Under the pieces are notes generated by a model. That model was not told the origin of the DNA. It saw only the letters and a program-made list of their open reading frames with translations, and searched no databases. The position numbers were made by a program, and so were the translations under genes. Positions 1 to 64,000 of a DNA stretch of 64,000 nt are shown here, piece by piece. This stretch comes from Eggerthellaceae bacterium (GTDB taxonomy: Bacteria; Actinomycetota; Coriobacteriia; Coriobacteriales; Eggerthellaceae), in NCBI GenBank assembly GCA_036552405.1, contig JAXKCR010000001.1:64642-128641 (forward strand). The letters are read 5' to 3'. The first letter of the stretch is position 1, and each line of letters begins with the position of its first letter.

Positions 1-216
1 AACCACGAAGGCGATCAACATGCCGAACCAACCGCCACTTGCGATGCCGTAGTTCCAGCCAGAGTAGTCGCCCGATATCACATAGGCGATACCCAGGCTC
101 ATCAGCAGAACCCAGCTTACCGAGCCCTTCTTGAGCGTTCTTTTTTCAAAATACTCGCTCGTTTCCGTTCCTATAGCGCGTCCCCCTAGGACCGCTGCTT
201 CAGATGGTGGAGTCAT
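1..216 (-). CDS. APC-family amino-acid (ethanolamine-type) permease, N-terminal part; gene continues past window start
   Basis: ATG at 216-214 with GAGGAAG RBS. Translation MTPPSEAAVLGGRAIGTETSEYFEKRTLKKGSVSWVLLMSLGIAYVISGDYSGWNYGIASGGWFGMLIAFVV matches the APC/Eat permease N-terminus (TM1 with GIAYVISG). Confidence 0.55.
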   Translation of the reverse strand, partial: MTPPSEAAVLGGRAIGTETSEYFEKRTLKKGSVSWVLLMSLGIAYVISGDYSGWNYGIASGGWFGMLIAFVV

Positions 217-465
217 TCTACTCACTTCCTCGTTCTGGATAGTTCCGATCGATCCGCCGCACATACGCGCGCTGTGCACGGCGGATGCTCAGATAGTAGA
301 AACCCCGCGTTTCACGTTTGTTTCACTGAAACCATTTAACGCCTTAGCAATTCCTGAGAAATTTCAAGGAAATTGCCTGGAAACACTTATTGGCACCTTA
401 TTTAGGGTGAAAACGAAAGAAAAGCCTGATCACCATAGGCAATCAGGCTTTTCAGGCAACAAAAT

Positions 466-488
466 GGCCCGCATATGCGGGCCATTGA
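466..488 (-). terminator. palindromic hairpin GGCCCGCATATGCGGGCC followed by a U-tract in minus sense; terminator of the small zinc-ribbon gene
   Basis: Perfect 18-bp palindrome at 469-486. Minus-strand reading gives hairpin then ATTTTGTTG. Confidence 0.5.
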
Positions 489-492
489 GAAG

Positions 493-648
493 TTATTTCT
501 TAGCAACGCCACCGATGAGAGACATCTTGGTGCCGCAGTCAGGGCAGGTACCCTTGGTGATGACGCGACCGTTCTTGGTTACGCCTTCCTGAGGGTCGAC
601 CATTTCCTTCTTTTCCTTGCACTTAACGCAATATGCAACAACTGCCAT
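493..648 (-). CDS. small zinc-ribbon protein (CxxC...CxxC, DUF5679-like), 51 aa
   Basis: MAVVAYCVKCKEKKEMVDPQEGVTKNGRVITKGTCPDCGTKMSLIGG has two CxxC pairs. AGAGGT RBS 5 nt before ATG at 648. The ORF-track start at 678 lacks an RBS. Confidence 0.6.
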   Translation of the reverse strand: MAVVAYCVKCKEKKEMVDPQEGVTKNGRVITKGTCPDCGTKMSLIGGVAKK

Positions 649-837
649 CGTTACCTCTTTTCTTGTTATTCGGCGCAAAGGCGCTTGCGCCCTTTATCGC
701 TCGACCCATTGTAGCCATAGTATTAGCGTTTTACCAGATAAAACTTACGTTCAACGAAAACTACGGCGCAGGTCTCCACAAGAAAACGCAATTAGTCGCT
801 AATGTACGTTACTTGCAAACAGAATAGAACCGTCGGA

Positions 838-1026
838 CTAGTCCTCAACGATCTCTTCGATAGCACCCATGGGGCACTCTTCAACGCAGTCGCCACAAGC
901 GATGCAGGACTCTTCGTTCACCACTGCGCATACGCCGTCAACGACTTCGATGGTTCCCTGAGGGCATGCGTCAATGCAGATACCGCAGCCGATGCATTCG
1001 TCAGCCAAAATCACAGGATGGGACAT
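838..1026 (-). CDS. 2x[4Fe-4S] ferredoxin
   Basis: Two CxxCxxCxxxCP motifs (CIGCGICIDACP, CIACGDCVEECP); 62 aa. Confidence 0.85.
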   Translation of the reverse strand: MSHPVILADECIGCGICIDACPQGTIEVVDGVCAVVNEESCIACGDCVEECPMGAIEEIVED

Positions 1027-1217
1027 GAGATACCTCTTCTCTCTTTAGTTCGGGCTATGTAGAGATGTTTCTGTATTGTCTTTGCGGTGCAAATCCATGA
1101 CGGGAAAATACCATAGCGATACTAAGATGCAAGCACAAAGCGCTTTTTTTCTCCGAATATTCGACAAAGCGGTCATTTTTGAGCGTGTTGTACCAACAGA
1201 CGACCGCTCCCTCCTCT

Positions 1218-2240
1218 TTAGCAAATACGGGGAAGCTGCTCACCTACCAGCATATCCATAATGCGCAACGCACCGAAGCCCGTGCGGATCGAGACGCGCG
1301 ACGCTCGATCGTCAGGGGTCTCCACGACTTCGCCGATAATGGCCGCATCTGCTCCATATTCGTTCGCCCGCATGGCCTCTAGGGCCGCATCAGCCTGATC
1401 TGTCGGCACCACGCACACCATCTTGCCCTCGTTGGCGACCTGGTACACGTCATAACCCAGCATTTCGCAGGCGCCGCGCACAGCATCTTTCACGGGAACC
1501 GCATCTTCTTCGATGACGAAATCCACACCCGATTGCTCTGCAAGTTCATTGAGCGTTGAAGCCAGACCACCGCGCGTTGGATCACGGAAGCAACGCGTGT
1601 CGGGCGCTGCCGCCAATACTCCGGCGATCAGATGATTGAGCGGGGCCGCATCGGATCGGATGTCAGCAGTGAACGACAGTTCTTCGCGGCATGCCATGAC
1701 CGTAATGCCATGGTCTCCCATAGTGCCGGAAACCAGGATCTTATCTCCGGGCTTGCAGAACGAACCCGACAGCTGTACACCCTGAGGAATGAAGCCAACA
1801 CCGCTCGTATTGATGAACACGCCATCGCCATGGCCGCGGTTGACCACCTTGGTATCGCCCGTCACAATACGCACGCCCGCCTCACGGGCGGCTTCGGCCA
1901 TGCTCTGGCAGATTCGCTTAAGGTCGGCCACCGAAAAGCCTTCTTCCAAGATGAAGCCACAGGAAAGATACCGAGGAACCGCACCACTGGTCGCCACATC
2001 ATTCACGGTACCGCAAACAGCCAATCTGCCGATATCGCCACCGGGGAAAAAGTGCGGGGTGACCACGAAGCTGTCCGTCGAATACGCAATGCGCTGACCC
2101 GCTTCGGGACCATCGAGCGACGCTGCATCGTTACCCTCGAGCAGTTCGTTGCTGCCATACGTTTCATAGAACACTTCATCGATGATGCGCTTCATCATAG
2201 TTCCGCCACTTCCGTGGCCGAGCAAGACCGTTTCGTCCAT
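1218..2240 (-). CDS. hypE: [NiFe]-hydrogenase maturation protein HypE (carbamoyl dehydratase)
   Basis: AIR-synthase-related fold with the diagnostic C-terminal PRIC motif (...GEQLPRIC*). 340 aa. Confidence 0.85.
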   Translation of the reverse strand: MDETVLLGHGSGGTMMKRIIDEVFYETYGSNELLEGNDAASLDGPEAGQRIAYSTDSFVVTPHFFPGGDIGRLAVCGTVNDVATSGAVPRYLSCGFILEEGFSVADLKRICQSMAEAAREAGVRIVTGDTKVVNRGHGDGVFINTSGVGFIPQGVQLSGSFCKPGDKILVSGTMGDHGITVMACREELSFTADIRSDAAPLNHLIAGVLAAAPDTRCFRDPTRGGLASTLNELAEQSGVDFVIEEDAVPVKDAVRGACEMLGYDVYQVANEGKMVCVVPTDQADAALEAMRANEYGADAAIIGEVVETPDDRASRVSIRTGFGALRIMDMLVGEQLPRIC

Positions 2241-2313
2241 CGCATTCTCCTTATAAATGAACCGCGGCCCCGTAACTGACCGAGCCGCGGTTAGAACTTT
2301 GTAGTATTACGCG

Positions 2314-2736
2314 TTAAATGAACGCACCTGTTGTCGTCATGTGAAGGCGCCCGGTTTTTACTCCCTTGGTGCCGATGATCAAGTTGGCAATATCTTGGAC
2401 CAACCCGGTTTCGCCCTTCAAAATGATCACTTCAAGACAGTTCTCTTCATCCACATGCACATGCAGCGATGAAATGACCGTATCCAAATAGTTGTGCTGA
2501 ATATGGTGAAGTTTTTCCTGCAGGTCGTGCGAATGGTGGTTATACGCAATAGTGAGCGTACCCATAACGATACGCCCCGGCATAGAGCATTCGTCTTCCA
2601 CGAGCGCATCGCGAACCAGATCGCGCACCACTTCACTTCGGTTCTTCGCCAAACCACGACGAGCGACCAAATGGTCGAACTTGACCAGCAGGTCCTCAGG
2701 CATCGCCACGGAAAAGCGCATTAGATCATTACCCAT
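2314..2736 (-). CDS. nikR: nickel-responsive regulator NikR
   Basis: N-terminal ribbon-helix-helix (MRFSVAMPEDLLVKFD) plus a C-terminal His-rich nickel-binding domain (HHSHDL...HHIQH). Start may be the internal Met at 2721. Confidence 0.8.
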   Translation of the reverse strand: MGNDLMRFSVAMPEDLLVKFDHLVARRGLAKNRSEVVRDLVRDALVEDECSMPGRIVMGTLTIAYNHHSHDLQEKLHHIQHNYLDTVISSLHVHVDEENCLEVIILKGETGLVQDIANLIIGTKGVKTGRLHMTTTGAFI

Positions 2737-2773
2737 TGCACCCCTTCGTTCCTAATATGTCGTTGTGACATTC

Positions 2774-3028
2774 TTAGACAAGGCTGACAGTGACGCCGCT
2801 TGCGTTCTGCGCGTCATCTTCGAGCGCGTCCTTCGCATCATCAAGTGCAGCACGAACATCGTCAAGCAATGCCTGTACTGCGTGAAGCTTCTCTCCTACG
2901 GTTTCGAAGCCCGCATCAGATGCCTGATGCGCCAGTGTATGGGTCCAGCGACGCTCAAGCTTGATATGGTCATCGATCTGTTCGATCATCTGCTCGAATT
3001 GACCAGTATTCACTCCGTTAGTGCACAT
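2774..3028 (-). CDS. hypothetical acidic helical protein (84 aa)
   Basis: Protein-like D/E-rich composition with no recognisable family. The overlapping + ORF is Cys-rich and less plausible. Confidence 0.3.
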   Translation of the reverse strand: MCTNGVNTGQFEQMIEQIDDHIKLERRWTHTLAHQASDAGFETVGEKLHAVQALLDDVRAALDDAKDALEDDAQNASGVTVSLV

Positions 3029-3159
3029 AATGTCTCCTTAGAACAAGGCGCATCTTTTCGTCGTGCCATTATTACTTTTTAATACCTTTGTAATACCATG
3101 GTTATAGCACAACAGTGTGAATTTTTTTGCAATCGGTATTATTTGCCTGACTAAGAAAG

Positions 3160-3711
3160 GTGCCTCTTGTGCATACATCGCCTTATGACAGGATCACCCA
3201 TCGCCACCTCGATTCGTTCCCGGCAACGATCGAGGGGAACGAAACGGCTTTGTTCTGCGTTGTGAGCACCCACCCCTTGTCGCAGCAGGCGCACGATGCC
3301 CTGGTAGCTTCGGCTGGGCGGCTGGAATATTCGCCTAAGCAAATATGTTTCATCACTTTGACAGCAACCGATGCCGAAGGCGACCGGTCGGCCGCGACAA
3401 TGAGCACGACCAGTACGGACCAGCAGGCCACAACGGCGACCACGACCAGTGCGGACCAATCGATCGTCACACCCCGCCAGCTCCTTGAGGCGATCGAGGC
3501 GATCGACCCGCTTTGCGTTGTCCTGACCGACCGCAAAGCCGTCGAAACAGCATCAGCGGGATACAACGCCCCTCTTTCCCTTGGAACGAAAGAGCTTCTG
3601 CTTGGCCGAGGATGCTGCTGTTTCGAGGACTTTGGATCTCTACTTGAGAGCGAAAAGGGGAAGCGCACCGCCTGGAACTGCCTTCGGACACTACCAACTT
3701 GCTTCGGCTAA
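3160..3711 (+). CDS. hypothetical protein
   Basis: GTG-start ORF with a Thr/Ser/Ala-rich linker and a conserved-looking segment (QLLEAIEAIDPLCVVLTDRKAVETASAGYNAP). No family recognised. Confidence 0.3.
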   Translation: MPLVHTSPYDRITHRHLDSFPATIEGNETALFCVVSTHPLSQQAHDALVASAGRLEYSPKQICFITLTATDAEGDRSAATMSTTSTDQQATTATTTSADQSIVTPRQLLEAIEAIDPLCVVLTDRKAVETASAGYNAPLSLGTKELLLGRGCCCFEDFGSLLESEKGKRTAWNCLRTLPTCFG

Positions 3712-3928
3712 CGATCGGACCCGCCGCGCCGATCCACCTCAGATTTCATTAACCTCTGCGTCTTTTACCAATACCTCATGGTTTCTTACTAGTTATGTAC
3801 CCACTCTGTTCCTCGGGTGGTATTCTTGCTTGCGTGCTGCCCCCTTCGTCGAAGGCGCGCAGCCCGAAGCCGCCTGCAACGCATCTATTCACGCCAGGCG
3901 CAGAACAAGTCCGTATCCTTCGAAAGGT

Positions 3929-5062
3929 ATGCATATGTCCAACAAAAGCCTTGCCGGAGCACACGAAACGCGAACGATCCTGGTCACCGGCGGTGCCGGA
4001 TTCATCGGAAGCCACACCTGCGTCGAACTGCTCGAGCAGAACTATCGCGTGGTGATCCTCGATGACCTTTCCAACTCCAGCGAAATAGCCGTTGAGCGCA
4101 TCCGCGAACTGACCAACGCAACCGAAGAGAACTGCGCGTTCATCAAAGCATCCATCCTTGATCGCACGGCGCTCGAAACGGTGTTCTCCACCTACGATAT
4201 TGATGCCATCATTCATTTCGCTGGCTTCAAAGCAGTGGGCGAATCCACCCAGAAGCCGCTCGAGTACTACTGGAACAACGTAGCCGGATCGCTCGTGCTG
4301 TTCGACGTCGCCCGCAACCATGGCGTGAAGAACGTCATCTTCTCGTCTTCGGCAACGGTATATGGCGAACCCGAGATGATCCCCATCACCGAAGAATGCC
4401 CCATGCACGAAGCCACCAATCCATACGGCGAGACCAAGGCGATGCTCGAGCGCATCCTGACCGACTTCTATCGCGCCGACGACGAATGGAACGTGGTGCT
4501 GCTTCGCTATTTCAACCCCATTGGCGCTCACATTAGCGGCCGCATCGGCGAAGACCCGAAGGGCATTCCCAACAACTTACTTCCCTACGTTGCCCAAGTC
4601 GCAACGGGCAAGTTGGAATGCATCCAGGTGTTCGGCGACGACTACCCCACCCCCGACGGCACCGGCGTGCGCGACTACATTCATGTGGTCGACCTTGCGC
4701 GCGGGCACGTGAAGGCGCTCGATTACATGGGTGGCAAAGTAGGCACGGGTCGCGCTATTGGCCTCGGTTCACTTGAAGGCGCCCCCGCCGAAGACGGCAC
4801 GCGCACAGGCGTTGCGATCTTCAACCTGGGAACCGGCACAGGATCGAGCGTTCTGGATGTTGTCCATGCGTTCGAAAAGGCTTGCGGCAAGACCCTTCCC
4901 TACAAGATCTGCCCCCGTCGCCCGGGCGACATTGCCACCAATTACGCCGCGTGCGACAAAGCGCGCGAGGAACTTGGCTGGGTAGCCGAATACGATCTGG
5001 CACGCATGTGCGAAGACGCATGGCGTTGGCAGAGCTCTAACCCCAACGGTTATCGCGGATAG
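3929..5062 (+). CDS. galE: UDP-glucose 4-epimerase GalE (with a ~40-aa Gly/Thr-rich insertion)
   Basis: Rossmann GGAGFIGSH, catalytic YxxxK, and GalE-type C-terminus. Start at ATG 3929 after GAAAGG. The longer ORF from 3581 has no RBS and no homology. Confidence 0.85.
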
Positions 5063-5240
5063 ACCGCACTACTACACGAGAAACAATGCTTCTTCGGGGG
5101 CCGCTTACCGACGATAATCCGTCGTTCCCCCCGAAGAATCCTCCACCACCTAACGAAATAACGCGAACAAACCGACAATGCGCTCTACTGCTCACGCTAA
5201 AGTGAGCGGTAGATCTAACACCTTACTGAAGGAGGAACGC

Positions 5241-6041
5241 ATGGGCTTGTTCAACGGAAAGGTCGCCATCATCACCGGCGCAGGATTCGCTGCGTTGAAA
5301 GACGGCTCTGCCGGATCCATTGGCTATGGCATCGCAACGGCATACGCAAAAGAAGGCGCCAACCTTGTTATCACGGGTCGTAACGTCAAAAAGCTCGAAG
5401 ACGCCAAGACGCGTCTCGAAGAAGCCTACGGCATCAAAGTCCTCATCGTTCAGGCAGACGTGAACGCAGGCGCCAACAACCAAGAGGTCGTACAGGGCGT
5501 TATCGACAAGACCATCGCCGAATTCGGCCGCATCGACGTTCTAGTGAACAACGCTCAGGCTTCCGCTTCCGGCGTTTCCATTGAAGATCACACTACCGAG
5601 CAGTTCGACCTTGCTCTCTATTCAGGCCTGTACGCTGCGTTCTATTACATGCAGGCATGCTATCCGCACCTGAAGGAGACGAAGGGATCCGTTATCAACT
5701 TCGCTTCTGGTGCTGGCCTGTTCGGCAACTATGGCCAGTGCGCTTACGCTGCAGCTAAGGAAGGCATCCGCGGTCTTTCCCGCGTTGCCGCGACCGAATG
5801 GGGCCCCGACGGAATCAACGTCAACGTGGTATGCCCGCTGGCATGGACCGCAGCGCTCGAGAACTTCAAGGACGCCTATCCTCAGGCTTACGAAGAGAAC
5901 GTCCATATGCCCCCGATGGGTCACTACGGCAACGTCGAAACCGAAATCGGTCGCGTAGTCGTACAGCTCGCAAGCCCCGACTTCAAGTTCATGAGCGGCG
6001 AGACCCTCACCCTCGAAGGCGGCATGGGCCTTCGCCCGTAG
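5241..6041 (+). CDS. SDR-family oxidoreductase
   Basis: GKVAIITGAG Rossmann, NNAQ, and YAAAK catalytic motifs. AGGAGG RBS before ATG 5241. Confidence 0.8.
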   Translation: MGLFNGKVAIITGAGFAALKDGSAGSIGYGIATAYAKEGANLVITGRNVKKLEDAKTRLEEAYGIKVLIVQADVNAGANNQEVVQGVIDKTIAEFGRIDVLVNNAQASASGVSIEDHTTEQFDLALYSGLYAAFYYMQACYPHLKETKGSVINFASGAGLFGNYGQCAYAAAKEGIRGLSRVAATEWGPDGINVNVVCPLAWTAALENFKDAYPQAYEENVHMPPMGHYGNVETEIGRVVVQLASPDFKFMSGETLTLEGGMGLRP

Positions 6042-6100
6042 CGATTCTCGTTCGTCGTAGCGATTCCCGCTCGTTGCGGTTGCTAACCGTGCGGATTACA

Positions 6101-6136
6101 AGCCAACTCCTTTTTGCGGGGAGTTGGCTTTTTATT
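6101..6136 (+). terminator. rho-independent terminator after the SDR gene
   Basis: AGCCAACTCC-TTTTTGC-GGGGAGTTGGCT stem-loop followed by TTTTTA. Confidence 0.6.
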
Positions 6137-6347
6137 GCGAATCGTCGCCCACGGTCTTGCTCGTACGCGAAGATATTCGGTATAAAATTATCAGTCACCG
6201 TCATATGATGCACCACCGCCTCGCCGCTCGCAGACTACGCCGAAGCGAGGGCGGACGTCTTCGCCTCGGCCGCATGCGAACCGTGCCGAAACAAAGACGG
6301 GCAGGTGCCTTTATACATGACAGAACGGAACGAATTTAGGAGGCCGC

Positions 6348-7331
6348 ATGGATCCCAACAAACGCCCCGAAACCATGGAGCGAATCACTACCCCCGAACT
6401 CGCCCAGGCGTTCATCGCTGAACAGATCGAAGCAATTCATGCCCAGGTGGGCGACAAGAAGGTTCTGCTGGCCCTTTCCGGCGGCGTGGATTCCAGCGTT
6501 GTCGCCGCGTTGCTCATCAAGGCCATCGGCAAGCAGCTCATCTGCGTGCACGTGAACCACGGCCTTATGCGCAAAGGCGAAAGCGAAGAAGTATGCCGCG
6601 TGTTCGGCGAGGAAATGGATGCCAACCTGGTGTATGTTGACGCCACCGACCGCTTCCTGAATCTGCTCGCCGGCGTGGAAGAGCCCGAGGCCAAGCGCAA
6701 GATCATCGGCGCCGAATTCGTTCGCGTGTTCGAAGAAGAAGCGCGCAAGGTGGGCAACGAAGTGAGCTTCCTGGCCCAGGGCACCATCTATCCCGACATC
6801 ATCGAATCGGACGGCGTGAAGGCGCATCATAACGTTGGTGGCCTGCCTGACGACATGCAGTTCGAGCTGTGCGAACCCGTAAAGCTTCTTTATAAGGATG
6901 AGGTCCGCGTCATCGGCCATGAGCTGGGTCTGCCTGATACCATGAATTATCGCCAGCCCTTCCCCGGCCCCGGCTTGGGTGTTCGCTGCTTGGGTGCTAT
7001 CACGCGCGAACGTCTGGAGGCATTGCGTGAAGCCGACGCCATCCTGCGCGAAGAATTCGACAACGCGGGCCTTACCCGCAAGGTGTGGCAGTTCTTCGTG
7101 AGCGTGCCCGACTTCCGCGCAACGGGCGTGCGCGATGGCAAGCGCGCCTACGAGTGGCCCGCCATCATTCGCGCCGTCAACACCGTCGACGCCATGACCG
7201 CCGAGGTGCCCGAGATCGACTGGGCCGTGCTGAAGAAGATCACGAGCCGCATTCTGGCAGAAGTTCCCGGCATCTGCCGCGTGGTGTACGACTTGACGCC
7301 AAAGCCCACCGGCACTATCGAGTGGGAATGA
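6348..7331 (+). CDS. guaA: GMP synthase ATP-pyrophosphatase (PP-loop) plus dimerisation domain, stand-alone subunit (GuaA C-terminal-type)
   Basis: PP-loop SGGVDSSV and GuaA C-terminal signature (...PPGLGVRCLG...TIEWE*). No glutamine-amidotransferase domain is fused. AGGAGG RBS. Confidence 0.8.
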   Translation: MDPNKRPETMERITTPELAQAFIAEQIEAIHAQVGDKKVLLALSGGVDSSVVAALLIKAIGKQLICVHVNHGLMRKGESEEVCRVFGEEMDANLVYVDATDRFLNLLAGVEEPEAKRKIIGAEFVRVFEEEARKVGNEVSFLAQGTIYPDIIESDGVKAHHNVGGLPDDMQFELCEPVKLLYKDEVRVIGHELGLPDTMNYRQPFPGPGLGVRCLGAITRERLEALREADAILREEFDNAGLTRKVWQFFVSVPDFRATGVRDGKRAYEWPAIIRAVNTVDAMTAEVPEIDWAVLKKITSRILAEVPGICRVVYDLTPKPTGTIEWE

Positions 7332-7535
7332 CCTGGGGTTTGCGCGCAAAAATATCCCAAATTACCTAGATGATACGCGAAAAAGCAAGCGATTCCGTTC
7401 GAGGCCGATTGCCTAGCCGCTGCAAGCCCCTCTAAGGCACTCTAGGCTAAACACACGGACAATCATATCCTGTTGCGTCCTTTACCGATATCTCGGATAC
7501 CTTCCAAATCGAGATGGCGATCCATGAACCATTTC

Positions 7536-8132
7536 TTAATCGCCATCTCGACCGACCTCGGCAAATGCGAGCTGCGCATGCCTATCCAGGCTTTCAGCAA
7601 CCTGCCCAAGATACTGCTCGCCCTGCGTGCAGCCGCCCGAGAGCCACTCGCGCATGAGAGCCGAGAGACCTGAGAAGTAGAACGAGAAGAGGAGCGGCAG
7701 GCGCGGGTCGTCTGCACCCTCGCCGAATGTCGGCCACAGGTAGCGGCGTGCGTAGTCGCGGAACATGGCGTCGATCGATCGCGAGAAACGGATGTCGCCG
7801 CCCTCGCCGTCGAGGGCGAGAAAGGCCCTGCGTTTGTCCCTGAGGAATGCTGCGAGCTTTCCGACGCACTCCGCCGGCACGCCGCTCGGTGCCTCCTCCC
7901 TATACTCGAGCATGATCTCCAGCATGCCCGCGATTATCTCCGCGCCTATCTTCTCAGCCATGTCGGGCACGTCGAGGTAGTGGCGATAGAAGGTGGAGCG
8001 GTTCACGTCGGCCAGGTCAACGACCTCGCGCACGGTGACCTGCGCGAGGGGTTTTTCCTCCATCAGCGTGACGAGCGCACTCCTCATCGCCGCCTCGGTC
8101 TTCCGCACGCGCCTGTCCCTGCTCGCATCCAT
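7536..8132 (-). CDS. TetR/AcrR-family transcriptional regulator
   Basis: HTH ...QVTVREVVDLADVNRSTFYRHY. Start taken at MDASRD; the upstream ORF extension lacks homology. Divergent from 8282 operon. The exact start may be off by 1 nt. Confidence 0.75.
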   Translation of the reverse strand: MDASRDRRVRKTEAAMRSALVTLMEEKPLAQVTVREVVDLADVNRSTFYRHYLDVPDMAEKIGAEIIAGMLEIMLEYREEAPSGVPAECVGKLAAFLRDKRRAFLALDGEGGDIRFSRSIDAMFRDYARRYLWPTFGEGADDPRLPLLFSFYFSGLSALMREWLSGGCTQGEQYLGQVAESLDRHAQLAFAEVGRDGD

Positions 8133-8281
8133 TGTGTCCTCCCGTTCTGCACCAATATGGGATAAAGTGTCGCATAAGCGATGTTTCAGCGCAAATTGAT
8201 TCTGGCGGGCTGCTCTTCTGCTCCGTACGATGCAGCTGAAGGCAAGTTGCATCGGCCAGGCGGCAGACGAAGGAGGGCACC

Positions 8282-9136
8282 ATGGCAGACGGCAAGATCA
8301 AGATCCACGTCCTGCACACCGGCGAGGTCTGCGTGGCGCCCGACCTCCCCTTCGGGGGCGACGAGACCAATATCGTCAAGGCGTCCGGGCTCTTCACCAA
8401 GAGGGACGACCGCCTGTGGCTGCCCGTGTCCGCTTATCTCATCGAGCACCCCGAGCACGGGCTCATCCTCGTGGACACCGGCTGGGACCGCTCCATGAGC
8501 CCGGAGGGTACCTTCGACCGCGCGGCGCAGATCCACTCGCTTGGCTCGCCGCTGCTCTACAAGGTGAACCAGGGCGTGCTGCCGCTGGGCGAGGCGGTCG
8601 ACGAGCAGCTCGCGCAGATGGGCATCGTCCCCGCCGACCTGGACATGGTGCTGCTCACGCACCTCGACTGCGACCACGCCAACGGGCTCAGGCAGGTCAG
8701 GGACGCAAAGCGCATACTGGTCGCGGTCGATGAGGTCGAGTGCGCCCGCAAGAACGCCGTCATCCGCTACCAGAGGCGCTGGTGGCAGGGCGTGGACTTG
8801 GAGCAGTTCGAGTGGAACGGGACGGAGGGCCCCTTCCAGAAGAGCTATGACCCCTTCGGCGATGACGCCATCGTGTGCGTGAACATCCCCGGGCATGCCG
8901 ACGGTCTTTTCGCCGTCAAGGTCTACGGGGCCGACGGCCGCTTCGTCCTGCTCTTCAGCGACGGCGGCTACGCGGCCAAGTCCTGGCAGGAGATGATCAC
9001 GAGCGGTATCTCGCTCGACAAGGAAAAGCAGAAGACGTCCCTCGCCTGGATCAGCGAGCAGAGCCTAGACCCGCTGTGCGTGGAATCGCTCGCCAACCAC
9101 GACCCCGAGGTCGTGCCGCACATCATCGAGCTGTAG
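8282..9136 (+). CDS. MBL-fold metallo-hydrolase (N-acyl-homoserine-lactonase-like)
   Basis: Metallo-beta-lactamase His cluster (LTHLDCDHANG, later PGHADG). 284 aa. GAAGGAGG RBS. Confidence 0.75.
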   Translation: MADGKIKIHVLHTGEVCVAPDLPFGGDETNIVKASGLFTKRDDRLWLPVSAYLIEHPEHGLILVDTGWDRSMSPEGTFDRAAQIHSLGSPLLYKVNQGVLPLGEAVDEQLAQMGIVPADLDMVLLTHLDCDHANGLRQVRDAKRILVAVDEVECARKNAVIRYQRRWWQGVDLEQFEWNGTEGPFQKSYDPFGDDAIVCVNIPGHADGLFAVKVYGADGRFVLLFSDGGYAAKSWQEMITSGISLDKEKQKTSLAWISEQSLDPLCVESLANHDPEVVPHIIEL

Positions 9137-9145
9137 GGGAACACC

Positions 9146-9925
9146 ATGGCATACACGTTGATAACCGGCGCGTCGGGCGGCATCGGGCGCGAGATGGCGC
9201 GTGAGTGCGCCGCCCACGGGCACGACCTCGTCCTGGTCGCTCGCAGCGAGGGGAAACTCGGGGAGCTGGCTGACCGCTTGCACAACGAGCACGGCGTCGA
9301 CGCGCGCGTCTACGCATGCGACCTCTCCGTCTCCGACGCGGCGATAGAGCTCTACGAGCGCATCCGCACCGATGGGCTCGCCGTGAACAGGCTCGTCAAC
9401 AGCGCGGGCTTCGGCGACCAGGGCGCATTCCTCGACGCCGACTGGTCGCGACAGGCCGATATGGTGCAGCTCAACGTCACTGCCCTCATGCAGATGACCT
9501 ACCTCTATGGTCTGGACATGCGCGATGCGGGTTTCGGGCGCATCCTGAATCTCTCCTCGGTGGCGGCATTCTCTGCGGGCCCCTACATGTCCATCTACTA
9601 CGCTACGAAGGGCTTCGTGCTCTCGTTCTCGCAGGCGGTTAACGCCGAGCTGAGCGGCAGCGGCGTCACCGTGACCGCGCTCTGCCCCGGGCCGACCGCG
9701 ACGGGTTTCGAGAGGGCGGCGCAGATGGGCGGATCGAAGATGTTCACCTTCTTCCGCCCCGCAACGCCCGAGCAGGTCGCCGCCGCTGGATACAAGTCGA
9801 TGGAGGCCGGCCGTCCCATCGCCTATCACTCTGCCGCGACGAAGGTCATGAACGTCGGTGCGCGACTGCTCCCACGGTCGGTTGCGAACCGCTTCGCCGA
9901 GGCGATCAACGGACGCGGCGATTAG
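9146..9925 (+). CDS. SDR-family oxidoreductase
   Basis: TGASGGIGREMA Rossmann and YYATKGF catalytic Tyr/Lys. Translationally coupled 10 nt after MBL gene. Confidence 0.8.
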   Translation: MAYTLITGASGGIGREMARECAAHGHDLVLVARSEGKLGELADRLHNEHGVDARVYACDLSVSDAAIELYERIRTDGLAVNRLVNSAGFGDQGAFLDADWSRQADMVQLNVTALMQMTYLYGLDMRDAGFGRILNLSSVAAFSAGPYMSIYYATKGFVLSFSQAVNAELSGSGVTVTALCPGPTATGFERAAQMGGSKMFTFFRPATPEQVAAAGYKSMEAGRPIAYHSAATKVMNVGARLLPRSVANRFAEAINGRGD

Positions 9926-10223
9926 GGCGTCTGCGATTCAGCGGCCGGGCTTAGCCGCAAGCGCATTCAGGACATGTATTCCGGCTATAAATTGGCCGTA
10001 ACTTAAGAAAACCGCAGGTCGACCCGCACGAGGGGATGACTACCAACTGAGCGCAGGTTTTGGCACTAGTTTTGAGACCTCGGGAAATGAAAACCCGCAG
10101 ATCATCGGGCTGCCAATCGGGGAGGAGGGGCGCTTTAGCAATTGAGTGGGAATATCGAACATTTGTTCTATACCTACAGCACAAATATATCGCACGCACG
10201 ATAAAGCGTCAAGAAATTAACCG

Positions 10224-10248
10224 GGGCCGACGGTAAGACGGCCCTTTT
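10224..10248 (+). terminator. candidate intrinsic terminator (GGGCCG-N9-CGGCCC-TTTT)
   Basis: 6-bp GC stem with T4 tail, seen in sequence. A second GC hairpin (GGGAGGGCCCGAAGGTCCTCCCTCC) lies at 10274-10300. Confidence 0.4.
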
Positions 10249-10440
10249 GCATAGAAAGCAGGGAGAACGGTAAAAGGGAGGGCCCGAAGGTCCTCCCTCC
10301 GATTCCAGGCTTCGCAGGTATCTGGAACCTAATCGCTTTGACGATTATCGGCTATTGCAAGAAATATCGCAAAGGCAGTTGCAAGTTTTGAGAAAACGTT
10401 GTTCTGTTGCAAAACTACCCTATAAGGACATAATCGCAAC

Positions 10441-10668
10441 ATGAAAAGAACGAACCACATAGCAATCATGAATGAGCTCTCGGCTTCCGAAGGCGTCTTC
10501 ACAGCCGCGCAGGCGAAGCGCCTGGGCGTGACGGACAACGCCCTTTCTAAGGCCGTCTCCTCCGGTCGGGCGGAGAGGGTCCTCCACGGCGCGTACCGGC
10601 TTGCGGGCGCGCAGATGATGTGCAAGACGCCAGCGGCCCTTGAGATGACAGTGAGGGAAGCGACGTAG
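10441..10668 (+). CDS. abiEi: AbiEi-family antitoxin, N-terminal wHTH domain only (75 aa)
   Basis: MNELSASEGVFTAAQAKRLGVTDNALSKAVSSGRAERVLHGAYRLAG matches the AbiEi_4 N-terminal domain. It lies immediately upstream of a nucleotidyltransferase toxin. Confidence 0.65.
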   Translation: MKRTNHIAIMNELSASEGVFTAAQAKRLGVTDNALSKAVSSGRAERVLHGAYRLAGAQMMCKTPAALEMTVREAT

Positions 10669-10677
10669 AAGCCAGCG

Positions 10678-11505
10678 ATGGACACCAACAGGGCCATCGC
10701 TGGCTTCTACTTTCACAGACTGCTCTGCCGCGTCTTCAACGACGAGGACTGCCGCTTCATCCTAAAGGGCGGCCAGGGCATGCTCGCAAAAACCATCGAT
10801 GCGCGCTATACAAGGGATATAGACCTCCTCGCAAAGGGCTCCGACCTGCAGGCTGCGCTCGCCGAGCTCGAGGAACTCGCGTCCATCGACCTCGGCGATC
10901 ACGTGCGTTTCGAGTTCGAGAAAGCCAGCCCTATCAAACTAGAAGACGAGTACAGGGGCGGTTGCACCGTCACATTCTCGGCGTGGATGGGAGCGAAGAT
11001 GGTGCAGGCCGTTTCCATTGACCTCGTCGTGGATCTCGTCGAAGGCGTGTCCGCAGAGCGGGTCATCCCCGTGGATCGCGTTGAAGTGGAAGGGATAAGA
11101 ACGGTCAGCTACATGGTCTACGGCGTGGAGGATGCGCTGGCCGACAAGCTGTTCGGTATCGCGGAAAAGCATGACGGGCGCCACTCCTCGAGGGTGAAGG
11201 ACCTGGTCGATACCGTCATCTACGCTTCATCCTGCACGATTGACGGAGATGCGCTCGCAGCGAAACTGAGGCGTGAGTCAGCGCTTCGCGGGGTTGTCCT
11301 GCCCGTCTCCTTTTCAGTTCCGATCGAGTGGCGCGAGAGCTACCGCCCCATGTTCGGAAAGCTCTACAGGCAGACTGGGATCGATTCCGAGTTCAGGGAG
11401 TTGGACTCCGCGGAAGGATTGGCGAAACGACTCTTCGATCCCATCTTGGGCTCACCCGTTGTTGTCAGAAAATGGAGCCCGAGCAAACTGGAATGGGAGC
11501 GCTGA
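10678..11505 (+). CDS. abiEii: AbiEii/AbiGii-family nucleotidyltransferase toxin (DUF1814)
   Basis: LKGGQGMLAKTIDARYTRDIDLL matches the GG-x-A/S...R-x-S/T-x-DID NTase motif. 275 aa. Confidence 0.75.
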   Translation: MDTNRAIAGFYFHRLLCRVFNDEDCRFILKGGQGMLAKTIDARYTRDIDLLAKGSDLQAALAELEELASIDLGDHVRFEFEKASPIKLEDEYRGGCTVTFSAWMGAKMVQAVSIDLVVDLVEGVSAERVIPVDRVEVEGIRTVSYMVYGVEDALADKLFGIAEKHDGRHSSRVKDLVDTVIYASSCTIDGDALAAKLRRESALRGVVLPVSFSVPIEWRESYRPMFGKLYRQTGIDSEFRELDSAEGLAKRLFDPILGSPVVVRKWSPSKLEWER

Positions 11506-11783
11506 TTCAGGGGGCAGGAGCACTATTCCCGCAACCGTGACCAGCCGTAACCTCCGTGACCTCCAAAACCACGGCGGAAACCCCAAAACCCGTGACCAAG
11601 ATTTGACCGCATGGGTTCTTCTGAAAAATTGCGACTGGGGTGTTTCTGGAAAAACTGGAGAGACTGAGATTGACGGGGGTAAACCCGATGAACTTCTTAA
11701 CCATTGAGTGGGAATAAACGAAAATCATACTTAAGGCACTAATTTTCACAATTTTAAAAAAATTGGTGCCTTAAACGCAAAAT

Positions 11784-11819
11784 AACACCTCCTAGCGTAT
11801 AATCTCGCTAGGAGGTGTT
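11784..11819 (+). promoter_or_regulatory. perfect 14-bp-stem hairpin that sequesters the Shine-Dalgarno of the AAA-ATPase gene; TATAAT in loop
   Basis: AACACCTCCTAGCG-TATAATCT-CGCTAGGAGGTGTT lies immediately 5' of ATG 11825. GGAGG sits in the 3' arm. Confidence 0.5.
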
Positions 11820-11824
11820 TTGCT

Positions 11825-13048
11825 ATGAAGCTATTTCGCAGAGAACAATATCTGAAGAAGATCCGCCCGTTTTACGATGATGACTTGATAAAAGTCATTA
11901 CGGGAATACGACGATGCGGAAAATCGTGCCTCATGGCAACCATCGTCGAAGAGCTCAAAGAGCGAGGGGTCCCAGAGAAAGACGTCGTCTACCTCGACCT
12001 CGACAAGCGCGGCAACCGCTCTATCAAGACCCCCGATCAGCTTGAGGCGGCAATCGAGTCGCGACTTGTCGATGACGACTTCAAATACCTCTTCATAGAC
12101 GAGGTCCAGAACGTCCGCGATTACGAGGAAGTCGTGAACGCGTTCAACACCGACGGCGGCTTCTCCATTTTCATCACAGGTTCAAACTCCTACCTTCTCT
12201 CCGGCGAGCTTATGACCAAGCTCACGGGACGTTATATCGAGTTCGAAATGTTCACCTTATCGTTTAGCGAATTCCTAGCCATGAAGGAATTCCTTGGCGT
12301 CGAGGCGAAGGACGATAGGATTGAGTTCGAAGAATACCTTCGCTACGGCGGCTTCCCCCGTTCCCTTAAATACGACGACGTCGAGGCGAAGGCTCACTAC
12401 ATCGAGGATGTCGTGAGGCAAATCATCAAGAAGGACATCAGATCTCGGAATAAGATACGAAACATCGACGCCTTCGAGCGCGTCACGAGCTATGTCATAA
12501 ACAATTACGGCGCACCGACAAGCCTCACCAACCTGGTTGATCACTTTAGAAACGTCGAGAACATCGCCATCGAAAGAAGAACCGTTTCTGCATACATCCA
12601 GATGTTGATCGACGCGAAAATTCTCTACAAATGCCAGCGTTTCGACCTGAAATCGAGGAAGTCTCTTCGAGGTGAGGAGAAGTACTACCTGGCCGATCCC
12701 GGCATCTACTTCGCGAGGAATGTCGATGTGCGTTTGAACTACGGACCATCTTTAGAAAACGCTCTCTACATCTACCTCAAGTCCCGTGGATACAAGCTCT
12801 CAGTCGGGCGAATCGGCAAGCTGGAATGCGACTTCATCGCCAGGAGCTATGACCATTATGCTTATATCCAGGTGTCTATGACGATCGTTGATCGTGATGT
12901 AGAAGAGCGCGAGTACAGACCGTTCAGCCATATCAGAGACGGATACCCGCGTTACCTTTTCACATTGGATCCGCTCTTGCAAAGGCGAGAAGGCGTGAGG
13001 CATCTTAATTTGATCGACTTCATGAAAAACGATGAAGATCTACAGTAG
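11825..13048 (+). CDS. AAA+ ATPase with C-terminal DUF4143 (COG1373-type ATP-binding protein)
   Basis: Walker A GIRRCGKS and Walker B LFIDEVQ, with a DUF4143-like C-terminal region. Lower-GC codon usage than flanks. Confidence 0.75.
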   Translation: MKLFRREQYLKKIRPFYDDDLIKVITGIRRCGKSCLMATIVEELKERGVPEKDVVYLDLDKRGNRSIKTPDQLEAAIESRLVDDDFKYLFIDEVQNVRDYEEVVNAFNTDGGFSIFITGSNSYLLSGELMTKLTGRYIEFEMFTLSFSEFLAMKEFLGVEAKDDRIEFEEYLRYGGFPRSLKYDDVEAKAHYIEDVVRQIIKKDIRSRNKIRNIDAFERVTSYVINNYGAPTSLTNLVDHFRNVENIAIERRTVSAYIQMLIDAKILYKCQRFDLKSRKSLRGEEKYYLADPGIYFARNVDVRLNYGPSLENALYIYLKSRGYKLSVGRIGKLECDFIARSYDHYAYIQVSMTIVDRDVEEREYRPFSHIRDGYPRYLFTLDPLLQRREGVRHLNLIDFMKNDEDLQ

Positions 13049-13642
13049 CGGGATGGGCTGACGCTCCGTCCAATTGTGAAAACCTATAGATTGTCACGAC
13101 AAAACGCTCCGTGGCAGAGAAATGACAACATCGATTTTCGTGAATCTTGTTTAACCCAGCGTAAAATTCCGCAAAATGGCGAACCGAGATTCAAACTGGA
13201 GAAAACAAGCACCGATCCTACCATCGAGTGGGAGTAGAACCAGCACCGCTTAGCGGAAATAGAGAAACCTGGGAGCTGCATTCCCAAATTCGATCGGAAC
13301 ATAGCTCGCATGGGCGCGCCTTGGCTTTTGGAGCTTGGGGGGCCGGACGCAAAATGAAAGCATCGCCTCATCGCTCTGTTCGACGAATACCCCTCCCTCG
13401 AAAAAATGACAAAAGCCGCATGGGTGTTAGCCATAAGTAACTTTCGCTTATAATCAACGGAGAAAGATCTCAGTGGTCCGAGACAGACACCGCAATAGCT
13501 GAGTTCGGCAGAGCGGCAGGATTCACCGAACCTAGCGTATTCACAGAGACGCTCCAGAAAGATGAGGGCTGCTTGCCTACGCGGTTCTGAATGCATCGGT
13601 AGTCGAGCGGTCATGAATATCATTTGCAGGGGGGGAGATCAC

Positions 13643-14464
13643 ATGTCGGAATTCAGCGCTATCGAAAACACTTTGTTCATCCCGCTACTGGGCAGGATCT
13701 ACGCCAGTGAGCATTTCCCGAATATTTTATATGACAAAAAAGCCCTATCGCTGAAAGGCGCCCTACCAAAAGATGCGTTGAATAACGGTTCCCAGAACCA
13801 GTACACCCTATTGGCTTCCGCCTCCCGCTCCGCCAATATGGACCGATACATCCAGCGTTTCCTTCTCCACAAGCCAGGCGGGGTAATCGCGGAACTGGGG
13901 TGCGGGCTAGAGACCACCTATTACAGAAACGACGATGGATATACCCGCTGGTACGCCATCGAATTACCGGAGGTAATGGCGTATCGCAATACGCTACTAC
14001 CGAAACCGGAACGACAGGAATGCTTTGTCGGCGACGCCTTTGCAGACGACTGGATCACACGGATTCGCATTGATGTACCAAATGCGCCGATGCTGGTTAC
14101 TGCCGGCGGCCTGTTTCACTATTTCGAAGAGGAAAAAGTACTTGACCTTCTGCGGATGCTGCAAAGCCTCGGAAATGTAGAGGTGGTGTTCGACAGCGTG
14201 AATAAAATCGGAATGGATATGATGCGGAAGAAATACATGAAGCAAATGGGGCATGCTGATGCAAGAATGTTCTTCTACGTGGATTCCGCAGCAGAGCTTG
14301 CCAGGAAAATCGGCGATGATATCTGCACCATTACAGAGGAACCTTATTATCACCATATCGACAAGGCCGGACTAAAGCTCTCTACGAAACTCAGCATGAG
14401 CGTATCCGACCGATTGCGCATGGTGAAAATGATGCATGTAAAAGAGAAGAAAGGAATTGCCTAG
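13643..14464 (+). CDS. class I SAM-dependent methyltransferase, TcmP/LCMT (O-methyltransferase) family
   Basis: VIAELGCGLETTY SAM motif I and a polyketide-O-MT/Ppm1-like overall pattern. GGGGGAG RBS before ATG 13643. Confidence 0.65.
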   Translation: MSEFSAIENTLFIPLLGRIYASEHFPNILYDKKALSLKGALPKDALNNGSQNQYTLLASASRSANMDRYIQRFLLHKPGGVIAELGCGLETTYYRNDDGYTRWYAIELPEVMAYRNTLLPKPERQECFVGDAFADDWITRIRIDVPNAPMLVTAGGLFHYFEEEKVLDLLRMLQSLGNVEVVFDSVNKIGMDMMRKKYMKQMGHADARMFFYVDSAAELARKIGDDICTITEEPYYHHIDKAGLKLSTKLSMSVSDRLRMVKMMHVKEKKGIA

Positions 14465-14746
14465 GTAAAGGGGTGAACAGGATTCCCCATTGAATGATAC
14501 AGTCGCCTCGTTGAGCAGGACGATAGATACACCCTTGAGCAATAAGGCACAGCAGCACCCTCAAAAGCACTTCGCGACAGCAGGAAACTCCCGATTTTCG
14601 GATATCATGTTACAACCAACATAAAATTTGCAGCGAACGCGATTTTCGGAAAATCCAACCCGCTTTGTTCCGCTGAATAACAGAGGGGCGCGCGGGATTT
14701 GCCGACAAAGCGATTTTAAATCGACCACGAAACGAGGAGCGCGCCA

Positions 14747-16777
14747 ATGAGAACCGCCCCTATTGGTTTTTACGACAAGGCCGCCGCGCAGAACAAGCGC
14801 CTCGCACGCATTATCGCGGTTGCCATGGCATGCATGCTCGCAATGCCGCTTGCACTTACCTGTGCACCCATGAAAGCATACGCCACCGAATCATCTTCGA
14901 ACATTACTGCGGGAGTCGTCGAAAGCAACGCCGCTCTCATTTATATCATGGCTAGATACGCAAATGCCGATTCGATGGAAGTAATTAACGCCACCGCCAA
15001 GCGCCTGGCACCCGGCACGGGAGATACCACGAGTGAAGCAGCCCAGATCGCACGAGCATACGGCCTCACGGAACTCATGAACGCAGTTGCTTACGGCAGC
15101 TCCTTCACAAGCGAAGACCTCGCAGAACAATTCAACAACCTTAATGGTGCGCCCGCCACGGATCCCAGCGTTGCCGTACAGGCGGCCACCGTCAAAGCTC
15201 TTGAGGAAAACCTGGAGTCGCTTATCTTTTCCAGCGAAGGCGTAACGAATGACCTTACGACCGCGCTCCGCATAGCCGCAAGCCCCATCACTAACACCGA
15301 ATCGGACGAAGTGCAGATCGCACGATGCAAACTGATTCCCGAGCTGTTCGACATTATCACCAGCAATGCAGCCGATGATCCAGATAGCGCCAACACCATC
15401 ATCGAGAACTTTAATCAGCTGTTCGGCGACGTTACCAAAACCCCCAGCGCTGCCGTACAGGAAGCTGCTGCTGAATGCTACGGAGCAGTGGTTGCCCAGG
15501 GTATCGGTGACGGATGGACCAAAGAACAGATAGAAGAATTCCTTGCCCGCACTACGCCCACCGTTTCTGATTGGGATAGCGATGCCGCCCAGGCGGGCCG
15601 TGCGCGTGGCATTGGGGATTTCCTTGTTGAGTCTAACGAAACCGCCCTTGAGGAAGCGGTCAACGTTTTCATCGCATTGACTGGCGAAAAAACCGATGCA
15701 CCCAGCCTTACCGTGCAAGCAGCCGCAGCCGAAGGGTCCGCCCTCTACATCCAGACACTCGCCCGCACACAGGACATCACCGCCGTGCAAAACGCCTATA
15801 CCCAGCTCATGCCATCTATCACCAACAAAACCGCAGAAGACGTACAGCTCGCCCGCGCGCAAGCATTAGCTACTTACTACGAAGCCATTGCCCGCACACC
15901 CGAAGATCGTGACCAACTCCACGCCATCTTCCTTGATATCTACGGCGCTGTCAGCAATTCACCCAGCATAGCGGTACAGGCAGCCGCCGCTGAATCGTAC
16001 GCCGCCTACTTCACGGCCCTCGCTCGACAACCAGGGTTCGCAGAAATGCTGACCGACGACGCGAAAGAACTCTCGCCCGCCATTACCAACAAAGACAACG
16101 CCACCGTTGCCGCAGCATGCGCCAGCGGAGCACGCACCCTAATTGAAGGTGCTGCTCGCCAACCGGAGGCTACCGACCTCCTTAAACAAGGTGGCGAGGA
16201 AATCGGCCTCCTCCCTCTTGCCAAGAGCGACACTTCGACCTTCCAAGGAGCGCGCGCTGCAGCACTGGGTAACCTGTATACCGCGCTATCCCGTCAGCCC
16301 GAAATGGCAGACACCTTAACGGACCTTTTCGTTGAGATCTACGGCGAAGTGCCCACCTATACGGTGACCTTCGATGCGCAGGACGGCAGCGAGCCCACTG
16401 TTGTATCTGCAAAACTCAATTCTTCCGTTGCCGAACCCGCGGATCCCGCGCGCACGGGCTACACGTTTAATGGCTGGGCGCTCAACGGTAGCGCTTTCGA
16501 CTTCGCAACACTTATTGATAGCGACCTGACCCTGACCGCTCAGTGGACAGCGAACACTCCAACTGAGCCAGAGAACCCGACCGACCCCAGTGACCCCAAT
16601 AACGGAAACGAAACTACGCCTGATCAGGAATCCAATGCAGACACATCCGCAAGCGAGCTTGCTAAAACGGGAGACTCGTCGGTCGCTTTTGCGGGTTCAG
16701 CCGCTGCTATTGCAGCTCTCGCGCTGATCGCCTGCCTCGCTGCCATTCGTCATCTTCGCGGCATTGGGAGGGAGTAG
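14747..16777 (+). CDS. cell-wall-anchored surface protein: signal peptide, ~6 tandem ~70-aa Ala/Gln-rich helical repeats, Flg_new (Listeria-Bacteroides) repeat, Pro/Thr linker, LAKTG sorting signal
   Basis: Signal peptide ...LTCAPMKAYA. Repeats carry the recurring motif ITNKxxxxVQxAR...IYGxVxxxPSxAVQxAAAExY. It has YTVTFDAQDGS...GYTFNGW, then LAKTGD followed by a hydrophobic stretch and a basic tail. Confidence 0.8.
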   Translation: MRTAPIGFYDKAAAQNKRLARIIAVAMACMLAMPLALTCAPMKAYATESSSNITAGVVESNAALIYIMARYANADSMEVINATAKRLAPGTGDTTSEAAQIARAYGLTELMNAVAYGSSFTSEDLAEQFNNLNGAPATDPSVAVQAATVKALEENLESLIFSSEGVTNDLTTALRIAASPITNTESDEVQIARCKLIPELFDIITSNAADDPDSANTIIENFNQLFGDVTKTPSAAVQEAAAECYGAVVAQGIGDGWTKEQIEEFLARTTPTVSDWDSDAAQAGRARGIGDFLVESNETALEEAVNVFIALTGEKTDAPSLTVQAAAAEGSALYIQTLARTQDITAVQNAYTQLMPSITNKTAEDVQLARAQALATYYEAIARTPEDRDQLHAIFLDIYGAVSNSPSIAVQAAAAESYAAYFTALARQPGFAEMLTDDAKELSPAITNKDNATVAAACASGARTLIEGAARQPEATDLLKQGGEEIGLLPLAKSDTSTFQGARAAALGNLYTALSRQPEMADTLTDLFVEIYGEVPTYTVTFDAQDGSEPTVVSAKLNSSVAEPADPARTGYTFNGWALNGSAFDFATLIDSDLTLTAQWTANTPTEPENPTDPSDPNNGNETTPDQESNADTSASELAKTGDSSVAFAGSAAAIAALALIACLAAIRHLRGIGRE

Positions 16778-16780
16778 CCG

Positions 16781-16912
16781 AGGCGCAAATGTGTCTACTT
16801 TTTAGACACCAATCGCAAAATTCACTATTTAGTGTCTATTTTTTGGCCTATTTTAGACACTTCGTGGCGAAAGACACTCGAAGTGTCTAGTTTGGCGACA
16901 CTATTCGTGCGC
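16781..16912. repeat. ~110-130-bp repeat copy 1 (three GTGTCTA/TAGACAC-type palindromic units), downstream flank of fic
   Basis: GTGTCTA-N6-TAGACAC, AGTGTCTA-N16-TAGACACT and GACACT-CGA-AGTGTC. ~95% identical over ~105 bp to 18205-18313. Confidence 0.8.
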
Positions 16913-18175
16913 AAACCCATCACTTGTGCCATACATCTCAGCGAATGCACCTAGGTCGGCAGCGTAGAGCATCTCCCGCCCTCTTCGATTTTTGCTGAGC
17001 GGCATAACGTCCTCTATTTCCCGAATCACCTTATATATCGTCGCTTTCGATACACCAAGCATGCCGCCAGCCTCCTTGGCTGACAAACCACAATCGGAGA
17101 AAAGAGCTGCCTGTATAAAAACATAGGCCAGATCGCATGCTTTTTCTGATACTTCGCCTGCTGATTTTATGGCGCGAGAAAGCAACTTTTCGTTTTCTAT
17201 AAGCGCTGCTTTTTTCTCTTCCAGCACTCGGCAAACGCGCTCTAGCGATTCCGCGATAACGTCGCAGAACATTATGACAAATGGGGTTATGTCACCCTTG
17301 CTCAACGGATGCTCCCCTAACGCAAAAGCACGATTATATTCTGCAAGGCGCTTTTTTATGGTGTACGACAAGCTATACCCCGCAAGCGACTCGCAGCAAT
17401 TAGAAAGATATTGGCTGCTTATAAACCGGTTCGTCCGTCCATTGCCATCGTAGAAAGGATGGATGTACCCGAACAGGAAATGAAACACAGCAATGCGCAC
17501 AAAATCATCTACTGCTGTTTCGTTGTTGAGAAAAACTAAGGACTTTTCCATTGCCTCAACAATGGCGCTCTCGGGCATAAGCCCGCAATGAATCTCCCGA
17601 TCTCCTTCGTCGTATACACTCACGCTGTCTTTCCTGAACAGCTTTCCATCGGGCGCGTTATCGGGCTTCTCCTCAAGCACTTCCTTTAAAACCAGCTCAT
17701 CGTAGAGATGCCTCGCATCAGTTGGATTATCAACGGCATCCCAATTACCAGAATTCAACATCACATACTTTTTAACCAAGCCGTGAAATCTCATTTTACG
17801 ATCTTTTTTCTCCAGGTTCTCAAGGATAACTTCGATTTCACGCCTTGTACTCCGAACGCCCTCTATCTCATTCGTCAGGACGATTTCGTCAATCAAGCAA
17901 CTCGTTGTAAACTGCTCGATCGCTTTACCTGGCAATGCGTGAACAAGCCTGAGGAGTTCTTTATCGGCCTTCGTCGCCCTTACCATGCTCTGGTATATAT
18001 CCGATGTCATAACGAAAAAACCAGGAGAACCAGCTATCGCTACTCCGAGGTGCACCGCATCGGGACCGTCAAAACGCGACTGATATAGAGCGGCGTCATC
18101 CACATCTTGCCGATGGAAAGCTGTTTTTTGATCGAGATATGCCACCGTGCCTCCTCCGACGAGAAATGGTTTCAT
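16901..18175 (-). CDS. fic: Fic-family protein (AMPylase-type) with C-terminal HTH
   Basis: Canonical Fic motif HPFYDGNGRTNR and a C-terminal HTH (GMLGVSKATIYKVIREI). 424 aa. Confidence 0.85.
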   Translation of the reverse strand: MKPFLVGGGTVAYLDQKTAFHRQDVDDAALYQSRFDGPDAVHLGVAIAGSPGFFVMTSDIYQSMVRATKADKELLRLVHALPGKAIEQFTTSCLIDEIVLTNEIEGVRSTRREIEVILENLEKKDRKMRFHGLVKKYVMLNSGNWDAVDNPTDARHLYDELVLKEVLEEKPDNAPDGKLFRKDSVSVYDEGDREIHCGLMPESAIVEAMEKSLVFLNNETAVDDFVRIAVFHFLFGYIHPFYDGNGRTNRFISSQYLSNCCESLAGYSLSYTIKKRLAEYNRAFALGEHPLSKGDITPFVIMFCDVIAESLERVCRVLEEKKAALIENEKLLSRAIKSAGEVSEKACDLAYVFIQAALFSDCGLSAKEAGGMLGVSKATIYKVIREIEDVMPLSKNRRGREMLYAADLGAFAEMYGTSDGFAHE

Positions 18176-18182
18176 TGCTACT

Positions 18183-18313
18183 TAGTGTCTATTTTTAGCA
18201 TATTTTTAGACACCAATCGTAAAATTCACTATTTAGTGTCTATTTTTGGCCTGATTTTAGACACTTCGTGGCGAAAGACACTCGAAGTGTCTAGTTTGGC
18301 GACACATTTTTAC
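18183..18313. repeat. repeat copy 2 (direct orientation relative to copy 1), in the fic promoter region; carries an extra partial unit at its 5' end
   Basis: Same palindromic units as copy 1. It begins 8 bp upstream of the fic start codon. Confidence 0.8.
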
Positions 18314-18596
18314 TCATAAAGACTTTACGCCATTGCGACATCGTCAAGAGACAACTTGTTTAGACTGGCCCCAAGAAAGCCATTAGTCTTGTTGCCTCAC
18401 GGAGCATTCACGACAATCAGCCGAATCTCTCTAACCGAAGCTATAGAAAACCGACCAGCACACAAAACGTCGTCTTGAGCCGACACAACTAACGCTATTC
18501 CGTCCGCTTCGATTGATAGACCGCCTCATCAACCTCTCGTATCATTTTCTTCATCGTATGAAACATATGAATCGCTTCGCATAGAGAGGTGGCACC

Positions 18597-18695
18597 ATGA
18601 CGGCACCGAAAAACAACCTGCTTGTCCAGGCGCTGGGGAAGTTCGCGCTAGGGGTCGTTCTGGTTTCACTTCTAGTATTTATCCCTGGCGGCTGA
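18597..18695 (+). CDS. 32-aa hydrophobic ORF resembling the N-terminus of ICMT/PEMT-family methyltransferases; probable gene remnant
   Basis: AGAGGTGG RBS. MTAPKNNLLVQALGKFALGVVLVSLLVFIPGG*. The downstream sequence does not continue the family. Confidence 0.2.
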   Translation: MTAPKNNLLVQALGKFALGVVLVSLLVFIPGG

Positions 18696-18791
18696 TCCCT
18701 AGAGTCTGGTGACAGTCGGCGAACCAATGCATCCGCACCATTCAGGCATCTCAAGCAAGAGCGCGCAAGCGCCTACCGGCCCGCAAGCCCC

Positions 18792-19451
18792 CTACCCCAG
18801 GAACTGCTGGTAAAAGTCGGCGTCCGCGAACACGTACGCAGTCGAAGGGTCGCTTCCCAGAACCATGACGGGTACCCTGATAAGGCCGATGATGAGAAAC
18901 GCTGCGGCGAGCACGGCAAGAAGGACCTGTCTCTTGTCCAACTCCTCTGACTTCCGCAAACGCACGATGCAGTAGATGCTCAGCGGGAGCATGAGCAAAA
19001 CCGAATTCGCCATGCCGGGCGTATAGGGAAACGCCATGCCCGCATCCTGGAACATGCCGAAGGCCATAACGCCGAATACCACGTGAATGATCGTCTGGGC
19101 AATGCCGAAAAAGGCGATCAGGAGCTCGATCCATGGCTTTTCAACGCCCTTGAACATGAACACCGCGAATACGATTTCCGCGGTAAGGTTCGTTACCATA
19201 GCAGACAGCGTATTGAGCGGATACGCATTGCCGTTCGTGCTTCCCTGCACCACATTGAATACGTAATGGAATCCTCCAGGAAGGGCGTATTCTTCGATCA
19301 TGTGAAGCGCCAGAACAATAACGAACACGCCGCTGATTTTCCTCGTAACGGACAGGCTTCGCCATTTCGCAGCACAAAAAACCAGAGCCATCGCCCCGAT
19401 TGCGCCAACCATAGGCACCCAACAGGAAACAACGAAATCAAGTACGACCAT
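18792..19451 (-). CDS. HXXEE-domain membrane protein
   Basis: ALHMIEEYALPGGF matches the HXXEE family, with several TM helices. Start at ATG 19451 preceded by GGAGGA; the longer ORF-track start lacks an RBS. Confidence 0.65.
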   Translation of the reverse strand: MVVLDFVVSCWVPMVGAIGAMALVFCAAKWRSLSVTRKISGVFVIVLALHMIEEYALPGGFHYVFNVVQGSTNGNAYPLNTLSAMVTNLTAEIVFAVFMFKGVEKPWIELLIAFFGIAQTIIHVVFGVMAFGMFQDAGMAFPYTPGMANSVLLMLPLSIYCIVRLRKSEELDKRQVLLAVLAAAFLIIGLIRVPVMVLGSDPSTAYVFADADFYQQFLG

Positions 19452-19556
19452 GGGGATTCCTCCAATTATCAGCTTCGCGCTTGAAAGTATAATTAGCCAG
19501 GTAGGCCAATTAAATAGCCGCTCTTCCGATTGCGGCCAATAAAGAAGGAGGCCCCG

Positions 19557-20129
19557 ATGCCTCGACCACGAAACGATTCCCAAAAGCCAAAGGCGCGCAG
19601 CGCCCTTATCGAATCCTTCTGGGAGCTGTTAGCAGAAGAGCCCTTCCAAAGCATCAGCGTACGCGAGCTGTGTCGACGCGCTAAGGTGAACAAAAATACG
19701 TTCTACTATCATTTCGAAAACATAGAAGGGCTGGCGCAAGTTGCCGTCGATTCCGCGCTGTTCCGCGAACTTGGCGCATTGCTATTGTCTGCAGAAACAG
19801 TTAACAAGGGCAGCATTGCGAAGCTGATGGCCACGCCGGAAATGCGCCTTAAAGCCTATCGCGCGGGTGTGCTCCTGTCGCCTAATGGCGTTGCACTCAG
19901 GGACATGACCATACAGCGCATCATGAACGTGTGGTGCGATCTGCTTGACGAAGCGCCTATCGAGGACGACCGCTTGCTCCATATGCGCTTTCTCGCAGGA
20001 GGACTTCTTAGCGTTCTTTCCGGCCACAAAGCCCAAGAGTTCCCCCTCATCCTTTCGCGCTTAGGCGAATTCGAGGGAATGGCCATGCTTGTGAATTCCT
20101 TTCGAGACGAACCGAAGCCGCAAGCCTAA
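19557..20129 (+). CDS. TetR/AcrR-family transcriptional regulator
   Basis: HTH SISVRELCRRAKVNKNTFYYHF. GAAGGAGG RBS. Divergent from the HXXEE gene. A TAATTAGCC-N5-GGCCAATTA imperfect inverted repeat lies in the shared promoter region (19486-19510). Confidence 0.75.
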   Translation: MPRPRNDSQKPKARSALIESFWELLAEEPFQSISVRELCRRAKVNKNTFYYHFENIEGLAQVAVDSALFRELGALLLSAETVNKGSIAKLMATPEMRLKAYRAGVLLSPNGVALRDMTIQRIMNVWCDLLDEAPIEDDRLLHMRFLAGGLLSVLSGHKAQEFPLILSRLGEFEGMAMLVNSFRDEPKPQA

Positions 20130-20247
20130 ACGCACCTGCAGCATTCGAGCACTGTTCCCTAGATACTGCGAAAAATCGCAAAGTTTTGCGAACTGCTTGA
20201 CTCGCATAATTTTGCGAGTCTTTATAACCAATAAATCGCAAAAAAAT

Positions 20248-20277
20248 GAGCGTCGGTCGCTAGGAAGACCGACGCTC
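20248..20277 (-). terminator. rho-independent terminator (11-bp perfect stem) for the convergent membrane-protein gene; probably bidirectional
   Basis: GAGCGTCGGTC-GCTAGGAA-GACCGACGCTC with an A6 tract on the + side (U-tract in minus sense). Confidence 0.6.
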
Positions 20278-20303
20278 ATGGGTGCATTGCATAGAATCGC
20301 GTG

Positions 20304-21113
20304 TTATTTCAAAAGCGGCTTCTTGCCGGTAGCTTCGATAACCGCAGGCTTTTCGGGCAGTTTTTCATAGAGCACGAACCCGCGTATAGCGAATGCAAGG
20401 CAAACAATACCCACAATGTAGTACCAGGGATTTTCCGCCAGACCGAAGAATTCCGGAGCGATTGCCGCCCACATGTTGCACCAAGGATTGAACGACACAA
20501 TAGCAACGCAAATGAAGCAAACATTAAGCCAGCGAGCATTGCCCAGGCGATAACCGCGTCGCTCCATTTCGAGACCTGGCACTATGGTGACCAGCACCTG
20601 CGTGAAGATCCAGAACTTCCACATGGTGGGGTCGTGCAGTTCCACGCGAAGAAGGTTGAGCGCGACGAAGAACGCAAGTGTCATGAGCACAATGTTCACC
20701 ACGCACTTCTTCGTAGACCATTCAGCAGGCCAACACAACTCACGTTCGTACTTTATAGCGCGCTGCAAACAGAAGGTTTCCATGACCACCCATATGGCTT
20801 CGCCAAGGGCAAGGAGGCCGAAAAGATAGAAGAAATCGTTCGTGGCCCACGCATAAAGAAAGACCCAGATGCCCATGAAATCCGCCGCCCAATAGAAGCA
20901 GTGCAGCCACAGAGGGTAGGGCTGAGCATGCTCGGTCTTAAGCAGAAGGAGCGGCAAAATATAGACAAGCAGGCCAAAGATAACCGCAAGCAGAACCGCA
21001 AACAGCGCTCCCCCGAAATCAGGCGCGCCTGGTGTTAAGTGCGCAATGAAGTTCTCTGGCAGGCAATCCCCACTGGGGTAGCCCGCCACCAGCGAAAAGA
21101 TGATCCAGCCCAT
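20304..21113 (-). CDS. polytopic membrane protein, uncharacterised (Trp/Phe-rich, ~8 TM)
   Basis: Start at ATG 21113 with GGGAGG RBS. Hydrophobic throughout. Divergent from the TetR gene at 21260. Confidence 0.6.
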   Translation of the reverse strand: MGWIIFSLVAGYPSGDCLPENFIAHLTPGAPDFGGALFAVLLAVIFGLLVYILPLLLLKTEHAQPYPLWLHCFYWAADFMGIWVFLYAWATNDFFYLFGLLALGEAIWVVMETFCLQRAIKYERELCWPAEWSTKKCVVNIVLMTLAFFVALNLLRVELHDPTMWKFWIFTQVLVTIVPGLEMERRGYRLGNARWLNVCFICVAIVSFNPWCNMWAAIAPEFFGLAENPWYYIVGIVCLAFAIRGFVLYEKLPEKPAVIEATGKKPLLK

Positions 21114-21259
21114 GATGTGCGCCTCCCTCATTTTTACCCCGAATCGCTTTTTCGTTCAGGTATCCATTCGTTTACTTGTCATGTACAGTAAAACAGTTGA
21201 CTATACATGTCGAGATAACAAAGCTACAATGAGACGAAGCAGGAATAAGGGGGCAGCAT

Positions 21260-21826
21260 ATGGGCAGGCCAGTCAATGAAGAAATGAAAGCGCACATTGA
21301 AGAAGCGGCCTACGGGCTTTTCGAAAGCGTCGGCTACGACAAGGCAACCTATGCCGCCATCGCCGACGAAGCCGGCATCAGCCGCAACCTGGCCCAATAC
21401 CACTTCCCTAAAAAAGAGCTTCTTGCTATTTCGTACATGGAAAAGGTGCTTCTGCGGGTGCAGGAAAACCTTGAGATTCCTGATGTCCGCATCATCGATG
21501 AACCAATGCTGCTCGCTGTCGTTGGCGAAGGGTTCTTCAATTCCCTCCTTGAAACAGAAGGAAAGCGTACGTTCCTCCAAGACATCATTCGCTCACGCGA
21601 CCTGACCGAAGACGTACTTGCCTTCAACACGCAATGGGCGCTGTCCCATGTGGAGAGCAACAAGGCGCAAGGGTCATCCAGCAAACAGGCCGAACGATCG
21701 ATCATCGTGCATATGGGCGGTTTCTACGAGCTGCTTTACCATTCACTTAAAGCGAACGAGCCCATTGATGATCTTCGTGCTGAAATAGAAACTGTGGTAC
21801 GCGCGTTCTTGAGTTCCGTCGAATAG
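21260..21826 (+). CDS. TetR/AcrR-family transcriptional regulator
   Basis: HTH ATYAAIADEAGISRNLAQYHF. 188 aa. Confidence 0.75.
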   Translation: MGRPVNEEMKAHIEEAAYGLFESVGYDKATYAAIADEAGISRNLAQYHFPKKELLAISYMEKVLLRVQENLEIPDVRIIDEPMLLAVVGEGFFNSLLETEGKRTFLQDIIRSRDLTEDVLAFNTQWALSHVESNKAQGSSSKQAERSIIVHMGGFYELLYHSLKANEPIDDLRAEIETVVRAFLSSVE

Positions 21827-21950
21827 GCTCAGTCCTGTCCCCCACCTGAAAGCATCGACGCAAAACTCTGTTCGGCAACAACGAAACAGAACGTATTTCC
21901 TTCGTCTCGAAAATCTTTCCCAATACTGCATCGACTGAATCAATCAGATA

Positions 21951-21976
21951 CTATGGTCGAAAAGATTCGACCATAG
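21951..21976. promoter_or_regulatory. perfect 11-5-11 inverted repeat, candidate ArsR/SmtB operator overlapping the nitroreductase promoter
   Basis: CTATGGTCGAA-AAGAT-TTCGACCATAG lies 12 bp upstream of ATG 21989. The downstream operon encodes an ArsR regulator. Confidence 0.5.
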
Positions 21977-21988
21977 AAATGAGCAACC

Positions 21989-22669
21989 ATGAACCTGATA
22001 GAAGCAATCGAAGCACGCCATTCGGTGCGCCAATATCAAGACAAGCCCATTCCCGCCAGCGTGCGCGAAGCACTGCAGGCCGAAATCGATCTGGCCAACA
22101 AAGAGGGGAACCTGCAGCTAAAAATAGCCTTTGACGAGCCCAAGGCTTTTTCCAGCATGATGGCTCGCTACGGCAAGTTCAGCGGCGTGACCAATTACAT
22201 CGTATGCGGTGGAAAACCAAGCTATGACCGGCAAGAACGCGTTGGGTTCTTCGCCGAACGCGTAGTGCTGAAAGCCCAACAGCTCGGACTTAACACCTGC
22301 TGGGTTGCGCTCACGTACGGTAAAGGTGCCTGCAAAAGCCTGGTCGAACCTGGCTCGAAGCTGGTATGCACGATAGCAATAGGCTATGGCGAAACACAGG
22401 GAGTTCCCCGTAAAAGCAAAGCCGTCCAAGACCTATGCCACGTAAACGGCACCATGCCCGAATGGTTCGAGCAGGGCATGAAAGCAGCGCAACTCGCCCC
22501 CACTGCCATGAACCAGCAGAAGTTCCGCTTCGAATTGCACTCGGATGGGCATACCGTTTCCACTAAAAGCCTGGGTGGGTTCTACTCGAACATAGACCTT
22601 GGCATCGCTCGCTGCCATTTCAAGATAGGCGCGGATTCGGTATCCGAGGACTGGCGCTGGGAAGAGTAA
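21989..22669 (+). CDS. nitroreductase-family protein
   Basis: N-terminal RHSVRQY nitroreductase signature. 226 aa. Stop overlaps the next start (TAATG). Confidence 0.75.
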   Translation: MNLIEAIEARHSVRQYQDKPIPASVREALQAEIDLANKEGNLQLKIAFDEPKAFSSMMARYGKFSGVTNYIVCGGKPSYDRQERVGFFAERVVLKAQQLGLNTCWVALTYGKGACKSLVEPGSKLVCTIAIGYGETQGVPRKSKAVQDLCHVNGTMPEWFEQGMKAAQLAPTAMNQQKFRFELHSDGHTVSTKSLGGFYSNIDLGIARCHFKIGADSVSEDWRWEE

Positions 22670-23112
22670 TGCAGCACCCCACGAAACATAAATGCGCTCC
22701 TGTCGCTAGCGAAACCGACCGCAATGCCAATCACGCCGATCTTGCCGCACGCAAAATGAGTGAACTCGGCCAAGAATTCGCCATGTGCCGCGATGCGTTC
22801 ATCGCCCTTGGCGATGAGAGCCGGCAGCTCATATTCATGCAGCTCTTGCAGAACTACGGCGGCATGCGCGTGGGCGAGCTAACGGATACCGTAGAGCTAT
22901 CGCGCCCAACAGTATCGCATCATTTGAAGATACTGAAAGACGCCGGCCTGGTCAGCATGTATTCGGTTGGCACCAAGAACTTCTATCACGCTAGTTCCAA
23001 CCTGGCCAAATGGCGCCAGATCGCGCACTTAGCCAAGCAGGCAGAGTGCTTTGTAGAGGAATATGTCAGATGCTGTGACCAAGGCATGACCCCGCCCTAC
23101 CGAACAGAATAG
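22669..23112 (+). CDS. ArsR/SmtB-family transcriptional regulator
   Basis: HTH LSRPTVSHHLKILKDAGLV with a metal-site-like Cys pair in the C-terminus. An alternative start is at Met30 (22756). Confidence 0.7.
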   Translation: MQHPTKHKCAPVASETDRNANHADLAARKMSELGQEFAMCRDAFIALGDESRQLIFMQLLQNYGGMRVGELTDTVELSRPTVSHHLKILKDAGLVSMYSVGTKNFYHASSNLAKWRQIAHLAKQAECFVEEYVRCCDQGMTPPYRTE

Positions 23113-23119
23113 AGTTGCC

Positions 23120-23561
23120 ATGAAAACCAAGATTCGCATTCTGCACGCCGGACGCGTTCGCGTTTCGCCATATCTGCCCTTTGGGGGCGAAGGAGCTAAT
23201 CTTGTAAAGGCCTCTGGACTTTTCACGCCGGAAAGCGACCGCCTTTGGCTTCCCGTTTCCTCGTATTTGATCGAGCATCCTAAGGGGCTCGTGCTTCTTG
23301 ATTGCGGATGGAGCCGAGAAATGAGCCCTGATGGCGTTTACGACATCCCCGCGCAAAAACGTCATCTATCTCCCCTGCTCTATCACGTGAACCAAGGTGA
23401 AGTTGGACCAGGCCAGACAGCACGCGAGCAACTCGCGGCAATGGGCATAGCGCCAAGCGATATCGCTTGCATGGATCAAAGAAACCGACGCTGATCCGAA
23501 TTGCATTGAGACTATCGCCAACCACGATGAGGAAATTAAACCCTGCGTCATGTATCTCTAG
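23120..23561 (+). pseudogene. internally deleted paralog of the 8282 MBL hydrolase (N-terminal 120 aa fused out of frame to the last ~25 codons)
   Basis: N-terminus MKTKIRILHAGRVRVSPYLPFGGEGANLVKASGLFT... is ~60% identical to the 8282 protein. The C-terminal tail ...DPNCIETIANHDEEIKPCVMYL* is recovered in the -1 frame. The His-cluster core is missing. Confidence 0.6.
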
Positions 23562-23628
23562 CACATAAGCATTGGCCACCATGCGGGATCACAAAGAGCC
23601 GATTCAATCTGGTTAGCCCCTTTAACGG

Positions 23629-23845
23629 TTAAGCGCTTCCGTTTCGGTGGCTATCGCCCCAGTCATAAAGGCCGTTAAGGGCTGGGATCAGCTCTTTTCC
23701 CGTAGCCGTCAACTCATAGGCCACAGACAGAAGATCGGACCCCGCAGAATTGCGAATCACAATGCCGTCTTGCTCCAATTCGTGCAAACACCTGGTAAGA
23801 GCGGTATTGATGATGCCATTCAGGTGCCTTTTCAGTTCGTTTTAA
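23629..23845 (-). pseudogene. 5'-truncated HxlR-family (MarR-like wHTH) regulator remnant
   Basis: Minus-strand translation NELKRHLNGIINTALTRCLHELEQDGIVIRNSAGSDLLSVAYELTATGKELIPALNGLYDWG matches only the C-terminal two-thirds of HxlR proteins. The N-terminal ~30 aa and start codon are absent. Confidence 0.5.
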
Positions 23846-23847
23846 GT

Positions 23848-23895
23848 AAGTTCGTCCTTATAATTGTGGTGAAACGCAATTATAAGGACGAACTT
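23848..23895. repeat. perfect 19-bp inverted repeat (AAGTTCGTCCTTATAATTG-N10-CAATTATAAGGACGAACTT) at the junction between the HxlR remnant and the zeta-toxin 3' end
   Basis: Seen in sequence. It could act as a terminator for the toxin-antitoxin operon and/or mark an insertion boundary. Confidence 0.6.
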
Positions 23896-23917
23896 GTACT
23901 CCAAGGCAAACCGAACA

Positions 23918-24691
23918 CTACGCAGTGCCTTGCGCCTTTAGTTCCTCGAGCTGCTTCTGCAGGTTCTCGTAGTGACGCATTTCTTCCGGCGTCCATTCGC
24001 CAAACAGCACATCCCTAAGCGCTTCGCCAGCCGTACGAGCATCATCTTTTACAGGATACAGACATTGCTTGGCGCGAGAAAACAAGCGTACGGCATCGAA
24101 TACGCCCGTAGATTCAAGATGCTCCAAGTTACCCACGATTTCCTGAATGATCTTCTGATGATGGGCGGGATCGGTGGCGCGCGGGATGGTTCCAGCAATG
24201 CGCATGCTCTCGTATCTGATTAAGCAGCTGACCAGCGATATTTCCGGCTTTACCGCCATAAGCGCAAGCGAAACGTTGTACCCGCGCTCCTTTAGCAAGG
24301 TCGCCGTCTTCATGGGGACATCGTAGGTACGTAAGGTGCCTTCGATGATAAGGTTGTACCCCCTACGCGAAAGTTCATCTATAAGCGTTTCTGTCATCTT
24401 TCCAGCCCATGGGGCCGTGTAGGCAACAGCTTCTGGACCATACTGCTGATCGAGCTCTCTGTAGCGCGGATGGAACGACCGATACTCATCCCCATTGATA
24501 ACGATGACGTTGCCGCCAAACTTCTTGCGAAAAATCGAATGGAGCGTTGTTTTTCCCGCGCCACTCTGCCCACCCAACAAAACAGCGCAAGGAGCGGTAG
24601 ATGAGGTTATACCACCAGAGCCCAGTCGATCAGCAATGATCTGTGCCAGAACGGCATTGAACTCTTCAGAAGAATAGTCCTCCAGGGTCAT
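23918..24691 (-). CDS. zeta-toxin-family kinase (PezT-like, UNAG kinase toxin)
   Basis: Walker A GGQSGAGKTT in a zeta_toxin/AAA_33 fold. 257 aa. Start overlaps the antitoxin stop. Confidence 0.75.
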   Translation of the reverse strand: MTLEDYSSEEFNAVLAQIIADRLGSGGITSSTAPCAVLLGGQSGAGKTTLHSIFRKKFGGNVIVINGDEYRSFHPRYRELDQQYGPEAVAYTAPWAGKMTETLIDELSRRGYNLIIEGTLRTYDVPMKTATLLKERGYNVSLALMAVKPEISLVSCLIRYESMRIAGTIPRATDPAHHQKIIQEIVGNLEHLESTGVFDAVRLFSRAKQCLYPVKDDARTAGEALRDVLFGEWTPEEMRHYENLQKQLEELKAQGTA

Positions 24692-24694
24692 GGG

Positions 24695-25258
24695 TCATGC
24701 CACCTTCTTCGCACTGCGGTCCAGCAGATTGCAGAGCGAATCGATTCGACCCCTCACTTCAGCGATGCCAGCCTGATCTTCCGCATCAAGTAAAGCATCC
24801 TTCGCAAGCACGAGCTGCGAAGCGGCGTCGTCATAAATAACCGCAAGGGCCGCATCGCCGCGCGCTTCGGCCTCGCGACGCAAACGGGAAAGCTCCCCTA
24901 GCATGTTCGCGGCCTTTTCGTTCAGTACTTCCTGCTGCAAGGTGATTGCATATACTTCGTCCATGTTCATAACATCCCCCCGTTCATCGAGCTTTAGTTC
25001 CGCATAGATGATCTGTTCCACATGATTGCGTGATTCTTCATTGATGAGCTCACCATCACGTTCAAGACAATCAAGCATGAAGGCCGGATTGGCAGCCGCC
25101 CTGATCAAATTCGAGTTCGCCCTAGTTGGCTCGATGCCGCTTTCGTAGCGAACAATGCTGGCTTCGCCAATGCCCAAAACACGAGCGAACGCACGTTGCG
25201 ACATGCCATAACGCTGACGCGTTTCTTTGATTTCCGCTGCAGTTAGCACCTTGCCCAT
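24695..25258 (-). CDS. XRE-family HTH antitoxin (PezA/epsilon-like) of the zeta toxin
   Basis: HTH GMSQRAFARVLGIGEASIVRYESG plus an acidic helical C-terminal domain. Located immediately upstream of the toxin. Confidence 0.7.
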   Translation of the reverse strand: MGKVLTAAEIKETRQRYGMSQRAFARVLGIGEASIVRYESGIEPTRANSNLIRAAANPAFMLDCLERDGELINEESRNHVEQIIYAELKLDERGDVMNMDEVYAITLQQEVLNEKAANMLGELSRLRREAEARGDAALAVIYDDAASQLVLAKDALLDAEDQAGIAEVRGRIDSLCNLLDRSAKKVA

Positions 25259-25369
25259 GATGAACCTTCTATCTTTTGATTGCGTATACTCTATTTTGAT
25301 TGATTACACAGTAATACAATCATATGGTAGTGTCTACTATAAATTGATAGCGTGCATGGGAATAAAAAT

Positions 25370-25393
25370 GCGGCGCGAGAAAACCCGCGCCGC
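25370..25393 (-). terminator. rho-independent terminator downstream of telA
   Basis: GCGGCGCG-N8-CGCGCCGC followed, in minus sense, by ATTTTTATT. Confidence 0.55.
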
Positions 25394-25560
25394 CCTTGAT
25401 CAGTCTATGGTTTCAGCAAGTTTCAGCTTGGCGTTTCAGCGACTCGCAACCCGAAGCTGGCCACCTCGGTCACTCGCGACCGCAGCCTGCCGCTCCAATC
25501 GCCCCGCCCAGCCGCGGCCCACAGCGCACTCGACGCCCAGCGAGAACGAACCCGCCCAGC

Positions 25561-26739
25561 CTACTGAACGCCCTGCTGGGAAACTTCCAGCAGCTTCTGC
25601 CTGAGTTCGCCTTCAAGACGACGGATCTCCACTTCCGCCTCGGCACGCTTCTGGCGGCCTTCCTGCTGGATCTGCATCACTTCATCGAATGTCTTAATAA
25701 GCTGTTCGTTAGTATGCTGAAGCGTTTCGATGTCCACCACGCCACGCTCGGATTCGCGCGCGATCTGCGTGGTAGAGGTCTGCAGCATATCGGCGTTCTT
25801 ACGCAAAAGCTCGTTCGCCATATCGGTCACGGCGGTCTGAGCCTTCACCGCCGCTTCGGAATTCGCAATACCCAAGGCCAAAACCATCTGGCTCTTCCAC
25901 AGCGGAATAGTGTTCACCAGCGTGGTTTGAATCTTTTCGATCATAGTGACCTCGCCCGCCTGAACAAGGCGGATCTGAGGCGCTGTCTGCAAAGCGATAG
26001 TGCGCGTCAAATCAAGGTCAGAGACCTTCTTTTCAAAGCGCAGGCACATGTTCTCCAGATCCTGTGCCGCCTGAGCGTCTTCCGCACGACCCGTTTCCTT
26101 TGCCTTAGCAATGAGCTCCTGCAGTTCGTCCTGGCGCACCTCTTCCAGACGCTTCTTACCCGCCAGAATATACATAGTCAGCTCTTTGAAATACGTCAGG
26201 TTGAGCTCGTACATCTTGTCCAACGTTGCAGAATCCTTCATCAGCTGGATCTGATGATCCTGCAGCGACTTCACGATCTTGCCGATGTTCGCCTCGGCCT
26301 TATCGTAGCGAATACGCAGCGTCTCTATCTTGTTGCCCGCCTTCTTGAAGAAGCCGAACAGACCCTTTTCCTCTTCAGCATCAAAGCCCTTGAGTTCCTT
26401 CACCACATCAACGATAAGGTCGCCCGCAACACCCAGATCCTGCGTGCGCACCTTTTCCAGAGCGGTTTCGGAAAAATCGGCCATCTTCTTCTGCGCGCCG
26501 GCGCCGTACTGCAAAATGGTCGCGGAATCACGCACATCAATGCGGTTGGCGAATTCGTCCACCATGCGCAGCTCTTCTTCGCTCAGCGTCGAAGCATCCA
26601 GTTCCTGAGCTTCAGGGGCCGCCTGCTGAACCATCACAGGAGCAGGAGCCTCGGGCACGATGGCCGCTTCCGTAAGATCAGGCGTGAGCGTAAGCGCAGG
26701 GGCAGGGGTTTCGGTAAGCTTCTTTTCGATATCGGTCAT
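25561..26739 (-). CDS. telA: TelA-family toxic-anion-resistance protein
   Basis: Overall pattern characteristic of PF05816 (KlaB/TelA), with an Ala/Pro-rich N-terminus. 392 aa. Confidence 0.75.
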   Translation of the reverse strand: MTDIEKKLTETPAPALTLTPDLTEAAIVPEAPAPVMVQQAAPEAQELDASTLSEEELRMVDEFANRIDVRDSATILQYGAGAQKKMADFSETALEKVRTQDLGVAGDLIVDVVKELKGFDAEEEKGLFGFFKKAGNKIETLRIRYDKAEANIGKIVKSLQDHQIQLMKDSATLDKMYELNLTYFKELTMYILAGKKRLEEVRQDELQELIAKAKETGRAEDAQAAQDLENMCLRFEKKVSDLDLTRTIALQTAPQIRLVQAGEVTMIEKIQTTLVNTIPLWKSQMVLALGIANSEAAVKAQTAVTDMANELLRKNADMLQTSTTQIARESERGVVDIETLQHTNEQLIKTFDEVMQIQQEGRQKRAEAEVEIRRLEGELRQKLLEVSQQGVQ

Positions 26740-26806
26740 AACTCTCTCCTTGTTTCACAATGCCCATGCGCCCTCTCGCGCGAAAGGCTCATGCAACCAG
26801 CGTGTT

Positions 26807-28027
26807 CTACTTCTTCTTGAACGGATCGGCGACCAGACCCTCCTGCGCCAACACGGCGTGCAACACCGAAACGTCAGTCGAAACATCCCAAGCAACATCA
26901 ACGAAAATAGAATCCAACAGCTTTTCGAAAGCCACGCTCAACGTATCCAACGTCCCTTCGATTTCGGCCTTTGACTTCAAAATGTTCTCGCCCTGAATAG
27001 GCTGAGCATCAAGCTCTTCGTACGCATCAAGCAATTTCACCGTAGTGGGCAGGTAATAATCCATAAGCCTGTCGAGTTCCGGAATGACCTCCGGATGTTC
27101 TTCAGCACGCTTGAGAATGCTGCGTACGACGCTTTCTATCTGATCTATCTTGGCCGAGATCTCTTCCCCGGGAATAGCATCGTTACTTTCGCGGATCTGG
27201 GCAACGAACGCCTCGCCCTTTTCCAGAATGGCACGCGTTTCATTATCCAGCGCGGCACGACCCGCCTGCTTGCGCTCCACCTGAGCCTGGGCCAATCGCT
27301 GCTGGCGCTCCCGTTCCTGGCCCTGGGCCAACAGAGCGCGATACTGTTCGTATGCGCCATCGGTCACCATCAGCTGCGTTTCCGCATCATCCATGCGACC
27401 GTGACGGAGCCATCCTTTATCGATGAACGTACGTAGATCCTTCACCACCGCGTTCTCTCGCTGGGCCGTTTGCGCAGCTAATTCCCCCACCGAACACGCT
27501 TCGCGCATGCCAAGGACCTTCCGATACCGGTCGAATCGCTTGAGGAGCTGGGCCCGCTTCGCCCCGAACACGCATACTCCGATGCCGACCAACGCAGGCA
27601 GAACGACCGCGCCCATAATGATGCCGGACACCGCGCCAAGCGCTGATGCGGATGCAATGGCAAAAGGCGCAACCATTACCGAAAGGGCCGTAAAGATTGC
27701 GCCCACCGCACCACCTAGCCCAGCGGCAATGTAGGCACCCGCTTTATTGCCGGAAACGCTCGCGTAGCGATTCGCCAGTTCCGCTTCCTGCTGCTGTCGC
27801 GCAATGCGCTGCTGTTGTTTCTGAAGCTCGAACGCACGCGTTGCATTGCGTTGATTGCTGGCATTTTGCGCAGCCTGTGCGGCCTGCCTGAGGCTTTGGC
27901 CGATAACGTCCGCAGCCGATTCAATGGAGCGCTCCACAGTATTTTTCAGGTTGCTGTAATCCTGGGAATCTATTGCATCTTGAATGGCGTCGCGAACTTG
28001 GTCACCTATGTTCTTCGAATTGCTCAC
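26807..28027 (-). CDS. XpaC-like (5-bromo-4-chloroindolyl phosphate hydrolysis family) membrane protein, TelA partner
   Basis: Two central TM helices (AAGLGGAVGAIFTALSVMVAPFAIASASALGAVSGIIMGAVVLPALVGIGVCVFG) flanked by coiled-coil regions. This is the conserved telA-xpaC arrangement. Confidence 0.65.
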   Translation of the reverse strand: MSNSKNIGDQVRDAIQDAIDSQDYSNLKNTVERSIESAADVIGQSLRQAAQAAQNASNQRNATRAFELQKQQQRIARQQQEAELANRYASVSGNKAGAYIAAGLGGAVGAIFTALSVMVAPFAIASASALGAVSGIIMGAVVLPALVGIGVCVFGAKRAQLLKRFDRYRKVLGMREACSVGELAAQTAQRENAVVKDLRTFIDKGWLRHGRMDDAETQLMVTDGAYEQYRALLAQGQERERQQRLAQAQVERKQAGRAALDNETRAILEKGEAFVAQIRESNDAIPGEEISAKIDQIESVVRSILKRAEEHPEVIPELDRLMDYYLPTTVKLLDAYEELDAQPIQGENILKSKAEIEGTLDTLSVAFEKLLDSIFVDVAWDVSTDVSVLHAVLAQEGLVADPFKKK

Positions 28028-28379
28028 AAGACCCTCTCACATGCATATACAGATAGTTCTTCTTCATTCTAACGTAAGCAGCACAGGCGCACGGGGCCGC
28101 AACGTTACCTTTTATCAACACCAACCTAAACAACAAAACCACGCGGATGACGAGAAAAACAACCAACCGGCGATGCACCGAAGAGACGTTTTGCAGCGAC
28201 CAATGGACTTCAGAAGAGTTGCCGCAAACTACAGAACGCACCTCCGACACATCACCGTGCATAGGTTCATCTCCTCGCCCTTTTCACATCAAATACTCGC
28301 AGATACTTCTTTCCGAATTCTTGATATAGTATTATGTGTATAGCGTGTATAGCGCTTCTTTATATGAAAGGGGGCAACA

Positions 28380-28775
28380 ATGTCGACGGTCCTCGAAAAA
28401 AGAACCAGCAAGCTTACGCAAATGAACACACGATTGGATCATGACCTTAAGAAGTCAGGCGATGAGGCCCTGGCCAGAGCCGGGTACACTCCGTCGCAAG
28501 CAGTCCGAATGCTCTGGGCATTTGCGGCAATGAACAGCGCCGACCCTGCATACCTTAAGAAAACGCTTAAATCGCTCGCTTCACAAGAAGAAGCCACCGC
28601 AAAAGAAGAGCGTGCTCAAAAACTGAATCTGCTTCATGAGGGGTGGAGGCTTTATGACTCCTTCCTGGAAGAAATAGGCATGACCGCCGAAGAAGCCAAA
28701 GCTGTGCCGCTTCCCTCCGACGAGCAACTGCTTGAAGACGAGCTCTGGGAAAAATACGGGGAGGGAATCTCATGA
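28380..28775 (+). CDS. RelB/DinJ-family antitoxin
   Basis: RHH-type N-terminus LDHDLKKSGDEALARAGYTPSQAVRMLWAFAAMN. Overlaps the toxin start (ATGA). Confidence 0.6.
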   Translation: MSTVLEKRTSKLTQMNTRLDHDLKKSGDEALARAGYTPSQAVRMLWAFAAMNSADPAYLKKTLKSLASQEEATAKEERAQKLNLLHEGWRLYDSFLEEIGMTAEEAKAVPLPSDEQLLEDELWEKYGEGIS

Positions 28776-29257
28776 CCCGCTCGCCGCTATTGCTCCTCGA
28801 CGCCAACGTCTGGATAGACAATTATTGTCCCAGCAGGCCCAATGCTGTCGCGTCGCAAAAAATTGTTTCATATGCGGTAAAAAACGACATCGACCTTCTG
28901 TACCCCATTACTGCGCTGGGAACGATCTTCTACGTCATCAATTCCACATCGAAGCACCTAGCGAAACACACGGAAGGGACTCTAAGCCCGCAACATGCGC
29001 TCGCAGCGCGCGAATTTGCCTGGTCATGTATCGAAAATCTACAGGCTATTGCTTCTACTCTCGGCGCCGACCAGTCAGATGCTTGGCTCGCCACAAAATA
29101 CCGTTCACTACACAATGACCTGGAGGACGACCTCATACTTGCAAGTGCACAGCAAATCGAAGGTCTTTATCTGGTAACCAACGATGTCAAATTACGACAA
29201 AACGCTCCCCTACCCGCATTGGATCCGGCCAGTATGCTTACCTTGCTCAACGGGTAA
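28772..29257 (+). CDS. PIN-domain toxin (VapC-like)
   Basis: LLLDANVWID at the N-terminus with the LVTND acidic residues typical of PIN nucleases. 161 aa. Confidence 0.65.
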   Translation: MTRSPLLLLDANVWIDNYCPSRPNAVASQKIVSYAVKNDIDLLYPITALGTIFYVINSTSKHLAKHTEGTLSPQHALAAREFAWSCIENLQAIASTLGADQSDAWLATKYRSLHNDLEDDLILASAQQIEGLYLVTNDVKLRQNAPLPALDPASMLTLLNG

Positions 29258-29563
29258 GACCCGTGCTTTCACGATGAAGGACTCACCTGACGGGAGGCCC
29301 CATAACAAACGCAATGCTCAACCATCGGCCGTTTCCAGAGCAGTCGTCACCCAAAACCAGAGCGACCACCCTTGAACTTATGTTCATTACCGATTCTGAA
29401 TTGCCCTCTTGGTTTTTGAGCAGTAAAATGCACTCCTTGCGTCTTGTTACCAAAACGTAAGAAACATCGGATCTGTACGCGTTCCGCACCGGCATCCCGC
29501 CAGGGCGGAACGCTTCATTTTCAAACACATACGAATAAGCCACGTCAACCAAGAGAACGAAGC

Positions 29564-31264
29564 ATGCAGCGCGACAAAATCAAACCTATACTTTTCAGCG
29601 TTATCAAACACACCTCAAAAGAAGAACTTAAAAAGCAGATCCCCAAAGATATCGTATCCGGCCTCATGGTGGCCGTCGTCGCACTCCCACTTTCCATCGC
29701 GCTGGGCATCGCGTCTGGCGTTGGCCCCGAACAGGGTCTGTACACGGCCATCGTCGCGGGCTTCATCATTGCGTTCTTGGGTGGTAGCCGCGTCCAAATT
29801 TCTGGACCCACCGCAGCGTTCGCGACCATCGTGGCGGGCATCGTTGCCACAGACGGCATCGATGGACTTTTCGCCGCGACCATCATCGCGGGCGTGCTCC
29901 TTATCATAGGTGGTCTTCTGAAACTGGGAACGCTCATTCGCTTCGTGCCCCTTACCATCACCACGGGCTTCACCGCGGGCATTGCCGTCACCCTGGTCAT
30001 TGGCCAAATAAAAGACCTTATGGGGCTGTACTTTCCCGAAGGAACGCCCACCGTTGAGACCATGGAAAAACTCGTAGCCGTGGCGCAGAACTTCGCCACC
30101 TTCAACGTTGAAGCCATCATTGTGGGCGCTGTATGCTTGATCGTCCTGTTCGGCCTGCCCAAGATCACGGAAAAAGTGCCTAGCTCCCTTGCCGCGCTGA
30201 TCGTGGGTGTCGCCATGGTAAGCGGCCTTGGCATGCACGTGAACACCATCGGCGACCTGTACACCATCAACAGCGGACTGCCTGCGTTCCATACCCCACA
30301 GCTCAGCATGGAACTGTTCCGCGATCAATTCGCCAACGGCGTCACCATCGCCATCTTGGCCGCCATTGAGTCCTTGCTTTCTTGCGTTGTCGCAGACAGT
30401 ATGATCAGCTCTCACCACCGCGCGAATATGGAACTGGTTGCGCAAGGCGCAGGCAACATCGGATCTGTCCTGTTCGGCGGCATTCCCGCAACGGGCGCCA
30501 TCGCCCGCACCGCCGCAAACGTGAAGAACGGTGGTCGTACCCCTATCGCCGGCATGGTGCATGCGCTGGTGCTGCTTTTGGTGCTCGCCTTCTTCATGCC
30601 CTACGCCGCGCTCATTCCCATGCCCACCATCGCCGCCATTTTGCTTCATGTTGCCTACAACATGTCTGGCTGGCGCAGCTTCGTGCATATTTGCAAAACC
30701 TCTTCGCGCGGAGCCATTTCCTGCATGCTCCTTACGTTCGCACTCACTATCGTATTCGACCTGGTAATCGCCATCGGCGTCGGCATGGCCATCACCGTCA
30801 TCCTGTTCATGAAGATGGTCGCCGAAGAAACCGAAGTGAAGGGCTGGAAGTACTACGGCGATCAGAACTCCGAAGTCACGCACCTGCGTGAACTTCCCAA
30901 GAGCGTGCGCGTATATGAGATCAACGGCCCCATGTTCTTCGGCATGACGGATCGCATCACCGATATTTCCGTGAAATCATTCACCAAATACCTGATCATC
31001 CGCATGCGCGGCGTACCTTCACTGGACTCTTCCGGTATGCATGCCCTTGAGAACCTGCATGCGTACTGTCAGCGAAATGGCGTGAAGCTGATCATCTCCC
31101 ACGCCAACGAGCAGCCCATGAAGACCATGGAGCATGCAGGCTTCGTAGACATAGTTGGCCGCGAGCACTTCCGCGCCAACATCGACGACGCCATTGCTCA
31201 CGCGCGCCAGCTCATCGAAGAAGAAGAGGCCACTGCCAAACAAAAGGGCAAACAACAGAGCTAA
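29564..31264 (+). CDS. SulP-family anion transporter with C-terminal STAS domain
   Basis: SulP TM core (GPTAAFATIVAG...) plus a STAS domain at the end. Start chosen at MQRDKIKP; the upstream ORF extension is Arg-rich junk. Confidence 0.75.
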   Translation: MQRDKIKPILFSVIKHTSKEELKKQIPKDIVSGLMVAVVALPLSIALGIASGVGPEQGLYTAIVAGFIIAFLGGSRVQISGPTAAFATIVAGIVATDGIDGLFAATIIAGVLLIIGGLLKLGTLIRFVPLTITTGFTAGIAVTLVIGQIKDLMGLYFPEGTPTVETMEKLVAVAQNFATFNVEAIIVGAVCLIVLFGLPKITEKVPSSLAALIVGVAMVSGLGMHVNTIGDLYTINSGLPAFHTPQLSMELFRDQFANGVTIAILAAIESLLSCVVADSMISSHHRANMELVAQGAGNIGSVLFGGIPATGAIARTAANVKNGGRTPIAGMVHALVLLLVLAFFMPYAALIPMPTIAAILLHVAYNMSGWRSFVHICKTSSRGAISCMLLTFALTIVFDLVIAIGVGMAITVILFMKMVAEETEVKGWKYYGDQNSEVTHLRELPKSVRVYEINGPMFFGMTDRITDISVKSFTKYLIIRMRGVPSLDSSGMHALENLHAYCQRNGVKLIISHANEQPMKTMEHAGFVDIVGREHFRANIDDAIAHARQLIEEEEATAKQKGKQQS

Positions 31265-31282
31265 ACCCTAGCAATGCAAGAG

Positions 31283-31314
31283 CCCCTGCCAACACCATGT
31301 GGCAGAGGCTCTTC
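31283..31314. terminator. bidirectional terminator between the convergent SulP and SPFH genes
   Basis: GAGCCCCTGCCA-ACACCATG-TGGCAGAGGCTC, a 12-bp stem with one mismatch. Confidence 0.5.
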
Positions 31315-31340
31315 TTGTAGCCTACGGTTTTGCGCTTACC

Positions 31341-32660
31341 CTACGCTCTGGGCTTACCGCATTCTTGGCAGAACTTACCGGTGTTCTGGGCACCACACGC
31401 GCACGTCCATGGGCCAGAAGACGGCGCGGGCTTGCCGCATCCCTGGCAGAACTTGCCTGTGTTCTGGGTTCCGCATTCGCATACCCACGGGCCGGCAACG
31501 GGAGCTGTCGCAGGCATAGGTTTACCGCATTCCTGGCAGAACTTACCCGTGTTCTGCGTGCCGCATGCGCACACCCAAGAAGCCGGCATAGTAGCAGCGG
31601 AGAATCCACCGCCTTCAGCTGTAGGGTAATTGCTTGCGGGAACCTGGCCGCCCGCCTGACCGAACAAGTTACCAGCGTTCATGCCGCCTGCCATACCCGC
31701 CATGCCCATGCCCACGAAGGCGTTCATGGCCCCGCCTTCGTTAGATGCGGCCATGCGCATCGCATCGGCCTGAGCTGCCGCAATGTTAGCGGCCGCCATA
31801 TTGGGATCGCGCATAATGGCAGCGGATTGAAGCTGCTTGATGCGATCTTCGTCTTCAGGGGAAATAGTGATGGCGTTCACGCCGAAGCTCTTAATTTCAA
31901 GGCCGCGCAGATCGCGCCAGTCGGCGCTCATTTCTTCATTCAGGGCATCGGCGAGCTCTGCCGTGTGGGCAGGAACCGCACTGTAACGAATTCCCATGGC
32001 GGAGATCTTCGCCAGCGCAGGCTGCAGCGCAGTAAGAAGCTCGCTCTTCATCTGGGAATCAATCAAATCGCGTGTGAACGAATCTTCTACGTTGGCGCAC
32101 ACTTCCTTGTAGAACTTCAGAGGGTCGGTGATGTGATAGGAATATTCGCCGTTCATGCGAACCGCAGTATCCAGATCAAGGCCGATGTTGGTATCTACCA
32201 CACGGAAGGGAACGGGGCTTTGCGTGCCGTACTTGTTGCCCATGATCTCTTTAGTATTGAAGAAGTACACGCGCTGATCGTTGCCCGTATCGCCACCAAA
32301 GCCAAAACGGCGCCCCATGCGCTCAAAGCTCGCAGAAATGGTCTCACCCAAATCGCCGTAGAACACAGAAGGCTCCGTGGAAGTGTCGTACACGAATTCA
32401 CCGGGCTCGGCGCACACTTCGACGATGGCGCCCTGTTCTACGATGAGCATGCACTGACCATCGTTGACGGCAATGATGGAACCATTGGAAATAATATTGC
32501 TTTCGCCCTTGGTGTTGGAGCTGCGGCCCTTGTCTGAAGTGCGCTTCACGCCCTTCGTCATAAGCACGTCCATAGGCATGGATTCGCAATAGAAGTAATC
32601 GCGCCAAGAATCGGCCAAGACACCGCCAAGCGCACCGGCACCAGCTTTAAGAAGACCCAT
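31341..32660 (-). CDS. SPFH/Band-7 (YdjI-like, flotillin-related) protein with three tandem C-terminal zinc ribbons
   Basis: Band_7_1-type N-terminus and a Gly/Met/Ala-rich linker. C-terminus has 3x W-x-C-x-CGTQNTGKFCQ-x-CGKP. ATG 32660 has an AAAGGAAAAG RBS; the track start at 32678 is TTG. Confidence 0.7.
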   Translation of the reverse strand: MGLLKAGAGALGGVLADSWRDYFYCESMPMDVLMTKGVKRTSDKGRSSNTKGESNIISNGSIIAVNDGQCMLIVEQGAIVEVCAEPGEFVYDTSTEPSVFYGDLGETISASFERMGRRFGFGGDTGNDQRVYFFNTKEIMGNKYGTQSPVPFRVVDTNIGLDLDTAVRMNGEYSYHITDPLKFYKEVCANVEDSFTRDLIDSQMKSELLTALQPALAKISAMGIRYSAVPAHTAELADALNEEMSADWRDLRGLEIKSFGVNAITISPEDEDRIKQLQSAAIMRDPNMAAANIAAAQADAMRMAASNEGGAMNAFVGMGMAGMAGGMNAGNLFGQAGGQVPASNYPTAEGGGFSAATMPASWVCACGTQNTGKFCQECGKPMPATAPVAGPWVCECGTQNTGKFCQGCGKPAPSSGPWTCACGAQNTGKFCQECGKPRA

Positions 32661-32715
32661 TTCTTTTCCTTTCAACAACCCGACACATGCCAGGTAAGAT
32701 CCTTGCTATATCGTC

Positions 32716-33588
32716 CTAGAACTTTCCGCCGGAAGATCCACCGAACCCACCAGAATCGATAGTGGATCCACGACCACCAAAATCGTCGTCGTCACGGTCT
32801 ATATGCACAACAGTCACCGTAGTAGTGCGGAACGTATCATGCTGATGAGTAAGCACCACGGGATGTTCCTTGTCAACGTAGTTCGAGGCCTCCGACTGCC
32901 TGCGGGCCGTACGCATAGCACGCAGCGGACCATGAAGGAACCCGTACGTTATACCAGCGCCGCCCACTAGCGCGATCACCAACGAGGCCAGAATAATAAG
33001 CGGATAGTTCTTCGGGGCATTATGGGAATCGAGCGGCTCCCCATTTTCCACGTAGAACGTAATGGCCTCGTCGCATTCGGACAAGTACGCTTGCGCACCC
33101 TCGTACCATTCGTCGTCACTGATCTTGTCAACAACAGCTTCTTCAAGGTTCTCGATCTGATAATCAGAGAAAACCGTAGTGCCCTTGCCATAGGTGATGG
33201 TGACATAATCGCGCGAGTCAACCGCGATAAGGAACATGATCCCGCTCTTGGAAGACCCCACGCCCACGTTGTACTTCTGATAATAAGATTTAGCGTAGTC
33301 GCGCGCCGTATACGATCCAATATCCGCAACCGTTACCAGGTAGACACCACAATCGCATTTCTGCGACAAGGCCTTGGCCTGCGATTCCAACTCGGCACGT
33401 TCGACCGAAGAGAACAGTTCGTAATGGTCCCTAATATAGGTAGACGAACTTGTCGTATCCGTGGAAGTCTCCGCCAAAGCAGGGGCCGGGCTTGCAACAA
33501 GCGCCACGCAAGAAACAAGAACGGCAAGAACAAGCGTTGCCGCCATGGACCTTACGCGCAAAGCGCGGTTCGCGAGCAGCGTCTTCAT
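32716..33588 (-). CDS. TPM-domain (YdjH-like) membrane-anchored protein
   Basis: Signal/TM, a TPM-like core (YLVTVADIGS...GIMFLIAVDSRDYVTITYG), a C-terminal TM and a Gly-rich tail. Confidence 0.6.
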   Translation of the reverse strand: MKTLLANRALRVRSMAATLVLAVLVSCVALVASPAPALAETSTDTTSSSTYIRDHYELFSSVERAELESQAKALSQKCDCGVYLVTVADIGSYTARDYAKSYYQKYNVGVGSSKSGIMFLIAVDSRDYVTITYGKGTTVFSDYQIENLEEAVVDKISDDEWYEGAQAYLSECDEAITFYVENGEPLDSHNAPKNYPLIILASLVIALVGGAGITYGFLHGPLRAMRTARRQSEASNYVDKEHPVVLTHQHDTFRTTTVTVVHIDRDDDDFGGRGSTIDSGGFGGSSGGKF

Positions 33589-34937
33589 AACATCATCCCC
33601 ATCATCACGAAAGCGATCACGAACACCACGATGAACGAGGGGATGAAGCGCAGAACGGCGAATTTGGCCACTTTACCTTTATCAATAGGCAGATCGCCAA
33701 TGAGCCTGCCCGTCTGGCCGTTCATGGCGAACAAGTAATTATCGTTGTTCCAGGTGGTGTGCAGCATCCACACGGGAAGCAGCGCATACGATACATCAGT
33801 CACTTCAGCATTCGAAGAAAACCCGGTATTGATAACCGAATCGTAGCCGGATACCGTGGCTTGCGCCAATACGGGAACCGTTGCATCCATACGCCCGCAC
33901 GCGCGACCCATGCAATCCTGAGCAGAAAGATCGTAGCGCTCAGCCAAATAGCCCGGCAGATACCCGACATTGAATGCCTGGATCTCCTCGTAATCGAACG
34001 GCTCGATAGCATCCATATGGGCATCGGGCATCTTGGTGGAGCCGTCAACGGGAACGCGCGTGAACACGGCCTGGCCGCTGCGCCCAATGTCGTAATAATC
34101 CGTTTCGGTGATCTGGTCGTCGCCGTCTGTGAACATGCGCGTGTTGGTTGCTTCGAATGACGCGTCGAAGTCCACCTTGGAACTTACCAGCCAAAACGGC
34201 ACATACACACCCTGCACGTGCTCAAGATGACTCTGCTCCGTAAAGGCATCGGGCAAGAACTTCAGCTGCGCATAGTGGTTATTCAATGCCGCAATCGCGT
34301 CTTCCTTCGTCTTCTTGAACGGAATGACAAGATCGGGCTTGGAAAGACCCGCAAGCGTCCCTGGCAAGACCGACTGGTTTCCGCAGTACGGGCATTCGGT
34401 TACCGCTGTGGTGGCATCGACCGTCAAAGCCGCCGCGCATGAAGAGCACGTATATACCTTCATGCCAAGTTCTTCGGCTTCTACCCATGGCGCGCGATCG
34501 AGAAACGCTTGGATGGGGTCGACTGCAGCGGTACGCGCCGTCCTTTCCGCGGCGGCGCTGGTAACGGCATCTATTTCGGGTGCAACGGCGCCCGCCCCCT
34601 CTTGCGTGGCAGACGCTTGCCCACCTTCGCTGCCAGAAACAGGAGCGCTTTCGGTAGCAGCTTCTTGAGCCTCGCGGACCGCTTGTTTTTCAGCAGCAGC
34701 GTCCTGTTTTGCCTGAGCCTCAGCATAGAGCTGCTCCACATACGCAGGCTCGAATGAGCTTCCGCAAAATGGGCATTCTAGCTTTTGGCTTGCCGGCGAA
34801 AATTCAAGGGCACCATTACACGAAGGGCATTTGTAGTTGACCGATTCTGGACCCACGGCCGATTCACCCCCAATTTGAAGCACCGCCGCAGGGACCCCCT
34901 CTTTCGAAACCCTAAGCCATGCCTTTCGAATATGCAT
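33585..34937 (-). CDS. double zinc-ribbon protein with C-terminal TM anchor (YdjG-like)
   Basis: YKCPSCNGALEF...LECPFCGSSF and YTCSSCAAAL...TECPYCGN zinc ribbons, then a large domain and a final TM. Start overlaps the TPM gene (operon). Confidence 0.6.
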   Translation of the reverse strand: MHIRKAWLRVSKEGVPAAVLQIGGESAVGPESVNYKCPSCNGALEFSPASQKLECPFCGSSFEPAYVEQLYAEAQAKQDAAAEKQAVREAQEAATESAPVSGSEGGQASATQEGAGAVAPEIDAVTSAAAERTARTAAVDPIQAFLDRAPWVEAEELGMKVYTCSSCAAALTVDATTAVTECPYCGNQSVLPGTLAGLSKPDLVIPFKKTKEDAIAALNNHYAQLKFLPDAFTEQSHLEHVQGVYVPFWLVSSKVDFDASFEATNTRMFTDGDDQITETDYYDIGRSGQAVFTRVPVDGSTKMPDAHMDAIEPFDYEEIQAFNVGYLPGYLAERYDLSAQDCMGRACGRMDATVPVLAQATVSGYDSVINTGFSSNAEVTDVSYALLPVWMLHTTWNNDNYLFAMNGQTGRLIGDLPIDKGKVAKFAVLRFIPSFIVVFVIAFVMMGMML

Positions 34938-35025
34938 GGCTCCATTATCGCCTAAGGCACCCTGTAGGAAATGGACTCAGGGCCCAAATAAAATCCATTC
35001 GTTACTTTCGCGTCTTCTTTAGAGC

Positions 35026-36195
35026 CTACCCTTCGAACAACGTGGCGGTCTTTTCCATCTGATCCGCGATCTTCACGCCGAAGGGGCACCTCTCTTCGCA
35101 GCTACCGCACCCCGTACAGTCAGCCGCCGTAGCGTCAAGTGCGAAGTAATGGCCCGCAACCGAATCGGGCACTTCATCCTGCATTACGGCAAGGTCGTAA
35201 AGCTTATTAACCGTGGCAATATCTATGTTCGCAACGCACGGTGCGCAGTGCCCACAGTAGATGCAATGGCCGAAATACGCGTGCTTCGGCGCTTCGGACA
35301 GCACGTGCGCGTACGCCTTCTGTTCCGGGGTGGCCGTTTCGTAAGCAAGTGCATCATCAATATGGGAAAGCTCCGAATAGCCCGCCAAAACACTGGCAAC
35401 ACCCGGTCTATCAAAGCAGTACTGGATGCATTGCGTCGGTGTCATGGCAATGCCGAACGGGGATTTTTCCGCATCCAGCAAGCGGCCGCCAGCGTAAGGC
35501 TTCATCACCGTAATGCCCTTACCCTCACGTTCGCACAGGCGATACACCTCAGCACGTTTGGGATCGATGCCGTCTTCGGTCGCTTCGGAAAAATCGCCGA
35601 ACAGCATATTGACGTCATCGCTCGGAGGCATCATGTCGAACGCCGGATTGGTGCTGAACATGATCATCTCAATGTCTTCATGAGCCAACGCGCGCAAAGC
35701 AACATCCGGATTATGCGTTGAAAGACCCACATGTTCAATGCTGCCCTGTTCGCGCAGTTCATGAACGTAGTCAAGATACGGGCTGCCTGCCATCACCTGA
35801 TCGAATTCGTTAACATCGTCAATGTAGTGAATCATGCCCAGCTCAACATGATCGGTGCGAAGGTAGTGCAGCAAATCCTGGAACGCGCTCTTGCACGCAT
35901 CAAGATCACGCGTGCGCACGTACTGACCACCTTGCCAGGTCGATCCGATATGACCCTGGATCACCCAGCGATCACGCCCACCATGCGCCGCCATGGCATC
36001 GCCCAGTTTTCGGCGTATCTCTGGATCGGGCATCCAAATATCAACGATATTAATACCCTCTTCTTCGCAGCGCGCAACGAACGCCGCCACCTCTTCGGCG
36101 GATTTATCCATCCATTCGGCGCCGAACCCGATTTCGCTTACCTTAAGGCCTGTTCTGCCGAGCTCCTTGTATTCCACGCAGGACCTTCCCTTCAA
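35026..36195 (-). CDS. aldo/keto reductase with C-terminal 2x[4Fe-4S] ferredoxin-like domain
   Basis: AKR N-terminus YKELGRTGLKVSEIGFG. C-terminal Cys clusters CIYCGHCAPC and CTGCGSCEERCP. Confidence 0.75.
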   Translation of the reverse strand: MKGRSCVEYKELGRTGLKVSEIGFGAEWMDKSAEEVAAFVARCEEEGINIVDIWMPDPEIRRKLGDAMAAHGGRDRWVIQGHIGSTWQGGQYVRTRDLDACKSAFQDLLHYLRTDHVELGMIHYIDDVNEFDQVMAGSPYLDYVHELREQGSIEHVGLSTHNPDVALRALAHEDIEMIMFSTNPAFDMMPPSDDVNMLFGDFSEATEDGIDPKRAEVYRLCEREGKGITVMKPYAGGRLLDAEKSPFGIAMTPTQCIQYCFDRPGVASVLAGYSELSHIDDALAYETATPEQKAYAHVLSEAPKHAYFGHCIYCGHCAPCVANIDIATVNKLYDLAVMQDEVPDSVAGHYFALDATAADCTGCGSCEERCPFGVKIADQMEKTATLFEG

Positions 36196-36396
36196 AAGCT
36201 ATTCGCTTCTTCTTTTACATAATGCCAAAAAGCGCCCAGCTAGTTCGAGCTGGGCGCGAAACAAATGTTGGCAGCCAAAGACCCAGATCACCGACCCAGG
36301 CCTTCGGCTCATATTCGTAGGTCTGAAGCATCGCCTCGAACCTTCGGGCGACTCCCTCGCGATCCAAAGCTACCGACCCACGATCTCATCCAATAC

Positions 36397-37563
36397 CTAC
36401 ATGCTCGCCTTCAGAATGTCGATGATCTCTCCGCGTGAAAGAACGTGGTAGCCGCCCTCCATCACGAACACGCTATCGGCGACATCTTCAAGCATATCTT
36501 CGGAAAGACCCAGCTCGGACGTATTCATGACGCAGCCGATCTCTCGCATCCAATCTTCAAGGCGCACCAGACCCTCTTCGACGACCTGCTCTTCGCTCTT
36601 GCCTTCAGGGCGCACATCCCAAACCGCGGTAGCGAATCGCGCGAACTTCTTCATGGCGAAGGGAGCGATCATGCGGTAATACGGCAAAGAAACCACAGCC
36701 AGTGTCATGCCATGCGTGGCGTCCGTGTGGGCAGCAAGGCCCTGACCCAGCATGTGCACTTCCCAGTCCGTGGGCTTGCCCATGGCGACGAACGTATTCA
36801 GCGCCCATGTGGCGTTCCACATGATGTTGCTGCGCGCTTCATAGTTCTGCGGATCCTTAGCGGCAACGCGGCCCGCATGCACCACGGAACGCATAAGGCC
36901 CTCCATCACGTAATCGCTCGTGCAATCATCTTCGCCAGAAAAATACTGTTCCATGATGTGGCTCATGGCGTCGAAGATACCCGCCACCATCTGATACCGC
37001 GGCACCGTCATGGTAAATTCTGGATTCATAACGGCGAACTTCGGGAACACGTCCGTGCCGAAAATATGGCCGATCTTCTGCTTTGCGGCATGGTTGGTAA
37101 TGACGGACCCGCCGTTCATTTCCGAACCCGTGCCTGCCATGGTAAGCACAACGCCCACCGGTACGATTTCGCAATCCGGCTCCTCGAAACGAATGAAATA
37201 CTTTTCCCATGGGTCTTCGCCACAGTGTACGGAAACAGAAACAGCCTTCGCGTAATCGCTGCAAGAGCCGCCACCGACGGCGAGAATGAGGTCCACGTTA
37301 TTTTCTCTGGCAAGGGCGATGCCCTCATGCAATTTTTCGACTGTGGGGTTAGGCATGACGCCACCGTCTTCCACTACGGTTTTGCCCGCCGCGTCAAGCA
37401 CCGCGATGACCTGGTCATAGATACCGTTCTTCTTGATGGAACCGCCACCGTAGACCAGTTGCACCGTGGGGCCATACTGGTCCAACTCTTCACGAAGGGC
37501 GTTCAGTGCGCCTTTGCCAAAGTGGACGCGCGTTGGATTGTGGTAAGTGAAATCACCGAGCAT
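36397..37563 (-). CDS. iron-containing alcohol dehydrogenase (NADH-dependent butanol-dehydrogenase-like)
   Basis: Fe-ADH signatures GGGSxxD...HxxxH over 388 aa. Confidence 0.8.
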   Translation of the reverse strand: MLGDFTYHNPTRVHFGKGALNALREELDQYGPTVQLVYGGGSIKKNGIYDQVIAVLDAAGKTVVEDGGVMPNPTVEKLHEGIALARENNVDLILAVGGGSCSDYAKAVSVSVHCGEDPWEKYFIRFEEPDCEIVPVGVVLTMAGTGSEMNGGSVITNHAAKQKIGHIFGTDVFPKFAVMNPEFTMTVPRYQMVAGIFDAMSHIMEQYFSGEDDCTSDYVMEGLMRSVVHAGRVAAKDPQNYEARSNIMWNATWALNTFVAMGKPTDWEVHMLGQGLAAHTDATHGMTLAVVSLPYYRMIAPFAMKKFARFATAVWDVRPEGKSEEQVVEEGLVRLEDWMREIGCVMNTSELGLSEDMLEDVADSVFVMEGGYHVLSRGEIIDILKASM

Positions 37564-37710
37564 AGTTACTCCTTCTTACGTGTTTTGCAATCTGATAACC
37601 CAGGCTGTTGAGCCAGGCCTTCGGCTGATGCTTATGGGTCCGAGCTATCGATCCAAGGATTCGGCTAACGCCTGTGTGCCCGAACCATTACCCATAGCCT
37701 CGGTCGACGC

Positions 37711-38190
37711 TTACAGACCCAGACCGTCGAGCCAGGACTTTATCTGAGCCTTATTAAAACTTGGGAACACCCTGCCCTGAACGAGCGTTGCCCCAGGACA
37801 GCTAGGCGCGAGCTCTGCATTGGTGTTGCCCATTCCGCTACCGCCGCTAGTTGCGAAGGGCACTACGGTCTTGCCGGCAAAGTCGTACTGCTCCAGGAAC
37901 GTGTTAATCACCGTGGGCGCAACATACCACCAGATAGGAAAGCCTACGAACACCACATCGTACGCATCCATGTTCTTCACCTTAGAAGCAACGGCGGGGC
38001 GAAAGGTTCGATCACCCTTCATTTCAACGCTGCTGCGACTATTGGGGTCGTTCCAATTTAGGTCGTTTGGCGTATAGGGCTGACCAGGAACGATCTCGAA
38101 CAGGTCCGCGCCGGCGACTTCTGCCAAATTGGTAGCCAGGCGCTTAGTAACGCCGCTTGCACTGAAGTACGCAACGAGCCTCTTGGACAT
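37711..38190 (-). CDS. flavodoxin
   Basis: RLVAYFSASGVTKRLA FMN-binding N-terminus. 159 aa from ATG 38190 (AAAGGA RBS). Confidence 0.75.
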   Translation of the reverse strand: MSKRLVAYFSASGVTKRLATNLAEVAGADLFEIVPGQPYTPNDLNWNDPNSRSSVEMKGDRTFRPAVASKVKNMDAYDVVFVGFPIWWYVAPTVINTFLEQYDFAGKTVVPFATSGGSGMGNTNAELAPSCPGATLVQGRVFPSFNKAQIKSWLDGLGL

Positions 38191-38349
38191 GCTTATTCCT
38201 TTCAATTAATCTTCTCTACTTTTCTTTTGCGTTGTTTAAGTTACGCCGCGTATCTTTATCTGTCAATAGTTAAATAACGTTTTGTTACTAAAAGTTGCAA
38301 TTCGAATACGCTATACTGCTAAACACAGGCAATCCACAGGGGAGCAGTC

Positions 38350-38994
38350 ATGGCAGACTTCATTAGGGCGCGCAGCGCAGACCAAAAGAACCAACGCCTT
38401 AACGAAATAAAGGCCGTTGCTGCAGCGCAATTCAAAGTGCGCCCCTACCACGAAATCACGCTTACCACCATCGCTGAAGAACTCGGTTGGTCGCGTGCGA
38501 GCCTATACAAATACGTCACCACTAAAGAAGAAATATTCCTAGAGCTTTCCGCCGATGCGCGCGATGCCTACATCGAAGCGCTGCTCACCGCCTTCCCCGA
38601 AGGATGCGGATATTCCATTGACGTTGCCGCTGAGGTATGGGCCGGCATTCTGAACGCCCACCAAGACTGGTTGCGCTATGGAGACATGCTGTTCACCATC
38701 ATCGAGACCAACGTCACCGTTGAGCGCCTGATGGAATTCAAACGCGGATACTATGACACCATTGGAACAGTGGAAGATCGCTTTGCAGGAATATTCGACA
38801 TAGAAAAGAGCCGCGTAACCGCGCTTCTGAACACCGTGATGTACCACGGCGTGGGAATGGTAACCACCTGCTGGGACAACCCTTTGGTCAGCGAAGCGCT
38901 TGAGCGCTTGGGTATCGAGCGAAATCAACCCGACTTCCGCACCGAAATGCGCGACTTCATTAAAATGTGCCTGAACGGATATTGCGCTCGCTAA
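38350..38994 (+). CDS. TetR/AcrR-family transcriptional regulator
   Basis: HTH EITLTTIAEELGWSRASLYKYV. Divergent from the flavodoxin gene. Confidence 0.75.
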   Translation: MADFIRARSADQKNQRLNEIKAVAAAQFKVRPYHEITLTTIAEELGWSRASLYKYVTTKEEIFLELSADARDAYIEALLTAFPEGCGYSIDVAAEVWAGILNAHQDWLRYGDMLFTIIETNVTVERLMEFKRGYYDTIGTVEDRFAGIFDIEKSRVTALLNTVMYHGVGMVTTCWDNPLVSEALERLGIERNQPDFRTEMRDFIKMCLNGYCAR

Positions 38995-39011
38995 GCTCCT
39001 CGAATGCACGC

Positions 39012-39050
39012 AAAAGGCCGCGCCCTGAGTTCATCAAGGCGCGACCTTTA
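39012..39050. terminator. bidirectional terminator between TetR (+) and nifJ (-)
   Basis: AAAAGGCCGCGCC-N13-GGCGCGACCTTTA, with an A-tract 5' and a T-tract 3'. Confidence 0.6.
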
Positions 39051-39090
39051 TCTTGCAGCATTCGCTCATGCGCGGCTTACGTACGGATCC

Positions 39091-42000
39091 TTACACGCCG
39101 GCCATGCGGCGATACTTCTCGAAGCGGCGCAGGGCATCTTCCTTATTAAGAGCGAACAGACGCTCGGCTTCTTCGGGGAACTCCTTCTTTAGCAACGCAT
39201 AGCGGTTCTCCCCGTTCAGATAGCTTTCGTAATCGAACGTGAGTTCTTTAGAATCAAGGGTCATAGGCCGCTCGTTGCGCGGGTCGAAACGATACAGGGG
39301 CCAATAGCCGCTTTCAGTCGCGCGCTTCATTTCGCCCTGAACATCCTGCATGCCACAACGCAGCCCGTGGGAAACGCACGGTGCATACGCAATGACCACG
39401 GCGGGTCCTTCGTATTCTTCCGCTTCCCTTAAGGCCTTTATCAGCTGATTGTAATTCGCACCCATGGAAACCTGAGCCACGTACACGTTGCCGTAGCTCA
39501 TCAAGATAGCGCCCAGATCTTTCTTATTGGTCTTCTTGCCGCTCGCAGCGAATTCCGCGACCGCGCCTGCTGGCGTAGCCTTGGAACTTTGGCCACCCGT
39601 ATTGGAATACACTTCGGTATCTACTACCAGCACGTTGAAGTTCTCATTAGTGGAAAGTACGTGATCTAAGCCGCCGAAGCCAATATCGTATGCCCAGCCA
39701 TCCCCGCCGAACATCCAGAAGGTCTTCTTCGCTAACTGATCCTTATGCTTCAAAATGTCCGCGGCACCTTGCGCGATCGCGTCATTGCACGCTTCGTCGG
39801 CCAACAGCGCTTCCAGCCCTTCGATCAGCTCATCGGATGCACGACGGGACCCGTCGAAATCATCGAACGCCGCCAGATATGCCTCGCACAACCCCTTGGT
39901 CTTTTCATCAACGCCGCTCGCACCCAAAAGCACCTCCACGCGCATCTTTTCCGCTTCGCGTTGATGAGTAGATGCCAGCCATAAGCCATAGGAAAGTTCG
40001 GCATTGTTCTCAAAAAGACTGTTGGTCCATGCAGGACCGAACCCGCGCTTGTTCACCGTATAGGGAATGCCCGGCTCGCCGGCACCCCACGCCTGCGAAC
40101 AACCCGTGGCATTGGCCCAGTACACACGATCGCCGAAAAGCTGCGTGAGCAACTTTGCGTACGGGGTTTCACCGCAGCCCGCGCAAGCAGCGGAGAACTC
40201 CAGCAAAGGCTGGCGGAACTGCGAACCCTTCACGGAATAAGGATCGAACAGATCGCCCTTGTCGGATGTATCAAGCGCATAGTTCCACTGGCCCAGCTTC
40301 TCTTCAGTAAGTTGAGCGGGAACCATTTCAAGCGATTGAGACGGGCACACCTCGGCGCAGCTTCCACAGCCGGTGCAGTCGAACGTGGAAACCTGCAGGG
40401 AGTACTCATATCCCTTGCCCTGCTTGCCCTTCGCGCCAGTCGTCTGGAACCCATTGGGCGCCGCAGCAACTTCTTCTTCGGTAAGCAGATACGGGCGAAT
40501 AGCCGCGTGAGGGCAGACATACGAGCAGCGATTGCACTGGATGCAGGTCTGCGCATCCCATTCGGGCGTTTTCACGGCGATGCCGCGCTTTTCATACTTA
40601 GTAAAGCTGTGGGCGAACGTGCCATCTTCGTAACCCACGAACGTGCTTACCGGAAGATCGTCTCCCTTCTGAAGGCTCGCAGGCAAGAGGAATTCCCTGA
40701 TGCAATGCGGCAGATCGCTGTAGTCGGGCTTTTCGCTTTCGGGAGCGGTGGCCCAATGCACGGGAACTACGAACTCGACCACATTTGCGGCACCTTCATC
40801 GATGGCGGCGATGTTCTTTGATATCACCGCGTCGCCCTTCTTGGCGTAGGTCTTACGCACCGCATCCTTCATGGCGCCCAGTGCCGCGTCCACATCCATA
40901 AGGCCAACCACCTTGAAGAAGGCCGCCTGAAGAACCGTGTTCGTATGGCTTCCCAACCCCAGACGCAGCGCAACGTCCACCGCATTGATAGTGAACATAC
41001 GCACGTTGTTGTTCGCCAAATAGCGCTTTACTTCGCCTGGCAGTTTTTCCTCAAGTTCATCGGGGGTCCATTGGGTATTCAACAAGAACGTGCCCCCGGG
41101 TTTCACTTCCTGAACCACGTCGTACTTATCCATGTAAGCCTGATTGTGGCAGGCCACGAAATCCGCTGCCTTCACGTAATACGTGCTGCGAATGGGCTTC
41201 TTCGACAGGCGCAAGTGGGACCTGGTTACCCCGTAGGATTTCTTGGTGTCGAATTCAAAATACGCCTGCGCGAACAGATCTTCCGCGTCAGCCAAGATCT
41301 TGATGGTGTTCTTATTCGCGCCCACCGTGCCATCGCCGCCGAGGCCCCAGAACTTACAGCTGTACACATCGCCCAAATCAAGATCGTCCAGCTTGCGCAC
41401 GGGAACGGAGCGGTGCGTAACGTCATCTTCGATACCCACGCTGAAGTGCGTGATGGGATCTTCAGCCGCAAGGTTATCGAACACGGCCACCATCTGCGCG
41501 GCGTCCGTATCCTTCGAACTCAAACCATAGCGCCCGCCAATGACCGCGATGGAAGCGGCAAGACCGTTTTCCGCAATCGCGCTGGCCACATCTTTGAACA
41601 ACGGTTCGCCGGCGCCGCCCATGCTTTTACAACGATCGAGCACCGCAATGCGCGTGACCGTTTTCGGCAGCGCCTCAAGCAGCAACTTGGGCGAAAAAGG
41701 ACGATACAAATGCACCTGAACGAACCCGTAGCGCTTGGTGGAACCCGCAGCGTTCGCCTTGGCATTAAGGTAGTCGCAGGCTTCCTGGACCGCCCCGGAA
41801 ACGCTGCCCATCGCAACGATCACATCGGTAGCATCCGGCGCTCCGTAGTAGTCGAACACATGATACGTGCGCCCGGTCACTTCCCCGACCTGAGCCATAA
41901 CGGCTTCGACCGTTTCGGGCAATTCGTCGTAGGCGGCATTGTTCGCTTCGCGGATCTGGAAGTACACATCCCCGTTCTGAACCATGGCGCGCATTTCGGG

Positions 42001-42633
42001 ATGTTCAGGGTTCAGCGCATGCGCCCTGAAGCGATCAACATCATGCTGGTCCACCAATGCCGCCAAAGCCTTCGTATCGGGCATATCTATACGGGAAAGC
42101 TCATGGGATGTACGGTACCCATCAAAGAAATGCAGGAACGGGATGGAGCTCTTGATTGCAGACAAATGAGCCACCGCGGCCATGTCCGCCGCTTCCTGAA
42201 CACTACCAGAAGAAAGCAACGCGAAGCCCGTATCGCGCACCGCCACAACATCGGAATGATCACCGAAAATAGAAAGCGCATGAGTACCCACCGTGCGGCT
42301 AGCCACATGAAGAACACCCGGAAGACGCTCGCCCGCGATACGATACATCGTAGGGATCATCAGCATGAGGCCCTGGCTGGATGTGAAGCTGGTACTGAGC
42401 GCACCGGCCTCCAGCGATCCATGAACCGCGCCGATGGCGCCCGCCTCGGACTGCATTTCGGTAAGTTTCACACGCTGCCCGAACATGTTGGTCCGGCCCT
42501 GCGCGCTCATTCTGTCAGTATGGTCGGCCATGGGGCTCGAAGGGCTAATGGGATAGATCGCCGCGATTTCGGAGAACTCGTAGGCAACGTACGCTGCAGC
42601 CTCGTTGCCGTCCACGGTCACATAATCACTCAT
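39091..42633 (-). CDS. nifJ: pyruvate:ferredoxin (flavodoxin) oxidoreductase
   Basis: Single-polypeptide PFOR with a 2x[4Fe-4S] insert (CIQCNRCSYVCP, CTGCGSCAEVCP) and a TPP domain. Start at ATG 42633 with GAAAGG RBS. Confidence 0.9.
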   Translation of the reverse strand: MSDYVTVDGNEAAAYVAYEFSEIAAIYPISPSSPMADHTDRMSAQGRTNMFGQRVKLTEMQSEAGAIGAVHGSLEAGALSTSFTSSQGLMLMIPTMYRIAGERLPGVLHVASRTVGTHALSIFGDHSDVVAVRDTGFALLSSGSVQEAADMAAVAHLSAIKSSIPFLHFFDGYRTSHELSRIDMPDTKALAALVDQHDVDRFRAHALNPEHPEMRAMVQNGDVYFQIREANNAAYDELPETVEAVMAQVGEVTGRTYHVFDYYGAPDATDVIVAMGSVSGAVQEACDYLNAKANAAGSTKRYGFVQVHLYRPFSPKLLLEALPKTVTRIAVLDRCKSMGGAGEPLFKDVASAIAENGLAASIAVIGGRYGLSSKDTDAAQMVAVFDNLAAEDPITHFSVGIEDDVTHRSVPVRKLDDLDLGDVYSCKFWGLGGDGTVGANKNTIKILADAEDLFAQAYFEFDTKKSYGVTRSHLRLSKKPIRSTYYVKAADFVACHNQAYMDKYDVVQEVKPGGTFLLNTQWTPDELEEKLPGEVKRYLANNNVRMFTINAVDVALRLGLGSHTNTVLQAAFFKVVGLMDVDAALGAMKDAVRKTYAKKGDAVISKNIAAIDEGAANVVEFVVPVHWATAPESEKPDYSDLPHCIREFLLPASLQKGDDLPVSTFVGYEDGTFAHSFTKYEKRGIAVKTPEWDAQTCIQCNRCSYVCPHAAIRPYLLTEEEVAAAPNGFQTTGAKGKQGKGYEYSLQVSTFDCTGCGSCAEVCPSQSLEMVPAQLTEEKLGQWNYALDTSDKGDLFDPYSVKGSQFRQPLLEFSAACAGCGETPYAKLLTQLFGDRVYWANATGCSQAWGAGEPGIPYTVNKRGFGPAWTNSLFENNAELSYGLWLASTHQREAEKMRVEVLLGASGVDEKTKGLCEAYLAAFDDFDGSRRASDELIEGLEALLADEACNDAIAQGAADILKHKDQLAKKTFWMFGGDGWAYDIGFGGLDHVLSTNENFNVLVVDTEVYSNTGGQSSKATPAGAVAEFAASGKKTNKKDLGAILMSYGNVYVAQVSMGANYNQLIKALREAEEYEGPAVVIAYAPCVSHGLRCGMQDVQGEMKRATESGYWPLYRFDPRNERPMTLDSKELTFDYESYLNGENRYALLKKEFPEEAERLFALNKEDALRRFEKYRRMAGV

Positions 42634-42813
42634 GCGGGTACCTTTCGAATGGAACAAAGGACGAACAGATAATGAACCTGTTCACATTTCGAATTTACCT
42701 GGGTGCGTTTATTTAATCAAGTAGGCCACATCCATGTCTCGGAAATCTTGCCTGTCTTTCTAAGGAGCGGTATTTTCATATACGAAACAGCGCCACTTCG
42801 GCGAACTCCCACT

Positions 42814-43485
42814 ATGAAAGGCCTAGCGCTCATGATCAAAACAGGGTTCGATGGGTTCCTCTTCGACATGGACGGCACGCTCCTGCACACGCTGCCCGAT
42901 TTGATGAATACGGCTAACCACGCTCTCGAAAAAGAAGGCTTCCCCGCGCGTAGCTACGAAGAGATCCTTTCCTTCGTGGGCAACGGAGCCCTGGCGCTCG
43001 TGATCCAAGCGGTCCCCGATAACGCGACCGAAGAAGAAGTGGAGCGCGTGTTCGATAACTTCAAGAACATGTACGCCGAATTCGGCTTCGACCAGACCCG
43101 CCCCTTTAATGGCATGGAAGAAGTGCTCGCCACCCTGAAGAACCACGGCAAGAAGCTGGGCATCATGTCGAACAAATTCGAACGAGGCGTCAAGGACGTC
43201 GAGGATTTCTATTTTTCGGGTGTCTTCGATGCATCCCATGGCGAAACCAAGACCATCCCCCGCAAGCCCGACCCTACCGGACTGCTCACCTGCGCTGAAG
43301 AAATGGGTGTTTCGCCTGATAGATGCGTATACTTCGGCGATTCGGCAAGCGATGTGATGGCCGCTCACAATGCGGGAATGTACGCCGTAGGAGTGACCTG
43401 GGGCTACCAGCCGGTCGAGCGCATTAAGACGGGCGAACCCGACGCGCTGATCGACGACCCCAAAGATATCCTCTCCTTCCTGTAA
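42814..43485 (+). CDS. HAD-IA family hydrolase (phosphoglycolate-phosphatase-like)
   Basis: FLFDMDGTLL motif I and later ...SNK...GDSxxD. The start is uncertain (42814 or 42832). Confidence 0.65.
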   Translation: MKGLALMIKTGFDGFLFDMDGTLLHTLPDLMNTANHALEKEGFPARSYEEILSFVGNGALALVIQAVPDNATEEEVERVFDNFKNMYAEFGFDQTRPFNGMEEVLATLKNHGKKLGIMSNKFERGVKDVEDFYFSGVFDASHGETKTIPRKPDPTGLLTCAEEMGVSPDRCVYFGDSASDVMAAHNAGMYAVGVTWGYQPVERIKTGEPDALIDDPKDILSFL

Positions 43486-43515
43486 CCCAGAAGGCCACGC
43501 GGACAAGGACCCGCC

Positions 43516-44310
43516 ATGAAGAGCAAAGAACTTGCTGAATTCACCGGCGTCACTATCAGGACCCTGCGCCACTACCACGCGCTTGGACTGCTCGAAGAAC
43601 CACCACGCAATACGAACGGATACCGCGAATACCGCGCCTCCGATGCCGCACAGGTGCTTCGCATCAAGCACATGCGATCGCTCGGCTTTTCGTTGCAGCA
43701 GATCAAGGAACTGTTCGCCACACAACCCCAGCCGACCACCATGGCCGAAGCAATAGACGAACTGGACAAGGAACTGGCCGAAGAAGCGCGGCGCATCGAA
43801 GAACAGCGCGCGCTTTTGCGGCACCTGAGGGAAACCGATTCCGATCCTGATGCTCCCATTGAGTTCTCGGAATACCTGCGTTGCCTGCGCGAAAGCGGGG
43901 CGAGCAATGCGCTTCTCGACGCGGAACGATCGGGTCTTTACCTTGCCAAAAGGGAAAGCGCCCTTGTTAATATTGACCTTTCCGCCGTGTCAGATTTTCT
44001 CACCCTGCTTACCGAAGGCAAGAACGCCGCGGAATACGTTCATTTGAGCGAACTGTTCTATTCATTGGCACCGGATTGCCCCGAAAGCCAGCGCCAAGAA
44101 CTGATCGAGGATTTTTCCCAGTGGTTCGTCAACCAGATCCTTCGCGGAGTGGAAGTGTTCGACTGGGATATAACCAGTTTCGAAGATAGCCTTTCTTCCA
44201 GCTTTGAAGTCCTGGATAAGCTGGATGACGAAGAGCTGAACGAAGCGCAGCTTGACGTGAGCGATCGCATTACCGCCCGGTCATTAGAGCTCTTGCAATC
44301 ACAGAGCTAG
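43516..44310 (+). CDS. MerR-family transcriptional regulator with long acidic C-terminal effector domain
   Basis: HTH MKSKELAEFTGVTIRTLRHYHALGLL. Confidence 0.75.
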   Translation: MKSKELAEFTGVTIRTLRHYHALGLLEEPPRNTNGYREYRASDAAQVLRIKHMRSLGFSLQQIKELFATQPQPTTMAEAIDELDKELAEEARRIEEQRALLRHLRETDSDPDAPIEFSEYLRCLRESGASNALLDAERSGLYLAKRESALVNIDLSAVSDFLTLLTEGKNAAEYVHLSELFYSLAPDCPESQRQELIEDFSQWFVNQILRGVEVFDWDITSFEDSLSSSFEVLDKLDDEELNEAQLDVSDRITARSLELLQSQS

Positions 44311-45536
44311 ATGCGCCGCATCGCCTTCGCCACCAGCGCATACAGACTGATCACCAGCCAGGCGACGGCCATGATCACGACGGTCGCATCAACGCCGAAC
44401 GACGTAACCAGGACGGACGCGATGAATATCGCAGCGGGGGCTACTAAGAGCAGCATCGAATTCTGCGCCCCCATGGCCGCACCCAGTTTTTCGTTAGGAA
44501 GACGATCGAACATATAGAAGTTAAGTACTGCCGAGAACGGACCTGAAGCAAGGCCAAAGCACGCAGCCCCCACCAATAAAAGCGGATACGCCGGAAGCGT
44601 TCCTATAAGAGCCAACGATACCGCCATCCCGATCAAGGACACCACATACCAGGTTCGCCGCTTCAGGCAGTGAGTCAAGGATGCGTAACCGATCGACCCC
44701 ACCAGTGCACCGAAAGACATTGCGGAAACAAAGTAACCCAGCAGTTCCGGACGCTCCATAGCGGTGAAATACACCGGCATGACCAGGCCCTGCATGCCAC
44801 CCATGACCATAATGACCAACATCGTGAACACGACGGAGAACCGCACGATAGCATCATCGTTGAACAGCACACCGATGCCCGTCTTCGTTGAACGAACTGC
44901 AGCTTTGACCAACGTAGCAAGGCCTTCTATTTTTTCCTTAACGGGTGCCTTACCTGCCGCACGGGGAACGAACATGGTAGCCAACGCCGCGCATGCCGAA
45001 AGAGCAGCCGTGAACCACAGTGCGTTCGTAGCCCCCAATAGTCCCATGCTTAATGCTGCAAGGGCGGGACCCACGACCGTGACGATGCCGTCGATAGATT
45101 GGGAGACTCCAATGAAGCGCTGAAGATCCACCTTGTCATGCTTCACGACAGAGGGGAGCAAAGTATCGCGCGCAGTCATGCCCGGCACGTCCCCGATGGC
45201 GCCTAGAACGCCGAAGAGCACGAACCAGCCGAACGACAGCCCGACCGTCATATGAACAAGGGGCAATGCGGCGACCGCTGCTGCCGAAATAAAGTCGGAA
45301 ACGATAGAGACCGTACGGCGGTTGTACCTATCAAGAACAGCGCCACCCATGACTCCCGCCAAAAGCTGTGGAACCGCACATATTACCGCCAGCGTACCCG
45401 CCGCGAGGACATCCCCTGTCGTAGCAAGTAGGACAAGGGGTAGCACCGTGCCTGCGATCGAGTTCCCCAATAAGGAAAGCGAACTGGAAACCACGAACGC
45501 TATCGTGGCTCTTTTGCCTTTTAGATGACCCAACAT
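44307..45536 (-). CDS. MFS transporter
   Basis: 12-TM hydrophobic profile with MFS motif-like loops. Overlaps the merR stop (convergent). Confidence 0.7.
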   Translation of the reverse strand: MLGHLKGKRATIAFVVSSSLSLLGNSIAGTVLPLVLLATTGDVLAAGTLAVICAVPQLLAGVMGGAVLDRYNRRTVSIVSDFISAAAVAALPLVHMTVGLSFGWFVLFGVLGAIGDVPGMTARDTLLPSVVKHDKVDLQRFIGVSQSIDGIVTVVGPALAALSMGLLGATNALWFTAALSACAALATMFVPRAAGKAPVKEKIEGLATLVKAAVRSTKTGIGVLFNDDAIVRFSVVFTMLVIMVMGGMQGLVMPVYFTAMERPELLGYFVSAMSFGALVGSIGYASLTHCLKRRTWYVVSLIGMAVSLALIGTLPAYPLLLVGAACFGLASGPFSAVLNFYMFDRLPNEKLGAAMGAQNSMLLLVAPAAIFIASVLVTSFGVDATVVIMAVAWLVISLYALVAKAMRRI

Positions 45537-45731
45537 ATACGCCTCTCCCTAATTTGGCAGCGGAAGCCTCGAATGCCGTATCAAGTACGCAACTTGCGCA
45601 GTCGCTCGCAAGGGGCTTCTACCCCGCGCGAAAAATAAGGCCCCGCTGCATGAACAATAACTTCTTCTGCAACGAGGCCTATGTAAAACTATGACGTTAC
45701 GTCAGGGTCAAGCGTATTTATGAAAGAGCCT

Positions 45732-47417
45732 TTAACCACGAAGGCGACGGCGCGCAACTAACGCTCCCGCACCCGCGAGGAGGGCTACACCAGCAGCGGC
45801 GCCCGCAAGAACAAAACCGTCATCGGCTGTTTTAGCCAAAGATGTTTTCTCTCCATCCGCCTTAGAGGAAGAGGGATCACTGGCATTGCCGGCACCGGGA
45901 GTGCTCGGATCGTTGGTGCCAGGCTTGTCTGGATTCACGTTCACGATGTTGCCCAGGCTGATTCCATTTGCAGTTGCATACTGTTCAGCGGTTTTATAAT
46001 CCGCAAAGTAAACTGGTACACCATTTGGATTCGGAACCTTATAAGCTCCGCCGTTTTCCATGATGGATTCTTCGTCGTCTACCAAGAAAGCGCCATCACG
46101 GAAGAGCAGCGCCGACCCTTCGACCACATAAGGAACGACCGCGTCGTCAGAGAAGATCCCCGCCGTTACTTCAGCAGGAGACTGAGGGTTGCTCCATTCG
46201 GAATTGGCACCATCTTTCCAATAATAAGTGGCTACCGTTGCGCCCTGCTCGCTGGTTATGATGCCGCCGTCAATATGGATAACTGGAACCGAATCATATC
46301 CCGGGCGATCGACAACGGAAATAGCTGCGCCATCAGGAATAGCACCGTCTTCGGTTCCCTTGCTATCACGATCGTCTGCGCCCGTTGCCGTGATCTTCGC
46401 ATCGCCCGCTACGTTAAGCTCGCCCGAGCACATTTGAATACCACCAAGGCCCGTGATGGTGCCGCCGGAAACATTCAGAACGCCCGTCTGGGGATGGTAG
46501 ATCGCGCAGGTTCCAGTAGAAACAAGCGAGCCACCCTTAATATTGATGGTAGTGCCTTCGAAGCCCACGTTCTTCGAGCCATTACCAGATACCGCATAGG
46601 CCTTCGCCTCAACGGAAGCGCCATCCTCAAAGGTAAGAACACCCTTGGAGCCTAAGACGGTAATGCCACCTTCAGTGGACTCAATAATAGTGCCCGCCCC
46701 TACGGTCAGATCTCCCTGCGTCTGGATCATAGCGTTCACATTCGCTTCCACCGTATCAGGGAATTCGAGCACGCAGCGATCGACCGTCATAGTGGCATCG
46801 GTACGCACGCAGATCGCTGCTTTGTTCGCCTGATCAGAAGCAACGACAGCACCCGTTTGCGCATCGGAGGAATCGAACAAGTGCAGAGCGGATGTATCGC
46901 CACCTGTTTTTACACCGATTTCAATCACTATCGCGTTCGCTGCACCACGGATCTCATAACCCGCCAGGTCGAGTTCGATGGCCTTGGAGCCCGTTATCGA
47001 AACCTGCTCGGCCAAATCGACATTGCTCACCAAAACGATCTTCTGGCCGTTCTGGGCAGCATTGACGGCATCCTGCAGGGTGATGAACTCCTGCCCATCG
47101 ATTACCGCAACGCCAGCGGCTTTGGTCTGAGGCACGGCAGCGCGGGTCATCGTGCTCTGCGCAGAAGCCGTTACGGAATTTCCTTCTAATGCTCCTTCTC
47201 CAGAAGCAGAGGAAGAGCTCGCCGTATTCCCGCCAACGCCGGTTCCTGCATCTCCATTAGCGCCAGTGCCTCCGTTGGCGCCCTCGACCATTTCGAGCGT
47301 ATTATCCGCTGACGTGATTACTTCATCATCGGCCCATGCGACGGGCACGGTCATCGACGTAGCCAACGCAACGGCCGTTACGACCGCAAGTGGCTTAGCC
47401 ATTCGCTTCTTCGTCAT
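45732..47417 (-). CDS. cell-wall-anchored right-handed beta-helix (pectate-lyase-fold) surface protein, LAKTA-type sorting signal
   Basis: Signal peptide MTKKRMAKPLAVVTAVALATSMTVPVAWA. Repetitive G-x-I/V-T beta-helix rungs. C-terminal ...SLAKTADDG followed by a hydrophobic stretch and RRRLRG. Confidence 0.75.
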   Translation of the reverse strand: MTKKRMAKPLAVVTAVALATSMTVPVAWADDEVITSADNTLEMVEGANGGTGANGDAGTGVGGNTASSSSASGEGALEGNSVTASAQSTMTRAAVPQTKAAGVAVIDGQEFITLQDAVNAAQNGQKIVLVSNVDLAEQVSITGSKAIELDLAGYEIRGAANAIVIEIGVKTGGDTSALHLFDSSDAQTGAVVASDQANKAAICVRTDATMTVDRCVLEFPDTVEANVNAMIQTQGDLTVGAGTIIESTEGGITVLGSKGVLTFEDGASVEAKAYAVSGNGSKNVGFEGTTINIKGGSLVSTGTCAIYHPQTGVLNVSGGTITGLGGIQMCSGELNVAGDAKITATGADDRDSKGTEDGAIPDGAAISVVDRPGYDSVPVIHIDGGIITSEQGATVATYYWKDGANSEWSNPQSPAEVTAGIFSDDAVVPYVVEGSALLFRDGAFLVDDEESIMENGGAYKVPNPNGVPVYFADYKTAEQYATANGISLGNIVNVNPDKPGTNDPSTPGAGNASDPSSSKADGEKTSLAKTADDGFVLAGAAAGVALLAGAGALVARRRLRG

Positions 47418-47710
47418 TCAAGGTCCTCTCGTCCATATATCTGCACCCGTAAAATCAACTATTTGGCACCGACTTTACAAGCGCACGCTTTGCCCGGTCA
47501 AGAGAAAACCGTCAAAAATTTGTAACGAACGCCCACTTTTTTGTAGCGAACAACACATATTGAGCGCCGAAGGAAAGAACACCCTTTGCTTAAGATGCGT
47601 TGTTTCGCTTTGCTCCAAGAACGCAAAAGTCCCGTGTTCGATTCCCGCCACCAGCGGAAGGGGCCCTACGCTCAACAGGGCCCCGCATTCAGCAAGGTCC
47701 CGACACACAG

Positions 47711-47740
47711 CAAGGACCCCTCACTGTGGAAGGGTCCTTG
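47711..47740 (-). terminator. conserved hairpin ~50 nt downstream of the adhesin A stop (CAAGGACCC-N12-GGGTCCTTG)
   Basis: Identical stem recurs downstream of adhesin B (58094-58123). Confidence 0.5.
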
Positions 47741-47790
47741 CTTAGGTTCGAGTATTAGAAATCAGCGGCGTATTCGCCCGCGTATTTCCA

Positions 47791-50700
47791 TTACTTCGCG
47801 CGATGAGATCCTGACTTGCGGCGCATCTTGACTGCTCCGATCACCAGACCAGCGCATGCTATTACCGCGAGAGCACCAAGGCCCATTACCAGAGGACCAA
47901 GGTTGTCGCTCGTATCAGGCAGTGCCGGAGGCTCGGAGCCGCCAGGCTTTCCGCCATCAGGCTCAGACGGGTCCTTAGGCTCGGTATAAGTGTTGGAGAA
48001 CAGGATCAGCTCGTCCATTCCTTCGATATCAGCGACCAGGCTGCCTTCTTTGTTGTCGGTCACCGTGATCTTGATCTTATGCTCGAAGCCGTCGTAGGTC
48101 ACGCCTTCCTGGCCGTCATTCACTTCGACGATGGTGTATTCGTATTCACCAGCCGTATCGAACGAAAGCTCTGGGAACTGGATGGTGCCCTCTTCATCGT
48201 TCTGGGCTTCAGCCACCACATTGCCATCTTTGTCAATCACTTGGAAGGTGAAACGTGCATCTCCGGGCTTAGCGTTGTTGAGTAACTTGGCCGCGCCCAG
48301 GCTCACCGTTGCAGGCTTAGCTTCGTAGGTATTAGTGAAGAGCGCTTCCTGAGCGTCTTTGAGCTCATGCTTCACGCTCAGCGTGCCATTAGCGTTATCC
48401 GTCACCGAAGCATGAATGCTATAGTCCTTCGTGTCGTAGGTCACGCCACCTTTGTCGCCAGCCACCTCGCGTACCAAGTAGTCGTGTTCGCCTGGTGCGC
48501 TGTAGGTAATAGTCTCGAACGTCACCTTGCCGTAAACATCATTGGTGCCCTTTGCAACTACGGTTTCTACGCCGTCAACCATTTCCACCAGTTCGAAGTT
48601 GAACTCGCCAGCAGCCATATCACGACCATCAAGCTTCTTCGTGATGGCGATCTGATCAGTCACACTGGATGGCTCGGGCGTAGTGATGCTGTAGGTATTG
48701 GTGAATTGGAACAACGGGGCAGGAGCCACCGCGCTCGTTTTAGCACTCAACGTTCCGTCACCATTGTCCGTCACGGTCACCGTAAAGGTCTTGCCCGTTT
48801 TGGCGGCGTCATCATTCGCCACACCAGGAAGATTGCCGTCCTCGGTCACCGTATAGGTAAAGACCTTAGTGCGCTCGGTTCCGCGCGTCTGCGCATCACC
48901 CGTATCGCCGAACACACTTTCCATGGTGAAGCTGATCTTACCGAACACCACATTACCGGCAGCGTCATTTGTTGCTTCAGAAACGACTGCGCCATCATCA
49001 TTCTTGGGCATTGGGGCAGCATTGCCGTCCTCGTCCACGCCGGAAATTTCAAACGTATATTTGCCTGCAATACCAGCCTGGGTCAGCTTAGCGTCTGCAG
49101 CCAGTTCCTGCGGCGAATAACCGAGCACCTTAATACCAGCAATATCGACCTCAGCCTGAGCATCAACGCCGTATGTGTTCTTGAACGTTATGCCGTCCGA
49201 ACCACCAGGATAGGTCACGCCAACAGAAAGAGGCGTGCCGTCATGCGCGTCCGTTACCGTAACGTTAATGGTCTGTGGCTGGGTCACAGCAGCTACACCA
49301 TCAGCCGTAACTTCTGATTCGGATACAAGATACTGATAGGTGTACGTGTAAGCCCCGGTATCTGCATTAATAGCGCGCGTTACCAAGTTGTCCTTCAGGT
49401 CCTGCTCAAGCGAAGCAGTTGTGTACTCTATCTTCTCGAAGACAATGCTGCCGTCGGCCTTGCTCTTGCCCGTAGTCACGGGTTCGGCATCCGGATCGGT
49501 ATTCGCCATATTGGTCACAACGAAGGAAAACTCATCGTCCACCATTGGACGATTGGTGAGCGTCTTCGTGGCATTGATCTTCACGTTGCCCTCGCCACCA
49601 AGGATGGCGGGGTCCGCTTTATAGCTGTTTGTGAACGGAACAGTCACTTTGCCACCGGTCTGCGGTTTATCAGACGTTGCCACCTTGGTCTCAATAACCT
49701 CGCCCGCAGCGTTCTCAACCGTTGTGGTAACAGTTAGGACACCTGTCACTGCATCAAAGGTCGGAACCACCTTGACGGTATAGACTTCCTCGTCGTTGGT
49801 GTAGCCGTCGCCGCCCTTCTTGGTCTCGCTGACCTGGAAGACATAGACCTTGTTCGCATCCTCATTGGTGAACTTCACATCGCCGCCAAACGTCACAGGC
49901 ATGATCGCCGGCGTACCACCATTCGTGGCAGCACTCGACTTAACCACAGTACCCGTTTCGGCAATGCTGAACTTCTGAGCAGTTTCAGCGGCAGTGTCAC
50001 CCGCAGGCACAACCGTCCACTCGAACTGTCCTTCGGTCATGTCGCGGCCAGTCAGCACCTTGCTGATTTGAATGCCGACCGTTGCATTGTAATCAACACC
50101 CGTTGAATAGGTATTCACGAAGTCCGCATTCGCAGCAGTCACTACCGCAGCCGCCGCCGTCAAGTTGCCAGCACCGTCATCGGTTAGGGTCACCGTGATG
50201 GTAGCCGTATCGGGATCCTTCGCAATACCCGCAATATTGGTATCGTTCTCGGTCACGTTATAAGTGAATGTCTTGCTGCGCTTGCCCGTTACGGAATCAT
50301 AATCCGCACCAGCAAGGTCATCGAGAGTGTAATACAGCTTGCCGAAGCCGAAGGTTACCTTGCCGTCCTTCACTTTGTCATAAGAAGCAGTGGCTGTGCG
50401 GCTCGTCTGGATGGCGCCCTGCTCATCGCGCAGCGGCGCATTGTTCTGCGGCGTCAGCGTAAAGGTGAATTCGTCGCCTTCTTGCCAGTCACGGCCACTG
50501 ATGCTCTTAGTGAAGCGTGCATCCGTGTCGGCCTGCGCACCCCCAGGAGCAGTAGTGTAGGTGTTGGTGTACGCAACAACCACGTTGCCACCAGCCACAA
50601 CAACACCCTCACCATCATTAGCAGTCTCACTAGAGTCGGTAACGGTCGTCGTGTAACCAGGCTTTCCGGACTCACTCACTACGAACCGAGCACCAGCTGG

Positions 50701-53700
50701 CAATCCCTCGAAGGTGATGTACTGGCCGTGCTTCAAGAGGAAATTCGGGTCACCTTCTGTAAAATCGACCACACTCGGGTAATTAACCATTACACCGGTT
50801 CCGCTGTAGGTGTACTCACCGGTAAGAAAATTGCCATACGCATCAGTAAGTATGACCGTAAAGCTGAAGTCTTTGTTCGTATCGCCGTTCACGACGTTCT
50901 TGGATATGGTTAGCGAGCCAGGCTCGGCAACTTCATTGTCCACCGTATTGGTGTTCTTGTCGTTGACTGTTGCCTTGTTGCGGACAAAGCCGGCCGCATC
51001 CTCAGTTACCTTCGCGCTGAAGGTGATCTTTACCTTTGCGTTTTCAGGAAGCTTGGCGACGGTCCAGGTCAACACTACCTTATCATCCTTGTCTTCCACC
51101 GTAGGATCGAGAGCTTTCTGCTCAACATCGTTAATGTAAACCGTCGCCTCGTTATTGTATGCGAGACCTCGCAACAGTTCGTCGACCACAGTCGCGGTGG
51201 CTCCATCGCCCTTGTCGTTAACGAACTCGATGGTGTAGGTGAGTTCCTGGCCAACCTTAACCTCGCCCGTTGCGTCAACGGACTTATGAGGAACAGGGTT
51301 TACAACTATATTGGTGTCGGAAACACGATCGTCGATCCTGATGGAGGCCACATTCTCGATCCTCGTCACAGCATCCTCAGACACCTCCACCTGGAAGGAA
51401 ACGGTGCCCGTAGCATTAGGCTGCTGTGCGCCCAAGCTCCAAGTAATAATGAGCGATTCCTCATCGTAGCTGATGTTCTCACCCTGGATGGACTCTTTGA
51501 CCAACTCCGTACCAGTAGGAACAACGTCGGTCACAGTGATATCGGCCACAGTCGCACTACCGTTAGCATTGACAGCATCATTTACCCAATCAATGGTGTA
51601 GACAAGCGTGTCGCCTACGCCCACAAGCTGACCATCAATGGAAGTCGTCGGATCTTTAACAAGCGCAACGTCCTTCTTCTGCTCGGGCTTCTTATAAGTA
51701 TTGGTGAACTGGAGAGTCTCAACAGCCGTACCGCCGTTTACCACAAATCCACCGTTACCATCATCGGTAACGGTGATTTTCACCGTCTTTGGTTCCGCAT
51801 CGTACTCAACGCCGGGCACCTTATCCTCATCGTTCTCCGGCGCAACTTCGCTTACCGTGAGTTCATAATCGCCCGCTTTATTGAGCACGATACCCGAAAA
51901 CGCGAAGTTACCGTTCTCGTCAGAGGTCACATTGCCAGCAGGTAGCGTGATGCCGCTCGCATCACCGTTAGTGAGTTCGATCTTGAACTCGTAGCCCGCA
52001 AGCTTAATGTTCTCCTGTTCGGTGCCTTCTGCATCAGCAATGGTCTTCTTACCTGCAATATCAAGCGAACCCGTCGCGCTGTAGGTGTTGGTCCAAGTGT
52101 CGGATCCAGAAGGAGCACGCAGCATCTCGGTCTTTAGTGTGCCATCGCCATTATCGGTAACCGTCACGTAAACGATGCGCTCATGCGGGTCGTAGGTCAT
52201 GCCGTTCTGGCCGTTGCCGGTCTGAACTTCGGTGATTTTGAACGCATAGGGGTAGCCCGTCACCGTGGTCTTATTGAAGGTGATGTCGCCGAATGTCTTG
52301 GTGGCGGAATTGGAGCCCGCCGCTACATCACTGTATGCAATTGTGAGTTCCGTCTGATTCGGCATCACGACGTCACCGTCCGTCACGGCGGTCACCGTAT
52401 CAGCGGTATTGCCGGCAGTATAAGGCTCGATCTTAAAGGTGAAGCTGTCTCCATCCTTCCAATCGCGACCTTCCAGCACCTTCGTAACCTTAAGGTTATC
52501 CACACCGATGAACTCGCCGGACGCCGCATAGGTGTTCGTCCAAGCAATTCCGGCAATATCGAAGATTTCATTGTTGAGGTCAGCGTCGGTCAAAGCCGCA
52601 CCATCAAGTGTGGCGGTCTCAACCGAAAGCGTGCCGTCAAGATTATCTTTCACATCAATCTGAAGCGTATGAACGGTCGTATCGTACGTCACGCCATCTT
52701 TGACCCCACCATCAGGAATAACCTCCGAGAAGGTGTATGTATAAGAACCTGACTGAGTAAAGGCGATCGTTCCAAAATTGAGCGTTTGTGAACTATTGCC
52801 CGCAACGTAGCTCGGAGCAAGAATACCCTGGTCATTCAAACCAGAAAGCTTGGGGTTCGTAGCTGCCGAAGTAACCGCAAAGCTAAAGTCATCGGTGCTC
52901 TTAAACGCGCGGCCCTCAATAGCCTTCGTTCCCGCAACGGTCACCGAGCCCGTAGCGGCATAGCGGTTCACAAAGGCAGCCGCAGAAGCGCCATCGCTGT
53001 AAACTACCGGCCCATCAAGCTCCAGCACACCGTTGTTATCTTTCACTTTTACCGTAGCGGTAGCCGTGTGACGGTCCCAGGTCATGCCGTTACCGTCAGC
53101 GCCGAAGCCCGTTTCCTTGATGTTGAATACGTACGTGCCTGCCTTCTTGAAGGTGATGTTGTCGAAAGAGAAATCCTTTGCAACGCCGTCCTCGAGGCCG
53201 TCCCTAATGGTCTGCGTCAGGGTTGTGGCGGAAGCATCATTGCCCAAAACGATGGAATCGTTCAGGAGCGCAGCTGCAGTGCTAGAACCAGTCGGTGCAG
53301 CCAGCTCGAAAGTGAATTCTTCTCCCTTTTTGCTATCGCGTCCTTCAAGCGTCTTGCTGCCCTTGATGGCGGTGTCACCGGTGAGCACCAGATCCGTCGC
53401 ATCGTAGCTGTTGGAGAAAACAACTCGCTGCGCCTGAGGATCAGTTATAGCAACGCCATCCTTTTTGTAAACAGCAGTCACTCCGAATATACCATCCGTA
53501 ACGCCCGCGGTAGCCTCGATCGTCCAAACCGAGGAGTCGTAGGTCATGCCGTCCTTGGTGTACGTGCCGTCCCCGTTGTCCGTAGCATCGGCGGGGATCA
53601 CCTCAGTCACTGTATAAATGTATGTGCCCTGGTGCGCATCATCGAAGGTGGCCCTGCCCATCTCAATGAAGCTCAGGTCGTTCTGTACGGTATAGTAGTC

Positions 53701-55185
53701 GCCTTCATCCTGGAGACCAGAGAACACAGGTGCACCATCACTGAGCTCCACCTTAAAGGTGAACATGCCATCTGCTAAAGGCTTCGACCCCGTCAGATCC
53801 GTATAGCTCTTCGACCCTTCAGGACCCCATTGTGCCGTTTCTACAGCGTAGGTGTTCACGAAGCCAAAGAGGGCCGAGCTCTCTTCAAAATCTCCGTTCA
53901 ACGGGTCGCCATTGTCGTCGTGCGCCTTCTTTACCTTTACGGTCGGCGTCATGGTGCCATCGCCATTATCCACTACTTCGATGATGACTTCGTAATCCGC
54001 TCTGGAGTAGTCGATGCCGGCAATAGATCCGGTTTCTTCCCTGATCAGGTATTTATACGTACCCGGCTTCATGAACGTAATTTCGCCAAATCCCTTTTCT
54101 TTGGGATCATCTTGGCTCGTAATCTTCACGGCGGCATACGGATAACCACCCGGCGTAGTGCCAAGAGTTACATCACTGCTGGCAGCAGGAAGGGGGCTAT
54201 CCTCCCCGTTACTGGAAAGATATGACACGAGCCAGAATTCGTAGCTGTCGCTCTCTGACCACGTATAAGGTGAAGTTTCATCAGCATTCGTGATCGTCTT
54301 CGCTACGCCAAGGTTGTTTACCGTAGTCGCTCCCACTGCATATGCATTTGCGTAGGAAACGGACACGGGTGCTAGAGCCGTGGTGTTGTTGTTTGCATCG
54401 TTGTCGGCATCAGCAAGGTTACCCGAGATCGTCCGCTGGTCCGCATCGACAGTCGCGTCCACATCGCTACCCTTGTTCGGAGTCGACGTGAAACCGGACG
54501 GAAGATCGTTCTCTGTCACCGTATATGTGGTGCCAACGGGCAGGTCCTCGATGACGGCCTTCTGACCATGCTTCAGCGCGAACGTATAAGTATTCTTACC
54601 TGTCTTGACTTCAATAGGATCACCCACCGAAGCGCCCGTTGTGTCCGTGACTACGAGCTTATACGTTGCATTCGGGTCCCCCACGTTTTGCGGAATATTA
54701 AGGTTGAGAGTGAACTGGAATTCTTGGCTCCTCTGCAGCTCTGAAAGCTTTGTAGCGTCCATGCCTTCATAGCCGGTAACGTCCTTAGAAATCTCAAGAT
54801 CGTTCACTTGCTGGTTGGCAACGCGCACCGTTGCCGTGCCCGAGAAGAGCGAACGCAGGTTGTAGTCAACGTTCATAATGGAACCAGCATCTTCATTGAA
54901 GTACTTCTGAAGGTCCGTCTTGTGTGTTGAATCACCATGCTCAAGGCACTGCGTGATGCGCGCTAGCGGCCAGCCGGTGTCACTCTGCACCGAACGTGCG
55001 CCGCCTTCTTCAGCGGGACCGTATTCCAAAGCGCCGTGCTCGGAGCCATAGGACAGATGGACCTCCTCCGCGCCAGGCACATCGGTCCAGTTCGGATTCG
55101 CCGCCTTAGGGTCCCCGGTCTGAAGCGTCAGCTTGATATCGTGCAGGGTGGTATCGATGCTGTCATTGGCGGCGAACTGAGCCAT
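47791..55185 (-). CDS. giant adhesin A, C-terminal segment: ~20 tandem SpaA-isopeptide/Cna-B-like Ig-fold repeats + LPDTS sorting signal (same frame as 55237-57672, separated by one TAA)
   Basis: Recurrent F(T/V)NTY ... G(R/K)D(W/M)xxG(D/E)xFxF repeat signatures every ~120-140 aa. Terminal EPPALPDTSDNLGPLVMGLGALAVIACAGLVIGAVKMRRKSGSHRAK. No signal peptide at its own first Met. Confidence 0.8.
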   Translation of the reverse strand: MAQFAANDSIDTTLHDIKLTLQTGDPKAANPNWTDVPGAEEVHLSYGSEHGALEYGPAEEGGARSVQSDTGWPLARITQCLEHGDSTHKTDLQKYFNEDAGSIMNVDYNLRSLFSGTATVRVANQQVNDLEISKDVTGYEGMDATKLSELQRSQEFQFTLNLNIPQNVGDPNATYKLVVTDTTGASVGDPIEVKTGKNTYTFALKHGQKAVIEDLPVGTTYTVTENDLPSGFTSTPNKGSDVDATVDADQRTISGNLADADNDANNNTTALAPVSVSYANAYAVGATTVNNLGVAKTITNADETSPYTWSESDSYEFWLVSYLSSNGEDSPLPAASSDVTLGTTPGGYPYAAVKITSQDDPKEKGFGEITFMKPGTYKYLIREETGSIAGIDYSRADYEVIIEVVDNGDGTMTPTVKVKKAHDDNGDPLNGDFEESSALFGFVNTYAVETAQWGPEGSKSYTDLTGSKPLADGMFTFKVELSDGAPVFSGLQDEGDYYTVQNDLSFIEMGRATFDDAHQGTYIYTVTEVIPADATDNGDGTYTKDGMTYDSSVWTIEATAGVTDGIFGVTAVYKKDGVAITDPQAQRVVFSNSYDATDLVLTGDTAIKGSKTLEGRDSKKGEEFTFELAAPTGSSTAAALLNDSIVLGNDASATTLTQTIRDGLEDGVAKDFSFDNITFKKAGTYVFNIKETGFGADGNGMTWDRHTATATVKVKDNNGVLELDGPVVYSDGASAAAFVNRYAATGSVTVAGTKAIEGRAFKSTDDFSFAVTSAATNPKLSGLNDQGILAPSYVAGNSSQTLNFGTIAFTQSGSYTYTFSEVIPDGGVKDGVTYDTTVHTLQIDVKDNLDGTLSVETATLDGAALTDADLNNEIFDIAGIAWTNTYAASGEFIGVDNLKVTKVLEGRDWKDGDSFTFKIEPYTAGNTADTVTAVTDGDVVMPNQTELTIAYSDVAAGSNSATKTFGDITFNKTTVTGYPYAFKITEVQTGNGQNGMTYDPHERIVYVTVTDNGDGTLKTEMLRAPSGSDTWTNTYSATGSLDIAGKKTIADAEGTEQENIKLAGYEFKIELTNGDASGITLPAGNVTSDENGNFAFSGIVLNKAGDYELTVSEVAPENDEDKVPGVEYDAEPKTVKITVTDDGNGGFVVNGGTAVETLQFTNTYKKPEQKKDVALVKDPTTSIDGQLVGVGDTLVYTIDWVNDAVNANGSATVADITVTDVVPTGTELVKESIQGENISYDEESLIITWSLGAQQPNATGTVSFQVEVSEDAVTRIENVASIRIDDRVSDTNIVVNPVPHKSVDATGEVKVGQELTYTIEFVNDKGDGATATVVDELLRGLAYNNEATVYINDVEQKALDPTVEDKDDKVVLTWTVAKLPENAKVKITFSAKVTEDAAGFVRNKATVNDKNTNTVDNEVAEPGSLTISKNVVNGDTNKDFSFTVILTDAYGNFLTGEYTYSGTGVMVNYPSVVDFTEGDPNFLLKHGQYITFEGLPAGARFVVSESGKPGYTTTVTDSSETANDGEGVVVAGGNVVVAYTNTYTTAPGGAQADTDARFTKSISGRDWQEGDEFTFTLTPQNNAPLRDEQGAIQTSRTATASYDKVKDGKVTFGFGKLYYTLDDLAGADYDSVTGKRSKTFTYNVTENDTNIAGIAKDPDTATITVTLTDDGAGNLTAAAAVVTAANADFVNTYSTGVDYNATVGIQISKVLTGRDMTEGQFEWTVVPAGDTAAETAQKFSIAETGTVVKSSAATNGGTPAIMPVTFGGDVKFTNEDANKVYVFQVSETKKGGDGYTNDEEVYTVKVVPTFDAVTGVLTVTTTVENAAGEVIETKVATSDKPQTGGKVTVPFTNSYKADPAILGGEGNVKINATKTLTNRPMVDDEFSFVVTNMANTDPDAEPVTTGKSKADGSIVFEKIEYTTASLEQDLKDNLVTRAINADTGAYTYTYQYLVSESEVTADGVAAVTQPQTINVTVTDAHDGTPLSVGVTYPGGSDGITFKNTYGVDAQAEVDIAGIKVLGYSPQELAADAKLTQAGIAGKYTFEISGVDEDGNAAPMPKNDDGAVVSEATNDAAGNVVFGKISFTMESVFGDTGDAQTRGTERTKVFTYTVTEDGNLPGVANDDAAKTGKTFTVTVTDNGDGTLSAKTSAVAPAPLFQFTNTYSITTPEPSSVTDQIAITKKLDGRDMAAGEFNFELVEMVDGVETVVAKGTNDVYGKVTFETITYSAPGEHDYLVREVAGDKGGVTYDTKDYSIHASVTDNANGTLSVKHELKDAQEALFTNTYEAKPATVSLGAAKLLNNAKPGDARFTFQVIDKDGNVVAEAQNDEEGTIQFPELSFDTAGEYEYTIVEVNDGQEGVTYDGFEHKIKITVTDNKEGSLVADIEGMDELILFSNTYTEPKDPSEPDGGKPGGSEPPALPDTSDNLGPLVMGLGALAVIACAGLVIGAVKMRRKSGSHRAK

Positions 55186-55236
55186 GGTCTTAGCAAGCGT
55201 ACCCGTACCGCGAAGAACGGTTATGCCGTCATTTGC

Positions 55237-57672
55237 TTAGCCCGCATTGGCATACACACCCGTGCCGTCGACGTAAACTTCGATTACCTCATCATTGATC
55301 TGATATCCCGCTGGAGCTTTGGTTTCTTTCACCCAATAGGTTTTACCAGCGCCATCGGAATTCGCCACAAGGCCATCTTGACCCTCGAAGTATTCAGCGC
55401 CTTCAAGGTCAAGGGCATCTCCGTTTAGCTTTGACAGATTCCTAGTCGTTACGACACCAAGCGCAGTTGCATTGGGATTATCCGTTGGGTTTTCGCTATA
55501 AAGCGTGAATTCTGCACCCACTACCGGCGTACCGTTTTCATCTACCTTCTGCACCAGCAGACGGTTATACATGTCCGGTACGTTGAACGTGGCGGCAAAC
55601 TGACGGTGGAATCCGTAATCGTCGTACCCCGGATCATCCTCACGTAGGTTGTTTACAAGAACAGTATTGCCAGTAGTAGCCCCGCTCAGATCATTCGCCG
55701 TAGTGTAGTAGAAAGACACAACATATTCGGTTTCGGCTTCATCGCCCGTTACCCAGTAATACTTTTGAATGTTACCTGGCAACTCTGAAATATCGGCTTG
55801 GAACAAGCCGTTCGAATTAATAGCGAATTCGTGCGCGCCGCCGTTTTGAACCGCTTCGATCACGCCAGCGAAACCTGATGTATTGCTGTTCGTAAGCTTC
55901 CAGCCGCCTTCTTCGAGCGTACTGCCGTACACCCCGTGCCAGTTCGAAGCGTCCGTTATACCGCCAGCGCCATCACCGCGATGCAACACCACGGCAAACA
56001 GGGTTCCGCCTGTCTGGCCGTTATATTGCAGGTCTTTCCCGTTAATGGTAATTTCCCCACCGTTTTGCGTTTGCATGACGGAAGGCGAAGTAATGGATTC
56101 GCTCGCGTTGGCGTATGCGCCCGTTTCCCAATAGTTGGTGCTATACACTACGCCCGATTGGTGCGAGTATTCAATATGAATGTCACCCGAAAGACGATAT
56201 CCCACCGGGGCTGAAACTTCCTTTAGTACGTAATGGGTGCACTGGTTGTTATGGTTATACAGATCCTCGAACGTAATGAGCGTGTCGGTACTATCAACAA
56301 GCGTTATGCGACCATTACTGTCAGTCGTGCCCTCAGCAAGCACACCGCTAGTAGTGTTGTAGTTATCATCGGCCGCATAGAGTTCGAACTCGGCACCCGC
56401 AATGGGATTGCCTTCCTGGTCGACCTTCACAACCGTGCTTTCCGGCACGGTTACAAGGTTGAATTTAAGGCTCATGTTGGAGTCTGCGCTACCGCGCTCA
56501 AGATAGAAGAACTTGAGGGTATGGAGCGAATCGTCGGGGAAGGTGTTGCCCTCCCAGCCTTCCGTACTCATGCCGGCTTTGTCGTACAGATCCTTGAGGG
56601 TGGTATTCGCAACAGTCTGCAGCGTGCCATTGCCCTGAACACCCGTCACTTGAACTTCGCCGGTTGCAAAGTTGATATCAAGATCAGCCTTGGAGTGTAT
56701 GCCACCCAAATCGCCCACGAGAACGCCGTCGATGTAAACCCATACGTCGTCATCGCCGCTAAAGTGATAGGTTACTTCCTCGTTCTTTGCAGTTAAACCA
56801 CCCGCGGGCTGCACAAAACGCGTGGTCATAGAGGCGCCGAACCAGTGGTTCACGTCGTTGGATTTAGCACTGATTCCTTTTTCGACAAGCTGGTTGCCCT
56901 GCTCAGTGAACACATCGCTCGCGGTATTAAACGGGAAGAACTGCCCGTCAGCACTCAGCAGGGGGTCTTCGGTATGAACCGCTTTTGTATTGTAGACAGT
57001 GAAGTCATTGGTGCTCTCATCGAACGAAGCGAAATTTTGCGTGCTGTCGTAATAGTAGTAACCGTCGGCATCTACCTGCAACAATCCACCAACATTAGAA
57101 AATGCAAGCTTGCCGTCAGACTGAATATTCGTGTCAAAGAGATAGGCAAGAGACTCAACATTATTGATGCCAATACTGTTATTTTGCACAAGCGTGGGGT
57201 AACCATCAGACCCAAGCTCATCTTCAACAATTCCTGTACGAGGGAGTGGTTGCCAATTATTGACGCCACTAATGCCTGAAGTGAACTTGAAATCATGCCC
57301 ACTATTAATGCCAGAATCAGAGTTGGCTATTTGCGCCTTCTCTTCTTCCGTTAAACCCGCTGCAGGATAATCGTTGGCATCACGATCCCTGGTCCAGTAA
57401 TCAAACAGGTTGATCGTAGTGCCGTGAGGGGTAACCGTGTCGACCGTATAGTCGGAATATGCGCGGGTTTCTGTGCTATTGCCAGTTAAATTGGCAAAGA
57501 ACTCTCCGACTGGATCAGCATAGGCCGCCTTTGAGGCAACGCCTGCCGCAATAACAAGTGCTACAGCCATCAAAACCGCGATGAGGCTCTTTTTACGAGC
57601 GGGATTTTCAGTGCGGGCTATTCCGTGAAGAGGCCGCCCCCCCCCCGTCATTTTTTTCAACTTGAATGCCAT
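55237..57672 (-). CDS. giant adhesin A, N-terminal segment: signal peptide, PA14/fibro-slime-like adhesive domain, Cna-B-type domains; ends at in-frame TAA 55239-55237
   Basis: Signal peptide ...RKKSLIAVLMAVALVIAAGVASKAAYA. FSGDDDVWVYIDGVLVGDLGGIH fibro-slime/PA14 motif. VKVDQEGNPIAGAEFELY and LVQKVDENGTPVVGAEFTLY Cna-B motifs. Reading through the TAA gives 17 codons, then the Met of the next ORF in the same frame. Confidence 0.75.
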   Translation of the reverse strand: MAFKLKKMTGGGRPLHGIARTENPARKKSLIAVLMAVALVIAAGVASKAAYADPVGEFFANLTGNSTETRAYSDYTVDTVTPHGTTINLFDYWTRDRDANDYPAAGLTEEEKAQIANSDSGINSGHDFKFTSGISGVNNWQPLPRTGIVEDELGSDGYPTLVQNNSIGINNVESLAYLFDTNIQSDGKLAFSNVGGLLQVDADGYYYYDSTQNFASFDESTNDFTVYNTKAVHTEDPLLSADGQFFPFNTASDVFTEQGNQLVEKGISAKSNDVNHWFGASMTTRFVQPAGGLTAKNEEVTYHFSGDDDVWVYIDGVLVGDLGGIHSKADLDINFATGEVQVTGVQGNGTLQTVANTTLKDLYDKAGMSTEGWEGNTFPDDSLHTLKFFYLERGSADSNMSLKFNLVTVPESTVVKVDQEGNPIAGAEFELYAADDNYNTTSGVLAEGTTDSNGRITLVDSTDTLITFEDLYNHNNQCTHYVLKEVSAPVGYRLSGDIHIEYSHQSGVVYSTNYWETGAYANASESITSPSVMQTQNGGEITINGKDLQYNGQTGGTLFAVVLHRGDGAGGITDASNWHGVYGSTLEEGGWKLTNSNTSGFAGVIEAVQNGGAHEFAINSNGLFQADISELPGNIQKYYWVTGDEAETEYVVSFYYTTANDLSGATTGNTVLVNNLREDDPGYDDYGFHRQFAATFNVPDMYNRLLVQKVDENGTPVVGAEFTLYSENPTDNPNATALGVVTTRNLSKLNGDALDLEGAEYFEGQDGLVANSDGAGKTYWVKETKAPAGYQINDEVIEVYVDGTGVYANAG
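57637..57657 (-). repeat. homopolymeric tracts (G)10 and (A)7 on the coding strand within codons 5-12 of adhesin A
   Basis: + strand CCCCCCCCCC (57637-57646) and TTTTTTT (57651-57657). mRNA reads AUG GCA UUC AAG UUG AAA AAA AUG ACG GGG GGG GGG CGG. Confidence 0.85.
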
Positions 57673-58093
57673 GCCAACGCCTTTCGCCCTCTGCTGTTGC
57701 GAGAAATCGAACACCAGAATGCCGATTTCCTGCAGTTTCCCCAGTTTTTTAGGGTTAAAGAATACAACAAAATCCGAAATAAACCGGGGGAAATTAATGC
57801 TATTCGACCTTGAAATGCAACAATTTTTTTGCGAAAAGCCAAAAATTAGCAATAAAAATGCACCATGTTTGCATTTTTTCGCAACCATTAAGCCCCTCGA
57901 GCAAAAAAGGAGTCCGTGTGGCGTCCGAGAGCGGGGTAACAACCGAGCGCACGGACGAAGAGTTTGATAGACGAAAGCGACTCAACAACCAGACTATGCA
58001 CCTGAACACTTATTCAGCCACCCACACAAAGCCAACACGGCAAATGAAGAACCACCAGAAAACCGACTGACATAAAATTTGCCCCATGCACAA

Positions 58094-58123
58094 CAAGGAC
58101 CCCTCACTACGGAAGGGTCCTTG
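58094..58123 (-). terminator. conserved hairpin downstream of the adhesin B stop (CAAGGACCC-N12-GGGTCCTTG)
   Basis: Same stem as 47711-47740. Flanking ~150 bp including the gene 3' end are ~88% identical between the two loci. Confidence 0.5.
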
Positions 58124-58173
58124 CTTAGGTTCATGTGCCGAAAACCAGCGGCACGCTTAGCCGTTCATCTCCG

Positions 58174-61100
58174 TTACTTCGTGCGGTGAGCTCCTGATTT
58201 GCGGCGCATCTTGACCGCTCCGATTACCAGGCCAGCGCATGCAATTACTGCCAGCGCGCCAAGACCTATTACCAAAGGACCAAGGTTGTCGCTCGTGTCG
58301 GGCAGTGCCGGAGGTTCAGGATCGCCGGGCTCCGCCGGCTCTTCAGGTGCAGTATAGGTATTAACGAACATGGGATCCTTGTCGTTAGCATATGCAACGC
58401 TAGCGGACAGGTGACCTTGACCGTCATCAGTAACGGTAACCGTAGCCTCATACTGAGTCGTATCGTAGGTCACACCTTCCTGACCATCATTCACTTCAGC
58501 GATGGTGTACGTATAAGTACCCGCCTTAGTGAACTCAACCGCAGGGAAGATCACCGTACCAGAAGCGTTGTTCTTGGCTGTAGCCACAACATCGCCTGCT
58601 TCATTGCGTACCTGGAATTCAAACTGGCCATCCTCAACGGTGCCACCTTCAAGCTTCTTGCTTGCGCCGAAAGTTACGCTCGTCGCAGCAGGCTCATAGG
58701 TGTTCTCGAAGATGATCGGCGTATCAGTGGTAACGTCCTCTGTTCCGTCGAGAACAGACCACGTTACGGTAAGTGTACCATCGCTGTTATCCTTGACATT
58801 AGCGGTCACCTTATAAGTGTCCACATCGTAAGTGATGCCGTTATCAACGTTGGTAGATGCAACCTCCTTGAGCGTGTAGTCATAGGAGCCAGGCTTCGCA
58901 AACGTGATAGCGGACATGGCAACATTACCATCGCTATCGTTCACGCCGCTTGCGGCCTCCTTACCGTCAGCGTCAATCATGACAAATTTGAATTCTCCGC
59001 CAGCAAGGGCCATATCTCCATCAGGACCGTTGTAGTCCTTGGTGATTTTGAATCCGCCATTAGCGGTGACGGAGCTATCAACAGGATCAACAGAGTACAC
59101 GTTGGTGAACGCGAACTTGGCGCCCGTTGCCGGGTCAGAGGTCACGGTCATCGTGCCGTTGCCCTGGTCGGTCGCAGTAACGGTGAAGGTCTGAGCATTG
59201 TCGTTATCCACACCGGGAACGGTGCCATCTTCTGTAACCGTATAGGTGAAGGTCTTGACGCGTGTGCCGTCGAGCTCTTCATCAACACCATCAAAGATAC
59301 TCATGTCGAACGTAACATCGCCAAAGGAAACGCTACCCGATGCATCGTTGTTTGCGGTAGTCGTTCCAGGCATCGGAGCGCCCATTTCGCCACTCAGCGT
59401 GAAGGTGTAATCGCCCGTAATGTCGGGCAGGTTGTAAACACTGTCCTTAAGATCGTCACTGGGAACAAGAGCCTTGGAACCCGAGAATGCGAGCGTAGCC
59501 GATTCCCCTGCGCCATACGTATTCGCGAACGCAAGGTTATCACCAGAGCCCTCTGGGTAGATGACCTTGGCGGAAAGGCTGCCATCAGCATCGTCGGTCA
59601 CCTGGACCGCGATGTTGAAAGATCCGACATTCGCCGTAATACCGCTATCTGCGGCTACCGCATCTTCGGAAACAGTGTAAGAGTAGCTATACACGTAATC
59701 CGGGAAGTGAGTCGTCTTGTCCACGGTAGCTACACCGGACGCGACATCGACAGTCAACTTGTCGAGGGTGTACTCGATGTCATTGAATGCAACGTGGCCC
59801 TGGCTATCGTTGGTGCCAGTAGTAACGGTATTGCCCTTCACGTCCTTAATCGTGAAAGTAAACTCTCCATCATCCAGAACCCCATTAGTGAAGGTCTTGG
59901 TGGCATTGATGGACACATCCGCACGCTCGCCAATAATGATGGGGTTGGACGTGTAGGTGTTATTAAAGGTCGCGACTGGGCGAGGCTGCGTAGTGTCGTT
60001 GTTCGTCAGCACCTGTTCGGATACAGCCGTGCCGCTTTCATCGAGGACCTGCGTGATAGCCTTCAGGTTGCCCTCGCCGTCGTCTTCAACGGCGATCTTC
60101 ACCGTATAAACGGTATCGTCGTAGCCATAGTTGCCCGTAGCGGTTGCGGGAATGATTTCCTGAACCGTGTACTGGAAGGTCTTACCCGCATCGTCCTGAG
60201 TAAGATCGCGCTTGGCCCTGGGGCCCATCACGGTAACATCGTATCCGCCACCGGTGGTGTTCTTATATTCAGTACCATTCGTGCTAACACCCAGAAGCGC
60301 AGCGGAATCATCGTCGGCCGCCGTTACCTTGAAGCCGAACTGATCGATTTCAATAAGTCGACCCGTGAGGTTCTTCACGATGTCGAATCCACCACGCAGG
60401 CCATCGAAGTCGAGGTTCGAGTTGTAACGGTTGGTGAACACGTTGTTCTCCGCACGGGCGACCGTGGTGAGCTCTTCGGCGGTCACATTGCCCTTGCCGT
60501 CATCCTTAAGCGTAATGGTAAGTGTTGCCACGTTGGTGGAATACGTCACGCCGGCGAGCCTATCCGCTGCATTTTCAGGGATAACCTCGGACACCGTATA
60601 GACGAAGGTCTTCGAACGAGTGCCATCGGCACCCCAATCCACGTCCTTGATGTCGTCGTACGTGAATGCAATCGTGCCGAAGCCGAACGCCTGGCTACCG
60701 TCGGTGTCGTTCGCACCATTGACGGTCACCTGAGTACACTCCGCACCGTCCTTGACGGGCATAGGAGCGCCCTCGGTCTCCGAGGTGATGTTGAACGTAA
60801 AGTTGTCGTTCTCTGTCCAGTCGCGACCAGTAAAGGTCTTGGTAAACATGCCTTCGGTCGAAACACCGTCACCGGTGACAACAGCACCGTAGGTGTTGGT
60901 GAACAGATCGGAGTTATCCACCTTATCAACCTGCTCAGCAACCAGCTGACCATTCACATCGGTCACCTTCACCTTAATAGTGTAGGTGTGGCCGTCGAGC
61001 GCCCAACCATCAACGGTCGTGCCGCCATCGGTCTCGGTCACGTTGAAGGTATAGTAGTTCTCCCCTTCGGTTGCCTTGGTGAACTTGATGTCACTGAAGG

Positions 61101-64000
61101 AAATTGTCTCAGTGGCACCGTTCGTGATAGCGGGAGAACTTGCATACATAGCAAGCGCGCGATCGGCGTGCGAAGTGAATACAACGTGCCCATCACGAAT
61201 CGCATTGTTGGTGAAATCATCGGCGCCGCCCAGGATGAAATCAAAGGCGCCCTCAGCGGCATCCTTGCCCACGACCTTCTTTTGAATGGTCGGGGTGAAG
61301 GGCGTGGTCTCTGTCGCTGTATAGGTATTGGTGAACGAAAGATTCGTGTTGCGGTTTTCATCCACCGTACACGTCAAATTGCCCTTACCGTCATCCTTAA
61401 CCTCTACCGTGAAGCCTTCCACGGCATTCGTGTAACCGATGCCCGGGAGCTTGTCGGTGTCGGCGGGAATGACCTCAGTCACCTTGAACGAGTAGGTGCC
61501 CTCCTTCGTGAACTTCACGCCATCAGCGAATGCGAACGTGCCATCCTCACCTGAAGTAGCGTCACCGGGAAGAATCACGGTCTTGGCAGTGACAGCCGCC
61601 TGGGTAGCATCGTCATTGGCCTCGATCTTAAACTTAAAGCCCGCAAGGCCACCGTTCCAAGGGTTTGGATCGGCCGAAACAGTCTTCGTGCCGCTCACTG
61701 GCAGAGCGCCAGATGTAGCATAGCTATTCACGAAGTCGGCATTAGCAGTGACGGGAACATTCGTGTCGACGTTCTGGTTCCACACGCTTGAAACAACGGT
61801 TTCGGTCCTGCCGTTAAGTGTCTTATCGAGGGTGGTGATGATTTCCCACTTACCCGTAGACGTATGCATCACCGGCTTGATGGTCAGGGTGTACACCGAC
61901 GGATCGTAGGTGTATCCATCCTTGGTCCATCCAGTAGTATTCTGGGCGGTACCAGCATCCTTGTAGTGAGTCTCGCCGTTGCCGACACTCGGGTTGGTAG
62001 CGTCGTCGGGAATAACCTCACTAAAGGTGTAGCTGAAAGTCTTACCGGAATCAGTATTGTCAGCACTGTGGTTGAAGACAATATCGCCACCATTAGGCAT
62101 CGTTACCTTCGTACCATCCGTGCCAGCAGCACCAGGAACATTAACAGAAAGCGTACCAGCAGGAAGCTGAATCTTCTCGGCAGACGCCGCGTCAGCAGCC
62201 TTAACCGTGAAGCTGAACTTGCCCTGCTCCATACCGCGGCCGTTCAAGGTCTTGGAGAGCTGGAACGTCACCGCTTCGCTGAAGTTGAATGTTGAAGAGA
62301 AGCTATTGGTAAAGGTGCTGGAACCAGCGGTAACAGCAGCACTTTCAACCTCGAGCCCGCCCGTAGTGGTGTTGTCCTTAATCTTGATGGTGATATATGC
62401 GGTATTTGCCGAATAATCCATACCAGCCGCTGGCTGATCAGGCTTAATCTCGGAAACGCGATACACATACGTGCCAGCCTCATTGAACGTCAGGTTACCC
62501 AGACCAAAGTCGGCCGAGTTGCCGTTATCGGCAGGCTTATTAACCGTGATAGGAGAGGACGCGGGCGTAGGCATCTTGGCGAGCTCAGTGGCCGCCAGGG
62601 AACCGTTAAAGGAATGCTTGGCAGCTGTGAACGAGAAGGTCTCGCCGCTCAACCAATCGCGACCCACAACCTCCTTGGTCAGCGGAACATTGGTCGTAAC
62701 GTCAACGTCCACGGGGGATGCCTTATAGGTATTCACAAAGGCGATCGTGCCGTCGGGAATCTTCTGGCCCGTATCAAACGTGCCCAGTTCCTCGCTCTCG
62801 ATTTCACCGTTGGCGTTTTCGGAAAGACGGAACACGGAGGTAAGCGTGCTCAGCGTGCCGTTTCCATTGTCGGATACCACAACAACAATCTCATACTGAT
62901 TCTTGTCGTAGGTCACACCGGGAAGCGTGGTCTCGGGATCAACCTCGTCGACGGTGTAGATATAAGCCTTGCCGGCATCCGCCTGGGTGAAGGTAATGCC
63001 GTTCAGCATCTTGATGCCGTCGGCCACACCGTTGCCAGCAGCCTTATTGGAGGCCGTCTCGGAGAAGCCGTTGGGGCCCGCAATGGTGAAGCTGAACTCG
63101 TTTGCGGCCATGTCGCGACCGTTGAGTGTCTTGCTCACATACAGGTCAACCGACGTGCTGTAGTTAAGCGACGCGCGATAGGTATTCACAAAGGCGGCAT
63201 AATCTGTTGTTTTACCGGCGCCGTTGCCGTAGTCGCCAACCGTTGCTGTAAGCACACCATTATTGTCGACAACCTCGACAGTCACCGTACATGTGTGGGC
63301 GTCATAGGTCATGCCACCCGGGTTGGTACCAGGAATGGTCTCGTTGATGTTGAACGTGTAGGTACCCGGCTTAGTGAACGTAGCATCACCAAAGCTAAAG
63401 AACTGCTCCACACCGTTTTTGGCGTTGGAAACCGTAGCGGTCGTGCCGTTCTTAAACGTGATGGTACCGTTCGTCATGGCAGCAGTAGTAGCCGAGTTCG
63501 CACCGGTAATGGTAAACGTGAAGTCCTCGTCTGTACCGGCATTGCGACCATCAAGGGTCTTAGAACCACGAATGCTTGCATCGCCCGTCAACACAGCCGG
63601 CGTAGGCGTGTAGGAGTTGGCGAACGTCACGTGAGTCTTTGTTCCACCCTCGGCGCTGCTCACAGCAGACCACGCAACAGAAACTGCCTCTGCATCCGGA
63701 TTGTCAGGATCAACCGTCGGGTCAACGCTCACGGTAGCCGTCACGATCCACTCGGCAGGATCATAGGTCATGCCCTGGTAGGTGTACTTGTTGCCGGCAT
63801 TAGCCTCAACAGGAATGCTCTCCTTAACCGTATAGCTAAAGGACTGACCATCCATGTCCGAGGTGAACTTCAGCGTGGGGAAGTTAATGACGCCAGTAGC
63901 CGTATGTCCAAAGCTAAACGATGCACCCGCATCAATGCCAGTGGGTACAGGAGCGCTGGCAGCATTGTCACCCGTAGGAGTTGCCGTAAAGCTGAACTTG
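58174..64000 (-). CDS. giant adhesin B (paralog of A), partial: >1,940 codons of SpaA-isopeptide/Cna-B-like repeats + LPDTS anchor; N-terminus lies beyond window end
   Basis: Frame stays open to position 64000. Same repeat signatures and a near-identical C-terminal sorting signal (…ALPDTSDNLGPLVIGLGALAVIACAGLVIGAVKMRRKSGAHRTK). Confidence 0.85.
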   Translation of the reverse strand, partial: KFSFTATPTGDNAASAPVPTGIDAGASFSFGHTATGVINFPTLKFTSDMDGQSFSYTVKESIPVEANAGNKYTYQGMTYDPAEWIVTATVSVDPTVDPDNPDAEAVSVAWSAVSSAEGGTKTHVTFANSYTPTPAVLTGDASIRGSKTLDGRNAGTDEDFTFTITGANSATTAAMTNGTITFKNGTTATVSNAKNGVEQFFSFGDATFTKPGTYTFNINETIPGTNPGGMTYDAHTCTVTVEVVDNNGVLTATVGDYGNGAGKTTDYAAFVNTYRASLNYSTSVDLYVSKTLNGRDMAANEFSFTIAGPNGFSETASNKAAGNGVADGIKMLNGITFTQADAGKAYIYTVDEVDPETTLPGVTYDKNQYEIVVVVSDNGNGTLSTLTSVFRLSENANGEIESEELGTFDTGQKIPDGTIAFVNTYKASPVDVDVTTNVPLTKEVVGRDWLSGETFSFTAAKHSFNGSLAATELAKMPTPASSPITVNKPADNGNSADFGLGNLTFNEAGTYVYRVSEIKPDQPAAGMDYSANTAYITIKIKDNTTTGGLEVESAAVTAGSSTFTNSFSSTFNFSEAVTFQLSKTLNGRGMEQGKFSFTVKAADAASAEKIQLPAGTLSVNVPGAAGTDGTKVTMPNGGDIVFNHSADNTDSGKTFSYTFSEVIPDDATNPSVGNGETHYKDAGTAQNTTGWTKDGYTYDPSVYTLTIKPVMHTSTGKWEIITTLDKTLNGRTETVVSSVWNQNVDTNVPVTANADFVNSYATSGALPVSGTKTVSADPNPWNGGLAGFKFKIEANDDATQAAVTAKTVILPGDATSGEDGTFAFADGVKFTKEGTYSFKVTEVIPADTDKLPGIGYTNAVEGFTVEVKDDGKGNLTCTVDENRNTNLSFTNTYTATETTPFTPTIQKKVVGKDAAEGAFDFILGGADDFTNNAIRDGHVVFTSHADRALAMYASSPAITNGATETISFSDIKFTKATEGENYYTFNVTETDGGTTVDGWALDGHTYTIKVKVTDVNGQLVAEQVDKVDNSDLFTNTYGAVVTGDGVSTEGMFTKTFTGRDWTENDNFTFNITSETEGAPMPVKDGAECTQVTVNGANDTDGSQAFGFGTIAFTYDDIKDVDWGADGTRSKTFVYTVSEVIPENAADRLAGVTYSTNVATLTITLKDDGKGNVTAEELTTVARAENNVFTNRYNSNLDFDGLRGGFDIVKNLTGRLIEIDQFGFKVTAADDDSAALLGVSTNGTEYKNTTGGGYDVTVMGPRAKRDLTQDDAGKTFQYTVQEIIPATATGNYGYDDTVYTVKIAVEDDGEGNLKAITQVLDESGTAVSEQVLTNNDTTQPRPVATFNNTYTSNPIIIGERADVSINATKTFTNGVLDDGEFTFTIKDVKGNTVTTGTNDSQGHVAFNDIEYTLDKLTVDVASGVATVDKTTHFPDYVYSYSYTVSEDAVAADSGITANVGSFNIAVQVTDDADGSLSAKVIYPEGSGDNLAFANTYGAGESATLAFSGSKALVPSDDLKDSVYNLPDITGDYTFTLSGEMGAPMPGTTTANNDASGSVSFGDVTFDMSIFDGVDEELDGTRVKTFTYTVTEDGTVPGVDNDNAQTFTVTATDQGNGTMTVTSDPATGAKFAFTNVYSVDPVDSSVTANGGFKITKDYNGPDGDMALAGGEFKFVMIDADGKEAASGVNDSDGNVAMSAITFAKPGSYDYTLKEVASTNVDNGITYDVDTYKVTANVKDNSDGTLTVTWSVLDGTEDVTTDTPIIFENTYEPAATSVTFGASKKLEGGTVEDGQFEFQVRNEAGDVVATAKNNASGTVIFPAVEFTKAGTYTYTIAEVNDGQEGVTYDTTQYEATVTVTDDGQGHLSASVAYANDKDPMFVNTYTAPEEPAEPGDPEPPALPDTSDNLGPLVIGLGALAVIACAGLVIGAVKMRRKSGAHRTK

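Follow-up and report, generated by a model that had tools for sequence, protein, structure and literature searches.

Why does a single fic gene in an Eggerthellaceae genome lie between two near-identical, palindrome-rich repeats? In the stretch of 64,000 nucleotides analysed here (the window), one copy, R_up, precedes the gene and the other, R_dn, follows it directly (Table 1). We consider it probable that both are operator arrays through which Fic represses its own gene from both ends, probably via bridging or looping.

A preliminary description of this DNA had reported direct repeats of ~110 bp bracketing fic, and this was confirmed, with 16799-16901 and 18203-18305 (103/104 nt) showing 95% identity in an ungapped comparison and 97% with one 1-nt indel. 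The copies are direct and ~95% identical as described, but their proposed ends (16798-16908 and 18205-18313) were refined, as homology reaches 16791 and 18185 when the alignment admits a 10-nt indel in one of the palindrome spacers. R_dn does overlap the fic stop codon, but only by one base, the array's last and the codon's first, and R_up occupies the interval 40-160 nt ahead of the fic GTG. The longest gap-free identical run between the copies is 52 nt. The AT-richness noted earlier is also borne out, with a GC content of 0.41-0.50 in the region vs 0.55-0.60 in the flanks.

Table 1. Coordinates of fic and of the predicted operator features in the window
Feature	Positions	Strand	Remarks
R_dn, downstream operator array (predicted)	16791..16901		Direct repeat of R_up; between the stop (16777) of the convergent LPXTG neighbour and the fic stop codon
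S3' short-spaced dyad GTGTCTA-CTTTT-TAGACAC	16791..16809		In R_dn; counterpart of upstream S3 with 10 nt less spacer
S2 dyad GTGTCTA-N15-TAGACAC, downstream copy	16832..16860		No variation in either half among all downstream copies
S0 short-spaced dyad GTGTCTA-GTTTG-GCGACAC, downstream copy	16883..16901		Ends on base 1 of the fic stop codon (+ strand CTA, 16901-16903)
fic CDS, class II Fic AMP-transferase with C-terminal winged helix	16901..18145	-	414 aa from GTG at 18145; frame open onward to ATG at 18175
Shine-Dalgarno GGAGGAGG	18150..18157	-	4 nt before the GTG start; read from sequence
R_up, upstream operator array (predicted)	18185..18305		Proximal 50 nt invariant in all window-lineage members
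S3 promoter-proximal dyad GTGTCTA-N15-TAGACAC	18185..18213		Invariant across all upstream copies
S2 dyad GTGTCTA-N15-TAGACAC, upstream copy	18236..18264		Conserved upstream of Fic homologues L002 (71% identity) and L004 (60%)
S0 short-spaced dyad GTGTCTA-GTTTG-GCGACAC, upstream copy	18287..18305		Distal boundary of the repeat

Each copy contains three GTGTCTA/TAGACAC dyads with a 51-bp period, and the repeat boundaries fall exactly on dyads. Counting both strands, the window has 13 copies of the heptamer GTGTCTA vs 3.6 expected, 10 of them inside the repeats, and the pattern GTGTCTA-N4-17-TAGACAC occurs four times vs 0 expected. The count of three dyads per copy given previously therefore stands, but their anatomy changes. 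The short dyad has an N5 rather than an N6 spacer and is present only downstream (16791-16809), its upstream counterpart (18185-18213) having N15 and beginning outside the range first described; the spacer of the long dyad is N15 between 7-mers, not N16; and of the proposed GACACT-CGA-AGTGTC unit the inner half varies among strains, the conserved distal dyad being GTGTCTA-N5-GCGACAC (16883-16901 / 18287-18305). In the L017/L189 clade, the repeat opens with a different short-spaced dyad, GTTAA-N4-TTAAC, which is the equivalent of S0.

R_up presumably contains the fic promoter. Because a scan for sigma-70 consensus promoters and terminators gave nothing beyond chance in either repeat, we infer the promoter position, and the S3 spacer offers TATGCT (fic strand), which could be a -10 element of the TANNNT type. 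The 10 nt lost from the spacer of S3' include this hexamer (AGCATA on the + strand). Antisense promoters were also considered, as TAAAAT, CAAAAT and TATAAT occur on the + strand of the repeat, and were rejected because the critical first T varies among strains.

The gene between the repeats likely starts at GTG 18145, as judged from the GGAGGAGG motif, gene calls of 414 aa and a homologue length of ~404 aa. Pfam detects the Fic domain (E = 8e-13) and a weak HTH_23 match below threshold. In a 24-sequence alignment the active-site motif HxFx(D/E)GNGRxxR, present as HPFYDGNGRTNR, is invariant, as are T91, N92, I94, E95 and G96 of the inhibitory-helix motif (S/T)xxxE(G/N), which reads TNEIEG at residues 91-96. 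An AF2 model (pLDDT 91) places a winged helix at residues 334-396 in the order helix-helix-helix-strand-strand (H334-349, H356-363, H367-378, E383-388, E391-396, pLDDT ~90). Whole-protein fold matches are SoFic (3eqx), CbFic2 (8cil) and CccR (7xux); for the first two, Foldseek aligned 372-388 columns (TM 0.56-0.63) and profile alignments extend across the winged-helix domain. Pfam gave no match N-terminal of residue 172, where DUF4172/Fic_N was sought, and the N-terminal region is structurally comparable to 3eqx and 8cil but a distinct sequence family. Apart from a Pfam-detectable DUF4172/Fic_N, the window Fic has the architecture of a class II Fic protein with a C-terminal winged helix.

Two characterised proteins suggest what such a tail may do. 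CccR, a T6SS effector of the Gram-negative Yersinia pseudotuberculosis (PDB 7XUX), binds as a dimer to a palindrome at its own -35/-10 and autorepresses (PMC9755527). It resembles the window Fic in being a class II FIC protein with an N-terminal inhibitory helix, a C-terminal HTH and a matching whole-protein fold, and in having palindromes in its own promoter region, where the window has three dyads. However, sequence similarity is ~17%, mainly in the Fic core, and CccR has one wide dyad (10-N26-10) with no downstream copy, whereas the window has three dyads per array (N15, N5) and a second array behind the gene. In Coxiella burnetii CbFic2 (PDB 8CIL), the winged helix binds DNA and the enzyme switches from AMPylation to deAMPylation (PMC10628234). 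CbFic2 and SoFic (PDB 3EQX) share the three-part architecture and are the best sequence and structure matches, from Fic through the winged helix, but differ in their N-terminal DUF4172/Fic_N. Non-specific DNA was used in the CbFic2 work, neither protein has a described cognate operator, and DNA binding is known for CbFic2 but not for SoFic.

The distribution of the repeat bears on whether it is a mobile or interspersed element. The window, which is part of the source genome, holds only two copies, and a scan of 185,579 species genomes, requiring the exact dyad pattern, returned one syntenic locus in one related Eggerthellaceae metagenome-assembled genome (MAG), with no solitary repeat site. 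The unit is thus tied to one syntenic fic locus, not spread over many unrelated loci. A generic MITE- or REP-type repeat flanking fic by chance, one of the models put forward initially, would fit a palindrome-rich, AT-rich sequence of ~110 bp, but this model is effectively refuted by the two copies in 64 kb and by the single locus among the species representatives. Moreover, the sequence on either side of the repeat has nothing in common between the two copies and shows neither terminal inverted repeats nor a target-site duplication, and the true interspersed repeats that flank fic in L004 and L069 look different. REPtrons, in which a RAYT gene sits between inverted REP palindromes and REPs are dispersed genome-wide, and integron cassettes, which form arrays and whose attC sites depend on an integrase, also place a single gene between palindromic repeats. 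The fic locus differs from both in lacking inverted orientation, genome-wide dispersal, an integrase and a cassette array.

Att sites of a small cassette, whether integron-like or a mobilisable mini-element with its recombinase supplied in trans, had likewise been suggested. The exact coincidence of dyads with repeat boundaries would agree with this, as would the family's frequent occurrence in prophage contigs (a protein search gave >3,000 relatives, and viral contigs 197) and the differing genomic sites that the Fic module occupies in differing genomes, flanked in L188 and L109 by target duplications of 30-40 nt (a gene 3' end, or a terminator). Against it, no integrase, transposase or recombinase domain was found among the ORFs at 7.5-28 kb of the window, which leaves no recombinase within ~9 kb of the gene, or in related loci. 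There is a single cassette-like unit rather than an array, and neither a solitary site, an empty site nor a circle was seen. The R-fic-R arrangement (R, repeat) is kept in 8/8 sampled relatives of the window lineage, each with one fic, and exact look-ups of the neighbouring LPXTG and HXXEE proteins led to contigs that agree with the window or else stop at the repeats or short of them. Finally, the repeat varies by lineage exactly as the Fic recognition helix does (see below), and this speaks for binding by Fic rather than by a recombinase common to all lineages. We regard site-specific cassette ends as highly improbable.

Palindromes are frequent upstream of the genes for this family of Fic proteins with a winged helix. 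Those with arms of at least 9 nt occur in 85% of 91 distinct family upstream regions vs 19% of dinucleotide shuffles, those with arms of at least 12 nt in 55% vs 1.1%, and density is 10.3 per kb upstream vs 1.5 per kb in coding sequence. They take the form X(6-9)-A tract-N4-9-T tract-X' and lie 15-160 nt upstream of nearly all members. Recognition helices and half-sites go together: S[KR]AT[IV]YK is paired with GTGTCTA, SYNTVR with TTCTCAAAA, SENT[IV]Y with CCTCAAAA and TRVTIKSRL with GTGATAAAA. Half-site class thus tracks, in sequence comparison, recognition-helix class, an association confounded by phylogeny, and the GTGTCTA dyad accompanies fic into unrelated gene neighbourhoods (L002, L004). 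Together with the CccR precedent and the downstream selection described below, these patterns support the earlier suggestion that the repeats are operators bound at both ends of the gene by a dimeric HTH protein, for instance by Fic through its C-terminal HTH.

Genes for TetR and other HTH proteins are located near fic, and the dyads could in principle be operators of such a regulator, encoded elsewhere, that places fic under its control. We think this decidedly unlikely, since the dyad type varies in step with the Fic recognition helix and the dyad stays with fic in neighbourhoods that have no other gene in common, and since the window has no further dyad outside the repeats and the scan of 185,579 species genomes gave just one locus, leaving no regulon.

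Alternatively, the palindromes may act as hairpins in RNA or single-stranded DNA, supplying 5' UTR structure and a 3' stabiliser or terminator to the fic mRNA. Folding of the fic strand is strong (z -5.9 and -5.4), A and T tracts lengthen stems to 12-20 bp in many family members, and S3' forms a compact 7-bp hairpin right behind the convergent gene. The opposite strand, however, folds nearly as strongly (z = -4 to -6 across both strands), so RNA folding does not discriminate among models. Palindrome mismatches show no strand bias (G.U 54 vs A.C 44), which fits double-stranded DNA sites and not sense-strand RNA hairpins. The dyads of the window, with AT-rich arms of 7-8 bp, 15-nt loops and non-complementary A tracts, would make poor RNA stems, an Rfam scan of 14-21 kb (E <= 1) returned zero matches, and co-variation with the recognition helix would be left unexplained. 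Hairpin function is thus, in our judgement, very unlikely.

The second array behind the gene is the less expected feature. A copy of the upstream region immediately follows the stop codon in each of four independent contexts, namely the window lineage, L050, L017/L187 and L189, where the L189-191 bracket occupies a different genomic site from that of L017/L187. These contexts carry unrelated repeat sequences, in direct orientation in all four. In L050 the repeat is 116 nt long with 96.5% identity; five samples of that lineage are identical, and the four differences between the two copies are all outside the palindrome arms. Among 243 control ORFs, brackets were detected in fic genes and in one other winged-helix gene only, a SLFN_AlbA_2/HATPase_c_4 gene in L012 unrelated to fic, which gives ~4 of a few dozen Fic lineages vs 1 of ~235 other ORFs. 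The downstream neighbour is convergent in all four brackets vs 46% family-wide (p ~0.045, suggestive only). About 90% of sampled family lineages, including L002, L004 and L188, have no downstream array, and none of 36 distinct upstream regions from viral contigs has an operator bracket. As most family members manage without one, the downstream array is not essential. Three further flanking repeats were excluded as brackets: in L109 a stop codon and terminator are duplicated, and in L004 and L069 the repeats are multi-copy intergenic sequences unrelated to operators.

Where a downstream array is present, its half-sites vary less than the rest of the copy. Half-site columns were set by palindromic symmetry in one reference sequence, partly after inspection of the alignment. 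Variable columns in downstream copies number 5/35 in half-sites vs 63/84 in the remainder for the L017 clade (p = 8e-10), 1/35 vs 38/90 for L017 against L187 (p = 3e-6), and 3/49 vs 17/65 elsewhere for the window lineage (five distinct sequences, p = 0.004), these p-values being optimistic because the columns were partly chosen post hoc and alignments anchor on conserved blocks. For the upstream copies in the window lineage, conservation of the distal half-sites does not exceed that of the spacers (8/49 vs 12/82 variable). The downstream pattern indicates purifying selection on half-sites while the remainder decays. In L017 and L187, the upstream and downstream copies are just ~72-75% identical with the predicted binding sites retained, which fits protein binding rather than recombination.

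These observations also weigh on the possibility that R-fic-R is a scar of tandem duplication, or a RecA substrate for deleting fic (as a circle) or amplifying it, with a downstream copy that binds nothing. Direct orientation in all four contexts is as tandem duplication predicts, and 52 nt of uninterrupted identity suffices for RecA. Private variants common to both window copies (CAA, and the A in CCACG) indicate gene conversion, and one 51-nt unit has been lost in L093 and 173 nt between GTGTCG motifs in L097, so such sequences do recombine. The two window copies therefore recombine occasionally, by gene conversion, and of the recombination model first proposed this homologous component survives while its site-specific form is not supported. 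However, no empty or amplified allele was seen among eight window-lineage and five L050-lineage genomes (8/8 and 5/5 with one fic and both repeats), the L017 and L187 copies are too diverged for efficient homologous recombination and yet are retained, half-sites are selectively kept while spacers decay, and the excess of brackets in Fic lineages is hard to explain neutrally. A scar or recombination substrate without binding function is thus unlikely.

Under the autorepression model that we favour, the Fic C-terminal winged helix would most likely bind the three GTGTCTA dyads of each array as a dimer, with the 51-bp period placing the dyads on the same helix face. Since R_up presumably overlaps the fic promoter, binding there would let a potentially toxic AMP-transferase repress its own expression, as has been demonstrated experimentally for CccR. 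R_dn would represent a duplicated regulatory region, set directly after the stop and, in the window, free of the candidate -10, retained as a set of predicted binding sites and not as a neutral scar. It is a second dyad set of the same type as R_up, 1.4 kb away, and most likely cooperates with R_up through protein bridging or a gene-enclosing loop of ~1.4 kb, making repression tighter or more stable. Cooperation by looping between operators of the same specificity, hundreds to thousands of bp apart, is familiar from lambda CI OL/OR, lac O1/O2/O3 and gal OE/OI, and each lambda array has three sites, as do the window arrays. The window differs from these systems in that the second array is located past the 3' end, the proposed loop would enclose the entire gene of its own repressor, and the repressor is fused to an enzyme.

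The repetition of the upstream operator region directly behind the stop, kept under selection in several gut bacteria that are not related to one another, is unexpected and suggests a gene-enclosing repression complex. A bolder proposal, which we offer tentatively and hold to be improbable, is that Fic enzymes with a winged helix use arrays at both gene ends as a docking platform, where transcription would be shut and the DNA-bound enzyme kept non-toxic, so that operator DNA would take the part of the 'antitoxin' in a toxin module made of one gene. The non-toxic bound state is proposed because DNA switches CbFic2 from AMPylation to deAMPylation. If either the loop or the docking platform is real, it would provide compact silencing or buffering of a potentially toxic enzyme with no separate antitoxin, and would add a further case of long-range regulation, a rarity among bacteria.

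Fic enzymes carrying a DNA-binding tail abound in gut bacteria and prophages, and an operator has been characterised for CccR alone. The helix and half-site pairs amount to an operator code predicted across dozens of lineages, making DNA specificity directly testable, and an operator-array copy behind a gene that is recurrent and maintained by selection is an unusual bacterial regulatory layout. The SLFN_AlbA_2/HATPase_c_4 bracket in L012, were the docking platform to prove true, would mark it as a design used more generally by self-contained toxic or defence genes.

The fic gene is flanked by two direct repeats of 103/104 nt, 95% identical ungapped and 97% with one indel, which bears out the preliminary description of ~110-bp repeats; their homology reaches 16791 and 18185 if one palindrome spacer is allowed a 10-nt indel. 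The upstream array (R_up) lies 40–160 nt upstream of the fic start, while the downstream array (R_dn) ends on the fic stop codon and starts 14 nt past the stop of a convergent surface-protein gene. No third copy is present in the 64-kb window. The window contains 13 occurrences of GTGTCTA, both strands counted (3.6 expected), and 10 of them fall inside the two repeats; of the dyad GTGTCTA-N4-17-TAGACAC it contains four (0 expected). Each repeat comprises three units with a 51-bp period: on the fic strand, the short-spaced dyad S0 (GTGTCGC-N5-TAGACAC), a 22-nt linker, S2 (GTGTCTA-N15-TAGACAC), another 22-nt linker and S3, whose spacer is N15 in the upstream copy and only N5 in the downstream one. 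The dyads reported earlier are therefore present, with small corrections to their spacings and coordinates, and the locus is AT-rich as described (GC 0.41–0.50 vs 0.55–0.60 in the flanks). The 10 nt absent from the downstream S3 include TATGCT, the sole TANNNT-type sequence within the promoter-proximal dyad and our candidate for the fic -10; a consensus scan for a sigma-70 promoter found none.

Coordinates of features at the fic locus and at compared loci (window positions unless a locus is named)
Feature	Coordinates	Strand	Remarks
fic ORF	16901-18175	minus	Pfam Fic domain, weak C-terminal HTH_23 match
LPXTG/Flg_new surface-protein gene	14747-16777	convergent with fic	
Direct repeats	16799-16901 / 18203-18305		
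GTGTCTA starts, upstream copy	18185, 18236, 18287		
GTGTCTA starts, downstream copy	16791, 16832, 16883		first interval shorter by the 10-nt indel
Inverted repeat within fic	17637-17652 / 18110-18125		arms 457 nt apart
Rearrangement hotspot	18306-18480; L012 7043-7724; L093 1-3800; L097 265-478		DNA beyond R_up
Second bracketed gene	L012 1819-3117		432 aa
Repeats of second bracket	L012 1593-1724 / 3135-3266		132 nt, 83% identical
Second bracket, whole	L012 1593-3266		replaces window 13330-14704
fic module without bracket	L188 2290-3760		
fic module without bracket	L109 1225-2690		
Intergenic repeats around fic	L004 9680-9830, 11228-11316, 13337-13380		multi-copy
Intergenic repeats around fic	L069 2340-2840, 4283-4592		multi-copy
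AbiEii nucleotidyltransferase toxin	10678-11505		
Zeta toxin	23918-24691		
AAA_14/DUF4143 ATPase	11825-13048		

Gene callers place the fic start at a GTG (18145) preceded by GGAGGAGG, and homologues have ~404 aa. The Fic motif HPFYDGNGRTNR is invariant in the alignment, where the class II inhibitory motif TNEIEG is also seen. An AlphaFold model (mean pLDDT 91) ends in a canonical winged helix (helices 334–349, 356–363 and 367–378, hairpin 383–396), and profile search and Foldseek gave full-length matches to SoFic (3EQX), CbFic2 (8CIL) and CccR (7XUX). CccR is an experimental precedent for autoregulation by a Fic + HTH protein, a kind already known: CccR dimers bind, through the C-terminal HTH, a palindrome at -35/-10 of their own promoter, which is thereby repressed (PMC9755527). 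In CbFic2, DNA bound via the same C-terminal winged helix switches AMPylation to deAMPylation (PMC10628234). The fic coding sequence also contains a perfect 16-nt inverted repeat, AACAGCTTTCCATCGG / CCGATGGAAAGCTGTT.

Palindromes of this type extend across the Fic + winged-helix family. GTGTCTA-N15/16-TAGACAC is retained upstream of fic in L002 (71% identity) and L004 (60%), where all neighbour genes differ. Among 80 metagenomic and 80 viral loci at 31–50% identity, nearly all carry one to three palindromes 15–160 nt upstream of the start, with a constant architecture of a 6–9-nt half-site, A tract, 4–9-nt GC-rich centre, T tract and inverted half-site. Palindromes matched at 9 or more arm positions occur in 85% of 91 distinct upstream regions vs 19% of dinucleotide shuffles (12 or more positions, 55% vs 1.1%), and their density is 10.3 per kb upstream vs 1.5 per kb in coding sequence. 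The half-site varies by lineage and tracks the predicted recognition helix: GTGTCTA with S[KR]AT[IV]YK, TTCTCAAAA with SYNTVR, CCTCAAAA with SENT[IV]Y, GTGATAAAA with TRVTIKSRL and TTTA[CT]AAAA with [SN]RGT[IV]QKR. This co-variation, though confounded by phylogeny, is what direct readout by Fic's own domain predicts; neither an unrelated regulator nor an RNA hairpin would give rise to it. In 126 palindromes the mismatches are not biased towards sense-strand wobble (G.U 54 vs A.C 44), and an Rfam search for an RNA family gave no match. Relatives in viral contigs number 197 (IMG/VR, including L107–L186); they often lie within a few kb of the end of prophage-sized contigs of 30–45 kb, and the Fic family has the character of a prophage accessory ('moron') gene.

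The R-fic-R arrangement (R, the repeat) is found in eight related loci (the window, L001, L012 and L093–L097), with fic identity of 97–100% and flank identity of 90–96%; L094 matches the window at 99.9%. When one genome per species was scanned with the pattern GTGTCTAAAA-N11-13-TAGACACTAA, the 185,579 species yielded a single stretch, the syntenic locus of one Eggerthellaceae MAG, hence the repeat is not a dispersed MITE/REP and the suggestion of a MITE-like element is refuted. Contigs assembled from short reads (Logan) break off within the repeats or shortly before them (L098 and L099 at about 16880, L105 at about 18385), so the bracket, i.e. the upstream operator region repeated directly behind the stop codon, will often be missed or broken in such assemblies.

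A second suggestion, that the repeats are att-like cassette ends, holds only as far as occasional homologous exchange. Both window copies share private variants, indicating gene conversion; in L093, S2 and S3 are fused with loss of one 51-nt unit, and L097 lacks window 18306–18478, deleted between GTGTCGGC and GTGTCGCC motifs (GTGTCG). Otherwise this reading is unsupported: there is no recombinase gene between 7.5 and 28 kb of the window or in related loci, no solitary repeat in the 185,579 species genomes, and no empty site among R-fic-R relatives or contigs of neighbour genes. Sequence just upstream of R_up varies between strains, and the DNA beyond it is a rearrangement hotspot, where L012 and L001 have an additional 182-aa P-loop (AAA_33-like) gene and L093 has an HTH_3/MazE-like gene, a hydrolase and an ICMT-like methyltransferase instead. 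In two bracket-less loci the fic module is flanked by 30–40-nt target duplications, of the last codons of a convergent UbiB/ABC1 gene (L188) and of the preceding gene's stop codon and terminator (L109), suggesting that the module arrives as an insertion.

The copy behind the gene was not anticipated. Comparing upstream with downstream flanks of all loci showed that the bracket recurs, with unrelated repeat sequences, in several places besides the window lineage. L050 (Fic identity 36%) has a 116-nt bracket at 96.5% with two CACTTCCCAAAA-N8-TTTTGGGAAGTG dyads per copy, and L017 (44%) one of ~100 nt, also present in L187 (92% identical to L017, same genomic site) and L189–191 (67%, another site, between a RelB/PIN pair and rpsI) and absent from L188 (84%). 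The L017-clade repeats share the window's grammar, a short-spaced GTTAA-N4-TTAAC then a long-spaced TGAGTTAA-N15-TTAACTCA. The downstream neighbour is convergent in 4/4 bracket contexts vs 46% in the family (p about 0.045), a link that is suggestive only. Among 243 control ORFs of at least 200 aa, drawn from all the sequence collected, such flanking repeats occur only at fic genes and one other, an L012 gene (SLFN_AlbA_2, HATPase_c_4 and a C-terminal winged helix) in place of the window's LCM methyltransferase gene, its downstream repeat beginning 18 nt past the stop codon. Intergenic repeats around fic in the Coriobacteriia-like contigs L004 and L069 (among them the GTCATCCTGAGCGAAGG...-type element and terminator-like hairpins) can mimic flanking direct repeats and were rejected.

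In the L017 clade, repeat copies are at 50–78% identity with half-sites still present. Half-site columns were set by the dyad symmetry of a single reference, partly after the alignments were inspected, and alignment anchoring favours conserved blocks. On this basis 5/35 half-site columns vary among the three downstream copies vs 63/84 elsewhere (Fisher p = 8e-10), 1/35 vs 38/90 for L017 and L187 alone (p = 3e-6), and 3/49 vs 17/65 in the window lineage (p = 0.004). Upstream copies of the window lineage show no such contrast (8/49 vs 12/82), but the 50 nt nearest the promoter do not vary in them. Allowing for these limits, the downstream arrays look like putative binding sites kept by purifying selection rather than neutral scars. 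The L017-clade copies, ~75% identical to each other within one genome, are also poor substrates for homologous recombination.

The remaining suggestion, operator arrays for a dimeric HTH protein such as the Fic C-terminal HTH, is thus supported by the family-wide palindromes, the helix/half-site co-variation, the CccR precedent and the downstream half-site selection. We infer that Fic dimers would bind the three dyads of R_up and occlude the promoter, limiting how much of a potentially toxic AMP-transferase is expressed; R_dn, in the window minus the 10 nt with the candidate -10, would recruit more dimers and cooperate with R_up, most simply via bridging or looping of the intervening 1.4 kb. 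One possible origin of the copy is a tandem duplication of the fic module after which the second coding region was lost; this would account for the direct orientation of the repeats. The new variant is the multi-dyad array that brackets its gene, arisen independently several times and maintained. Toxin-type genes are abundant nearby: an AbiEii nucleotidyltransferase toxin, a Zeta toxin and an AAA_14/DUF4143 ATPase.

Follow-up and report, generated by a model that had tools for sequence, protein, structure and literature searches.

Classical simple-sequence contingency loci, such as those of Campylobacter, Neisseria, Haemophilus and Helicobacter, are poly-G/C tracts in genes for surface structures, and the repeats of the Neisseria opa genes lie in the region that encodes the signal peptide. 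Eggerthellaceae and Collinsella, both of the Coriobacteriia, are frequent commensals of the human gut with links to drug metabolism and inflammation, and to our knowledge almost nothing is known about the regulation of surface adhesins in this class. Our search of the literature on phase variation or G-tract switching in Eggerthella, the Eggerthellaceae and the Coriobacteriia found nothing relevant. By analogy, the closest precedent for the tract described below is Bifidobacterium breve UCC2003, where a G tract inside the first gene of sortase-dependent pilus clusters (bbr_0113, bbr_1889) serves as a replication-slippage ON/OFF switch (Penno et al. 2022, PMC9187656). The statement in an earlier note on this DNA, that homopolymer switching of surface proteins is poorly documented in Coriobacteriia, holds for the searchable literature, but the same mechanism is documented in Bifidobacterium, which belongs to the same phylum (PMC9187656).

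The tract considered here lies in a 64-kb window (the whole stretch of DNA that was analysed) from an NCBI MAG. Like the classical loci, it is a 5' coding homopolymer of at least ~7 nt in a surface gene, a change of one base in either direction truncates the product, and its length varies between strains with identical flanks. The classical loci, however, belong to Gram-negative pathogens with many loci per genome and measured switching rates, whereas here there are two tracts only (in adhesins A and B) in ~30 kb, known from sequence alone.

One adhesin gene and a private nonsense mutation

The ORFs at 55237..57942 and 47791..55185, both on the minus strand, have a common frame, and the spacer between them consists of the TAA at 55239-55237 and 17 sense codons. 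NCBI annotates them as two CDSs (MEF2654902.1 and MEF2654901.1). The proposal of the earlier note that they form one gene is borne out, as all homologs are continuous across the junction and read through the TAA site; two separate genes are ruled out by this uninterrupted junction. The two ORFs are a single giant gene for a cell-wall-anchored adhesin of an uncultured gut Eggerthellaceae bacterium, which extends from ATG 57672 to the stop at 47791-47793 (Table 1) and is interrupted at codon 812 in the MAG. The three conspecific strains have it as an unbroken reading frame, for which the gene call is 3,259 aa with M35 as the first residue.

The ortholog comparison that the earlier note had proposed finds a sense codon at the TAA site in these three conspecifics (L011, L012, L013) and in the more distant orthologs L001 (81%) and L002 (55%). 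By this alignment the TAA is a strain-private nonsense mutation, a single G-to-T substitution. It is ruled out as a gene boundary, the three conspecifics having GAA within an uninterrupted gene, and programmed read-through or conserved recoding at this site is likewise ruled out, the stop being private. As a substitution in this MAG alone, the TAA also drops out as a part of the switch. The locus has the form of a pseudogene split by a nonsense mutation, with a sense codon in relatives and a downstream ORF that lacks an export signal or start context: as previously noted for the repeat stalk, the C-terminal ORF does not encode a separate signal peptide, and its ATG at 55185 is an internal Met.

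Table 1. Positions of features at the adhesin locus
Feature	Position	Strand	Basis or remark
Adhesin gene, ~3,293 aa, sortase-type anchored stalk	47791..57672	(-)	shared frame; homologs continuous
27-nt non-coding block, ATTTTGTTGTATTCTTTAACCCTAAAA	57747..57773	(-)	identical in 81% ortholog (alignment)
Probable start codon ATG1 (MAFKLKKMTGGGRPL...)	57670..57672	(-)	synonymous differences vs L001; L001 upstream stop
Leader and signal peptide, residues 1-52	57517..57672	(-)	read from translation
A7 run, codons 6-7 and first base of codon 8	57651..57657	(-)	same length in the four conspecifics
G10 homopolymer, last base of codon 9 and codons 10-12 (Gly-Gly-Gly)	57637..57646	(-)	in frame here; C10 on + strand
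N-terminal adhesive module: fibro-slime and two SpaA/prealbumin-like domains	55240..57516	(-)	Pfam PF17802 x2; NCBIfam TIGR02148
Premature TAA, codon 812, GAA to TAA (G to T)	55237..55239	(-)	GAA in L011, L012, L013, L001; GTG in L002
Stalk: 12 FctA/Spy0128-like isopeptide domains, 2 DUF7601, 2 DUF11, 2 DUF5979	47926..55236	(-)	Pfam, NCBIfam
Cell-wall sorting signal: LPDTS, hydrophobic segment, KMRRK... tail	47794..47925	(-)	read from translation

The true start of the gene is probably ATG 57672, which has an AAAGG Shine-Dalgarno-like motif 7 nt on its 5' side. Between the window and L001, the differences 5' of the G tract are mostly synonymous in the ATG1 frame (GCA/GCG, TTC/TTT, TTG/CTG), and L001 has a stop codon 7 codons 5' of the equivalent ATG. 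Farther upstream the sequence is AT-rich and contains a conserved non-coding block of 27 nt, probably a promoter or operator to judge from its conservation; a promoter/terminator consensus scan of 57500-58300 gave no match above the shuffled background. Starts at TTG 57942 or at the ATG used by NCBI (883 aa) are dropped in view of the L001 stop and the AT-rich non-coding sequence. The ATG1 frame is used 5' of the G tract and the main frame 3' of it. Because the real start is ATG 57672, the joined protein comes to ~3,293 aa, which corrects the ~3,380 aa proposed before. In the annotation, MEF2654902.1 and MEF2654901.1 should become a single gene, interrupted by a nonsense codon and beginning at this ATG.

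The encoded protein has the plan of a sortase-anchored isopeptide-domain adhesin: a signal peptide, repeated stalk domains, and an LPXTG-like motif followed by a transmembrane segment and a basic tail. The signal peptide has an n-region ending in ARKKS, the h-region LIAVLMAVALVIAAGVA and the c-region SKAAYA|DP, with the cleavage site inferred, and the amino-acid sequence of the leader is conserved in L001 in the main frame. The fibro-slime domain expected from the earlier note (TIGR02148, residues ~299-337 matched at 45 bits, exactly the cut-off) is found in the N-terminal ORF, together with two SpaA/prealbumin-like domains, the second at residues 705-805; where the note expected ~20 SpaA repeats, the stalk has ~14 domain ends of the form '..N.Y', with FctA matched 12 times and strep_pil_rpt (NCBIfam) 10 times. 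The expected LPxTS anchor is present as LPDTS with a transmembrane segment and KMRRK. In this variant sorting motif S replaces the canonical G, Pfam Gram_pos_anchor gives no match, and the dependence on a sortase is presumed. The genes called in L011-L013 up to 10 kb to each side include no sortase (PF04203); close by lie another giant adhesin and genes for an MFS transporter, MerR, HAD and PFOR. In these assemblies the locus is not a pilus operon in the sense of a dedicated sortase with further pilin genes. With the Spy0128/FctA- and SpaA-type LPXTG adhesins the protein shares a signal peptide, a binding head, a repeated isopeptide stalk and a sorting signal, but it is very large, has LPDTS for LPXTG and is nonsense-interrupted in this genome. 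Such adhesins go by names like 'SpaA isopeptide-forming pilin-related protein' and 'fibro-slime domain-containing protein'.

The leader G tract

The A7 and G10 runs that the earlier note saw near the 5' end are there, in codons 6-12 as counted from ATG 57672. G10 is the sole G/C run longer than 7 within the window, and dinucleotide-preserving shuffles contain on average 0.47 G9 matches; by itself, the run is just mildly improbable. What makes it significant is where it lies, that it recurs in homologs and that it is polymorphic. Of the Gly codons in the gene, GGG is used least (21/325). Replacing G10 by G8, G9, G11 or G12 leads to a stop after 17-21 codons, and for G9 this stop comes after 17; in the G9 frame, the canonical starts ahead of the mature protein are limited to TTG34 and ATG35, both within the h-region. 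The A7 run, also named as slippage substrate, gives no sign of a second switch: it is invariant in the four strains, and L001 has A5 (AAAAAC). The other G7 in the window (13629-13635) is unrelated, a Shine-Dalgarno-like stretch 9 nt 5' of an ATG.

Four conspecific alleles are compared, all from consensus assemblies: the window and three others that differ in sample and pipeline (ENA ERZ28752567, Logan SRR18498148 and Logan ERR13612586). The four sequences are mutually 99.92-99.96% identical over 26-30 kb, and the three are 99.92-99.94% identical to the window over 26 kb. All three have G9 where the window has G10, the sole indel in 26 kb. The length of the tract differs between near-identical strains, and both this polymorphism and the frame consequences of a change in length are established. 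None of the four alleles encodes a complete exported protein, three having G9 with an intact body and one having G10 with the TAA. The in-frame G10 allele is the one that bears the nonsense codon, and the intact bodies sit behind the out-of-frame G9. Further conspecifics were found neither among the GTDB species representatives, where the best match, Enorma (40%), has just G5 at its 5' end, nor in metagenome_contigs searched by protein patterns.

Does such a tract exist at the same place in other adhesins? The L001 ortholog has a 9-nt interrupted tract, GGGGGAGGG (G5AG3), fixed in the OFF frame, together with a TAA of its own. In homologs that are 36-39% identical, a tract stands at the same leader position as G10 (P0047, two samples), G9 (P0069) or G7AGG (P0111); a cluster look-up for alternative alleles of P0047 and P0069 found each to be a single-member cluster. 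In a Collinsella homolog the tract ranges over G5-G12 among 36 contigs from the human gut whose 18-nt flanks are identical, with 11 in frame and 25 out. As the lengths are even over the three frames and there is an alternative start downstream, the frame may not be under selection in Collinsella. The Enorma and Collinsella phocaeensis homologs have G5 only. In the same strains as studied here, the neighbouring adhesin B shows a G7/G6 polymorphism at its codons 10-12.

Competing explanations

Plain gene decay would account for part of these observations: the habitat sampled would not require the adhesin, which would be on its way to loss, with the G tract, as its most mutable site, the first to break and the TAA here, like the TAA/TAG codons, frameshifts and IS lesions in relatives, a further step, and there would be no adaptive reversible switching. 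The lack of a functional allele among the four fits this account, as do L001, locked OFF and with its TAA, L002 with a TAG and a TAA, the many further homologs disrupted by nonsense codons, frameshifts or IS elements, adhesin B, whose 5' end is broken in all three strains, and the within-species SNPs of the gene (8 nonsynonymous, 2 synonymous). The tract itself, however, seems to be maintained, because the gene retains an unbroken G9/G10 run made up of rare GGG codons, and a tract recurs at the same leader position in the distant homologs. The body of 3,259 codons is wholly open in all three G9 strains, and the between-species dN/dS from orthologs is 0.15-0.29 on either side of the stops (0.26-0.29 on the 3' side), which shows, as judged from substitutions, that the gene has long been kept functional. 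We regard decay as an unlikely explanation.

The polymorphism could also come from assembly or consensus, with G10 and/or the T at 55239 erroneous or a minority variant, or G9 under-called, and the true gene intact and invariant. Sequencing through long G runs is difficult, Illumina trouble at G tracts and a RefSeq tract length that differs from the culture are reported in PMC9187656, and L011 comes from a 1.96-Mb contig with a long-read-assembly-like name. Yet G9 occurs in three assemblies from separate samples and pipelines, all other homopolymers (A6-A7, T6-T7) are constant across 26 kb, the window is not rich in errors (~8 private SNPs, against 8 in L012 and 9 in L013), and a consensus sequence seldom contains a substitution error that produces a stop; an artefact is quite improbable. 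Programmed recoding, in which G9 is the normal state, transcriptional slippage (+G) or a -1 slip of the ribosome at G GGG restores the frame, and the TAA is read through, would suit the fact that the G9 strains and L001 share the same -1 frame relative to ATG1, and transcriptional slippage on homopolymers is established (cited in PMC9187656). Against it, the interrupted tract of L001 would abolish slippage by RNA polymerase and the L001 gene has another stop, the TAA is private with no stop there in the orthologs, and the Bifidobacterium evidence supported a mechanism at the DNA level (PMC9187656). We consider recoding very improbable indeed.

The proposed switch and its relation to known systems

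Our preferred reading, to which we assign a probability of about 0.65, is that a hypermutable 5' G tract acts as a slipped-strand ON/OFF switch in one anchored adhesin gene, which has suffered an independent nonsense lesion as well. The lack of a complete allele among the four consensus sequences, the OFF-locked L001, the disrupted homologs, the SNP ratio within the species, the even frames in Collinsella and the G5 of Enorma and Collinsella phocaeensis weigh against it. The leader tract would gain or lose bases through slipped-strand mispairing at replication. With G10 (3n+1), translation from ATG1 would produce the signal peptide and the body (ON), while with G9 or G11 it would end after 17-21 codons and leave the body without an export signal (OFF). 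The change from GAA to TAA at codon 812 was acquired independently and would be neither reversible nor related to the tract. Even in the ON frame, this MAG can make at most an 811-aa unanchored N-terminal fragment, and the 2,464-codon ORF is an untranslatable remainder, not a second gene. From the polymorphism between strains and the reading frames we infer that slippage would be frequent and reversible within a clone, would control the output of protein, and would be selected for. If 5' G tracts do switch, adhesion and immune visibility would vary stochastically at the level of the strain, annotations as 'two CDSs', pseudogenes or N-terminally truncated proteins would be systematically misleading, and ON/OFF ratios could be mined straight from metagenomic reads.

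We see even odds that, in gut Coriobacteriia (Eggerthellaceae, Collinsella), leader poly-G tracts serve the family of giant fibro-slime/FctA sortase-anchored adhesins generally as a contingency device. If they do, natural populations in the human gut would contain ON and OFF cells side by side for every adhesin, and the range of G5-G12 in Collinsella, like the G9/G10 and G6/G7 differences seen here, would be the footprint. The Bifidobacterium pilus switch would then extend to another actinobacterial class and beyond pili to other adhesins.

The comparison with Bifidobacterium breve has two sides. The adhesin is a stand-alone, multi-domain protein of ~3,300 aa and not a pilin of a pilus operon, with no sortase called within 10 kb; its tract, though also between the start and the body, lies 5' of the hydrophobic core of the signal peptide and not after the signal; and the host class is Coriobacteriia, where switching is deduced solely from polymorphism between strains. 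Both hosts, on the other hand, are gut commensals of the same phylum (Actinomycetota). In both, an intragenic tract (G10-12 in Bifidobacterium, where it parts the start and export signal from the body with the LPXTG) lies near the 5' end of a surface gene for a sortase substrate, the genotype of the reference is often OFF, and tracts recur in several species.

Reading frame and architecture of adhesin A

The two open reading frames of the adhesin A gene (N-ORF and C-ORF) lie, as the earlier note had stated, in one minus-strand frame parted only by a TAA and 17 sense codons, and the A7 and G10 homopolymers it described near the 5' end are both present. From ATG1, the probable true start, the gene reads ATG GCA TTC AAG TTG AAA AAA ATG ACG GGG GGG GGG CGG, and its product begins MAFKLKKMTGGGRPLHGIARTENPARKKSLIAVLMAVALVIAAGVASKAAYA/DP, which is a typical n/h/c signal peptide with a putative cleavage site at the slash. 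To place the start and the frame, we compare the window with the closest ortholog from another species (L001, protein P0001; 81% identity by BLASTP, 74% over a 1,467-codon alignment). Read in the ATG1 frame, most differences 5' of the tract are synonymous (GCA/GCG, TTC/TTT, TTG/CTG), and 3' of it both loci retain the main-frame peptide GGGRPL(H/R)GIARTE..(R)KKSLIA. Since the ATG1 frame is read before the tract and the main frame after it, a tract of 3n+1 bases would be the ON state. In L001 a stop codon stands 7 codons ahead of the ATG equivalent to ATG1. When the tract is set to G8, G9, G11 or G12 in a frame computation, a stop follows 17-21 codons on.

An exact look-up identifies the C-ORF as MEF2654901.1 and the N-ORF as MEF2654902.1 (annotated 883 aa, MVAKKCKHG...), both on a 276,714-bp contig of the NCBI MAG "Eggerthellaceae bacterium". 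The annotated start of MEF2654902.1 and the TTG at 57942 fall within an AT-rich, apparently non-coding stretch (57673-57942), in which a 27-nt block (57747-57773) is identical in the 81% ortholog; this start is probably ~72 codons too far upstream. Counting the ends of the stalk domains gives about 14, rather than the ~20 SpaA-isopeptide repeats claimed earlier. Among the genes called within 10 kb on either side of adhesin A in the conspecific loci L011-L013, none is a sortase gene.

Features of adhesin A, of other sites in the window and of homologous loci (window positions unless a locus is named)
Feature	Location	Length or score	Basis or detail
ATG1	57672(-)		
A7	57651-57657		
G10	57637-57646		
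TAA	55239-55237		just past second SpaA match, which covers residues 705-805 of the 811
N-ORF	55237..57942(-)		
Fibro-slime domain	N-ORF	45 bits, at cut-off	TIGR02148
Two SpaA/prealbumin-like domains	N-ORF; second at residues 705-805		domain matches
C-ORF	47791..55185(-)	2,464 codons	
12 FctA/Spy0128-like isopeptide domains	C-ORF		domain matches
2 DUF7601, 2 DUF11, 2 DUF5979	C-ORF		domain matches
10 streptococcal pilin isopeptide repeats	C-ORF		NCBIfam
LPDTS, then hydrophobic segment, then KMRRK...	C-terminal end of adhesin A		translation
ORF downstream of adhesin A	45732..47417(-)	561 aa	start codon 47415-47417
G7	13629-13635(+)		
Adhesin B, 5' end	L011:225-420 (also L012, L013)		tract at codons 10-12; 3' part of the gene in the window at 58174..64000(-)
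TAA in L001	L001:3137-3139		separate, in frame
TAG and TAA in L002	L002:62-64 and 5204-5206		
In-frame TAG in L019	~5509-5511		within FctA domain
Frameshift in L020	~6715		short, double
Frameshifts in L018 and L006			
IS110 transposase in L014	5219-6331		adjoins cut-off gene
Upstream region, Enorma phocaeensis homolog	L005:9900-9960		T10 and A8

The premature TAA and selection along the gene

We turn to the stop codon that divides the gene. The 90% cluster of adhesin A also contains three 3,259-aa proteins, each from another sample. Their conspecific loci (L011-L013, from ENA ERZ28752567, a 1.96-Mb contig, and Logan SRR18498148 and ERR13612586) match the window over 26.2 kb at 99.92-99.94% identity, with 14-19 mismatches and one gap, and all three have GAA (Glu) at the TAA site. 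The codon is GAA in L001 and GTG in the next ortholog (L002, protein P0002, 50-55% identity), and homologs at ~40% identity are without exception single proteins across the site. The C-ORF has neither a start context nor an export signal of its own. Judged by these comparisons, the two frames are one gene with a private nonsense mutation, and the proposal that the TAA forms part of a switch is set aside. About 8 SNPs are private to the window, among them the G->T change at 55239; since L012 and L013 have 8 and 9 private SNPs, the MAG is not unusually error-rich.

Nei-Gojobori dN/dS between the window and L001 is 0.15 for codons 0-811, 0.28 for codons 811-989 and 0.26 for codons 989-1492; against L002 the overall value is 0.21, and that for codons 811-1915 is 0.29. 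Values of 0.15-0.29 along the gene indicate that purifying selection kept its whole length and that its stops arose recently. Within the species, adhesin A carries 8 nonsynonymous changes (nonsense included) and 2 synonymous ones, small numbers that would be compatible with recently relaxed selection. Many homologs, close and distant, are themselves disrupted, by stop codons, by frameshifts or, in one case, by truncation next to a transposase, and the set suggests recurrent loss of function of the family in gut Coriobacteriia assemblies. The ORF downstream of adhesin A has no Pfam match; its start codon is ATA in L013 instead of ATG, which shortens the called gene by 5 codons, and the four strains differ at 5 nonsynonymous and 1 synonymous positions.

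The leader G tract within the species and among homologs

The one gap that separates the window from L011-L013 falls in the G tract, which is G10 in the window and G9 in all three others. The A7 run is the same in all four and appears inert as a switch element. Because the tract is G9, gene callers placed the start of the 3,259-aa proteins at Met35, within the hydrophobic core; the only canonical starts ahead of the mature protein in this frame are TTG34 and ATG35, and either would yield a leader without the charged n-region. The L001 tract, GGGGGAGGG, is 9 nt long, interrupted and in the OFF frame. Within the window, no G/C run except the G10 exceeds 7 bases. Taken alone the G10 is only mildly unusual, because 12 of 100 dinucleotide-preserving shuffles reach the 2 G9 matches observed (mean 0.47), and its significance comes from context. 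GGG is the rarest Gly codon of the gene (21/325), so codon preference does not account for three consecutive GGG. Besides the G10, the window has a single G/C run of 7; it lies 9 nt 5' of an ATG (MSEFSAIENTLF...) that opens an uncharacterised gene of ~270 aa, and resembles a G-rich Shine-Dalgarno sequence.

Homologs of 36-39% identity likewise have a G tract at this point of the leader: G10 in P0047 (two samples), G9 in P0069 and G7AGG in P0111. Scanning metagenome contigs for a pattern with 18-nt exact flanks yields 33 further loci, mostly from human gut, and 36 Collinsella-type sequences in total (L018-L053). Here the tract follows a strong-SD ATG (MQELRE...) and precedes the signal peptide (MSYGRRRGL...); it may be either coding or 5'-UTR, and measures G5 in 2 contigs, G6 in 4, G7 in 10, G8 in 10, G9 in 7, G10 in 2 and G12 in 1; 11 are in frame and 25 out of frame. 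The three frames are about equally filled (11, 14 and 11), and the leader from SD to tract is nearly invariant, more conserved than the downstream coding sequence. Species representatives of Enorma and Collinsella phocaeensis have G5 only. Upstream of the Enorma phocaeensis homolog, T10 and A8 runs stand at the places of T7 and A5 in E. burkinafasonensis (L003), and are possible promoter-spacing homopolymers.

The neighbouring giant adhesin B, whose 5' end lies outside the window, begins ATG TTG CTG AAG CGG AAA AAC ACT ACT G7 in L011-L013. L011 and L012 have a tract of G7 and L013 one of G6, the sole further indel among these loci. Gene calling starts the protein (VWA, DUF7601 and FctA) at an internal Met and gives it 2,946 aa. 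In the G6 frame a good signal peptide (..KKGLLTIVLAMLLPASLG) is followed by a TGA, and a single G added at TTTGGGCTG would connect this peptide to the body, so the 5' end of adhesin B appears disrupted in each of the three strains.

The reading best supported combines a candidate tract switch with an unrelated nonsense lesion. The hypermutable leader G tract would act as a slipped-strand ON/OFF switch of a costly surface adhesin, and the irreversible nonsense mutation in this MAG would be a separate event. Of the phase-variable locus proposed earlier, the polymorphic G tract stands as a candidate switch, and the TAA and A7 do not. None of the four alleles codes for a complete exported protein, the G10 allele bearing the TAA and the intact bodies following G9. 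The pattern is in keeping with a gene OFF for the most part in the sampled populations, where lesions can gather unseen, and it equally leaves plain gene decay as a rival; pure decay, however, does not sit well with uninterrupted tracts of rare codons being kept, with tracts recurring at this site in remote homologs, or with intact 3,259-codon ORFs. An assembly error could be held responsible for the tract difference or the stop, but it is unlikely, given G9 in three independent assemblies and no second homopolymer differing over 26 kb. Recoding by RNA or ribosomal slippage finds no positive support.

Comparison with known systems

A literature search on G tracts or phase variation in Eggerthella, Eggerthellaceae and Coriobacteriia found nothing relevant. 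The main added value of this analysis is the evidence that leader G tracts are recurrent and length-variable in the adhesin A family of gut Coriobacteriia. Among known systems the nearest is that of Bifidobacterium breve UCC2003, in which replication slippage sets ON or OFF and the mouse gut enriches in-frame tract lengths; several species of Bifidobacterium have tracts of G10-G12 (PMC9187656). Adhesin A would work alike, as read here from sequence. The Bifidobacterium system is a pilus operon, whereas adhesin A is a stand-alone protein of ~3,300 aa and, unlike that system, has its tract ahead of the signal-peptide core.
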